Assembly: GCA_040285855.1 (NCBI GenBank)
Contig: JAUFOQ010000002.1
Span: forward strand, 1,302,001-1,366,000
DNA: 64,000 nucleotides
Reading direction: 5' to 3'
Source of the DNA: Eukaryota sp. GEM-RC1
Taxonomy: Eukaryota
A model generated the notes under the pieces. The model had not been told where the DNA came from. It saw only the letters and a program-made list of their open reading frames with translations, and searched no databases. Each line of letters opens with the position of its first letter. The first letter of the stretch is position 1. The translations under genes were made by a program, and so were the position numbers. Positions 1-64,000 of this stretch are shown in pieces.

Positions 1-1359
1 ATTGTCAGACAATTGTTCATCATCAGAAGATTCAACCTTATCAACAACAATTGGTTGACTTTTAATTGATATTGAACTTTTCTTGCTAGATCTTTTGTCG
101 TAAACTGGTTCAACAACTTCAACAGTTGGTGGCAGATTTAAATTAGAATTGTCAGACAATTGTTCATCATCAGAAGATTCAACCTTATCAACAACAATTG
201 GTTGACTTTTAATTGATTTTGAACTATTCTTGCTACATCTTTTGTCATATACTGGTTCCACAACTTCAACAGTAGGTGGCAGATTTAAATTAGAATTGTC
301 AGACAATTGTTCATCATCAGAAGATTCAACCTTATCAACAACAATTCGTTGACTTTTAATTGATATTGAACTTTTCTTGCTAGATCTTTTGTCGTAAACT
401 GGTTCAACAACTTCAAAAGTAGGTGGCAGATTTAAATTAGAATTGTCAGACAATTGTTCATCATCAGAAGATTCAACCTTATCAACAACAATTGGTTGAC
501 TTTTAATTGATTTTGAACTTTTCTTGCTAGATCTTTTGTCGTAAACTGGTTCAACAACTTCAACAGTAGGTGGCAAATTTAATTCAGAATTGTCAGACAA
601 TTGTTCATCATCAGAAGATTCAACCTTATCAACAACAATTGGTTGACTTTTAATTGATTTTGAACTTTTCTTGCTAGATCTTTTGTCGTAAACTGGTTCA
701 ACAACTTCAACAGTAGGTGGCAGATTTAAATTAGAATTGTCAGACAATTGTTCATCATCAGAAGATTCAACCTTATCAACAACAATTGGTTGACTTTTAA
801 TTGATATTGAACTTTTCTTGCTAGATCTTTTGTCGTAAACTGGTTCAACAACTTCAACAGTTGGTGGCAGATTTAAATTAGAATTGTCAGACAATTGTTC
901 ATCATCAGAAGATTCAACCTTATCAACAACAATTGGTTGACATTTAATTGATTTTGAACTTTTCCTGCCAGATCTTTTGTCGTAAACTGGTTCAACAACT
1001 TCAACAGTTGGTGGCAAATTTAATTCAGAATTGTCAGACAATTGTTCATCATCAGAAGATTCAACCTTATCAACAACAATTGGTTGACTTTTAATTGATT
1101 TTGAACTATTCTTGCTAGATCTTTTGTCATATACTGGTTCCACAACTTCAACAGTTGGTGGCAGATTTAAATTAGAATTGTCAGACAATTGTTCATCATC
1201 AGAAGATTCAACCTTATCAACAACAATTGGTTGACTTTTAATTGATTTTGAACTTTTCTTGCTAGATCTTTTGTCGTAAACTGGTTCAACAACTTCAACA
1301 GTTGGTGGCAAATTAAATTCAGAATTGTCAGACAATTGTTCATCATCAGAAGATTCAAC
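1..1359 (-). repeat. 147-bp coding tandem repeat (at least 9 units, runs off the window start)
   Basis: ATTGTCAGACAATTG recurs at 1, 148, 295 and onward (period 147 = 49 codons). The minus strand reads open as VESSDDEQLSDNSNLNLPPTVEVVEPVYDKRSSKKSSKSIKSQPIVVDK. Confidence 0.95.
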
Positions 1360-3001
1360 TTGATTAATAAAACTTCTTTGGCTTTTGAAGAAATCTCTTT
1401 CTGTATAACTAGTACCAACATTCATCTTCAACACCTCCACCTTCTTACTCTCTTTAAAAAACTCACCTGGTTTAAACTCACTACCACACGTCCCCTTGAT
1501 TTCCTTTTCCACACATTCAATCAGTACATCAAACAGAAACAACTGATCCTCCAAAGAATAAGAACAAGGTAAACCAGTGGAAAGTTCGTCTTGTAAAAGG
1601 AAAAACGACATTGTTTTCAGACGAGTTAATAATTTAAAAACGCCAGACACCAGACGATTAAAGAACTTTAACACTAGAGTATCTGGAAACGAAAGTTGTA
1701 CAAGAAAACGGTAAAGTACAAGCAGCAAAACGAGGATTAAGAATAGAAGATGAAAAGGGATCAAAATCAAATTGATTGGGATCAACAATGAAGGCATGTG
1801 ATTTAGAATATTTGACTGGGATCAACAATGTGGGACAGAGATCATCGACTAAATCAAAACTACAATACACTTCAGCTAATATGATATCAGTCAGCCGTCC
1901 AACCAACTCTCTGTTTCTAGACACAGTCGCAATTAAGGAAAGTCTACATAATCGGGTAACGTCATCACAATCTTGGAGGTCAGAAGGGAACGTGACAAAG
2001 GAAATTGATGACTTACTCTCGAATGTAGGAACGTTAGAGGTTTCTAATGAATAACTAATTGAAACATCGGGGAAAGAGTCTGAAGACAGAAGATCTAGAA
2101 AGTCAGAAATGACGAGTAAATGGGTCTTGCAGCCAATCAGTCTAAGGAAAGAGCTCAGATTGCAGAGATCAGGACCAGTGATTGATTCCATCTGATTGAT
2201 GGGAATAGTTGAGAGTCTGGATAAATATTTGAAAAATTGATTTTTGTATTTTAGATTGCTGTTGAGGTAATCCACGTTACAGCTATTGGAGAAGAAGATC
2301 ATGATTAACATCAAAAATGTAACATTATTAAATATTTTCATGATTTTGTCAAACGAAATCGCCAACAACAAATTAAAAAATCGTACAAAAATTTTAAAAC
2401 TCTCTGACATTTCCTCATTGAAAACTAAATCCTCAAGTAAACAGGATTTACAATCCTCTATTATATTGAACAAACTGACAAAATAGGGCACCCCGTCATT
2501 CCTTTTCCTCTTGATAAACCGATAACAGAACAAAAGAAACTGAAAACAACAATAGTCAGTGTGGAAGGAGAAGAGAGATGGTGTGATGTGGACAAGAGGG
2601 ACAGCAAATGAAGCAGTGTTCTTGGTTGGACAGTATGAATAGAGAACAATAGCGTGGTTGTGGTTAGGTGAGGTAAATAGAGTGGATATTATGAGAGAAA
2701 TGTGAGAAATCCAGGAAGAGGATGGAGACTTAGACCAATTATGTGTGAAGATGTCGTTCATGAAAGTGGCGTGGTAGTTCAAGGAGAGAAAGAGAGAAGC
2801 ACTGTGGTTGGAGCAAATGGAGATGATGTCATCCTGGACTTTAGAGTTGGTTTCATTGTGATCAACTAAGATACAGATTCGATCTCTAGCTGCACCATCA
2901 ACAATGGAGATTAAGGGATTGTTAAACGAAATCTTACGAATTTCGGTTGCAAGGACATCAAACGGGACTATATCGGGTAAGTCGTCATCAGATGATGACA
3001 T
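1..3001 (-). CDS. Large hypothetical protein with C-terminal 49-aa repeats (3' end outside window)
   Basis: ORF 1658-3001 overlaps a second frame open from about 1770 (HLLFLILVLLLVLYRF...) through MSFFLLQD (ATG 1611) into the repeat. One indel near 1755-1760 would join them; otherwise these are two genes. Confidence 0.65.
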
Positions 3002-3059
3002 TTAAGGAAATGCTCTTGATATAAGGTTGAAGAAATCAGACAAAGTGATGGATTTGATT

Positions 3060-3729
3060 CATAGTACGGAAAACACCGGGCGTGTTTGAACACGGTGTTG
3101 AGTGTGAACGTGTTCTGAACGTGTTGTATTTTTTTGAAGGGTGAGTTGCGGTGTTTTTAGTTGTTGATTGTTTCAAGCTGTCGTATTAAAATAGTTTCAA
3201 ATATATCATTCTTTACTGAATAAAAGGTGATGAGAACAAAGAGGAGTTCTTTGAACCTGGAATTGATAGTCACTGATTGAACGTGAATATAAGTTATCCA
3301 CTACAGTAGTTAGCGTTTCAAGAAATTTGAACTATACACTTTACAATTAGTGGGTAACTTCATCTGAGTCTCCAAATTGTTCAAGATAAAACGGGCTTCA
3401 ATTTACAGCAACGCTGAAACTGATTTTTTGACTTGGAAGCAAGGTGGGTACTCTTGAACTGTGTCTTATACATAAATATCTTTTCTTTATACTCACAATG
3501 CATCTGAAATAATCGTGACTAGTAATGATACGATTGTAAAGGTTGTGTCACGATTGCACATAGAAGGGAAGTATTCGATCACTGAAGGTCAAACACTTTT
3601 GATGAGAGGATTGGATGAAAAGTTTGGGTGGTTGGGTGGCGGTGTTTTAGCGGTGTTCAACACGGTGTTGAGTGTGAACGTGTTCTGAACGTGTTGTAAC
3701 TGGAAGAACACGTGTTTTTCCGTACTATG
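3060..3729. mobile_element. 670-bp non-autonomous TIR element (CATAG termini, 8-bp TSD; P-like or hAT-like)
   Basis: TIRs CATAGTACGGAAAACAC / GTGTTTTTCCGTACTATG. ATTTGATT is duplicated at 3052-3059 and 3730-3737. A 40-bp subterminal direct repeat lies at about 3089 and 3659. Confidence 0.85.
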
Positions 3730-3917
3730 ATTTGATTCAATTTGGTCCAAATTTCTCACCCGACTTTCAAACAGAAAGTACATTACCCATAAAGGCTCTA
3801 ATATGAAGCGATACAAGGTCTGTTTTCAGTTCAATGCGTTTTATGTCTGTATATTATTGAAGATGACAAAAAACAAATGATGATAACAAGAGTTTATTAA
3901 AACAGTTCAAAAACCAC

Positions 3918-3988
3918 TCATGAGCCATCAGATCTTTCCCGTGTCAGTGACATTGAAGGAAAGTCATCACATTGGCAATCAATCATGA
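3918..3988 (-). promoter_or_regulatory. SECIS element (type II-like, GUGA variant) in the TrxR 3' UTR
   Basis: Minus strand: GCCA-AU-GUGAU-GACUUUCCUUC-AA-UGUC-ACU-GACA-CGGGAAAGAUC-UGAU-GGC. It shows a UGA/GA quartet, CUUUCCU/GGGAAAG stem, unpaired AA, a mini-stem, and outer GCCA/UGGC and UCAUGA helices. Confidence 0.75.
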
Positions 3989-4007
3989 TTTTTGAGGTAG
4001 AGGTCAG

Positions 4008-5589
<1,582 letters not shown>

Positions 5590-6012
5590 CTATCCACTCA
5601 CCCGTGATACTCTCTATAATTGCTTCAAAACATACTATTTAGACGAAGAACCAATTCCTTTCATTAGTGATCATAATTGAACTGTATATGGGCACTGAAC
5701 GAAAACAAATCTAGCTCAGATGAAGCAAAATTGGGAGTAAATAATACGTCTAAAAATAGAATCTCAAAATTCTGAATACAATGTATTTACATAATGACAA
5801 TTGTATTTAACGCATAGCGTTAAAACTTAAAATAGTTTACCAGCCAAAATGGCTTGAGCTGCTACATTCATTAAATAGAAAATCCCAATTCATTAAAGAG
5901 ACACATAATTTACAATCTGTGAAAACAAATTCTTACAACTACTTCTTACTATAATACACTGCAACCAAAAGACCTTAAGCCCTCCAAACAATTAAACTAC
6001 AAGAAAAGCTCA

Positions 6013-8843
6013 TCAATTCAACAACAAATTACTTTTTACCCCCTTCCTCCTTATCGGACCAGTAGACAATGACCTCTTCTCACTCGATAGATTCAATTTA
6101 CTAGAGGAAACAGGGGGTAACAGTGGAGTGTACTTCGCACTCACAGGTTCAGACTCAATAGAATCATCTTCTGACTCTGATGAGTCATCAATATCATAAT
6201 CAAGTGCACGTAACCTAGCTCGAAGTTTTGAAATCTTCAACCTCAGTTTCGCTAAGTTATACGAATACTCCCTGGCATTCTTAATCAGTGCTTCATTAAG
6301 TGTTTCGACCTTCCTTCTTAGTGCTTCAACTTCAGCTGAATCAACTTCATCTTCCTTGGATTCAACTTCAAACGGATTACCATTAGAACCTTCACCTTGG
6401 ACAACCTTTATGTGACCCTCAAGCTTTTCAATCACCATTTGTTGACGTGTTAGAGCTTCTTTGAGTGCAGGCAGAACACCAGCACGGTCTTGCAGTTTCA
6501 GTACAGCTTGATTTTGAATTGAGTGAACTCTTTTGAGATCACTGTATTTCTTCTCGACTTGAGCTGTTCTAGAAGCAATAGAATGAAGTCGTGCGATTTC
6601 CTCACGAATCTCCTTGACAAACATGAAATCATTCGACACTTTCCCAGAAATAGCCATTGATTGCTTTGATTCCATCATCTTTTTGATTCAATCAAATCAT
6701 TCCGTTCAGAAATTACTATAGAAAGATCCAATTCAACTTTTTTCCGTACATTTGTTTCATTTACAAGATCAGTCCGAGTCTTATTATACTGTTCCATTAA
6801 CTTTGAATACTTGTTCTTAAGTATAGACAGATCCTCATGACTTTGATCCACCACAGCATCAGTTTCAACTGATTGGTCAATCATGTTGACGTTCTCCTCG
6901 CTAAACACGTGTGAACCACTATGAACGTACGGTGGCTCCTTCATAATAGAAGAAGTAGTCTTGAATACGTGTTCTTTTCTACTACTCCTGTATCATTCTC
7001 TGTATCTTTCTTCTCTTTCCTTTCTCCCTTTTCACTTCGATCTAACTTCTCCTTTCGTCTGTTTACTGATTCAGAAGGAGAAGGTTCGTTATAATCACGT
7101 TGTTGTTCTAGTCGGTCGACTTCTTCAACGAGCTTGTCAATGGCTTCTTCACTGTGACACATATTATCACAGTCAATGGGATGACCGTGACCCATATGGT
7201 CATCGTCATCATCATCATCGTGGAAATGATCAATCAAATCTGATGGACCTTTGATTATTGACCCTTTCTCTGCTTGAACAGAATCATCATCGTCATCATC
7301 CATATCCTCTTCTGCTGACGTGTCCTGAGATCCATCCAACTCTATCGAATAACAACTGGACAATTGGTGAATCCACTGAGCAGTTGTCCAACACCTAGCC
7401 TTGACTTTTAAAGAAAAGTTTGAATCTTCCAGTGACGAGAGCCTTGTGCTTAGTATGGTGGGTTTGAGTGAAGAAGGGTTAGGGAGGATAGACTCCAGGG
7501 CAAGGGAGAAGTTACGGTAGATGCTGAAGTCGAAGAAGGACGGATTGGAGCATGTGTAGAGGGAGACGTGGAGAATGGAGGCTGGGAGGGATAGTAGATC
7601 TTGGGGGATGGAAAAGTTGAAAGATTCGGAGAGGTCGGAAGAATCTGAAATTCTAAAAATCTTGGAAATTTGATCAGATACAGACATTTCACTTGACGAA
7701 TTTTTCAAAATTTGTTCAATTATTGAATCACCATCCTCTACCTTGGCTACAGGTTGAAAATGATCCTCTGGCTGAAAGTTTGGATTAATTGTATGACTTA
7801 CTGAATTAATTCCCCTCCCACTATTAAACTTTAACGAAACTACAGCAATAACAAGAGGATTCTCTTGTAAAACTGTCTGACAACATCCTACTAAATGTTG
7901 AAGGTCCAGTTGCAGCTTACATATCTTGGGATATTTCTTACTCAGAGTAAGCTCATAATCGGTACTAAACTCGTTCTGAACTGACAAGAAGACTCGAGAG
8001 TTACAGGAAGATCCATTAACCTGACTAAGACCAAGTGAAATGAAGAACCTTCGACCAGGTGGTAGGAGTCTGATGTCCATTTGAGAGCAGAAAAGCAACT
8101 TCCTAGATTGATCGTGGACAACACCGACAAAGAGCTCTTCCTGATTGACTATTTCATCAGTTGTGAGAGCCGCTTCCAGAAAGGTGGCGTATAGTGGTGA
8201 TGCGGTATTACGAATGACTTTAGTGGTGAGCTTGGTGGGAATACGTTCACGCAAGGACTTGGTAGACTTTAGAGTGATAAAGACATCTATGGGAGAAGAA
8301 GGGTGGTCAGGGGGAGTAGAAAGAGTCTCCAGAGTAGATGTACACGTGAGACATTAATGGAGAAGCATCAGTGAAAGGTTGGAGAGATTGAGTGGCGGAT
8401 AGTTGTTGAGAGTCATTGTTTGCATCTAGAGAGCCAGTGAAAAAGGCTATAGTGAGAGAGCCAATAGTTTGTTTTGAATTTGATCGCGATGATATGGGAA
8501 AAGTTTCTGAATACGGAAGTGAGGATGATAGAGAAGAAAGAATGGGTTTGAGAGGGATTGTCAGTGATCCAAGTACTTTTGCTTGCCCCTTCTTTCCCTC
8601 GGACGGAGAGGATAGAACAGTGAGAACATCGATCAATAGTTTGGTTTTAGCTGAGATAGGACCAGTGAAGCTGAAATGTCGATTGCGAAAGAGAGGATTT
8701 GTCGTATTATGAGAAACATCTGTGCGGAAGATTTGATGTGATGAGCTGTTCTTATCAGCGATCTTAAGAGATACAAAGTAGTTTAAAGACTCATTGAACT
8801 GTACATTATCTATAGAAACAGAGAAGTAATTAGAGATAGACAT
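6013..8843 (-). CDS. C2-domain plus coiled-coil protein, CCDC33-like
   Basis: Four consecutive minus-strand ORFs join at homopolymer indels (about 8320, 6975, 6680). N-terminal C2-like segments (FRTDVSHNTTNPLF) and a C-terminal coiled coil (LKEALTRQQMVIEKLE, LIKNAREYSYNLAKL) resemble CCDC33. Confidence 0.55.
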
Positions 8844-8914
8844 CCGTCTTTGTTGAGGACATCCAAAATGGAATTCGATTTCGCAACCCCCAACCTAGAC
8901 TGGACTCTATACTA

Positions 8915-9172
8915 ATGGGATCTGTCTTTTCATGTTGTCCAACACCAAGTGCTCGAGCTATGACTACCGTTGATGTACTTAAACATCTCGCGGAAGAGGA
9001 AGATGATATGGCTCTCAACTTAAATCATGTTCAATCTCACCGGAGTTCTCTTCCTTCTGGTGTGGATAGATCATCTTCAGATTCAGCGTATCGCCCGCGC
9101 TCCCCTTCCGGGGACTCTCTGAGGTTTCTTGATGGCCCTTCATTAAGAAAAGGGTTTGAGTCTACTGTTTAG
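8915..9172 (+). CDS. Small protein with putative N-myristoylation/palmitoylation motif
   Basis: 85-aa ORF starting MGSVFSCC, divergent from the CCDC33-like gene. Confidence 0.5.
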   Translation: MGSVFSCCPTPSARAMTTVDVLKHLAEEEDDMALNLNHVQSHRSSLPSGVDRSSSDSAYRPRSPSGDSLRFLDGPSLRKGFESTV

Positions 9173-9599
9173 TTTCTTGTTCAAGAACACTTGTTATCTG
9201 TTTTGTGCGATTCTATGAGCTTCACCCTCCGTATGTCTAACTTTCTATGCTATCTATGTTTGGTAATGGAGGGAGTTTTCAAATGATGGGTTTCTTCGTT
9301 CATTACGTCGTTTTGTATTTTCTACATTTTATTCATTGTTTCATAGAACTTAGTCGGATATTGGTGATCAATAACCTGTTAGCTTGATAGTCTGTCCACT
9401 GTTTTCATCAATATACCAGTTCACTAGTTTTTTACCGACTTAATACCACTGTCATTTTTTTCCAATCAGATTCACTTCTGTGACTTAAACTGTGTATAGA
9501 AGAAGTGGGAAAAAGTACATATAAAAATAAAAGTTATGAAACACTGGACACAGAGAATTCCTGGTCAAATTATACAACTTTGAGAAAAAATAAATAAAT

Positions 9600-10000
9600 A
9601 TATTATTTAACAACCCTGGTTGAAACCTTTTGAAGTTGGGCTATTATCATAAGTTTGAGCACATGGATCTACTATTGTCACATCAAGGATAGTTTGACTA
9701 GAATCAATAAAAGCCATGTAAGTCATCTCTAACGGGAGAGACAATAGAGATTTTTCAGGAATATTTGGTAAATGAGAAGGAAAACAACTGTTCCAAATAT
9801 CCAAATCCAAATCGTCAATAACCCAGACTAACGAACTTAACCAAGGAGTAGAATGAATAAGATTATCATTGATTAAAAGACCGTATCTGGATTTAAATAC
9901 AAATAGAAAATTCTTCATTCCACCAACAAACGCACTTTTAGTTAAGTATGAAGCTCTTGAAAAACCCACACCACTAAAAATAGCCGATGAAAAAGCAACA
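9600..10000 (-). mobile_element. RLE-type (CRE-like) non-LTR retrotransposon fragment
   Basis: GVGFSRASYLTKSAFVGG matches the GGIGFTSSRYWTKAAF segment at about 50100. ILDVTIVDP is RLE-like. Confidence 0.6.
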
Positions 10001-10073
10001 GCTACTGTATGTTTTCACTTTGATTCCATTCAGGCAAGAACTTATAGATGATGTTCGGAACAAATTTTGCTTA

Positions 10074-10156
10074 CGGATCTTAGCTCAGTTGGTAGAGCAT
10101 TCGACTGTAGATTTGTAGTTATCGAAATGTCCTGGGTTCAATTCCCAGAGGTCCGA
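10074..10156 (+). tRNA. tRNA-Tyr(GTA) with 10-nt intron (10111-10120)
   Basis: Acceptor CGGATCT/AGGTCCG, D arm GCTC/GAGC, anticodon stem TTCGA/TCGAA around CT-GTA-G, intron at the canonical 37/38 position, T arm CTGGG-TTCAATT-CCCAG, followed by a T-run. Confidence 0.95.
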
Positions 10157-10199
10157 ATTTTTATCCAATACCATTTGATTCACCAACAACCTCATAAAT

Positions 10200-10750
10200 A
10201 CTTTCTTTTTAATAATAAACCATACACTTGCGGAATTTGATTAATTAATGCCACAGCAGAACTCTCCTTTAAATCAATTAAAAAAATAGAAGATGTACAT
10301 CCCAAACCTCCAAGATATGGACCGGAAAATGTTTGGTTATTTAAAATGTTGGGTTTGACTTGAAGAAGGAATGAAAGAAAGTCTGTGCGAATTTTGTTAA
10401 AAGCTCTATAATAATTAATTGATTGATTATTAATATTATATATTTTGATACTATTATATTATAACTTAATATTTTAAGTTCATTCCTTTTGCTATTTCAA
10501 TTCTTGGTAATATTGGAATTGCTGCTGAAAATTTCTTTGGTGCCTTTTCAAAGTTGTGTCGTGACCATAGGAAAAATTTTAATCAGTCTCTTTGGCGCAA
10601 TCGCATTGTTTTTTCCTTATATAGAAGTTTCCCAAAGTATTTGAATCGTATTCTGGACAAATTGTATCGTTGTAGTTCAAGAGTAGATGTGGATCATTTA
10701 ATATCTTTTAAGTACTAGTTGTTTGTATTTCGTTAATCTATAATATAAAA
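10200..10750. mobile_element. Two CRE-like retrotransposon fragments (minus about 10200-10340; plus 3' end about 10470-10750)
   Basis: 10220-10285 matches 48583-48650. The minus strand reads GPYLGGLGC. The plus strand reads FIPFAISILGNIG...WRNRIVFSLYR, like other element C-termini in the window. Confidence 0.65.
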
Positions 10751-10960
10751 CCTAATTACTTTTTTTGATAATAATGTAGTTAATTTAGCTCTATAATCTA
10801 TTGATCTAATCGGAAGTCATACTTTAACTCAGGAGCAAGTGACCTTAAAAGATGAGTAATCATCAAGATTGTTGACAATATCGCTGATTAACACAGTTCT
10901 TTACTTTTGATTGTATACAGCATTACGTCCAAAAAAAGGCCTGAACAATTCACAATTGTC

Positions 10961-11033
10961 GCTCCAATGGCTCAGTTGGTAGAGCATTCCTTTAGTAAGG
11001 GAAAGGTCCAGAGTTCGAATCTCTGTTGGAGCA
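10961..11033 (+). tRNA. tRNA-Thr(AGT)
   Basis: Acceptor GCTCCAA/TTGGAGC, anticodon stem TTCCT/GGGAA with loop TT-AGT-AA, T arm CAGAG-TTCGAAT-CTCTG, TTTT terminator. Confidence 0.95.
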
Positions 11034-11100
11034 TTTTGGTTTACATTTTTTTTTGAGAAATTTTTGATCTCTGTTTCCACGGATAGATAACGTACTCCTA

Positions 11101-12671
11101 ATGAACCTGGACTATTCCTCTGACCTTTCTGCTTCTGCTGTGGATGATAGTCCGAGTTGTCGATCTCGCATTAACTCTATTGTCTCCCTGAACAATGATT
11201 TTGATCTTATCATCACCGAATCTCTACAGGAACATGAACCTAGCTCATCTCATTCTAGCTCTCATTCTGACATAAGTACTTGTGACACTCCCCTACCATC
11301 TTATTCCACAAAACCTATTTCTGACTTCAAAGCGCTGCTACAACTCTCGACTCCTGCAGCTATCCTTATGATGTTAACAATGATGCTTGGAATCACTGAC
11401 TCTATAATGATTGGTAACCGTTTGGGTACAGAAGCTCTTGCTGCTGTAGGAACGGTTCTTCACTTAATGCAAATGTCTCTTTTTATTCCTGTTACTGCTT
11501 CATTTGCTTTAGATGCCTTAGGAAACCAGGCAATTGGATCTAATAATTATAAAGCTGTTGGAATGTATGTTCAGCAAGCACTTATTGTTTCAGGTGTCCT
11601 GTCTCTAATTCCCTTGATTCTATGGACTTTTTCTTATCAACTGTTATTAGCAGCAGGTTTTTCCGATACTTTGGCTCAGAATGCAAGTGTTTACTTGAAA
11701 TCACAAATTTTTTCGATTCCTTTTTTCGTCATATTTAAAGTTATTGGAACAAAAGTCCTTGAAATTCAAGGCAAACTCTATCCACAAGCCATCTTCTTCT
11801 TTATCACAAACATCATGAACGTCATCACAAATTACCTCTTCCTGTGGGTATTCAACTTTGGTTTAAAAGGAGCTGCAATCTCAACTGGAATCTGTCGTAT
11901 ATGGCCTTTGTTGATGGTAGTTCTTTATCATAAAAAGTATAAAACTTTTGACAAGATTTGGAGCCCGTGGACAAAAGCCAACATTTCCATTCAAAACCTA
12001 AAGAAGTACTGTCGAATTGCACTTCCTGCTGTCTATTTCTTTGCAATTGAAGGCTCAGCTGTCAGTATGTGGTCTTTATTCGCTGGCAGAATGGGCGAAG
12101 TTGAAGCAGCTAGCCACACAGTCATCATGACGTCATCTGGTATCTCATATACTCTGGGCATAGGACTTTCAATTGCCCTGTCCATTAGAGTTGGTCAACT
12201 TACTGGACAAGGAGAAGCTGTGAGGGCAAGGAGGACTGCGAAGATGGGAATATCACTATCAGCTGGTATTATGGTCTTTTTTGCTCTTGTTTATGTCTCT
12301 CTACGAAGTTACTTACCTACTTTGTTTGTTGATGATGCTGAAGTCACTGAGGTCGCCAAGGATTTGTATATCTTTGCCGCCTTTTATCAACTTGCTATTG
12401 GAGTGAAGCTATCTGCTAGTGGTGTGGCAGAGGTTTAGGCCGTAATAAGATCACGGCGATTGTTGCATTTATTTGTTTTTATCTGATTTCTTTACCAGCT
12501 TCTCTGTTATTGTCTTTTGTATTTGGATATGGAATTCGTGGCCAATGGTTTGCTATTGTTGTTGCTTTGAATTGTGCAGCATCTTTGCTTTTATTCTTTG
12601 TTAGTAGATTTAACTTTCATGAAGAGGTTGAGCTTGCTAGAGAGAGAATTCAAGCCAGGAAAGTTGTTTAG
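11101..12671 (+). CDS. MATE (MatE) efflux transporter
   Basis: LGTEALAAVG and LSIRVGQLTGQG motifs, multiple TM helices. After a one-base indel at about 12426 it continues RGLGRNKITAIVAF... to TAG at 12669-12671. Confidence 0.9.
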
Positions 12672-12872
12672 TTTCTGAGGTTTTATTTCAGTTTTTATGA
12701 TGTCCTGAAGGTTTTTAATGCAGAATATCTTGGTCATCGATTAGTTAGTTTTTTATTTGCACTGTTCACTTGAACTTATTTTAATCCAGATTAAATGTTT
12801 TACGATACAATTTATACAAATTTACACACAATAACACTTTTTCGAACATTGAAAGAGTTATCTAAACTGCTA

Positions 12873-14147
12873 TTAAACATAACACTTAACAAAATCAGAA
12901 AATGAAGAATATCTAATGGCACACAAATGTCTAACCAATGCAGCATTTCCATAAGAAGAATTTGGTACTCCAACGGTATTATACTTAATGTAAGTTTTCA
13001 ACATCTTCTTGTCACTAGAAAGGTTCTTCCAAGCTTGGTAAACTCCATTAGCACTCAAATCAGAAACTTTAAACAATTCTCTAGCATCATGTTCTAACTC
13101 CCAATGATCAAAAAGTTCAGAATTAGCTTTTGTCAAATTCAGAAAAAATTGCTCATAATTTAAAATTACCCCACTGGTTCTGTTATAGTGATACAATCTT
13201 ACCCCAGGATTATTCCCAACAACAATAAGTTCTGAGTAATAAACCAACGAAGGAGAGATGAACAGTGGGATTCCAGGCTTCTGTAGACGTTCACTGAAAA
13301 CTAATCGTAGAGCTTGAGTATGTTCATGGCCTGAAAAGATTGCAGAAATCACATTGCACTCAATTCCCTTTTCAAATACCTCCAGCAGTTTGTCATTGAA
13401 CTTTGGTATTAGATTAGGAACTGGGGTGGCAACTGACTCAGTAACACCTAGAGGACAATGCATGAACACTAGTGCAACTCTATTGGTCTTCTTGAGATAC
13501 TCGATTTGTTCCTCAATCCAAACAAACTGATCACCAGGATCATCCATGTGAACTGTTTCAGGATTTGTTACGAAATAGTAAGCAGTGTTAAGTACAAGAA
13601 AAGACAGCGTTGGAGAATGATCAACTCTGTAATAGCCACCTTTAAGGAAGTTATCTCCTTGATCAAGAGGAATATGGTCTTTCCACAGAGGATATAAGTC
13701 CTGGAAAACGTAATCAGAGGTTTTGCCAAAATGGTTGACATTGACAACATCGTGGTTGCCAATGGTCCAAACGAAAGGAGTGGAAAACTGTTCAGTTATG
13801 TAGGATGTAAAGGATGTGGACATTTCCTTTAAACGACGTCGATTCCAGTCATTTTTTAAGCATGATGGAGGTAGGTCTCCCAGATAAGCTATGAAATCAG
13901 GATTTGGTTGAATGGACTTCATGTGTTTCACGGCGGATTCCACCAGAGTAAAAGGTGCAGAACAACGAGGATGACCAAAGAGACCAGCATCTCCTTCTCC
14001 TTCTATGCAGGATTCCTTTTCGTTGGAACCGACAATGTAATTCCATTGCCAGTGGACATCATTAATGGCCCAGAAAGTACCCACATCAGTAGCCAAAGCA
14101 GAAACAACACAAAAGTATATTAAGATGATGACAATCATGTGCCTCAT
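12873..14147 (-). CDS. Secreted acid sphingomyelinase-like metallophosphoesterase (SMPDL3-like), copy 1
   Basis: Signal peptide; DVH, GD, GNHD, H and GHEH calcineurin-like motifs; NNPGVRLYHY. Confidence 0.9.
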   Translation of the reverse strand: MRHMIVIILIYFCVVSALATDVGTFWAINDVHWQWNYIVGSNEKESCIEGEGDAGLFGHPRCSAPFTLVESAVKHMKSIQPNPDFIAYLGDLPPSCLKNDWNRRRLKEMSTSFTSYITEQFSTPFVWTIGNHDVVNVNHFGKTSDYVFQDLYPLWKDHIPLDQGDNFLKGGYYRVDHSPTLSFLVLNTAYYFVTNPETVHMDDPGDQFVWIEEQIEYLKKTNRVALVFMHCPLGVTESVATPVPNLIPKFNDKLLEVFEKGIECNVISAIFSGHEHTQALRLVFSERLQKPGIPLFISPSLVYYSELIVVGNNPGVRLYHYNRTSGVILNYEQFFLNLTKANSELFDHWELEHDARELFKVSDLSANGVYQAWKNLSSDKKMLKTYIKYNTVGVPNSSYGNAALVRHLCAIRYSSFSDFVKCYV

Positions 14148-15144
14148 ATGATTACCAAGAAAAGACACAATGAACGAAAAGATTATATATTGGCCTCATC
14201 TTGAAAGCCACTGATGTCATTTGATTTTTGTGTGTAGTTTTGTTCATGTCTGATCTAGTAGTAAATGGATTCAAAAATATTGTTGTTGGAGTGGAAGTTC
14301 ATCTACTTGTCAAAATCAGCTCCAATCAGTGATCGTCAAACAGCCGTTTTTCTGTTGATATCAAGGAAATGCCTGAATGAAACATCCCTTCTTTGAAATT
14401 TGACATGAAGAAAATCCAGAACGTGTTTTAAAACATTTGAAAATTTTGATTTTGCGGTTCATCATCTAAACTGGTCTGATGAAGAGTATCCTGGTTCCGC
14501 TTAATTTTCTATCAATTTAAGAGGAAGTTCCCTTGTGGCATTCAACAATCAGATCCCATCAGTGATTAGAAGTTCATCAGTAGACCACAATGATGTTACT
14601 TGATGCTAATGTACGCAACACAGGGCTGCTACACGTGTATCACACGGATGACGTTTTGCCACACCGTGTCTTTGTGTTAGACGTTTTTGTTGTGTGCGTC
14701 TTTATCCATGCTTTTTAACTTAAAAAAGTCAAAAGTGTATCTCTAAGTTGCATAATACTTTGCACAATCTTTCAAAATATGTTCAAGATATACACTGGAA
14801 ACAATTGGTGTTGCTTCTATCTTCATTCTTATGACTTTTATTAAGGAACAATACTTTATTACAAAAAGTATCACACAATCTGTGTGATCACATGTGTGTC
14901 ACACGGTTAGTGAATTTACCCCACTGTGTGTTTGTGTACCCTACTTTTTGCCCATACGATCTAGTAAATGACATTCAGTAGAATTGTGGGGATGAATTGA
15001 TCTTCTCAACTAATAGGTGCACTGTATACTGTTACAATAGTGCTGTTAGAGACCAAAAAATCTTTTACACTAATTTATACAAAATGCGGCTTCGAATAAT
15101 AAACGAACCCAAGGAAAGGTTTGCACTAAAGTGCTTGTTTGCTA

Positions 15145-16419
15145 TTACACATAACACTTAACAAAATCAGAGAATGAAGAATATCTAATAGCACACAAAT
15201 GTCTAACCAATGCAGCATTTCCATAAGAAGAATTTGGAACTCCAACAGTGTTATACTTAATGTAAGTTTTCAACATCTTCTTGTCACTAGAAAGGTTCTT
15301 CCAAGCTTGGTAAATTCCATTAGCACTCAGATCAGAAACTTTAAACAATTCTCTAGCATCATGTTCTAACTCCCAATGATCAGAAAGTTCAGAATTAGCT
15401 TTTGTCAAATTCAGAAAATATTGCTCATAATTTAAAATTACCCCACTGGTTCTGTTATAGTGATACAATCTTACCCCAGGATTATTCCCAACAACAATAA
15501 GTTCTGAGTAATATACTAATGAAGGAGAGATGAACAGTGGGATTCCAGGCTTCTGTAGACGTTCACTGAAAACTAATCGTAGAGCTTGAGTATGTTCATG
15601 ACCTGAAAAGATTGCAGAAATCACATTACACTCAATTCCCTTTTCAAATACCTGCACTAGTTTGTCATTGAACTTTGGTATTAGATTGGGAACTGGGGTG
15701 GCAACTGACTCAGTGACACCTAGAGGACAATGCATGAACACTAATGCAACTCTATTGGTCTTCTTGAGATACTCGATTTGTTCTTCAATCCAAACAAACT
15801 GATCACCAGGATCATCCATGTGAACTGTTTCAGGATTTGTCACGAAATAGTAAGCAGTGTTAAGTACAAGAAAAGACAGCGTTGGAGAATGATCAACTCT
15901 GTAATAGCCACCTTTAAGGAAGTTATCTCGTTGATCAAAAGGAATATGGTCTTTCCACAGAGGATATAAGTCGTGGAAAACGTAATCAGAGGTTTTGCCA
16001 AAATGGTTTAGTTTCACAACGTCGTGGTTACCGATGGTCCAAACGAATGGAGTGGAAAACTGTTCAGTTATGTAGGATGTAAAGGTTGTGGACATTTCCT
16101 TTAAACGATCCCGATTCCAGTCTTTTTTTAAGCCTGGTTCTTGAGGAGGAAGATCTCCCAGATATGCTATGAAATCAGGATTTGGTTGAATGGACTTCAT
16201 GTGTTTTACGGCAGATTCCACCAGAGTAAAAGGTGCAGAACATCGAGGCTGACCAAAGAGACCAGCATTACCGACTCCTTCTAAGCATGATTTCTTTTCA
16301 TTCGAGCCGACGATGTAATTCCATTGCCAATGGATATCATTAATGGCCCAAAAAGTACCCACATCAGTAGCAAAAGCAGAAATAGTGAAAAACAAAAGAA
16401 GAAAGAAGACGACGGGCAT
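15145..16419 (-). CDS. SMPDL3-like metallophosphoesterase, copy 2 (tandem paralog)
   Basis: Same motifs as copy 1; near-identical over the C-terminal two thirds. Confidence 0.9.
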   Translation of the reverse strand: MPVVFFLLLFFTISAFATDVGTFWAINDIHWQWNYIVGSNEKKSCLEGVGNAGLFGQPRCSAPFTLVESAVKHMKSIQPNPDFIAYLGDLPPQEPGLKKDWNRDRLKEMSTTFTSYITEQFSTPFVWTIGNHDVVKLNHFGKTSDYVFHDLYPLWKDHIPFDQRDNFLKGGYYRVDHSPTLSFLVLNTAYYFVTNPETVHMDDPGDQFVWIEEQIEYLKKTNRVALVFMHCPLGVTESVATPVPNLIPKFNDKLVQVFEKGIECNVISAIFSGHEHTQALRLVFSERLQKPGIPLFISPSLVYYSELIVVGNNPGVRLYHYNRTSGVILNYEQYFLNLTKANSELSDHWELEHDARELFKVSDLSANGIYQAWKNLSSDKKMLKTYIKYNTVGVPNSSYGNAALVRHLCAIRYSSFSDFVKCYV

Positions 16420-17099
16420 ATACTACTAGTAGTAGAAGACGTGATGGGTTGCAAAAATGTTCCAATTAGCCATCGATTAGCGTCTCTTCATGACTGATTG
16501 TCCCCAAAATTTTGAAGATGAACATGGTCGAGCATTGGATGAGTGGGAGTGATCAGAAGCAGAGTATCTGTTGTAGGGTACCAGTAGCTAGCAGCAGAAA
16601 CCCTACCAGATTTGGTTAAGTCCGAGGTGCTGTTTCATGTTCAATGTTGTGTGCTACTCTATCTTTATAAAGCCTTCTCAACATCAATCAAAACATTACA
16701 TAGATTTATAATTAAGCTGATCACAGGACAACAACTTAACTGCATATGAAATTCAGGACTGTCCATCAGGCGACGTTGAAGAAACTTGTTTAACTGATTC
16801 CTTTAGCTATAGAATAATCAAAAATACAACACTTTGACTAAGCCGATGAGAATAAACTGAAAACATAACCAGATTGATACCTCTAGACAAGAAGAACTTC
16901 AGTATAGCATTGAGCTTCTGGTGGTAGAAGTGATGAGGAAAAGACAAAAGTTTGTGGTTGAGATTATTTAACGATTGAGGAACAGATTCTAGTTGAAGCT
17001 CATACATCTTAAAACGCCGCTTCTTCACAACAATACATCTCAGTTAGGAATGGGGTGGGAATGGGAATCCAAATCTGCAGATTGCAATCGAGATTTGAC

Positions 17100-18838
17100 A
17101 TGTTCAATGCTTTGAATTCCAAAAATCGGGGCTCTTTCCGCTCCTCTACAGATTCTGGTAGCTCAGCTCGACCCGTTTTGGATGATATCTTGGGTGATGA
17201 CGATGGATCTCCTTCACCACTTCCTAATGTGAAACCTAAATATACTTTGAGCCGTCAAAAGGACAACGGCCTGGTCTTGATATTCTAGGAACCAATTTTG
17301 ATTCTAAACCGTCTCAATCTCCTGTGAAAGACATTGATGATTGGCTTGGAGGAGATTTCTCCACAGACCAAGAGATTGTTTCTGCTTCTTCCTCAGCTTC
17401 TATTTCTTCAACACATTCGCTCACCACCAAGTCAAAAGACCCATCCCCTCCCTCCACTTTCACAGCTACGTCTGCAACTCTCAAACCACAAGACTATTCT
17501 AAGCCTAAGTCAAAGGAATTTGTTCCCACAAAAACTCTATCACATCAACCGTCTACTTCTCACCATCGTGTTCCTTCCCCTCCTACTACCTCCAACATCA
17601 CATCTACAACAACCTTGAATGTCCCCAAAGAAGTTACCAACCAATTGTATTTGTTAACAGATAAAATCTCTACTGCCATCAAGGACATCCATCGATTACA
17701 GGATACGTTCACTCTTCAAGTTGAAGACGTTAAATCTCAACAAATTGCGGATAAACAGAGGATTCTAGCTATTAAAGAAAATGACTTAGAAGCCAGAACG
17801 AGAGATCTTAGTAGTGAGAGAACTCTGGTAGTTAGAGAGAAACACTCATTATCAGTGCTTGTGGATAATTGTAACAAATTGACTGAGAGTTTAATAGAAG
17901 AGCTCAGTGATTGTCGGAAGCAATCGGAAGATCAATCACGTGTTCTTTATGATCGGTTTGAACAGTTTGAATCACGGTTCAAGGAGTCGCTTTCTTTGAT
18001 GCACTCAGAACGTCAGGAACTTTCCAAATCTAGAGAGGAGCTCATGAGGGTCATTCACTCAAATTCAGAAAGGGAAGTTGAATATAGGAATCTTATTGAT
18101 GATTATGCTCATAGTAAGGTAACTATGGCTCAGCAACAGGCTGAATTAAACGCTCTTAAGGAAACTCTATCAAAAGAACGTCATCAAATCAATCAAATGA
18201 AGAGTGAATTGGCTGAAGAGCGATCTGTTCTTGACACAGACGTTGCTAAAATGACTGAGATTTCACTGGAGGTAAAACGCAAATCTGAAGAAATTAAAGA
18301 AGAACAAGATAAACTTAATAGAGACTATGGTCATTGCGAGACTCTCGTAAATGATTTAAGAATTGCCAAGAGAGATGTTGAGGATCAAGAGGCATCGCTA
18401 GCGGATCAACGAGAAGAACTCAAGAGAGAAGAGAGAAAGATTGCTCAACTACGGATTGAATTGAAGGCAGAGTTGGAGGTCTTGGAAAAGGAAAGAGATA
18501 AAGTTAATAGAGCAATGAAAGATTATCGATTAATGGGCAGTCACGTGTCAGTTTCTGATCCGGAACCTGAAGTAAACTTTGAAATGAAAAGTCAATCACA
18601 AGGATTGAAACCACATGGGTCAAAATCAAGGTCATTGATGAGCTCTGTTCGATTACAAAAGCTGAAAGAGGAAGCTTTACGAGAAATGGAGAAAGACAAG
18701 CATGTTCTACAACAACAACGGGATTATCTGTCGTCCAGCTCAAACGGAAGGTTTAGAGGTCCAGAACCTAGAAGAAGTCAATCAGTTTCTGCTGATTTGA
18801 CTGCACTCCACGCGTTTTCGAGTGACTCATTTAGTTGA
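17100..18838 (+). CDS. Long coiled-coil protein with low-complexity N-terminus (possibly FBF1-like)
   Basis: Exon from ATG 17100 joins ORF 17324-18838 via an A-run indel at about 17257. Extended E/K/R/Q-rich heptads. The family assignment is weak. Confidence 0.6.
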
Positions 18839-19001
18839 TTAAGATTGGATCATTTTCGACTTTATAATTTTTGTGTATTATATTATTTAAATAGAGTTGG
18901 TTTCTTAGGTGACATGGAAAATTATTGAATTGATTTATTCAATACATTAAAGTCAATTCAAAATTGGAGTTTTTCCAAAATACAAAAAAATATAAAAATG
19001 A

Positions 19002-20818
19002 TTAACAATTCTTAAGGGCAGTATTTGCCAAATCCCTAACATCATAATCAACATCATCATTAGATAATCGTTTTAAAAGAGGATAGACAAACGAATCAAT
19101 AGAAGATGAAGAAATCTTACTAGCAAATACTTCTAAAGTTTTTACGGCATTAAATCTTACATTAGGCACTCTATCGTCGGCTAAATCAATTGCCAACGGT
19201 AACAACTTCTTAGCAACAACATCCTGAGATAGAACCAAGGCCATCTCTGAAAGACACTTCAACATGGAGATCCTCAGTAAGTAGGATTTGCTCTCCTTCA
19301 AAGCAACAACTGGTGGATAAACAACACCCATTGCCCAAGAGTCACCAAAAGTTTTACATAAAATAGCCAACTGGACAGCAGAAGCTTCTCTAACTGCATG
19401 GACTATATCAGAAAGTCCTCCAAAACAGATAGTTAGAAGGTTGTTCTTAAAAAACTCTGGTTCGAACTGATGTGCAAGCAAGTTCAACTGTTCAATCAGC
19501 TTCAATCTAATTCTCCAAGAATTATCTCCAGAAAGAGCAGCAACGGCTGGAATCAAAGCTTCGTTTAAAGCACCTGAAAACTTAGAATACACGGCGTCTA
19601 AATGAGAAATAACTGCTAATCGAACATCAGCTGATGAATCTCGTAGTAAAATCTTATGTAGAGGCAACAACTCCTTCTTAACAACATCAGATGGCAAAAC
19701 CTCACATAGCTCAAGTAAAGCTGGTGCAAAGGTAGCTCTGACAACTGCTGAGTCATCATTGGCTAAGTGACGGAACTGAGGGACCAATTCAGAGACACAA
19801 ACCTCAGGTGGAACTGCTTTACCAATGGCAATGATGCGGTTAGCCGCTGCAGCTCGAACTTCCTGTTCCACGTCGGTTAACAGAGTTCTGAACTCCCGCA
19901 CCAACAAAGGAAGCTTAGCAGCCTTGGTTTGAGCAAAGGAACGAACGATCCCTTCAAAGCAATCACCACACACGTATCTAACTCTCCAAGATCTATCAGA
20001 ACAGAAGGCCTTGGCTAGGACCACAAGGGAGTCGAAATCAGCGACAGTTGAGCGGTCGTTGAGTTTAGCAAAGACCGAGGCAAGAGCTCCAACAACTTCC
20101 ACTCCCAAGAGTCTTACGGAATCCTGTTCATCTTCAGATAACTGCTTTAAAGATCCCAGGAACGTTCGGTAAATCTCTAATAGCTGGGGGGATGCTGAGA
20201 GAGACTCAGAAACAGAGGTTATGAGGGTGGGCATGGACTTGATGGCAGATCTGCGGACCATTGGATTACCGTCTTTGGTCAGTTTCTGGAAGTAGACAAG
20301 GACGGAGTTGTGTACGGAGGAATCGCAGTGAGAGAAGATGACAGGGAGGAGGTTACAGATGGAGGCCTTGGTAGTGAAGAAGCCTGCGTAGAGTTGATCG
20401 ATGAGGGGGATGACGTGTTCTGAAATGTGTTCTGAGGGCATTGCGGAGACGATTTTAGAGAAGGAGGTGGATGCAGCGTTTCTGACTGTGACTTCTTCTT
20501 GGGAAAGCAATTGTGAAAGAACAGGAAGGATAGAAAATGCATATGTGGGACCTCCAACGTAATCGACTAAGCATCCTAGTTGTGTTGCAAGAGAAAGAAG
20601 AACTGTGTCACTATCATCATCTGTACATTCAAGAAGATAAGTAAGAAGGTCCTCTCGAGTTCGAGAGTATCCAAGGGCTATCGCTATTGTAGATAGTTTA
20701 TTCATTGCATGATTGCGGATGAATTCGTCTTCATTACGAAGATCCTCAATAATGGCCTGAACAGAAGGAGCGTGAGCACTGGAGTCAGCTACGTAAGAAG
20801 CCCATACCTGTCAGTCAT
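19002..20818 (-). CDS. PPP2R1A: Protein phosphatase 2A scaffold (A/PR65) subunit
   Basis: HEAT repeats DEQDSVRLL, DRSWRVRY, DNSWRIR and DRVPNVRFN. ATG at 20818 with a 29-nt intron at 20779-20807. Confidence 0.95.
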
Positions 20819-21106
20819 TTGTGGGTGTGTTTTTGCTTAAATGAATTCTTCTCACTCATTTTGGAAGCACTTGATTCATCATTTAATACTAATAATTTTA
20901 CAGGAGTTTCAACTGATATAAGTTTTATGTATGATATTGGTGATATTGTGAGAATCGGGGGTGTTGCATATTCGTATAATTCCTCGAGTTAATAGTGTGT
21001 GTTAATATAGACGAATAATGATCTATATGCTACTACAGTATTGACAACATGATTAAATTCAATTTATATTATTAATTTAGGCCCATATTCTACAAATTTC
21101 TACGAA

Positions 21107-21690
21107 TCAGTCATAAAGAGAAAACGTTGAAGTCTCATTAAGACCATTTGCTAAGGAAATCTTCAATAAAGCATCATCAATCTCCCGAATTCCAGTCTCA
21201 CTGCATCCAATTGCAATGAACTGAGAGAAGAGAGAAAGATTAAACGAATCGGAACTCATCAACAAAGCCTTAACCTTTTCATCTTCTACAGCTTGAAAAA
21301 CAACGATTTCGTTTGCTTGTATATGACCGTCAATTTATCCAAAGATTGTGAATCAGGATGATGACGAGCAACAAACCCTGTATGCCTACAGAAGGGACAG
21401 TGGGACAGGGGATCGTAGAAGTATCGAGCAAGCTGGGCAAAACAAAGTGTACAAATGTTGTTGTGACAACAATGAGTCAAATTAAGGGATGGAAGAACCT
21501 CCAAACAAATGGAACACTCAATTCTAGACAGAAACGACACAATATGATAGGGAACTACGGCTTCTGAAGGTATAATAGGGGCTAGAACAGAACGTTTGAT
21601 TGATCTATGGAGAAACCAACGATCTATTTTGAATCGATGATCCAGGTTGGAATAATAGAATCCTTTTATAGATGAAGGACCAAGTCCCAT
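21107..21690 (-). CDS. RING-finger protein, Sip5/DA2-like
   Basis: MG start, IKRSVLAPI, and ECSICL...LNLTHCCHNNICTLCF...CPFCR. The C-terminus continues after an indel near 21310 to TGA at 21107. Confidence 0.7.
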
Positions 21691-21922
21691 TACAGAAGAG
21701 TCCGATTGAAAGGATTAGTAGAGGTGGGATTTTACGAACATCAAAGAGATATCATATTCTTTCAAAGTAGGATTGTCTTAAACCATCGAATGATGGATTA
21801 CAAAATAGCAAAAGAAACGCTGGAGTTACTCAAACAGGACGAGATTGACCAAAAAAATGATTTTAAATTAAGAACCAAGTCAGAATCGCGAGGACCGTTT
21901 TCGAAAATTTTCCACCTGGACG

Positions 21923-21968
21923 CCACCCGGGTGGTTTTCATTTCCACCCGGGTGGTTTTCAAACACTG
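21923..21968 (-). mobile_element. Solo hAT-like transposon end
   Basis: Reverse complement reads CAGTGTTTGAAAA followed by two CCACCCGGGTGG palindromes. No partner end was found. Confidence 0.4.
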
Positions 21969-21999
21969 GATAGCATCAAGAAGATCTGAACGTCATTCC

Positions 22000-22782
22000 T
22001 TACCATGTCCTTTAACAAGTACAAGGGTCTGTTCCCTGTGAACTTAAGACTTTATGCTGGCATCAATGTGCATGTTGGACTATTATGTCTGCTGATTGTA
22101 ATACCCTTGAGATTCTTACTTTTTTGAGATCTAATGTCCATTCTTCTCACAATCTTGCGTTTCTACCTTTATTTGTCTTCCATAGGTTGCCTGTTTTTCA
22201 TTGGATTCAGACCCGCCATTTAGCACGAGTACTTCATCTTCCATCTGGATTTCAAAGAGGATGTTGCATCAGGTTCGCCACTTTGTACAAGACTACTTAT
22301 CCATCTTCTATTTTTAGGATTTTTTGCTCAAAGAAGGAGTATTTCCCTACCGTTCCAGAAACTCTTTCAATGTCTCTCGATAGATTCCCGACACAATCAG
22401 TTGATGATTTCATACTGCGTATCTATTGTTCCGTTCCATACAACTTTCTTTCGTCTGAATTGTTATTGCGTTGGTTTCTTAAGAACTTTGATTCAGCAGA
22501 CCCCCAACTCCTTCTCCTGCCGAAAAGGAATCCATTGATTTAATCTTGAGGACTGTTAAGAAAAGAAAAATACTCGCTCACTATGAACGGGTGAATCAAT
22601 TCATCACCGCGTTTGAAATGCTTGTTGAGCAATCACATGTATCGATCAGTATTGATCGTGATTCTTTTAAGAGTGATTTGAACACGTTTTTACAGCAACG
22701 TGATTATGATTCGATGGTAAATTCATCTGCGTTTATTTTTATGAAGAATACTTTCCAGCTAATTGACGAGTCTTCGCAGTGA
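22000..22782 (+). pseudogene. Repeated ORF, probably the N-terminal (zinc-finger) part of the CRE-like retrotransposon
   Basis: 22062-22600 is near-identical to the reverse complement of 37369-37908. Both copies precede same-strand CRE-like sequence. Degenerate Cys/His pattern. Confidence 0.5.
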
Positions 22783-23124
22783 ATTCAATGTTTCGGAATT
22801 TCAACAAACTATTACTGTAAAATGTAATCGGCGGATTTTTCGAACCTGTTCGAAGCATGTGAACAAGGACTGTCAAAAATATATTGCAAAATTGTAATAA
22901 TTGCAATATTGGATATTTGAGTATTGCAATGTGCAATAATTTCGCTTTTGAACAATACTTTATGTTCATTAAAAAACTACATGTAATGTTTTTCCAATTT
23001 TGTAAAAATTGAACAGTTCATGTACATAGAAACGTCATGCCGAAATCAATTTTTACTTTGAAATTTGCTTTGAAGAAACTCCAAAATCATTTATTATTAT
23101 ATTTTGAAAGTTTTTTTACAGTTC

Positions 23125-24000
23125 GTCTTAGCTTAGCTAAGGAAGAAAATATGCTTTCGCAAATTTTTCAATTCATTTAAAGGAGAGTTCTGTTGTAGCT
23201 TTAATTAATGAAATTCCACAAGTACGTGTATATGGTCTAATTTTAATGATCATCAATAAACCACAAAGAAATGAGCTTTTTCTTGGGATATATACTTTGC
23301 CAAAATGATCTTCAATGTAGCTGTGGTAAACAATTAACGTTTTCTCATTTGTCAAAATGTAATCGCTACATAACTTATCGAACGTGTATGCATGATGCTG
23401 TAAGAGATCAAATACATGCTATGTGTAAGTCTTACAAAATTGAGTCTATGTTGAACCAACTAATAATTGTAATGTCGAAAACCAGAACCAATTTTTTGAT
23501 AAACGGAGAGCAGATGTTGTTGTCCTTTCGTTTGCAGACAGATTGTTTGTTGTTGATGTAGTGCCAGTGGATGTTTGTATAAAGAGATCTTGAAAGAATG
23601 CTTACTCTAAAACTTCTCATTTAGACATTTCTGAACAAGTAAAACAGGATAAGTACAAAAAATCATTGATAGCTCTAAAACATGTAAAACATGTTGAATA
23701 CGAGTTCTGCCCTTTTGCTGTTTCAATTTACGCACGTTTAGGAAGTGCATTGAAACTTTTAAACGATTTCGGAAAAATTGTAAAAAATAGGATGAACAAA
23801 CGTTTTGATTATATGTTATGGATGAATCGTATCGTTTTTACTGTTTTTAAAACAGTTCCCCTAATCATCTCCAAAGCTTTATTAGCAGCGAGTTTCTTTT
23901 ATGAGGACAAAGCCGTTGTAATATTTGATAGCGACGGGTGTTGTTTTAATGGTATCAAATTTTAGTTGTTTGATCTACTAGTATTACATTTATAATAAAA
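23125..24000 (+). mobile_element. CRE-like non-LTR retrotransposon 3' portion (family A), decayed
   Basis: CSCGKQLTFSHLSKC zinc knuckle, HDAVRDQIHAMCKS, KRRADV (RLE) and FCPFAVSIYARLG. The 3' UTR matches 59430-59751 plus 60191-60225. Confidence 0.8.
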
Positions 24001-24392
24001 CTGTACTGTTATATTATTGCTAGTCAAACTTAAATCATTCAGCAATCTTTTTAAAAAACGATTGTAAACTGTACGATTTACACATTAGAAAAAATTGATC
24101 TTGAACTATACAATATACCTACTGTTCTATCAACCACTAAATTAATGAGTGGGTGAGATCTTCTCGAAAATTGTTTATTTACATTTACAAATTATATTAT
24201 TGGGAATATTACTGTGCCTTATGAAGCATCTCATAGTATAACGGTGGCCCATTCTTCATCATTAAGTACAAGTGTCGACTCAACTCTCAGCGATTCGAGA
24301 AAACAGTGTACTTCAGTGTTTACTATAGAATAAATGTGATAGTAATTGGAAAAAACAAATACAAATTGTATACAAATAATTATTAAACAAAA

Positions 24393-25767
24393 TTAACGAG
24401 GTCGAAGTCTAATTACTTCAGAATCCCAAACTTCTAAAAACAGCTGACGAATGCCAAACAACTTACTAGCAAAGTCCTCATGCTTAACCTCCTTTGTACT
24501 ATGTAACAACAGTAAAAGCAAATCATTAACTAACGGATCCCTATCATCAATAGTATTCGTCAATTCTTCCAAAGTCAAGCCCTGGTCATCCATTTTCTGC
24601 ATCACAATGGAGGACAAACGGTACTTCTTCTGAGAATTACAAAAGAAAGCCAGTAGATCAAAAGTAAACCGCATAATGTCCTCACCCTTAGAGAACCTTT
24701 CAAACAATAAATGACCAAACAAAAAGAAATCATAGGCAGAAACAAGATATACCATCTCAGACACAGTTAAACTCTGATGAACTAACCCATCAGCGTACAA
24801 CAACATTCGAACAAGACCTGAAAACAAAGGAGTTCTGTCATATCCAGAGATACAATGGACTAAGACTCCTTCGGCTGAGTAGTTTGGCTCGGTGAAGGTC
24901 TTTATAATGGAAGTAGCAGTTACATCGAGGATCATTTCAAGGTAAATAGAAGTTAGAGTGATGAGATCGAAGCGTTCAAATCCCGCCAATCTCTTTCCAA
25001 ACTCGGGGAGAACATGCTCTACCTTTGGTTCTACTTCTGGAGGGTGCTTAGCATCACTAAAACTAACACTCGATGGATCATACTTGGACTCCCAATACTT
25101 TGAGAAGGTCTCACAGCCTGAAGTAAGAGGGATAAAGAAAAGAAGACACACCAGGATAAGGACACGTGAGAATATCGAGGTCATGATACTCTTGTTCAAC
25201 TTTCTCTGATGAGGATACCGTAAGTCCGTACTTGACCTTAGCTTCCTCAACCATGAGATCAAAGACGTACTTTACACGGTAGATATTGGACAGTAGATAG
25301 GCATCTTGTATTCTTGCATCCTCTGCAGAAAGGTCACTGTTAGAAGTGAAGAAATTACGTCCAATTGTTTCCGCTGGGATAGACACAGTAGCAGAGCGAG
25401 TGAAGGTAAGTGGACCCAGAGAGAGGAAGGGAACAGGGAATCTCTTTCTAGCTCTGGCGGATGATGACTGTTGTAGAGTGGACTGTAGCTGTTCCATATC
25501 GTAGAGTGATGATCCCACTGATGAACTGGACTTTGAAAGTGCTAGTAATGATCTAACAGGGAGGATCAGTTCTTTAGGATAGGTCTTGCAGAGGCTTTTG
25601 TTTTCAATAAGTTCACAGATATAGTCTTTTAGAAACAGTTCGCGGCATTGCTCTGCAGAAGAGCAAATAATAGGAGTATTGGAGCGACTTAGACCAGCAA
25701 GAGAATTCCTACTATAGAAGATAAGTAGGTCTACAAGTCGTATTTCAATAATGTTAGTTGTGAGCAT
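24393..25767 (-). CDS. MTMR14: Myotubularin-related protein 14
   Basis: ARARKRFPVP, DLMVEEAKVKYGLTVSSSEKV, PYPGCE across a 34-nt intron (25118-25151), and CX5R motif HCISGYDRT. Confidence 0.9.
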
Positions 25768-26059
25768 GAACTAGGAGAACTTGAAAAATCCTATTCAAAA
25801 ATCAGCAACATAGAGAAGGTAGTTTTCTCTCACAAAACTAACACTACTCTTAAATGACGGTTTGTATATATAAGTTAGTAGTAATAAGTTTGCACACAAA
25901 TCAGCAGTTCAGCTATTATATGATACTTCAGTGTAATTCGAGATATGTGGAGGTAATAGATAAACTATAACTTAAACATACTGTGAGAGAGAAGAGAATT
26001 TATACGGCACCCAATAAGGTAACCTTCCTACAAACTATGAAATTGTAGAAACACACAAA

Positions 26060-26360
26060 TAATACTAAGATTAAATCCAAACGACTTCATCACCACCCGG
26101 TAAAAGATTACGTTTATCAACATTAACCTTCACACCAAACTTGTACAATTTCTCAATAATCTAGAGAAATAGAAAGGCATATTCCGATATATGGAAAACA
26201 CAATACGATTTTTCCATTCAGCCATTCTAAACTTACGCTTCTTTTCTTTACACAATTCTTCGAAATCCTTGAAAAATCGATCACCAGCAGGACTAATAGA
26301 TCCAAAAAGAGAAACAGTAAAAGGTTGAAAAACAAAAACAGACGGTTACTTGCGACTACA
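26060..26360 (-). mobile_element. CRE-like retrotransposon 3' fragment
   Basis: FQPFTVSLFGSISPAGDRFFKDF...WKNRIVFSIYR parallels the fragment at 10470-10700. Confidence 0.6.
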
Positions 26361-26570
26361 TGATCTAATCGCTGAAACTGGCCTTGGACACTATCACATA
26401 CAAGTGTAACGGTATTTTTAGATGTGAACAAATATGCGTATGGTGTTGCTCCACTGAAAAACAACTTTTGACGTAAAACAGTATGTGGACTGGGACGATC
26501 ATGATTATGAAGACGAATCCGAAAGAAAATTCTGACTCCCCTTCACCATCAGCAGACCTCTCTGACTGGC

Positions 26571-27111
26571 ATGTCTAGTTCAAAGTCTGATATTACACTT
26601 GAGACACTGCGTTCGTTGTTCCATCTGCCCATAGGAGATGCGGCTAGCTATCTTAAAATCGGAAGTGTGTTATTCGTGTCCATTCACAATAGGAACCACC
26701 TTAAAACAAAGATGTCGTGAATTAGGTATATCAAAGTGGCCTTACTGCCGCCGCTATACTCGTGGGGGGAACTCCAAGTTCCCTCAGGATACTCAATCAT
26801 CCAAATTATCCCTCTCCCAGTTCCTGCCCCCTGCTGGTCCACCCTCTTATGATTATGAATCCTATGTCTCCCTACCTGTTCCATCCTGGGCTCTTAATCC
26901 AGCAACTCCCACATGTAATTTGGTCTTCAATGATCGTCCTGTCGAAGTTGGTACAAATAACCATATCATTGCTTATATTCGTGAGTTGGACTATGCTTCA
27001 TTAGTTGCTGTATGTTTACTTTCATCTCATAACTTATTACAGCATAGCAATGGTTGTCCTCATCCTTCTCCACAGTCATACTGTGATAGTTCTTATCCTC
27101 ATCTGTGTTAG
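26571..27111 (+). CDS. RWP-RK domain transcription factor
   Basis: ITLETLRSLFHLPIGDAASYLKIGRTTLKQRCRELGISKWPYCRR, obtained after removing a 28-nt GT-AG intron at 26665-26692. Confidence 0.85.
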
Positions 27112-27367
27112 AAAATTTACCGATTCTAATATGTACAGATTTATTATTTTATTGTCTTTTAGGTTAGAAGAACATGTGATGCGGGCTCATCCCTGTAGAT
27201 TCTTCTGCCAATAAAGTCTCTTTTGTATATGTCTATAATTAGCCAAAAACACGGGAAAAGTGCAATAATACCCATTCCTAAGCTTTGAGGCACAAATCTA
27301 CTTGAGGCATGGGTATAGATGTCCTTGGCCCAAAAATACATTGTGTAATTGGTTCAAAACTGGTTTC

Positions 27368-27709
27368 ATGTCAGAACAGAAATCCCAAATTACACTGATT
27401 ACTGAACTAGCGTCGCAGTGGTCAACTGACACTGGCCTCTCATACGAAGTGATTAGTACTGATGTTGATAAACAGTTCCTTCGTGCAACAGTAGCCTTTT
27501 CAACCAAGACTTCTTCTCATCCCGTCCCTTCCTATCTCTGTAACATACATTTCACACTCTATCCTGATCGAGTTTCTGGTCTGGACATTCTTTTTAAAGT
27601 AGAGAACAATGAGACCATTTATGATGCTTCACAGCCTTTCTCACCACAATTGATACATGAAGTATTAAACCGGAAGCAGCGTCTAGCGTCTCGTTTGAAT
27701 CTTGCATGA
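27368..27709 (+). CDS. AKAP14/AKAP28-domain-like protein
   Basis: VAFSTKTSSHPVPSYLCNIHFTL...FKVENNETIY...FSPQLIHEVLNRK resembles the AKAP28 family pattern; recognised from memory only. Confidence 0.45.
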   Translation: MSEQKSQITLITELASQWSTDTGLSYEVISTDVDKQFLRATVAFSTKTSSHPVPSYLCNIHFTLYPDRVSGLDILFKVENNETIYDASQPFSPQLIHEVLNRKQRLASRLNLA

Positions 27710-27982
27710 ACCGGATTTCAAAATCAATCAACAACTCTCCCTGATCAATGTATAGGCCCTGTTTGATATAGCTTTGGGGTTGTCCTTGACAGGTGTGTAA
27801 TATACTTTTATTGCATTGAATAATAGAACGTCTTTTATTCAACTCCTTTCTTAACAGTGTACTTTACTGGAAAATACAAGGCGTTTTTTAACTCTAATCA
27901 ATTTGTTCATTATAGTCTGATATAAAGTGCAGTACAATGTATTACATACTAAATGTAATTCAAAGTCTTTGTGCTGTTTTTA

Positions 27983-28306
27983 ATGTCAAATTTTCCCTTT
28001 GAGCCCCTTTCCTACACTTTACCCACTGAAGAACCTCCTGTGACACATCCAAACTATGAAGAAATATTAGCTAGTTCATCTTCACTGTTGCAAAGGATAC
28101 ATGATTTCCTTCCTTCTGTTCATAACAATGAACCAGGTGTATCTGTTGAGAGTGTCAGTTCTGACGATGAACACTTTATTCAAATGGACATATACCCTGG
28201 TGTTCTCCAATTACAATCTGATGCTGGGGCTTCTATCATTCCTTCCGAATGCTCTTCATCTACTTCTGATTCGTCAGACAGCATGTCATCTGATGAATCT
28301 AGTTAA
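27983..28306 (+). CDS. NOPCHAP1/C12orf45 (DUF4598)-like protein
   Basis: SSLLQRIHDFLP and FIQMDIYPGVLQ motifs with an acidic/Ser tail. Confidence 0.6.
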   Translation: MSNFPFEPLSYTLPTEEPPVTHPNYEEILASSSSLLQRIHDFLPSVHNNEPGVSVESVSSDDEHFIQMDIYPGVLQLQSDAGASIIPSECSSSTSDSSDSMSSDESS

Positions 28307-28837
28307 CTCATGCTTGTTATTTATTATTTGATCCACATCCTTAAACTACGAAAATAAACTATAAGTCTACTAGTAGTCTACGAGTATAGGGTACGACACA
28401 GCCATACCCACTCAAACGAGTGTACAAGCTCTACATTGAAGTGACCAAGAATGTCATTCTGACCGAATAGCTCCGAGTTGTCTCAAAAAAACCATGGGAG
28501 AATAGTAATACGAGCTCTCAATCGACATATGTTCTTGGGCACTGAAGCCATCAACAGTACTGGTTTAAGCCCGCTGGCAGCTTCGAGCGACGGATGAAGG
28601 GAGACAACTGATGGAAACAAGCTGAACCTAACTTTTAAGTAGAGGTCGCAGATATCTTTGCTAGATATCCTAATATGAGCCTGTTTACCTACATCTATAT
28701 CTTATAAGCAGATGAACCAGCCACAGCTTCTATATTTGTAGTATGATGTCTGCCCGAAATAAAGATAACTTGTATGTTTAATGAACTGAAATAATATAGG
28801 AAAACGATAAAAAGGTGAAAGAAATGGCTAGGGTTAA

Positions 28838-29423
28838 CTATCGTAGGTGTCCCAATACAAGCAAGTAAAAGTGTTTGCTTGTATCATTCTATTGCATTCA
28901 GGATGTTGAGCGAGTTATACTTCAATACAAAGTTTATTAAAATGAATTACAACGTATAGAGCTGTGAACGCACTTCATAGTGTCCACTGGGGTGCTTACG
29001 TGTTGTTGTTGCGGATTTTTGCCCGAAGAACTCGATGGAGTTATTGTATTGTTTGACATTTGTAAAATCAGAAGCACAAAATGGCCTATCAAAATCCAAA
29101 TTATGAATAGGCAATAGAATCCCTGTCAATAAAACTTTGCTCCTAAAGAGACAAATATTGTGTACTTGTAGAACAAATTAAAACACTGTTATTAAAGCAT
29201 GTGTCATATTAATGTATTGTTATAAATTTTTGTTCTATTTAATATACAGTGTACAAGTAGCATTACGAAATAGAGTATGTGATCCAGTAATATATCGAAA
29301 TCAAAGGTGTCGTCGCTTCACCGTATAATAGGGTCCCAATACAAGCAAGGTCCCAATACAAGCAACAAAATGTGTTTGCTTGTATAAGATATTAAGTTGC
29401 TTGTATTGGGACACCTACAATAG
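28838..29423. mobile_element. 586-bp non-autonomous TIR element with subterminal hairpins
   Basis: 27-bp TIR CTAT(C/T)GTAGGTGTCCCAATACAAGCAA with one mismatch. Extra GTCCCAATACAAGCAA copies at about 29333 and 29350. ATACAAGCAA...TTGCTTGTAT hairpins at both ends. Confidence 0.85.
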
Positions 29424-29482
29424 GTGAAAATTCTACCCTCAATAACTTAACATCTCGAAAACATACAACAATAACTGTATCG

Positions 29483-29935
29483 ATGTCTGATGAATCTTAT
29501 GAGGTCCCTTAGCCTGACGAAGGAGATAAACAGACATTCCCAACTTTGGGGGATGAACAGAGAAGATGGAATGAACATGCTGCACAACATGATTTCTCTT
29601 TCGCTTCAGCATACACCCGTCGTCAAGGGAGAATGAGGGACTGCTACTGCTAAGAACTTAACCCACATTATCGCTCCAGTGGAGGACACCTCCTACTTGC
29701 TGATGCGTCGCTGCTTATCTCCAGAACAGACCCTTGGACAATTAGATATCAACAAGAAAATACTTACTACTTTTCTTAAACTCTCTGTCGAAAAGAACTT
29801 AGACAAACTGCTCTTATTGACATCAAGCCAAATTTCCAATGTTAAATGGAAGTTTTATCATACGTGGATCTAAGAGTGCTGTTCACTATATAATCGAGAG
29901 CTGTAGTTATGATTACCACGTTTTGCCGAAGTACG
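29483..29935 (+). pseudogene. Decayed FAR1/Mutator-type DNA-binding-domain ORF
   Basis: TFPTLGDEQRRWNEHAAQHDFSFASAYTRR and C-KWKF-IIRGSKSAVHYIIESCSYDYH resemble FAR1/WRKY-GCM1 patterns. Several in-frame stops. Confidence 0.35.
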
Positions 29936-30039
29936 ATGACGAGAACAGTGCTACTGGTTTATTGATTAGAAAGAAAGACAATACAGTTATACAACAGAAA
30001 CTTGTGTTGAATTTTTATTGGATTTATGTCCAAGATTGA

Positions 30040-31954
30040 CTAGTCATTTTCTTCAGCTATTTCGTCTTCGATTAATTCTTGAACAACGTTTTGACCTCTC
30101 TGAAATGCCAGTGGACGAGGTAGCCCTCTCAATTCATGATCGAACAACTCTAATTGATTAAGAGCAGCAGAAATGTCTCTGTGCCAGACTTTCTCACATG
30201 CAGGGCATTTGAAGTGACGGTGATCGACTTTTCCATCTTCGAAGTATGTCTTTACATGGACCCTTTTGCAACAATAAGTCAGTTTGGAAGTTCTAAACTC
30301 ATCTCCCTTAGGATTCCAAACATTCATACGGGTCTGCAAAAATTTCAAAAATTTCTTGTTGGCAGACTTTACTTTTTGACGGGATGCAAAATCAGTTCCT
30401 CTTCCATACCAAATGAGAGCCCCCTGTGTGCCCTCAGCAGCTTGACGTATGGCATTTACGAAATTTTGATAGCGTCTTTGTTTTCTTTGGAAGAAATCAA
30501 AGCGATGACTTCGAAGTTTCATTAAAGATGATTTATCCAACTGTCGGTTAATAGGAGCAGTCACAGAATGGAAACCACCTCTTCCAATTCTGTCCAGATA
30601 AGTTAAAAAGCCATTTGCTGAATAAACATTGGGCGAATCGTTGGTATCAAGAAAATTAAATGGTTGTCTTGTTTTGCCTTTAGGAGCTAGCACTATTCCT
30701 GAAGATGCAGGATGTTGGTTTTCAATTCTCCATGCATAACCACACAAGTTTGAATGATTCGGGTCGATGGCCACTTTTAGGTATACACCGTCAGGGGCTA
30801 TGCCAATTTCTTGGGGCACTCGCTGCTTTTTTTTGTAAGTGAGACTTTACAAACATGATTTTGGTCTTCCTACCACATGTTTCCACTTCTTTCTTGGTCC
30901 TTCTGGTTCGAATTCTTTTTTCTTTCTTCGAAAACGTGAACATAACTTGTTTTCCGTTACTTTGGAGTGAGCACGATGGCCATTCTTCTTTGTTTTTATT
31001 AAAAAATTTGTAGGGATCAGTTTTGAGTTGATGAAGCTTCCTTTCAAAACCTGTTGTTCTTGGGCCTCGTTTCAACTCTTTCTTGTTTGTCAGAGTTGTC
31101 ATTCTTTGGATCAATCTATCTGAAAGAGTGATGAAACCAGGTGTGTATTTTTTGATTGGAGAAATTTTCAATTTTCGAAAGCTTTCTGGATGGAAGTTGT
31201 TCTCCATAAAGCTCTGTAATCTCAAGCAGTATTCAGCTACTAAGGCGGCGAACTCTTGAGTAATCTCAATGGCCTCAATCTCTTCACTTTGGTTGTTCTT
31301 TTCGTAAAAGTTAAGAAGATAGAGTTCACGATAATAGAAGTCACCCGATGCTTCAAAATACAGGCCTTTGACCACTTCATACCACTGTGCCCACCATTCG
31401 CTCAATGATTCTGGAATCGACGCATCCTCTATGTCATAAATCTTAACAAATGATTGAGGGTAAGGGCAGTCCAGTTCACGAGCTATCAAAAAATTTCGTC
31501 TCCAAGTAGGGAATAGCGAAGCTATCATTATTTTACAGTTAATAGCAAGCTTTCTACAACTATCACTTAGAATGTGGGAATGACATTGAGGGGGGATCTC
31601 TTTGGCTAAAAACAGTTGATAGAGTAATAGTGTCCAAAAATGTTTGGAAGATGGCGTTTTTAACAGCAGATTCAAAAGTTGTATCATAAGGAGATTCAAT
31701 AGGTCGTTCTTTTCTGTTACTGAGCCAGTTTTTCTTGGAGAAAATATCTGTAGCTGCTAACCAAAAATTTTGATTTGTAAGGGCAAAAGCCAAACGGGGA
31801 TAAGAGATTGTGAATTGTCGTACAAAAAGAGATGAATATCGCATAATAACGGAGGACGCATTTAAGTGACGACGGAACCACTTGATATTGGATTTAGGGA
31901 AAAGTGAAAGATACCAGCAGTAAGTGTTATAGTGTTGGGACTAATACAAGACAT
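30040..31954 (-). CDS. Fanzor1-type (eukaryotic TnpB) RNA-guided RuvC nuclease, about 637 aa reconstructed
   Basis: RuvC-I VAIDP, IWYG at the canonical-E position, alternative catalytic E in GDEFRTSK, Zn ribbon ...CC...CPAC, RuvC-III HRDISAALN, and C-terminal RPLAFQR. Reconstruction needs three homopolymer indels (about 31900, 31590, 30830). Confidence 0.88.
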
Positions 31955-32645
31955 TACAACTACAGTGTAATATGGAACAAAAATTGTATCTCTTCAAAGC
32001 AAAGGTTCGCAGGTTTCATGTAAAAATTTGAAAATTTAAAATTCCCTTTTCAAAAAACACAAGGACTAATACGCAACACGTAAAAAACTAAATTATTGTA
32101 TTGTCTTTAAAGCATTTAAAACAATTCCTATCCTTTAAAATATTTTTTGCAGTTTCTTAGCTTATTTCTAAAGGAGATACGCTACTGGAGAGCCGATACA
32201 TTGAATTACTGAACAAAAAGCAACAGTAGTTTTCATTTTGGGTGAATATCCCCATTTTACCAATTCTCCCACACACCCAATTCCCACAAACTCTTTTTAC
32301 TTATGGGATATACTTTTGGAATGCTTTGGGACTCAAGACTCGACATAACTCGATTTATTTTTTATCAACGAAAGAGTGAAGAGTGATCGATAGTGTCGAC
32401 ACTGAAGCAATTGTCTCAGAGAATGTCTAATCTTTTTTCTTCGTTATTTTTTTATTAAGGAAAGATAGATAATCCGGACGTCTAAGGGAATGTCTAATCT
32501 ATCTATCGTTGACTCAAGTCTGACGAAAAAGAAGTACATCCAACACAGTAGTTTTTCTTTATTATCACATCCTTAAATTTACTACACGCCAATGTATTCA
32601 TTGGTAAACAACAGTTATTCCAACACTTCAAGAATAAATACAAAA

Positions 32646-33700
32646 CTACAACTTTTTCTTTGGCATATTTCTAGGTGGTGTGTATGGTCGTTGAAGTGTT
32701 TGAGCGGAAGATCCATATATGTTTTTCCTTGTGGAAGTTGCTGGTCGAAGAACTTGAAACGAACACAGCAAGCTTTCATCAACACTCATCATTGCACCAG
32801 CATTATCAAACTCTCCACAATCTAAAGTAAGCAAAATGAGAGAAACAAACAATTTGGTGCAGAAAATATGGTGACTAACTGACGGTGGGCAAAAACTCAT
32901 ATCCATCCTCAACAACCTGATGAGCGCGGCAAATAAGGTCTAAATCTTGACTCTCAAGAAAGTGTTGTACGATATCAGCACCAAAAGTATAGGAGACACC
33001 TCTGTCGTTTTCTCCCCATCCAGCAATGTCTTTATCTGGATCTGACCATAGAAGATCACATAACATGCCAGTGTCTGGAACATCCGTGGGACGTGCTATT
33101 CTTCTAACTTGTTGAAGATCTTTTAGATCAGGTGATAATCCACCATGCATGCAAAAGATTTTTTCATCAATGACAGCAGCGATAGGTAAACAATTGAAAG
33201 TTTCTGTGAACATCTTCCATAACTTAACACCAGAGATATATCTACGTTTGCATTCATCATAAAAACCATAGATTCTATTAATGCTGGCGGATTCGTGGTT
33301 CCCTCTCAGTATAAAGAAGTTTTCTGGGTATTTGATCTTATAAGCCATCAACAAGCAGACAGTTTCAAGACTTTGCTTTCCTCTGTCAACGTAGTCACCA
33401 AGGAATAGATAATTGGCATCCGGTGGGAAACCTCCATATTCAAAAAGTCGAAGTAAATCAAAGTACTGGCCGTGGATATCGCCTGAGGTCACAAAGCAAG
33501 AAAAACTTACCACAGATTTTAATAGGAGCTTCAAGTTCAAGAAGAACAGGTTGGGCAAGAAAGATTTGTCGTGACTTAAGAAGTAGTCCACGAACTTCAT
33601 TGTCAGAAAGAGTTACTTGTTTACCAGGACGACTGTTACGGACTTCCAGTAACCGACGTATTATACTGTCAACATCGATGTCATAACGCTGAGCAGACAT
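32646..33700 (-). CDS. PPP1C: Protein phosphatase 1 catalytic subunit
   Basis: GDIHGQ, GDYVDRG, RGNHE and SAPNYC motifs. Introns at 33483-33510 and 32822-32850. One homopolymer indel at about 32891. Confidence 0.97.
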
Positions 33701-35163
33701 TGTGGAGGTTGAAATTGGGGAGGCGGGAAATTCGAGTCAAATTCGATCTCCACTACGCATTACTATTAAAGAAATAGTGCAGTACTAATAACTCAGTAGT
33801 ACTAATGTTTCCTGTTTCGACTTAGTTGGATTTGCCCGATAATTTTTGTGAACCACTGTTCCAGTACCGTAGTTTTTTTCCCGAGTTATGATAAGTTCTG
33901 CCGTTGAAAATAAAACACACTAATATTCAGAAAACGCACAAATGAATGTCTACAAAGATACGCTTATATACACATTTGCAAGTTTGAAACACTATGTACT
34001 GAATGTGTTTAGTGACTGTAAAATGTCAATCACTTCCACAAAAGTTCAATTCAAATATTGTTCTCTTCAAACGTATACTAAAGGAGGGAATTCTCATACA
34101 ATTTGAGACATATTGTGATTGAATTTGATTGACTGTTCATATATGGTTCAATAATACAGACTAATCCGGAACACGAATATTGTCGAGTTCACGGATACAA
34201 CAAAATATAATGTAACACTAATGGCAGAAAATAAGAGCGGATTTGTATTTATGTGCTGAGACAAATACACAACAAGAAACTAAATGTCAATAAATATGTA
34301 TAAAACCAGCTGTTATACGAACTGCCCAATTCCGACAGGCAGTTGTCACCAAATATTCTGACCATATTAGAATCGACTTATTTATACAATCACTTAAATG
34401 TCGCAAAGAATCATCCACTAAGACTATTTACCAAACTCTGACAGAAATTGTAATGTAATATACAAATTGTGTATTGCACTTCAGAGTAAATGCGATAGAG
34501 GTAATATAGATTCATATAGTTGCAATATATTGCCGGTGCAATGTTTTGTCAAAGGAACTCAAAATTCTCTCGGATTTGATTACCTGCGGTTGAGCTGGAC
34601 AACCGCTAAACCGGCTCAACGCCATTTTCAGGCTAATTGAATTTGTTACTCTATCTTCTACCACCGTTGAAACAGACGTCATACACGGAAAAGAAGAGTA
34701 TATGGAAGTTGCTTACCAATCAAATCAAATCGTTGATGTTTCATAAACGATGATGTTTGTACACTAAACATAAAAGAATATAACAAAAGAGCATATTGCT
34801 GTGTATACATTCAGTAGAGTTATTCTATATTCATAAATCTCTTTCCCTTTGTTTAACACAACAATATATAGTTTGATTATCGTCAGCTCAAAAGTCCTGC
34901 ATGTGAAATCAATTTCTGAGAATGTACTAAGAGTACTAGCACTAGTATTTAAACTTTTCCTTGTCATAATGAGGTATGAGGACCATACTACCCAATTTTG
35001 TTTGTATGCACTAGAAGATATCCTGGTGCTTAACCACGAAACCCGGCCATATTTGGTTAAGTCCATGTCAACTCCCCAGCTTCTAATTCGTCCTTATCCG
35101 TCTGCCTATTTCTTATTGATTTTATGTCTCGAATTTTACATGAATTTTTGAAGAAAAATACTA

Positions 35164-35294
35164 ACGTGTTCCGAAAAATGTTGGACCGAATAAATCGGTT
35201 TTTTGGCAAAAATCTCAGCCAAAGCACCAACATTATTTCCAACCAATATTTTTCAACACCATTTTTATTCGGTCCAACTTTTTTCGGAACACGT
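35164..35294. mobile_element. 131-bp MITE, pogo/Fot1-like
   Basis: TIR ACGTGTTCCGAAAAA(T/A)GTTGGACCGAATAAA of about 31 bp, flanked by TA on both sides. Confidence 0.85.
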
Positions 35295-35654
35295 TACTGT
35301 TGATGTTATTCTCATTCAGTGACATTAATCACTTGATCTTTGTCTTGATTTAGCATTGTGTTGTCTTCGTCTTCTACATGTCTTTCAATGGGGGACAGTT
35401 TACTTTAGTTTTACAATCAATTAGTTTAGTCCAGGCCCAAATACATTGACATTGCAATTATCATATACAAAAATCAGTTTTCTTGTTGGACTGACTATCG
35501 CTCAAAGCAACCGCTGATTCATACTGTGGTCAACACCGTAAAAACTTTTCAAGCTTTTTGAAGAAGAGTACACTAGTATCATTTTAAAACAGACTCTTCA
35601 AAAATAAACATTTATCACTTCGAAATTAATCAAAAAACTACAATACTAACACTT

Positions 35655-36695
35655 TCACGAAAAATTAGGATCCTCAGGATGGAAGAACTGACCAGCAAGT
35701 CGATAAATCTCTGAAGGATTATGCTGCCCAATGTTGGTGATATACAGTGTGACAAATCTAGGAGGAATATACTCATAAAGAGGATTCACAATATCCACAT
35801 TAGAACTAGATGCCAACCCCAATTCAGAGACCATAACTGACGGAGACAACAGAACGTTCTTAACAAACTGATCTTTGACATACTGAAAAGAAATCTTATA
35901 ACTAGCACAAACACATACCACAGGAATACTAAAACTAGCAGCAATCCGAGCAACTAATCCTGTCCCTGATGGAGTCAATAAACCACCGTCAGCAAGGACC
36001 GAGTGGGTACCAATGATAACTTTATTGATACGAGGCATGATAGCAGCAACCGCGGAATCCTTGACAACAGTGACAGAGATTCCTTTGGCTGTAAGACGAT
36101 TAGCCATTCGGTGTCCAGAGTAGTCTGGTGCCCGTTCAAGAACGTATACTTTGCATATGAAGTTTTGACTTGACGAAAGAAACTCAAAGACTGTTGTGGA
36201 GTGGCCAATAACAAGGATGGTCTCGTTACTATGGATGTGTTGTTGAGCCTGCTTTTGAATGTAGATGTAGCTTTCAGTAACTTCAGTCTCCAGTTCGTCA
36301 AGACTACTACAGAAGCCTGCTAGATCTTTATCAATGATGGGAGTGTGTACCTGTTTTGGACTAGGAAGAGTTTGATCGTCTTTGCTGGAACTTAAGATGG
36401 ACAGAGGACGAAGAACATAACTTTGCTGGGAGTATGAGCGAATTATGAAAAGGACTCGTCGTAAGATATTAGGAACAGCAAGTTCAAGAGGTTGTGCATC
36501 AGATAGTCTATGACCAATATCAATGATATCAGACCGCAGATCTTTCCAGTCACAGTAATTTTTTTTGTATGATTCTAGAAATGTTTTAAGGAGCGATATC
36601 GTTGTTGTAGCTGAGTGAAAGGCACCAGTGATTTGACGACGCCTTAGTTTGTAACAAACACCATTGATTTGATGTTCAAACTCTGAAGGAATCAT
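35655..36695 (-). CDS. EIF2B2: Translation initiation factor eIF2B beta subunit
   Basis: AQPLELAVPNILRRVLFIIR, HIHSNETILVIGHS, VIIGTHSVLADGGL and NPLYEYIPP. Confidence 0.9.
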   Translation of the reverse strand: MIPSEFEHQINGVCYKLRRRQITGAFHSATTTISLLKTFLESYKKNYCDWKDLRSDIIDIGHRLSDAQPLELAVPNILRRVLFIIRSYSQQSYVLRPLSILSSSKDDQTLPSPKQVHTPIIDKDLAGFCSSLDELETEVTESYIYIQKQAQQHIHSNETILVIGHSTTVFEFLSSSQNFICKVYVLERAPDYSGHRMANRLTAKGISVTVVKDSAVAAIMPRINKVIIGTHSVLADGGLLTPSGTGLVARIAASFSIPVVCVCASYKISFQYVKDQFVKNVLLSPSVMVSELGLASSSNVDIVNPLYEYIPPRFVTLYITNIGQHNPSEIYRLAGQFFHPEDPNFS

Positions 36696-37294
36696 ATTAG
36701 GGGAAAATCTAAGAATTTACAACACTGTAATTAAAGCTCCTGATAATCTCTTCGTCATCATCGATCCATTAGATCTTACTGTGAAGTATGTCGAGAAAGC
36801 AGACTTGTCGAGAACAAATATTAAATTCTCTATCGTTATTGGAACGGGAATCAATGACTACATTAGTGATGATTATCATAACAATCTAGGAGAAATCTTT
36901 TGTCCTCTCTACTTAGGAATTCAAAAAAATAAAGTGATCGAATGGGATTAGGAACGAATGAACTGATAGAAATCATCTTCAATATTTTTTGATTCCATAA
37001 ACTTATTAAGTTCTTCGTGATAGTTCTTCTTCCAAAATATTAATTGACAAATTGATGGAGTATCTACATCTAAGAAAGCAAAATCCTTCTCAACAATTAC
37101 TGATTCAATGTCGTTAAAGGCCAAGAAGTTTCGACTACTCTTCCTAATAAAATCGACTAAGAAAGGATTACTATCGACATTGATTTTGGACGATCAATAA
37201 ATTATTGATACAGCATTTATTGCAATATATTGAGATAAATATATTTATGAAAAGCCCTGGTGCCAACTGGTCCTGTCAGATTCATCATTATAAT

Positions 37295-37908
37295 CTGACA
37301 CTACACCGACAACAAACAATTTGTCTGAAGAAAAAGAGACAACGACATCTGCCCTCCGTTTACCAAAAAATTGATTCAGCCGTTCATAGTGAGCGAGTAT
37401 TTTTCTTTTCTTAACAGTCCTCAAGATTAAATCAATGGACTCCTTTTCCTCAGGAGAAGGAGTTGGGGGGTCTGCTGGATCAAAGTTCTTAAGAAATCAT
37501 CTCAATAACAATTCAGACGAAAGAAAGTTGTATGGAACGGAACAATAGATACGCAGTATGAAATCATCAACTGATTGTGTCGGGAATCTATCGAGAGACA
37601 TTGAAAGAGTTTCTGGAACGGTAGGGAAATATTCCTTCGTTGAGCAAAAAATCCTAAAAATAGAAGAAGGATAAGTAGTCTTGTACAAAGTGGCGAACCT
37701 GATGCAACATCCTCTTTGAAATCCAGATGGAAGATGAAGTACTCGTGCTAAATGGCGGGTCTGAATCCAATGAAAAACAGGCAACCTATGAAAGACAAAT
37801 AAAGGTAGAAACGCAAGATTGTGAGAAGAATGGACATTAGATCTCAAAAAGTAAGAATCTCAAGGGTGTTACAATCAGCAGACATAATGGACCAACATGC
37901 ACATTGAT
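37295..37908 (-). mobile_element. Internally deleted CRE-like element (N-terminal ORF fused to RLE fragment)
   Basis: Copy of 22062-22600 carrying a premature TGA, joined at about 37365 directly to FGKRRADVVVS, which matches about 23490-23570. Confidence 0.65.
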
Positions 37909-37938
37909 AAAAATCTTGGATTTTTTCAGTTCGTCTTG

Positions 37939-38510
37939 ATGGACAAAGTATCTCTAGAATATTCCTTCATAACACGAGAAGCCATCGATAACCCTTCTTC
38001 GTTTCGAGGTATCTACATTGTACCGAGACCAACTGACCCTTTGTTTGGGATGGAATCGTCTTTTGCAGGTCAGGTCTCTACCAGCCTGGTGTTTTTCGTT
38101 TCCAAATAATATATCCGAAAAACTACGACTCACATACAACATATCCTCTTCTACGATTTTCCACACATCTCTATCATCCGTTAGTTAACGACTCAACGGG
38201 AGATGTTGCTAACCAGTCTATATTCACGAGTGACTACTCATCTACTGAATCTCATGCAAAACAATTGGTATCATTTATTCATAGACTGTTCGACTTACTC
38301 TCAATTGAGAAGGGAATCGTTCTAAATCCAAAAGCCAAATCTGAGTATGACCAGTACATCGCTACTAAGGATACAACTGATCCAGAAGATTCTATATTTC
38401 TCCTGTCAATACGTCAATGTGTTCAAGAAAGTATCAACTCTGTTTATGATACAGATCCCAAATCAGCAATTGTAACCAAAAACAGTCTCAAAAGGAGGAT
38501 TCAAATATGA
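37939..38510 (+). CDS. AKTIP/FTS (UBC-like) protein
   Basis: After one indel at about 38045 it reads GIYIVPRPTDPL-WDGIVFCRSGLYQPGVFRFQIIYPKNY...FSTHLYHPLVN. Confidence 0.75.
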
Positions 38511-38630
38511 ATTTGTTTAAACAATGGTTAATTGAAACATCAGAAAACAATAACATTCACAATGTTAATTGGGGTTCGGCTCTGCAATGTTTTTACAAGG
38601 AATAAATCAATCGGATTGTTATTACTGTTC

Positions 38631-39203
38631 TCATTTCGAACGTTTAGGAAGGGAATCACACAGAGCAATGACATATCCAGAAGATTCATTGAGTTCTGAG
38701 CGTAACTTCTTTTGAGATGAACGCATTGATGTGTGAAGTTGGGGTGAAAGACACTGTGTAAGGTTGAATACTGCTTGTCGGTCAGTAAAGATGAGTGAAT
38801 CTAAATCATTAGAGGACATCACTGACGTGTCAAGAGATGATGAACAATTTGGCAGAAATTTGCGACGACGGGGAGTTTGTTTCTTGAAGCGAACAGAATG
38901 AGTTGTTGAAAGAGATGATGGTTCAGATGGAGGATGGTAGGGATTTGTGACTGATTCTGTATCAGTTTTAGACAAATACGTGTTTAGGTATGAGGTAGAC
39001 GTTGATTTACGATTGGTGGTGCTATGTGTTTTTCGTCGAGAGATCGACTTTGAGAATGAAGAGTCATTTAAGGGAATATTGTCCTGTTCCATTTGATACA
39101 GACTGACCTTGTTCAAGAAAGCATTTGAGCGCAATTGTATATCATTGACGAAGGATTCAAGATTGATGGTGTTCATTGAAGGGAACAAGGGAACCGTAGT
39201 CAA
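38631..39203 (-). CDS. Hypothetical Ser/Thr-rich protein (start uncertain)
   Basis: 190-codon ORF between two genes; no recognisable motif. Confidence 0.5.
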   Translation of the reverse strand: MTTVPLFPSMNTINLESFVNDIQLRSNAFLNKVSLYQMEQDNIPLNDSSFSKSISRRKTHSTTNRKSTSTSYLNTYLSKTDTESVTNPYHPPSEPSSLSTTHSVRFKKQTPRRRKFLPNCSSSLDTSVMSSNDLDSLIFTDRQAVFNLTQCLSPQLHTSMRSSQKKLRSELNESSGYVIALCDSLPKRSK

Positions 39204-39227
39204 GGGAACAATGTGGTAATTTTTTCA

Positions 39228-39926
39228 ATGTCCAATGTCACTTTTCGACAGCGTACCTTTTCCCCTGGTGATAAAGACTTCAAGTTCACTAATTTAGACT
39301 ACCTTGAGGCTCCACGAAAGTCTTCCAGTTCTTTTTTCTCTCTACCTACTGAAGGATCCTTTGATGAAGAATTCGAATCCATACCGGAAACCTCTCTGCT
39401 GAATCCAGTTATTGATCCTGTTCCTTTACACGAAGAACTTGGATTGTCCTTTCATCTCATATGGTCATATATGATTGATTTTTTAAATCCATCCAAGTCT
39501 GTTTCCTTGCAGTCACCTGATGTCTTTGGTCCCTGTCTGATAGTCTTTGTCACGGCTTTAATCTCTGGAATGGTTCAGAAGTCAGTATCTCCATTTGGAC
39601 TTTTCTACAGTATTACTTTGTTTGCTACTCTTTTTCTGTCGGCCTTATTCACTCTTATGTCGAATACTCCACTCAAACCATCAGCTGCTCTTCTTTCTTT
39701 TGGTTTGTCACTACTTCCAAACTGTTTTGTTTTTGTGTTATACCCACTGTTTCCATCTGCTTATTTGTACATATTCTCCTTATTACTCATAGCTTCTAGT
39801 ATATACGGAGCTGTGAAATCGTCCCTTTCCATAGCTCGTTGTTGTAACTTGAGTAGTGACATACCACTTGTTCTCGTTCCTTGTATTTTGTTGAATATCA
39901 CAGTTTCTTTCAAAATGATAATATAA
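39228..39926 (+). CDS. Yip1-domain membrane protein (YIPF5/7-like)
   Basis: PLHEELGLSFHLI and PDVFGP motifs followed by about five hydrophobic helices. Confidence 0.75.
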   Translation: MSNVTFRQRTFSPGDKDFKFTNLDYLEAPRKSSSSFFSLPTEGSFDEEFESIPETSLLNPVIDPVPLHEELGLSFHLIWSYMIDFLNPSKSVSLQSPDVFGPCLIVFVTALISGMVQKSVSPFGLFYSITLFATLFLSALFTLMSNTPLKPSAALLSFGLSLLPNCFVFVLYPLFPSAYLYIFSLLLIASSIYGAVKSSLSIARCCNLSSDIPLVLVPCILLNITVSFKMII

Positions 39927-40029
39927 TCTAGATATCATGAATGTCTCCTAATACTAACACAACAAGAAGCTTTCAAATAATATTAACGCAAAATATTCTA
40001 CCAATAAACAATATACAAATAAAAACACA

Positions 40030-40706
40030 CTACAACAGAACGCAAGATCCTGAATTTTGACTCTGATTGTGAGTACCATCAATAAGACCCAAAACAACAT
40101 CAAAGAGATGGTTGATATCAGCTTCGTCGTAGGCATAGGTCTCAACAAAGGTTTTTGCAATGTTGTTCCACGATTGAATCATTTCTTGACATTGATCCAA
40201 ATTTATGGTAACAGTTGTATCACGTTTATTGCCGACAAGAACAACAGGAATACTCTGAAAAGCCAGAGCACTAAGGTGATTTTGCAGATTTCGGTAAATA
40301 TGACCTAAAGTTAGAACGCAAGAAAGGAGCAACCATACCAACAATGTCCAGAGAAGATTGAGAATTTTGAGCAAATACAAAGAGAACTGCCTCAATGGAA
40401 CAGTCGATATCATCACTGAGAACTGAAAAACTATCAAGGCCTGAGATGAACATGACTTGATAAACAAACCAGCGGCATCACGCAATCTGATAGTATACTG
40501 TTTGTTGTTGTAGGTGTAGACCTGTTCCACGACATTATCCATGGAAGGATAATATTCCCTGAGAGGAGTCTTTGTTTTCAACATGTGTGCGATGGCAGTC
40601 TTGGGTTAATGATGCCAAAAAATGTACATGCTTTACCAACACCGCGATCCCCCACCATAAGGATGGTTCTGACTCTATTTGAATCTGTAGAAGAGGTGAT
40701 AGTCAT
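40030..40706 (-). CDS. Ras-family small GTPase (Rheb-like), three introns
   Basis: GDRGVGKT, YYPSMDN, DAAG, VLVGNKRD and CaaX CVLL. Introns at 40600-40631 (GC-AG), 40441-40469 and 40305-40338. Confidence 0.85.
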
Positions 40707-40775
40707 TGTTGAAGTCTATAAGTAAGTGTTAAGTTGAGAAAAAACTTGCCCTTCTCTTTGTCTCGGTCATTCTAA

Positions 40776-43700
40776 ATGTCCCTTCTTGAGTTTGATAATG
40801 CTCTTCATCAGTTTAACTCTCTAAAGGCTCAGGACCCGCGTTTTGTAAAGTTTTCACATACTGTTTTTTCTGAAAATGGTCGAGAACTTGATCCCAATGT
40901 ACTGCCTCCAAAGGACTATGAGACTGTTGTTGGTGTCATCCTTGAACTCTTGTCTGCACTAACACCCTATTTTCATCTCCCTCAGGGCATTGAAATTGTT
41001 CGTTTTCTTATCAGACGTTATGAAATCACCAAGAAGCCTCATCTTGTGACCGCGCTAATCACCATGGCACTCCCTTACTTCGAAACCCAACTCTTCGCCA
41101 GTCTGATTGCCACATCTAACCTTGAAGACACCGTCTACTCCTTCCTCTCCGTTCCCTTCAACAAAGAGTCATCCCCTCCTCTCCGTGACTTCCTCTACAA
41201 ACACGCCAGTCGCTCTCTTCCTTTATTCAAACAAATGATGACGATCATCCACCCTGACCGAGATCCCTGTCGTGCTGCCCTCTCCTTCGCCATCGTAACT
41301 GCTGATAACGTCATCAAACTAGCCAAGGACGATGGCTTGGCTGAGATCACTCCTCTCCTACTTGAATGTCTTCGTAACAAGAACAAACCAGAATGCCAAG
41401 CTGCCTCCTGTGCCATCATCCTCTCAGGATTGGCTAATGTCAGTCCCAGTGTGGATTCTACTGCCCAGGACTATTGGTCAAAGGTTATTACTGCTGTTTT
41501 GAAACATTCAACACCCTTTACCGCCGAACTCAATGCAAAGATTTTAGTAATTGCAGCACAGAAGAAGCATATCTTAACACTGGGGAATAGAAATGTTCAG
41601 AGAATAGCAGAGTCTAAGTTAATTATTAGAACGTTGTTTAAACTGGCAAAAGATGTTGATGTGTCAGAATTATTCAAAATTTTAATTCCTCAATTTTTCA
41701 AAAGAAGTCACATCCCACTTTTTGAAGATCTTGTCAAAAAGTCTATTACTGAACTCGAAAGCTATCATTTAGAGACTGTAATCCCAGAACTTGCCGCTTA
41801 CCAAGCCTCTGCCAATCAAATCGTAAATCCCACTCATCACGTCACCGATGACGAGAATGCAGATCCCAATCTGGCAATCACTCATGAGGTTATTGACCGG
41901 TTTTCTACTATTTTAGCTGATTATGTTGAATCAGGAAACTATAGCGATGTGATTGAATTCCTTACTGAGCTCAATTCATCTACCTCTCTCCACTCATCCA
42001 CTTCAATCACAATGTCGTGTCTCTATAAGCTCTGCTTTCAATGTGAGAATCCCTTTCTATTCCTCTTGTCTTTCTCTTTTAGAATATTCAAGAGATTGTC
42101 TGGACACAAACAACATTCTGCTATTGATTTGATGCTGTTAACTTGTTTTATTAATGTATTCTCGATGGCAATCGGAAATCTGTCCAAAATCTTCAATTTT
42201 GATCTATTTGTTCCCATTGTTTTTCTAACACGTGTCGTAGTTCAAGTCCCTCACATTCATCACTTATGTTCTGAACTCATGGCCTTGATCTCGACTTCAA
42301 ACAACTCTCAAATCTCTCCTGAACAAGATCTTACTCCAGATATAGTTCTAGCTCAATTAGGTCTATGGAAGAAGTTTGTTCCAGGATTAGCTCCTAGTTT
42401 TTGTTCACTGGTTGTCTGTGCGATGATTACAACAATTGAATTACATCAGCCCTATCGTAAGTTCTCAGCTCCTGCTGCTAATGATGTTTTAGCATTGTTT
42501 AGTGAGTCAACTTCACTAGATTTTGTTAAGATTGTGGCTTCTGAATGGTTTTTAAAGTCATTTGAGAAGGATACGTCGTATTTTGTCAATTCTTTTATTC
42601 GAAGTATTCTCCAAAAGCCATTCATTCCATCAGATTTGATTGCTGACGTCATGGGATTCCTATTCGCTCAATACTCTCAAGAAACTTTTACTAATCTTCA
42701 GGAATTGGTAAGTGAAAATCTCACAGCTATTGGTGAAGATTCTTCTGTTGAGTCGTTAGCCTTTGGAGAGCTTTCCTTCGCAATCAAACTCCTATCATTT
42801 ATCACGTCATCAAAGCCAGAACTTCTTGCTCCTTTCTGGAGTGAAACTTCTGCTCTTTTGTTTAATGTAATCAGAGCTTTGTTGAAGGTCGGTCATCCCG
42901 TGGCTGATTTGATTGTTGCCTCTTGCCTGTCTCTGCTACCTTCCGCTTGTGAAACTGTCCCAGTCAGTTCTAATGATCTCAATTGCGTCATTTCATGCTG
43001 TGCCGATTCATCAATGATTGTCTCCTCAAATGCTCTCGATGCTTTAACCGGTTTAGGGACGTTTGGATCTTCAGAAGCTCTCGATGGTCTCTCACAAGCA
43101 CTGGCACAGTTTACTTCTGATGCACCAGTTTCAAATATTAAAAAATTGTGTCGTCGTGCAATTAGAATTTTGGTAGATAGTCGGAAGGTTACTCATGAGC
43201 AAGCATTCACTCAAATCGTTGACATTGCAGTCAACTTTCCCACAGCTGTACAGTGTTCTTTCTATTACGAATTAGTTGAAGGATTTGGGTCAGCATTACC
43301 ATTAGTCTATATCTTTTTCTACTTGTACAATCGATCAAGTACTGGACCCGAAGCGAAAGACGAGGAGAAGCTTTACACTGTCGTTTATGACGTTTTAGAC
43401 ACGTGTACCAACGCTATCAAATTGAACTTCATTTATCACTCACTTGTTTTCATGGACCCTAATGTTGATCTTGGCTTTGCTGATTACTCAAATGATAACT
43501 TCAGGTCTGCTTGCAAAGCTCTAGCCCAAGGAGTGTTGACTCTTACTAGGAGTTGTACTATCACTAATGATTGTAGAGAGATCTTTAGACAGGCTGTTAC
43601 TGTGTTAGTTCTCTATTCTGAAAGGAAGAAGTGGCAGTTTGTGGTAAAAACACTGTAGGGAATTAGCTTTTATTGTATCTTCGTCGCTTTTGTTTTCTGA

Positions 43701-45306
43701 ATTTGTTGACTACGTACTTCCAATCATTCAACATGAAAGTATTCCTGTCAAGAGACTAACGATCTCCATCGCAACTGATCATTTTGACTCTCTTTCTGCT
43801 GAATTAATTGATTCTGACAAGATATTCCAACTCTTAGATTGTATCGGGCATCTTATTGATGGCTCTGCAGTTGATGCTGATCATTTACCTTTGATTCAAA
43901 GTTGTGCTCTGTTTATTCAGTCGTATGAAGGCAAGTTTCCTCAATCAAATATGCCTATTCTGACCAAAATATTTAAATTTGTAGTTTCGATTGATTTTTC
44001 ACTAGTTCCCATCGATTTTTTTGATTGTTTTGCTGCTTTAATTGCTAGTCTTGTCCACTCACTCAAGGTCAAGGCACTTTCCTCCATGCGAAAGATCTTT
44101 GCTTTTATTGAACTCTACTTTACCAAGAAATCGTCGCCCAATCATTGTAGTTCTGCTCTACTTTTGATTACTACTATTTTAGATGTCGTGCCCAGATTGT
44201 TGTCAGCTGATCATATTGCCACAATCATCACACTACTTTCCTCTTTTGAAATAACTGATCTCAATCAATCAATCACTGATTTGATTGAAGCTGTACTCAA
44301 TCGAATGGCAGTCAATTGTCAACAGCATTTGATTTTATCACTTGTCTCTAGTAGTGCTTCAAGGTGCAAATCCATCTTCTTCCCTGCTCAATTACTCTCA
44401 AAACTTGCCAATGTCCTTGAAGAAGATGAACTGCGTTCTAAATTAGACACAATCACTGAAGCCATTCATCAATGTTTTGATTTCTTCCGTGTTAATCGGA
44501 ATTGTGATGCCGCTGATATTAGAACGGTCTCATCTGCTCTGATCAACCTTTGGCTGAGATTAAATGAACAAGATCTCCATTCTCTATGGACTTCTTTCAT
44601 TTCCTGGTGTTCTGAACCAGCTGCAGTCCTAGTACCTTCCACTTCCGTCAAGGCTTTTGGTATCACGTCAACAGCTGACCCTAATGTAGACCTGAATAGA
44701 TGGATTGCATTGGTTAATACTGCGAGGCTATTGGTTACCTCCTTGGACATTATAGCTGATCCTTTTATGAAGGCTCTTCAAGATCAGTTTGTTAGTTCAA
44801 TTTTGTTGGTTTTAGAAGTCGAAAAGTATCCGGATTCTCTTGAAAAATTTGGAGTTTTGGCAGAAGAATTGTTCATTACCATGAGTCATTGGCTTGATAC
44901 CACGGATAGACCTTTACCAGAAGCTTTATTTGAAAAGCTTGCCCCTGCTCTATGTCAGGCATTATTGTTAGTTCAAAAGTCAGCTTTTGGAGAGGAATTC
45001 GTGTCATCAATGGTGATTCCTTGTATTGTTTCTCTTATGGCTGCTACTAAGAATGAGGATATGTGGATTAATGTAAACAATAAGTTGCTGGTTTTGCTGA
45101 GATCTTCGACAGAGTTACAGAATATTGCTATTTCCACTTTAATTGAAATTTACGAGCGATTAAAGGAGGAAGCATTAGTGTTGTTACCTTATTCATTGAA
45201 TTATTTCAGTGAAATTAGTGAGCAATCTCTTGATGGTCCCATTCATAAGTTGTTAAAGATCATTGAACGACTTAGTGGTCAAAGCTTAGATGAATTACTA
45301 CAGTAA
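40776..45306 (+). CDS. HEATR1: HEATR1/Utp10 (BAP28) nucleolar HEAT protein
   Basis: N-terminal LTPYFHL...FLIRRYEI...LPYFETQLF and C-terminal LKEEALVLLPYSLNYFSEISE. Two ORFs joined by a +1 shift at about 43646-43656. Confidence 0.8.
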
Positions 45307-45552
45307 TTGTCCTTTTTAGTCTTCTAGCCTTTTGTTTAGTTCATTAAACTTTAGTTTTTCTTCATTGATTGTTTGTTTTCTTACTGTGAATGGGTTTTCT
45401 TTTACTAGTAATCGAAACAGTTTACTAGGTTCTATTTGAACAGTATTGTTGAATTGTTTTCCAACCAAGGTCATCAAACATATTTGAGCGTATAATGATT
45501 CCAAAAAATAATTTATAAACATCGGACTAACAAACACTAACACAAAACTACA

Positions 45553-47265
45553 CTATTGCTCAACATTTCCACTACGATCAAAGAAAGTAGTATGTAGAAC
45601 ATGATGAGCCTTCTCTGACAAGGGAGCGTCAAAGTAAGAGGAATAAAGCCTCTGAATAGATGGATTCTCATCGCAAACACGTAACGAACACTTCCTATCA
45701 GCACTATAAACAGACTGAATTCTCTTTTTAACAATATTTGGATCGTCGCTTTTAACAGAACCCCCACCTAGAATAAGTAAATAAAGAAAATCAAACCATT
45801 AATACAACCTCCACCACAAGACATCACTTCAATAAAATCGAACTTATCAGCGAGGTTAGGTTCCTGTAACAACTTCTTGGCGTGTCTTATTCCAGAACAA
45901 ACACCCACCTTGATCTCTCTTAACACTCCATCCACCTCCAGTTCAATCGTGGCATGTCTCAACCCACCTTCTCCTCTCACGCCAGCAAACTCCACAACTC
46001 CAAGTCTATTGTCAGTTAGTTTCTTAGAAACCAGACGGAGAGCAGACTCTAGAACACCTCCAGTAACAGAGAAGATCACACCACCGCCAGTTGATTCACC
46101 CATAGGATCATCAAAAGAGGAAGGTTCCAACTCATCAAAAGAGATTGATTGTTGTTCCATCATCTCAAACATTTCCCTTACAGTTAACACATAATCCATA
46201 CCAGGATCCCGCTCCTTAGTAAACGACTTCTTAGCTGAACATGGCATTATAGCAACAGACACTATATCCTTTGGATCCCTTCCAATGGCGTCAGTCATCC
46301 AAGTTTTTAAAACTCCTCCCAGCATGCCCATGGGGGATTTTTGCACTGGACAAATTGGGTATGAACTCAGGTTTGTGTTGTTCAACATAGTTTACCCACG
46401 CAGGACAACAAGAAGTGAATTGAGGCATTGCTACCTCTTCCCCAGACCATTTCTTGGAAAGTCTTTCAATCAGTTCGTGACCTTCCTCCATGATGGTCAG
46501 ATCAGCAGCAAACTGAGTATCATACACGTAATCAAAGCCCAATCGTCTGAGCAACGTCACCATCTTTCCTTCAGTTTCAGCGGAAGGTGGCACTCCAAAG
46601 GGCTCACCCATTTGAGTTCTGACTGTAGGGGCAGTTTGGACACAGACAACCTTAGAGGGGTCCTTCATGGCAGCCATCACGTCATCAATGTGGGAGAATT
46701 CCGAGATGGAAGAGGTTGGGCATACAACCGAGCAGGCACCACATCCGATACAACCAGAGACCTCCAGTGAGCATCCTGATTGAGTAATGATAGGCTTGAG
46801 GGTCCCTTTAGTTTTGTCATGCTTTAGAATATTCATGTCTTGAACATTGGAGCAAGCTCTGGTGCAACGACTGCATTCAATGCAAGAAGAAGGGTCGATT
46901 TTGATGCAGATGGTGGAGTCTTGAATAGAGATGGGATCTTCAGTAGAGGAGGTACGGGTGACTCTCTTTTTCTCCAGGCGCTCCAAAGCTTTTTGTTGAG
47001 CTGTTTTAACTTTGGGTGCTTGAGTGTCAACCACCATCCCAGATGAGAAAGCTGTTTTACAAGCGAGGCCGTTTTTGGGCTTGGCGTTTTCATCTACTTG
47101 AATTTGGACCATGCAAACACCGCAACTACCGACAAATTTAGTAGCAGGATGCCAGCAACGGCGGGGGATGTCTACACCACAATCGAAAGCGACATCAATA
47201 AGAGGTTGTCCTTCCACAGAGTCGGGAAGGTCATGAACAGTTCCATTAAGAGTAAGTTGTACCAT
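45553..47265 (-). CDS. hydA: [FeFe]-hydrogenase with N-terminal 2Fe-2S and 2[4Fe-4S] domains
   Basis: H-cluster motifs TSCCPAW, MPCSAKK and EVMSCGGGCINGGG; CxxCxxCxxxC ferredoxin motifs; ADLTIMEEG. Intron at 45768-45796 and homopolymer indel at about 46338. Confidence 0.93.
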
Positions 47266-47443
47266 AAGAAATATAAGAAAATATAGAAAGACTGACAAAA
47301 AGTGATGTCAACACCAATTCGAAGGTCAAAAAAGGGAGAAATACAAAGACCGTCCAACTGAAACCCGCAAAGAAAATACAGAAGTTTATGTGAAGATGAG
47401 TACAACTACAGATATAACATGAACATGTTGGTTACATAAAAAC

Positions 47444-47768
47444 TTATTCAGAGACTTTGAGTTGTTCCAATTCCCTAAGTAGGTCATCGTTTTGCTTCTT
47501 GAGAGATTCGTTTTCGGTTTTAAGTGATTCTAATTCAGGAGAAGTGGTAGAAGTTGAAGGACCGGATGAAGAACTAGAAGAATCAAGATATTGTCTGAGA
47601 TATTCGAGACCATTAACAGGACGGTCAGCTTCTTCATAAAGAGCGACCAAAGCTTTGGTCAGGTGTTCAATGATGCCTGTCTTTTCCAAGTACTTACGGA
47701 ATTCTTCTTTCTTGGCGTCAGGAGTCTACTATGAATGAGAAGGCCTAACATACGGTATAGCTGCTCAT
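47444..47768 (-). CDS. MYCBP: c-Myc binding protein (AMY-1)
   Basis: DAKKEEFRKYLEKTGIIEHLTKALVALYEE, with a 28-nt intron at 47726-47753. Confidence 0.85.
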
Positions 47769-48339
47769 TGAAAAGACTCTGTGAAGGAAATTACTGTCAA
47801 AAATTTTTGCTTTCAGAAGTAGATAATTCGGTTACGTTTTCCATTTGTCTTAATAAGCATTGTTGTGACTCTTAATTTGTGATCAGAAAATGAACTGACA
47901 GTTAGTGTTTGAATGAGACTCAAACATATATGTATTTCAACAGTGGATTCAGAGAATGTGGTTAGCTACGGATTCACGTAGTATACAATGACTATGAATA
48001 TGACAAATAACTGGGGCTAACTCCTAGACCCCAGTCCAAATGATGCTCCACAAGTCATCGAAAGTGTAAGCAATCATATGATTGTCATTAATTATTTTTT
48101 AAACATAAATTATTAAACGAGAAGAGTTTATTTGCAACAATAGATTTATACATACTAATTCAGAAAATGAAGAAGAGATTAAACGAGAATGTTCTTTATT
48201 CAAATGGTGGCCTTTCTACAAAAGTTTGAATATACAAAAACAAACCACATTTTGATTAATGTTTTTTTGATTACTGGTATCTAGATGATTACTTTATATT
48301 CGAACAACACACGTACTGATACATGTAAACACTAACCGC

Positions 48340-50260
48340 TCTAATAATTGATGTCCATATTTCCTATTTGGAAATTCTTACCTTCCTTATCTTCATACTG
48401 TCTGCCAAGAGATGATAGAGCATTGGAAACAGAAGTCATCATATATTTGAAAATAGAGAATAGAATTCTATTTATCCAAAACCTAAGGTCAAAAATCCTA
48501 GATGTTATTTCTTTTAACATTAAGTATTACCAAGTTCTCAAGTAATGGTACATCAGATTTACCTAGATAATCGTAGAACGATACCATACACTTGTGTAAT
48601 TTGATTAATTAATGCCACATCAGAACTCTCCTTTAAATCAATTAAAAAATTAGCGAAAGCTGGATTCTTTTCCTTAACCGAGCTAAGACGAACTGTAAAA
48701 TCTAAACTTTCAAAAAATCGTCATCTTGATATCACGAGCTATGATTAACGGTAGAATGTATGATGATGGTAACTGTTAAAATCTCACATCGGATCATCCT
48801 GTTCAAAACAGTAATAATTAATTTTAGTCTGTCAAAAGTACAGTAACGGTACATGTACCGTACGCCTAAATCGCCATGGTACAGAACATTTGCGTTCCAA
48901 TGTTTCAAAGTCATGAAGTTTCGAGCAATTTTTTTTAGTTCTATTTACATTTATTCGAAAATAAAAAAAGATGATCTAATACTCAATGTCATCAAAACAA
49001 GATTCCTTCGAATCGAACCTTGTTGAAGCTTTGTCTTCATAAAACACACTTAGGGATAACAAAGCTTTTGAAATCATTGTGGGAACTGCCTTTAGAATCG
49101 TAAAGACAATTCGGTTCTGCCAAAAGAACGATCAATTATTTTGTTAGTTCTACGAGCTACAACCTTTGCAAATTCATCAAGGAACTTCAAGGCCAATTTG
49201 CCTAATCTACCATACTAGTATATGGAAATCGCAAATGGAACAAGTGAATAATCAACATGGACAATGTGTTTCAGGTCTTTCAAAGGATCAGTATACTTTC
49301 TTTGTTTGTTATTTTCAGCAATGTCTAAAGGAGAGATTTCCTTTGTAACAAACTTGTTACAACTTTTTTGTAAACATCCACTGAAACAACATCGATAACT
49401 GTCAGAGATTCAGAAGATGAAGGTATAATCAAGTCAGCACGTCTTTGCCCATAAGAATTTTCTTTTTTGGAATGTTGATTGATGTCAAGAGATCTCAGCA
49501 AAGGTTCAATAAAGGATTCAATTTTGTAAGATTTGCACATGGCATGTAGCTGATCGCGTACAGGGTCATGGATAGCAGATCGATAAGTTATGTAATGCGA
49601 ACATGAAAATGTATGAGATAACTTTACCAATTGTCCACATTTGCAGTAACAATCATTGGATAGATTATGAGGCCATAAAAAGCATTTTAAACGCATTGTA
49701 GTGGTCCACTGATGATCATCTAGTAACATTGCGGAATTTGATTGAGGAAAGCTGATGCAGAGCTATCCTGTAAATCTAACAGAAAATTGGCGAAAGTAGG
49801 ATTAGATTGTTTAGCCGAGCTAATGCGAACAACAAAATCCAAACTTTCAAAATGTTTCGAAAGATGATGCTGAAGCTTTTTTTAGAGCAAACCTTAAAGA
49901 AACCAAACTTCTTTCTGGGATATCCTGAATTTCTCTCGGAAAACAAGTGGACCAAACTTCTGGACTAAGTGAACTGACTTCTTTACGAAGACTATTCAAA
50001 TAGAAACTGTTTACAGATTCTAGAAGACACAATTTGTCAGGATATCTCTGACTAAATTCAAATATAAAGTTTTTTTCCCTCCATCAATGAAAGCAGCTTT
50101 TGTCCAGTATCGAGAACTTGTAAACCCTATTCCACCTAAATTGACATTAGAAAAAATATGATTTTTCAATAAATTCGGGAAATTACTTTCTAAACAAATC
50201 GACAACTCTCGAGAAATTTTAGGAACATTCAAATTTAGTTGATTATTGTTTATCGACTTC
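48340..50260 (-). mobile_element. Stack of CRE-like retrotransposon relics (family B 48929-50260 with A8 tail; other fragments 48340-48720)
   Basis: LGGIG, CYCKCGQLVKLSHTFSC, HDPVRDQL and RRADLII motifs. 48950-49370 matches 59755-60170. Confidence 0.85.
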
Positions 50261-50284
50261 CTATACATAAAATCTGCATAAGAA

Positions 50285-51626
<1,342 letters not shown>

Positions 51627-51859
51627 GAAGTAAAAAGATAGATAAAGACAACTGGAATTTTTCTTCGAAAGTCTTCTCCAAAATGACGTTAGCTCTAAAT
51701 TGGTAAATTGGAGCTCAAAATTTGCCGGACTTCACCCCTAATCCAAATCTCTCATACGTTTTTTCCAATTATACATCATTCTTGTAAAGTATGGCTCAGT
51801 TCAACATTCCAGTCACTCATACTCTAAAAAATGATCTTAAATTGTAGATTACTGACATT

Positions 51860-52514
51860 AAACTTTATGAATACAGATAAAGTTACTACTGTAGTAGTTG
51901 TTAATTTTGGATTGACTGTTGTAAACAAATAGTTTCATCCAGCTCTGACCTGCCGTCTCACAAATTGAATCGTATTTGCCCACCCATGTACACAGATACC
52001 ACAGGAAGGTATACTTGTTGATAACAAAGCTACTAAAACTCGAGTAACCGAGAGTTTTAACAGAAATTATGAACTGGATTGATTGGGTAAAGATATTTTC
52101 AACAAAAAGTTTATAAAAAGTTATCACACGCCAAATGTTGCACTTAAATAAGGTCAACGATTTTCGACATACTGTACCAACTAAGAAAAAATATAATAGT
52201 ATATCTCATTGGACAGGATTTGTTAGTAAAAAAATGAAAATTAAGCCAAAATAGAAAAACCCACAAAACAACTGAATATGCGGGTTAAGAGCTCCAAACT
52301 ATCCATTTCAAATGTATGGGAAAGAGCTGTTTTGGAAGAAACTATACAGTACAGGTCAATGATAGTACTTAGCAAAAATTTGAATCTGTTGCAGCCAACA
52401 CTGACTGAACTGGAATTCAGTCTGGACTAGATATGTACATAAAATAAATCCCAAAAAAGTAATAGTGCAAAACTATCTGCCTGTTCAACAATCAAACTCA
52501 ACGTCCTCGTTTCT
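51860..52514. repeat. About 650-bp segment duplicated in inverted orientation at 57343-58000
   Basis: Direct sequence match; ORFs 51858-52157 (-) and 57713-57934 (+) are near-identical at their N-termini. Confidence 0.9.
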
Positions 52515-54075
52515 TAACCAGCGATTGAATCAAAATATTTAAATTATTCATCTCCGAATCTCTAATTAAATCATGCTTCAAAATCTTAGTTTTCTTTGGA
52601 GAACCTTTACATAAATCCCTTCGAGATCCCTTTCGTCCCTTCTTTTTAAACTTAGCCCTCTTTAGCTTCAACTCGTCAGTTCCACTGTCAGTATCTGAAT
52701 TGGAGCTTGATGACGAGTAATCTGACCACTGTGAGGAAGTAGCAGAAGTAACCGAAACACAAGACCCATCTCTAGGTAATGATCTGGAATTTTCATCAGT
52801 TGATATACAAATAAAGTCTAATCTAGGCTGAATTACCGAGTTGTAAAGAGAAGAGAACTCAGGATCATTCACAACGTGTTGCTTGGACTCGCAACCAGAG
52901 AGTTCTGAGAACCTAGCAGAGGACGCATTACAACAGGGGGAAGACTGGTCCTTCTGGTAAGGAAGGGTGGTACTTACACTGAAGCAAATGAGAGAGGGAA
53001 AAGAATTGCTTACAACTAGAACATTCAAACACTTGGAGGATCCCCCAAATCTTCCAGTAAATCTGCCTCCACGACAGCTTCTGAGTAGTTTTAAGCTGAT
53101 GTAACCATTGGTTTACATCCCAATTCTGATCAACCTGATGATATAAATGACGTCGTCCTCTAAAGTCGACCTCCCCAGGACATTCTGAACATTGAAAGTC
53201 CTTGAAGCGATCCACTGGGCAGATATGCTGACACAAAACACAACGAACAAGACAAGAATCATTAACAGAGTTATCCACAAGCAGAGACTGTAGCTTCTTA
53301 AGCCACAGCTTTGGTAGTAGCTTCTCCCTTTGTCCACTACCTCATCCAAGGCCTTAACCGAGAACCTTTCTGCTAACCTCGTGACCAAGTCATCAGAGAG
53401 ACAAGAGAGATCAACAGGAAGACGTAGGATGGCAAAGATGTTGGAGGAGAAATAGTCGAGGCATTCACCTACTAGAACTGGCATTTGAAGGAACTCAGCA
53501 GAAATGAGGATAGAAATACAGTTAGTTGGGGTTAATTCAGGACGGGCAGAAGAAGAGTCACAGTGCACGTATTCCATAAGCCAATCAAAGACGGGGATTT
53601 CGCAGTGAACGGAAACCTCAACGTCATCAGATGGAACGTCATCAGCGAAATAATCAGTAAAGTAGCCCATGTGAGCTAGAAGAAGAATGCGATTACAGGA
53701 AACATCCTGAGATAGAGATCTAGCTTCATCATGAACATGTATGATAATAGCGTCTGATCCAGAGAAGTAAGACTTGGTAGGAACTTCAGGACGAGGTGAG
53801 GGTTGGTCTTTTGATTCTGAAAGTGGTGGTTCTGAAGGAAGATTTTGTGGTGATTTTGTTCTATTTGATTTGGGAAGAGATTTAGGTCTTTTACGGGATT
53901 CAGTGAAAGAGGAGCGTGATGTACGAGTAGTAGCTGGGTTTAGTGGTAGAGGAGTTGCAGAAAAGGAACTACGAGGACGAAGATTAGGTACAGAAGGATG
54001 ATGACTAGTAAGAGGACGTTGTCCAGGATTGATTCCTCTAGCAGCAAGTGGAAGTGATGTTTGAAAGAAAGACAT
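52498..54075 (-). CDS. SANBR: SANBR/KIAA1841 (DUF3342, BTB-like) protein
   Basis: IIIHVHDEARSLSQDVSC, MGYFTDY, VSVHCEIPVFDWLMEYV and SILISAEFLQM. Two homopolymer indels at about 53327 and 52936. Confidence 0.8.
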
Positions 54076-54113
54076 AAAGATGGAACATAAATTTTTGGCC
54101 AGAAAGCAAACCA

Positions 54114-55439
54114 ATGTCTTCATCTTGGCAATTCTTAATTCCAGTCAGGCTAGAACTGGAACATGAAGACAACAGACTCGTTGATTGCTTCCTTTGGAAT
54201 CCGTCAGACGCTGACCCTTTTCAATTTGCTACTCAGCTAGTTTCGGATATGAATCTACCACAATCTTTTATACCCCTAATCATTGAATCTATAAATATTC
54301 AATGTTCTCCTGACCATTATCCTCCTTTCAAACTTTCTGTTGATAGTCCTGGGGAATGCAGAATCCTCATCAAACTCGACATTGCTATTGGCACAACTCA
54401 CTTCAAAGACCAATTTGAACTGGATATCAATAACCCTCTCAATAATCCTGAAGACATTGCTCAGCGTATAGTCTTTGATCTTGGTCTTTCTCCCATCTTC
54501 GTTACCGCCATTTCTCATTCTATCCGAGAACAAATTGGCCGTGTCATGATGCTTATCAAACACCAACGTCTTTCTGAAGCCCCCATCTTACCCTCTCCCA
54601 TACTTGGAGCCCCTTATAGATGGACTGTAGAACTTCCTAGTTGGACACCCAAAGTAGAAGCCATCAACTCTGCTGAAGAAGCTCCTGTGGTCATGCCACC
54701 TTCTGGTCAGGGAAGAGAAATCTCTAAAGATGATTCCACAAGCTCCTTGTTATCTTCAGTCACTCCTAGTTCCTCTGTTGATCTGAGTAAGTCTAGACTA
54801 GCCCTAGATAGCCGTAAGTACAATCTAGGACCCCAAGGGCCACTCTTCCCCCATGAACTTGTTGAAAAGGTTGAGAAAGGAGAGACTGCTCTAGACGTTG
54901 CGATGGAGTTCCAAGTCACTCTCCCCACAATTAGAAAGCGGATGGATCAAGCAGGAGTTCCAAGGGAGAAGTGGTTCAATGTCCCCTGCACCAAAGAGAT
55001 CATTGATGCTCTTGATCCTGTTAAACCTGATGGTAGTGCTGAGACTGTCTCTATTCCTTTGAGTATAATTCAAGAGGTTGGGGCCAAGTTTAGTCTGGCT
55101 GAGACTGAGGTGCTTGCTATCTATAATGATACTGTTATTGACCATGGGTGGATACTGCCTGATGAATTGTTTATGAAGTTCCATGCAACTAATACGCCCT
55201 TGATTGCTATAGCAGATGCTGTGAAGATTCCCCTGAAGTCGTTGAAGAGATACATTAAAGCAGCAAAACTGTTACCAGAAGAGGTTATTAAGAGCTCTCC
55301 ACATTATAGAGTCAAGTTTTGGGACACTTCTGATATTGAGTATTTATTTGCAAAGGGATATAATGTGTACCAGGTTGCTGATGTGATGGGTCATACTGTG
55401 GCTGACGTCAACAGATCAAAAGCTCAGTTAGGACTGTGA
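54114..55439 (+). CDS. SNF5: SNF5/SMARCB1/Sfh1-family protein with C-terminal HTH-like extension
   Basis: Two SNF5 repeats: LIPVRLELE...DCFLWN...FATQLVSDMNLP and RILIKLDI...DQFELDI...PEDIAQRIVFDLGL...AISHSIREQI. Confidence 0.85.
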   Translation: MSSSWQFLIPVRLELEHEDNRLVDCFLWNPSDADPFQFATQLVSDMNLPQSFIPLIIESINIQCSPDHYPPFKLSVDSPGECRILIKLDIAIGTTHFKDQFELDINNPLNNPEDIAQRIVFDLGLSPIFVTAISHSIREQIGRVMMLIKHQRLSEAPILPSPILGAPYRWTVELPSWTPKVEAINSAEEAPVVMPPSGQGREISKDDSTSSLLSSVTPSSSVDLSKSRLALDSRKYNLGPQGPLFPHELVEKVEKGETALDVAMEFQVTLPTIRKRMDQAGVPREKWFNVPCTKEIIDALDPVKPDGSAETVSIPLSIIQEVGAKFSLAETEVLAIYNDTVIDHGWILPDELFMKFHATNTPLIAIADAVKIPLKSLKRYIKAAKLLPEEVIKSSPHYRVKFWDTSDIEYLFAKGYNVYQVADVMGHTVADVNRSKAQLGL

Positions 55440-55651
55440 TTATGTGTTTGTGATTAGTTTAATGTTTTAGATCAATGGTTCCATGATGCATTTATTGGTC
55501 TAGTTCAATTGATTTTAGATATCTTAATTTGATATTCTCTTCATTCTAACCAATTGAAGAATATTCAACATTTGTATAATTCTTTTCTTTAATGTAAGAA
55601 AACGACTCGCGTGTACTTCTAGTGTGATTGACTTTGCTCAACGCTCAGAAC

Positions 55652-56630
55652 TTAAATGTCTTGATCAAATAAACTATGGGCTTCGTCAATAGTAATTAAA
55701 GGCTGTGTCATTGGAACTTTGAAGGCTGTCAGAACCGAATACCAGCAGGTTACAGCAATAAACCCATCAATACATGAATGGAAATGACAGACCTTAGTTT
55801 CTGAAAGAGAACCAAAGAAGAGGATGTGAACGTCAAAGTCTTGGGATTTAAGCAGCTGTTTCAATTGAGTTGCTGTTTGAAAGTCGGATGCGAGAGAAGA
55901 TGTTATTATACCAATACTATTACACAATTTGAAGTTCTCAAGTTGCAAAAAGACGACGAGAGAGAATACGGGAGGGATTAATAGTAGTCGGAGTTTGTAG
56001 AGGAGAATTAAAGTGGAATATATTGGATATGGGAAGTTTGTTGGAGAAGCGTGGAATTGAGTGGGTCAAGTGGGATTGACCCAAAAAGACTAAATTGTGA
56101 GGTTCAGAAGTGGTTTTCCAGACAAAAGGGCCTAAATTCAGAGAGAAATCAGAAGAAATCAAGGGTATAAGACTATCTGCAAAAGTACATTTGTCACGTA
56201 GTTCAGAATTCAGGAACGGTAAAATAACATTTGTCTCTGATAAAGTGGAATGCAAGAGGGGTAAATAATGCAATAGTGAAGGGTCTATAACAAGTAGACA
56301 ATTTACCGATGAAAGTTGTTTGATTGTCTGACTGAAGGAGTTGACATCGGACTGAAGTTGAGAAGAAAGACTTGAACAATAAAGAAATAAAGCTTTCTGA
56401 GAACTCTGTCCACACCAGCTGTTCATCAGAATGATAGCATCAGCAGAAGTTGGACACGAAATATCTGCAGGACAACAACCAGGATCAGGAGTAAAAACTA
56501 CTGAAGAAGTAAGACCCGCAAAGCACTTAGATAACTCCTTTTGCAGATTATGTGCTTCATCAGTATATGTAGAAGTGGTTTGAATTGAGACGTGTTGAGC
56601 TGCAATGTTTTCAATGAAGGAAGTCAACAT
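55652..56630 (-). CDS. Diphthamide biosynthesis protein Dph2/Dph1-like
   Basis: DPGCCPAD...ADAIIL...C, SIGIITSSL and IDGFIAVTC. One indel at about 55947. Confidence 0.6.
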
Positions 56631-57342
56631 TTCAAAGTGAAGGGGGACGAATACTGGAAACCAACACGCACGCAGACTTTTAACTAAATAATTTACATTC
56701 ATTCGCTCTTCAGAAAATTGAAGATGAAAAGTCTACTTGTCTTTTCTTCGTGTATGTTAAATATCCATCATTTGTCAAGTGATGTCAACCTTTGCTACTG
56801 CTTAAGTACCATGTCGACCTTCACCAAGATCTCTGAATCTCTTCTTGTTTGAATATTAACCACAGCTTCGAACAATGTTCTATTAGATCTTCTCTTCCAG
56901 CTTGCTTATGTTTGTGTATGTCATTTCTTCTGTTTTACGCTGATGAACTCCTTGCGCCACGCTTAGTACCATAATGTTTTCATTGTTGGTTACGGTGCTG
57001 ATTGCAAAAACCGTCTTTTGATGGAGCTGAATCAACCTTTTTTTTTGATTATTCTAACCTTAGTTCCCTTTTTGAAAACAATAAACGTTTGATTCTAATT
57101 TATTTTTGTTGATCTCTAGTTAGCCATAAACTTTGGTTAACCCATGAAACATATTGAATCAATACAAAAATAAACAAGCACCTATTTAGATCAATCTGTA
57201 TGAATCAATACATACAATCAATTTTGACTCTCCAGATGTCGTTAGAGACTTGCTAAATCTGATGCTAAGAACCATCTGTTGACTAGTGAAAAATTCAAAG
57301 TGGAAAAGATTGAGCTAAATTGAAATTATTCAATTCAGTTCC

Positions 57343-58000
57343 AGAAACGAGGACGTTGAGTTTGGTTGTTGAACAAGCAGATAGTTTTGCACTATTACTT
57401 TTTTTGTGATTTATTTTTTGTACATATCTACTAGTAGTCCAGACTGAATTCCATTTCCAGTCTGTGTTGACTGCAACAGATTCAAATTTTGCTAAGTACT
57501 ATCATTGACCTGTACTGTATAGTTTCTTCCAAAACAGCTCTTTCCCATACATGCGAAATGGATAGTTTGGAGCTCTTAACCCGCATATTCAGTTGTTTTG
57601 TGGGTTTTTCTATTTTGGCTTAATTTTCATTTTTTTACTAACAAATCCTGTCCAATGAGATATACTATTACTAGTATATTTTTTCTAAGTTGGTACAGTA
57701 TGTCGAAAATCGTTGACCTTATTTAAGTGCAACATTTGGCGTGTGATAACTTTTTATAAAATTTTTGTTAAAGATGTCTATAGCAAATCAACCCAGTTCA
57801 TAATTTCTGTTAAAACTCTCAGTTACTCGAGTTTTACTACCATTGTACCCAACGAGTATACCTTCCTATTGTGGTATCTGTGTACATGGGCATATACGAT
57901 TCAATTTGTGAGACGACAGGTCAGAATTGGATGAAACTAATTGTTTACAACAGTCAATCCAATGTTAACAACTACAGTACTAGTAATTTATTCTGTATTC
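57343..58000. repeat. Inverted copy of 51860-52514
   Basis: Begins AGAAACGAGGACGTTGA (the last codons of SANBR) and carries two extra CTAGTA insertions. Confidence 0.9.
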
Positions 58001-58034
58001 GTGATGTTAATAATCTGTATTTTAGAGTTCTTTC

Positions 58035-58810
58035 CAGTTATGCGAAAAAATGAATTTAATTATAATTAATTGAATTAATTCCCTGAGAATTAATTAATTC
58101 TAGATGCTTAGAATTATAATTAATTAATTGTTACACCTTAGAATTAAAATTAATTAACGGAAATTAGTAGAATGAATTGTATAATTTCTTGTCAGCCATA
58201 CTGAGTTATCGTCTTAATGTTCAACAAGAAAGCATTGTTTATTTTTACATGTGTCGAACCACGATCTTCTAGTGCATATGAGAACCTTACAACTACATAT
58301 TGATAGTTTGATAGTATTACGGTGTAAACTTGTCAAACCTGGACTGCTAAATACCAGCAAACTGACGATATCATCAAACTTGTTTAGTGTACGAGATTCA
58401 AAACGCAAACAAATTCCAACACTGGACAATAAAACTCGTTCCTGATTTATTATCATCATAATAGCATGTTATGGTAACTATGAGAATCATTCAGTTCTCT
58501 AACGAAGCAATATTCCATCTTTTGAACCTGTTTTTCCGTACTTTGATGTAGTCAAATCAATTCTTTTAAGAACTGTCATGAGACAACGGTACCGAATTCA
58601 CTACCATTGTCTTAAGATGGTAATTGTGATTGATAGTATGTTGTATGTTATCGTATTGCTACTAAAGAATTAATTGCAATTAATTGCAATTAATTAATTG
58701 TGGGACCGGAGAATTAACTTAATTAATTTTAGGCCATAGTAATTGAAATTTATTACTTGTGGGTGTCAAGAATTATTAACTTAATTTAAATTAATTTCTT
58801 CGCATCGCTG
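58035..58810. mobile_element. 776-bp hAT-like non-autonomous element
   Basis: Termini CAGTTATGCGAAAAAAT / reverse complement CAGCGATGCGAAGAAAT. 8-bp TSD GTTCTTTC/GTTCTATC. Many subterminal AATTAATT motifs. Confidence 0.8.
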
Positions 58811-58818
58811 GTTCTATC

Positions 58819-60225
58819 TCTTTTAGAAGTAAGGTTCACGATTCTGTAAGGGATCAATTATATTGTATGTGTAAATCTTATGGGATAGTCTCCTTTTTAG
58901 AACCAGTTCTGGCTAATTTGTTTGATGATACAGATGTCGACAAATCGTTTAGAAAGAGCCGTGGTGATGTCATATTTCCTGGTCTTGATGGATCGTTAAT
59001 TATTGCTGATGTTATGTCTATCGGTGTTTGTAATGATTCTAAACAGAAACTTGTTAAAACTAATGCTAAAAAAACCTCTGTTGAATAAATGAAAAATTGA
59101 AAATGGAAAAATATTGTACTAAATTGAAATTATTGAATTTTGTTTCACACTCGAATTACTTGTTGTACCCATTTGTATTTTAGCTGTACTGTTTTTTAGG
59201 TGAATCTGCAACATAATTACTTGGAATCACTGTGAAGATTGTAAAAGAAATCAACATCTAGGACTTTTGATCTTAGATTTTGGAAGAACCGAATTGTATT
59301 TACTGTTTTTACAGATATGGTGGCTTCTGTTTCTTTATTATCTCTTGGCAGGCATTATGAGGATATGGTAGTTGAGAATTTCCAATTAGGCAGTTTGGAC
59401 CTTGAGGATATTGATATATATATATATTGCAAACAGCGCCAAACAGGATAAGTACAAGAAACCATTGCTAGCTTTAAAACATGTAAAACATGTTGAATAC
59501 GATTCAATTTACGGACGTTTAGGAAAAAGTGCAATGAATTTTTTAAACGATTTCGGAAAAATCGTAAAAAGTAGGATGAACAAACGTTTTGATCATATGT
59601 TATGGTTGAATCGGATCGTTTTTACTGTTTTTAAAACAGTTCCCCTAATCATCTCCAAAGCTTTATTAGCAGTGAGTGCCTTTTATGAGGACAAAGCTGT
59701 TGTAAGGTTTGATAGCGACGGGTGTTGTTTTAATGACATCAAATTTTAGTTTGCAAAAAAGTTGTAACAAGTTTGTTACAAAGGAAATCTCACCTTTAGA
59801 CATTGCTGAAAATAACAACCAAAGAAAGTATGCTGATCCTTTGAAAGACCTGGAAACACATTGTCCATGTTGAATATTCACTTGTCCCATTTGCGATTTC
59901 CGTATATGGTAGATTAGGCAAATTGGCCTTGAAGTTCCTTGATGAATTTGCAAAAGTTGTAGCTCGTAGAACCAACAAAATATTTGATCGTTCTTTTGGC
60001 AGAACCGAATTGTCTTTACGATTCTAAAGGCAGTCCCCACAATGATTTCAAAAGCTTTGTTATCCCTAAGTGTGTTTTATGAAGACAAAGCTTCAACAAG
60101 GTTCGATTCGAAGGAATCTTGTTTTGATGACATTGAGTATTAGATCATCTTTTTTTATTTTCGAATAAATGATAGATTAGGTAAAAAAAATTTTTAGTTG
60201 CTTGATCTATTACATTTATAATAAA
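58819..60225 (+). mobile_element. Three head-to-tail or nested CRE-like retrotransposon 3' fragments (families C, A, B)
   Basis: HDSVRDQLYCMCKS and RGDVIF in family C. Family A 59430-59751 matches about 23640-23970. Family B 59752-60190 has an A8 tail. The family A 3' UTR resumes at 60191. Confidence 0.85.
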
Positions 60226-60436
60226 GACTAGTACCAAAAAAAAGCAAACAACGCCAAAATTTCCGGAATTGTAATTAAGATATTGTTTTCGCATCACCAA
60301 GTCATTATCTTACTGATCTCTTAATGTCACCAAACACAAGAACAACTAAGACCGTGATGTTCCTTTTTGACTTACAGGAAATCGATTAAAAATTCGAGTT
60401 TCAACCACCAACCACACACACCAATGGACCTGTTCG

Positions 60437-63400
60437 ATGAGCTATCAACCTTTGACCCTCAGTCTTGAGTCCGTTGGCGACATTGAGTTTGGCAGCAACT
60501 TCTCCTATGTCTATTGGATTAACGACTTTCTTCTTTGTAAACGAGATAGCTTCTCTTTTGTAGATCACACAGGTGAACGCTTCAGACCCCCTTCGTTTCT
60601 ACGTCCTCTCACATCTGCTAGGGTTCTTTCTCTTTCCCAAAATGGTAAGTATATAATAGCAGGATTCCGATCAAACTCTGTCTCTCTCTTCTTCATTGAT
60701 AAGGAACTCTCTCTTTGTCTACCACAACTACCCAACCTATCATCCTCATCTTTTTGTGGAATGTCCTCTCTGTTCTCCCCATGCTCAATTCTCCATGTCT
60801 GTACTAGCAACGATGGCATCCTCTCATCTGTCCATACTGCTGACTCATCACTATTTCTCTTCTGCACCACTTCAGATTCTCTTGAATGGATTCCCTTAAC
60901 CTATTCTTCTGTTTCACCTTTTTGTTTTAACTTTGGATTTTCTCGTAAACTCAACTCAGGACCCTCCCTTACCATTACTTCTGCTTCCTGCACCATTGAC
61001 TACCATTCTGTAACCATTACTGCTGCAGTAGGAGTTGTCTCATTGGTAGGTACTTTTCCTTCTGTTTCTGATGATTCTCTAGTTGAGAGGGAAGTTTCTA
61101 AACAAGTTGTTATCGAGCTGGATCATGATGTTTTGAAAGAGTTTGGATTGGATCGCCTTATTGAGAATCAATCAAATTTGATTGTTAATTTCGATCATTC
61201 ATATCACATGTGTACTATAACTTCCTCTTTTGGTGTCGTGATCACCTTCCCACCTTCCATTATTTTTTCCTCTTCTTTCTCTAATCATGACGTGATACGA
61301 ATCAAGCCTGATTGTTCCTCAATCATTGACAATCTCTTTCTTTCTGATTCCATACTCATTTACTTCATCAAATCCTTACCTTTTACTATTGTCGACCATT
61401 GTTTTGGTTTAAACGGACTTTACCAGTTCTTTATTCTCTCCTCTGGTTCTCTCCTTTTGTTTACTCGAGGACTAACTCAAGTTAGAGGAAAACTCGGAAC
61501 TGATTCCTCACAAGGACATCACCTCGTTTCAGTAATGAATGCTAGACGATCTCCAAAGCTCTTTCCCCATTCCACTGGTCGTTTGTTACTGGTATCAGAC
61601 GGAAGCTTGGCCTCTGTCCTTAAGATTTGTTTACCCCATGATGATATTGAAAGTTGTTTGAAAGACTCGCTACAGTATTGGGTGCATGGTAAAGTTAAGG
61701 TTTCTTTGGTAAAACGAGTAGTTGAGTTTTGGGTGTTAAGTACTAGTTGTTCGGTATTAGTTGGGATGAGGGGCCAATCAGAATTGATTGACTGGTTTTT
61801 AACTGAGTTGGTGTCTTCGTCAGCAGTTGCTAGATTGGTTTATTCTCTGTTGTATTTTGATTACTTCAATCAGAATGTCGCTGGTGTGGTAGCTGTGTTG
61901 ATGAAGTTGTTAGATCAATCAAATTTGATTGACTCTGATAAGCTGACGTCAGAGTTGCACGTGGTGTATCATCGGTTTCTCCAAAACACTGACCTCCCTC
62001 GGTGTATTTCGAATCAAAAAGTTAGTGTTTTTGAGCTGTTTGTGCCCCCGAAAGGAATCAATTTTGATTGGGCATCGTTTAGGGATTGGGCATCATTGCC
62101 ACGTCAATCTGATGGCCTTCTTTCCTCTTTGCTGAGCTCTTTTTAGTAGGAGGACCTGGGTTGACTTCAATAATCTTAGATTTTGCTCAGTTCATTGACA
62201 AGAATTTCTCTTTTTTAAGACCAGACTCACTTCTATTACATATTGCCAGTTTCTTTGTTAGGAATCTTTCAATGATTAAATTAAGCCAGTTTTATGGTAA
62301 CTCTGTTTCTCTTTTCTGTCCACCAGAAAGACTAGCAAATATCTATTCAAGTACTGATTTAAATATTTGTGATTATGTAGATGTTTGTGAGTGTCTTCAG
62401 GATTCTGATTTTTTAAATATTCTTCTAATTACTCGTCAATACGAGTTGTTTTATCGGTATTCATGTTGTTTTCCCTCTTCATTAGTTATTATTAATGTGG
62501 TCAACAAGTTTTGTGCAAAAATTCCCAATTTTAAATTTGCAGACTTTTTCACTGGCCTAATCAAACACTTATCTTCCCTAAATCGCTTCACTTTTGCTGC
62601 TGAATTGTTTGTCAGGATTTCCGTAGACAGGAATTATTGGAATTCTACAATAGACGAACTACTAGAAGTCCTGCTATCAAACCTCGTCAACTCTTATTTC
62701 AATCTAGTTTCTGCCAATTGTTTTGATTTTTCTCATGACTTAACGAGACCAGCAAAGAATCTTCTTGAATTTACTGATGCTGAAAAGAAACAATATGAGA
62801 TTTTCTATATTTCTGATCTCATTGGTGTATGTCTTTGTAAGTTCCAGTCCAAGTTATACCTAGAGTACATCGTCTCTGGTACTAATTCCAAGCTATCCTA
62901 TTTGTCAATTGTTTTGATTAATTCGTGTACTCATAATATTTCTTATTTTTGTAACAAGTATATTACTAATTCAGTTTTCTCCCAGTTTAATTTAAATTCA
63001 CTAAATATTTCAGAATTTAAATCCGTAATTTACAGTTTCATCCGCCTCATCCCCTTCTACTCTTACTGCCCACAGCTCTTCCATGTCTTTGTTTCCCTTA
63101 TGAGCTACATACACGATGACAACTCATCATTTGCTTGTCCATTGTGCACTTGTTGTGCTCCCCAGAAGTTCAGCCATTTAATGAAGAAGATTCAATCTAG
63201 TAATGATGATGTTGACTTTAGTAGTTGTACTTTGGCTTCTAGTATTAAGACTAATTTCTCTGCATTGGAGAGTACTCATTGTAGATTGTTGTTTATGAAA
63301 CACACAAAGTCTTTACGAGATCGATATGCTCCTGCACATCCGTATTTAAAATTTTCCTCAATATTTGGGCGGAAAACTTCTCTTGAATCTCATGATAACG

Positions 63401-64000
63401 ATATTGAATTACTTGCCCAACGTTTTTTTACAGCGATACCTCAATTTAAGTCGTTGAGTGCCTGTCAATCAGAGGCAAAATACGATAGTGATTGCGAAAG
63501 CTGTCATAGTGAAAACCTCCGAAGTCAGCCGACATCTCAGACAAAATTGTATCTTAAAAACAGCTTACCTTCTATTAAAGAACTTGCCGCTGCTAAGTCA
63601 AGGAGCTCCCTTAGGGTTTCCTATGATCTCCCATCTCATGAAGAATTTCTTGGTAAACTTGCGTTTGATATCTACCTGAACACTATGCTTAAGTCCAACA
63701 GTGATCCAATGTCATCTACTAGGAAGCTATCAAGAGGGTCAATACTTCGACTAATGGACCAAAAGGGTATAGCAGTGTTGAATACAAGAAGTAGAAAAGA
63801 GCGGGGAGAAGGATTTACTGAGGATTTAACGGTGTTGAGAGAAATTGATCAGTTGGATCGCAATGAATTTGTACACGTTGTTGATTCTCCTAAGAGTGAC
63901 TCTTGTAAACGGACACGGTCTTCTCGAAAATCACAAATTCTTGATTCTAAAAATGAAGAATATTCCATTTCATTTGATTTGGAAACGCGGTCTTCGGAAA
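60437..64000 (+). CDS. Large protein, possibly CPLANE1/JBTS17-like (3' end outside window)
   Basis: The 569-aa ORF continues after an indel at about 62140 in a frame that appears open to the window end. FILSSGSLLLFTRG and PHSTGRLLLVSDGS recall the CPLANE1 N-terminal region (from memory). Confidence 0.45.

Follow-up and report, generated by a model that had tools for sequence, protein, structure and literature searches.

A probably full-length Fanzor1 coding region on a candidate non-autonomous transposon of Eukaryota sp. GEM-RC1

A stretch of 64,000 nucleotides from Eukaryota sp. GEM-RC1 (contig JAUFOQ010000002.1, positions 1,302,001 to 1,366,000; hereafter the window, whose own numbering is used throughout) probably harbors a full-length Fanzor1 coding region whose frame breaks are likely assembly errors, with a predicted omegaRNA-guided DNA endonuclease as its product and a candidate small non-autonomous transposon as its vehicle. 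The gene spans 31954-30040 on the minus strand and, read through with an X at each break, gives 637 codons and no stop. This agrees with the initial annotation, made from the sequence alone, which had joined frames into a single ORF of about 637 aa, and the segments so joined are matched by two homologues from Eukaryota sp. TZLM3-RCL, P0002 and the 977-aa P0003, which share a cluster. Both organism labels belong to Skoliomonas isolates, anaerobic metamonads, as described in PMC11603281. The gene had also been called hidden across four frames: there are four segments, whereas the frames number three.

All four coding segments lie on the minus strand. The first (31904-31954) holds the ATG and the first WED beta-strand (NTITLTA) and matches P0003 residues 325-346. 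It ends at an A4 run (31900-31903) that is one base short, a run across which homologues are continuous. The second (31596-31899) encodes REC helices, 45% identical to P0002 145-247, and is followed by a G6 run (31590-31595) that is one base long, or two short; removing one base restores a gapless P0003 register. REC, WED and a basic linker occupy the third segment (30835-31589; 43% identity to P0002 247-499), and the fourth (30040-30826; 56% identity to P0002) carries the RuvC domain, the zinc ribbon and the stop. Between these two lies either a slip in a T8 run (30827-30834) or a 28-nt GT..AG intron spanning that run (30823-30850), where splicing is placed by P0001, a public 539-aa gene model (label Eukaryota sp. 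GEM-RC1) that the homologue search returned as an identical match to the last segment. The three homopolymers stand exactly where the initial annotation had put them. Since P0003, a continuous protein of the sister protist with 48% identity, covers all four segments in order (combined tblastn E 9e-162), they constitute one gene. The start of P0022 approximately coincides with the window ATG, and the confident Fanzor fold in the P0003 model opens with strand 336-342, the one encoded by segment 1, so the window contains the complete nuclease core.

On indirect grounds it is fairly probable, as the initial annotation had also judged, that the organism carries an open reading frame and that the three breaks are assembly errors. 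Homologues cross each of them with no change of frame, all three fall in homopolymer runs, and their directions differ, the first lacking a base and the other two having one surplus base (or two missing). Of 49 columns without variation in seven other members, the read-through preserves 47, a smaller loss than in any other of the eight sequences tested. Host genes in the same window break in the same way, as the initial annotation had noted for essential ones: PP1 (32890-32895), thioredoxin reductase and MATE (12425-12435) each lack one base, while FeFe-hydrogenase (46340-46345) and Utp10 (43645-43652) have one extra and a C2-like protein (8305-8312) probably likewise, most of these one-base frameshifts lying at homopolymers. 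The two FeFe-hydrogenase halves match adjoining parts of one Pfam model; the other breaks (PP1, thioredoxin reductase, MATE, Utp10 and C2-like) are presumed from conserved motifs. As a separate observation, the thioredoxin reductase (approximately 4000-5589, minus strand) ends in G-N-C-TGA-G-stop after its one-base slip and, judging from this C terminus, is likely a selenoprotein.

The breaks may instead be genuine, produced by slippage in a solitary Fanzor1 copy that died recently, a young pseudogene; we consider this somewhat unlikely. True indels also prefer homopolymers, and a density of three breaks in 1.9 kb is about three times the host rate per kilobase: six breaks in approximately 23 kb of host coding sequence selected by hand give an expectation of 0.5 in the gene and a probability of 0.015 for at least three. 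The Fanzor1 gene is also about 3.5 times richer than host genes in homopolymers of at least five bases, and when counted per such run the expectation is 1.2-1.4 and the probability of three breaks 0.11-0.17. The window-gene subfamily has a single member on record at 90% identity, and an identical unbroken protein is absent from the homologue searches and the best 150 profile matches. Among the members listed for five sister-genome clusters, 5 of 15, 2 of 15, 7 of 9, 4 of 14 and 2 of 9 are full-length; fragments are thus the majority in four of the five, and decay or error is common in this Fanzor1 family because so many sister-genome copies are fragmentary. Against decay of the window copy stand the absence of any stop codon, the retention of nearly all invariant residues, the undamaged state of the candidate element ends and duplication described below, and the identical slips in essential host genes. 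Given such one-base frameshifts, gene models derived from the GEM-RC1 assembly will be split or contain false introns.

A variant of the assembly-error reading, overlapping with it and in our view unlikely, holds that the gene is intact and that only the first two breaks are assembly errors, the third being a genuine 28-nt intron. The GT..AG stretch restores the frame as assembled, its length is close to that of host introns (about 28-31 nt), P0001 uses it, and Fanzors do acquire introns (PMC10530073). However, it is A-rich whereas most host introns are T-rich, its donor GTAAAG is unlike the GTAAGT and GTTTGT of window introns, and splicing would leave a linker of 29 residues compared to approximately 40 in P0003 and 38 in the unspliced reading. 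A host-like GTTTGT donor near this break can never restore the frame, by simple arithmetic, and no GT..AG pair of fitting length exists at breaks 1 and 2.

If the read-through is taken as the protein, its last segment contains every motif that the initial annotation had listed (VAIDP, IWYG, GDEFRTSK, TYCC, CPAC and HRDISAALN). RuvC-I reads VAIDPN, with the aspartate codon at 30765 followed by proline and the asparagine at 30759 (D-P-N). In Fanzors the RuvC-I aspartate is followed by proline, near exclusively as DPG (Yoon 2023; Jiang 2023). The canonical RuvC-II glutamate position is a family-invariant glycine (IWYG, 30405) that aligns with VMGD of SpuFz1, and the alternative glutamate lies 35 residues further on, in GDEFRTSK (E at 30300), aligned with SpuFz1 LDEYKTS. 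RuvC-III is HRDISAALN (D at 30177). Replacement of the RuvC-II glutamate by G or P and an alternative glutamate just ahead of the zinc ribbon are published Fanzor hallmarks; the same descriptions give D or N at RuvC-III and a four-ligand TNB zinc ribbon that is common though not universal. In SpuFz1 the magnesium ligands are D383, N385, E541 and D606 (PMC10432273), and at sequence level all four (D, N, E, D) are present in the window protein. The WED domain has SNG at 30961, a variant of the TDG motif described for Fanzor1 (PMC10711439), with TNG, SNG or TDG in relatives. The predicted zinc ribbon comprises TYCC (30279) and CPAC (30207), the first canonical cysteine being missing; family-wide, the residue at E+7 is T or V, that at E+9 an invariant C and that at E+10 C or H.

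Assignment to Fanzor1, also proposed by the initial annotation, is borne out by profiles, fold and motifs. The last segment matches the Pfam Cas12f1-like TNB family (32.5 bits against a cut-off of 26.3). A profile of only ten family members retrieves 640 proteins at E ≤0.001 among 1.84 billion, and its best match among solved structures is SpuFz1, weakly (E 0.022), aligned from RuvC-II to RuvC-III. Once widened by 118 sequences, the profile returns SpuFz1 at 6e-80, PpFz1 at 1e-60, GtFz1 at 2e-59 and Fanzor2 at 2.5e-10, values which, like both structural models below, derive from alignments rich in distant Fanzor1-like proteins and are not independent of those. The P0001 model (pLDDT 82) has Fanzor1 structures as its seven best Foldseek matches, SpuFz1 first (E 4.5e-10); by VIA-align its top rows tie with Cas12o1 at Z of about 14, with 437-453 residues aligned compared to 295. 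The P0003 model matches GtFz1 (Guillardia theta) over its whole length, GtFz1 2-670 to P0003 334-944 (Z 19.9, rmsd 6.8, 479 aligned residues), with TnpB at Z 11.4 and Fanzor2 at Z 10.3. The models also show the large REC and WED regions typical of Fanzor1: alignments to Fanzor1 structures span 404-479 residues, those to Fanzor2 178-307.

The initial annotation had treated the rearranged RuvC, together with the long N-terminal extension, as defining Fanzors. The rearrangement is there, but by itself it does not define them, because some prokaryotic TnpBs share it; it is the fold as a whole that carries the assignment to Fanzor1. A Fanzor2 or IS607 identity was rejected given the length of 637 aa, the weaker fold match and the lack of a serine-recombinase TnpA ORF in the flanks, as was a canonical TnpB identity, given DPN at RuvC-I and G at the canonical glutamate position. 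The best TnpB tblastn match to the gene reaches E 0.1-0.3, and a phmmer search of the PDB with only the RuvC segment returned no match. A quick tree covered 53 RuvC regions, 8 of the initial 61 rows having been dropped, and in it a long branch with 99% support sets the eight family rows apart from the rest; the two TnpB rows are themselves long branches and the tree, built without labelled Fanzor references, does not give the clade's position among Fanzor1 subfamilies. The neighbours of the locus, PP1 and enolase among them, are eukaryotic genes with introns. Taken together with the modelled folds, these results support a divergent Fanzor1 in a separate clade of anaerobic protists. Scans for related loci gave 198 pattern matches in metagenome contigs and 12 in viral contigs, none of them confirmed.

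Among characterized systems, SpuFz1 of Spizellomyces punctatus (PDB 8GKH, 9CEU-9CEZ) is alike in size, in D-P-N at RuvC-I and RD at RuvC-III, in the DE(Y/F)xTS alternative glutamate and C-terminal RPxxFxR, and in having its right repeat soon after the stop (PMC10432273). The structural alignment gives only 12-14% identity, however, and the first zinc pair is CxxC in SpuFz1 and TYCC here; the SpuFz1 repeats are 30 bp long compared to candidate repeats of 17 bp in the window element, which has a 4-bp duplication and a single copy on record. Identity to GtFz1 and to PpFz1 of Parasitella parasitica (Z 14.3 to the P0001 model) is 14-15%, and RuvC-III has N in GtFz1 (PMC11423790) but D in the window protein. 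SfAV-type non-autonomous elements, as described in PMC10711439, carry a Fanzor1 alone between terminal inverted repeats (TIRs) with a short target-site duplication (TSD), and their RNA extends approximately 15 nt past the duplication; the likeness is one of description, the window ends being candidates from one copy known from DNA alone. Fanzor2 (ApmFz2, PDB 9B0L) and the TnpBs of IS607 or IS200/IS605 have the RuvC and zinc-ribbon core in common with the window protein, and Fanzor2 and some TnpBs also the alternative glutamate (PMC10530073, PMC10711439), yet their matches are far weaker; the window protein has a larger REC region and no TnpA beside its gene.

The gene, and nothing else, lies within a candidate non-autonomous DNA transposon of 2135 bp (29974-32108, minus strand), whose ends we infer from one copy. 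Its candidate left terminal inverted repeat (32092-32108) lies 138 nt ahead of the ATG and the right one (29974-29990) 50 nt past the stop, with the 12 terminal bases exact and 15 of 17 matching overall. Flush with them are the candidate target-site duplications CTTT, on the 5′ side at 32109-32112, where by analogy to other Fanzor1s it would serve as the core of the target-adjacent motif (TAM), and on the 3′ side at 29970-29973. When the 692-nt upstream spacer was compared with the 300 nt past the stop, this repeat was the sole inverted match scoring at least 9. In a shuffle test framed after the repeat had been noticed, an equal repeat arose in 12 of 300 shuffles and a repeat with duplication in 3 of 300. 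Neither the element nor its adjoining flanks contain a recognizable transposase, and the plus-strand open frames downstream matched no Pfam family.

A predicted omegaRNA would occupy 29955-30069 on the minus strand, with its scaffold at 30069-29970 and a 15-nt guide at 29969-29955. Within it the last ten codons base-pair with the right repeat, which closes a multibranch structure in the MFE and centroid predictions alike, an arrangement also known for Fanzor1 RNAs (PMC10711439, section 27); at z -0.8 to -1.0, however, the predicted scaffold is no more stable than shuffled sequence. Seven 146-nt windows around the 3′ end fold no better than shuffles, and Rfam returned for the omegaRNA region a chance microRNA match only (E 0.93). 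The candidate 17-bp TIRs and flush CTTT duplication predict, on the model of other Fanzor1s, the omegaRNA, guide and TAM of the element.

Chance formation of the repeat would leave an intact but domesticated or stationary Fanzor outside any mobile element, which could have a host function in DNA or RNA binding. The single copy on record, the lack of a nearby transposase, the 4% chance rate of the repeat alone and the non-significant RNA fold all fit such a scenario; we nevertheless regard it as very unlikely, as every catalytic residue is retained, the nearest relatives occur in many copies (families of 24 and 56 gene models), and a flush duplication is typical of insertion.

The window contains further repeats, recorded here in their own right. 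A MITE-like stretch of 586 bp (28838-29423), situated 550 nt past the Fanzor element, has inverted ends of 32 nt and repeats its end motif internally. Repeat copies scattered over 22016-24100, 37295-37908, 48350-49880 and 58850-60190 contain broken ORFs, match no Pfam family and resemble fragments of a non-LTR retrotransposon. Positions 1-1476 form a tandem array of approximately ten copies with a 147-nt period, and a long inverted repeat pair (51840-52514 and 57343-58029) encloses about 4.8 kb of host-like genes. A phosphoesterase gene, putatively acid-sphingomyelinase-like by its motifs, is tandemly duplicated at 12868-16422.

A mobile Fanzor1 element with these ends would work as follows. 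Its transcript would start in the last codons, cross the right repeat and take in the CTTT duplication, these forming the scaffold as in other Fanzor1s, and the next approximately 15 host bases past the 3′ duplication would be the guide, by analogy to SpuFz1 and SfAV. The Fanzor1 protein would recognize a CTTT-containing TAM together with the guide-matching flank, two sequences that would adjoin only once the element has excised. Cutting of this empty site, followed by repair off the sister chromatid, would restore the element, as proposed by analogy to TnpB. Since no transposase was found in the element, one would have to be supplied in trans. According to the review PMC13565253, empty-site cutting and restoration by gene conversion are shown for bacterial systems only. 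RNA-guided DNA cutting by the window protein is accordingly a prediction by analogy, and intact motifs do not guarantee activity, since one algal Fanzor1 showed no cleavage in vitro (PMC10530073).

Relatives are numerous in the sister protist: TZLM3-RCL has related clusters of 24, 56, 10, 14, 9 and 4 gene models, TZLM1-RC has single related gene models, and GEM-RC1 itself has a second subfamily, including the continuous 596-aa model P0206. Some TZLM3-RCL proteins, known from their gene models alone, carry additional domains. P0003 and P0006 consist of a leader, the motif GDIEKNPGP, a Ulp1-type protease, a linker and the Fanzor, in this order. The protease is above the Pfam C48 cut-off, matches Ulp1 in the PDB (E 4e-4) and has the H, D and C residues in place. 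The motif, present in 5 of 15 listed members of the P0003 family, is a canonical 2A-like sequence fitting the published 2A consensus D(V/I)ExNPG-P. P0212 (1323 aa), of a separate DPG-type Fanzor1 family together with P0210 and P0208, has a leader, GDVEPNPGM, an EXO1-like nuclease (E 3e-38), a linker and the Fanzor. The GDVEPNPGM motif, found in 3 of 9 members, ends in M and may not skip because the final proline is missing. Judging from the order of the parts, skipping at a 2A-like motif would free the leader alone, and the enzyme and Fanzor would stay fused.

The window gene has neither a Ulp1 nor an EXO1 addition, and nothing upstream of it matches the 2A motif or Ulp1 domain found in P0003. 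We speculate that it represents the minimal type within a metamonad Fanzor1 radiation not yet described, where host enzymes were captured in two separate lineages behind a ribosome-skipping peptide of the 2A type: a Ulp1-type protease in the P0003 family, its closest relative, and an EXO1 resection nuclease in the P0212 family. The fusions would steer the protein's own break to homologous recombination, and so to transposon restoration. As a whole this scenario is rather doubtful.

Fanzor1 is a described family; what is new here is the candidate element ends with their duplication, the separate clade, its odd zinc ribbon and the predicted sister-genome fusions. The literature searched, in its main texts, returned no report of a Fanzor in metamonads or Skoliomonas (supplementary catalogues could list them) and nothing relevant on a Fanzor fused to Ulp1, a 2A peptide or an exonuclease, and the main texts of the 2A surveys PMC12846837 and bioRxiv 10.64898/2026.06.17.732966 do not mention Fanzor. 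Fanzor1 nucleases are compact RNA-guided editors whose host role is still mostly inferred from bacterial TnpB. The locus adds to them a long-branch clade whose zinc ribbon is altered, and its predicted ends, guide and TAM can be tested. In importance the relatives outweigh the window gene itself: as P0206, P0020, P0198 and P0003 are unbroken, the family can be assayed even if the window copy is dead, and the EXO1-Fanzor fusion, if true, would give a direct handle on restorative homing by recombination in eukaryotes.
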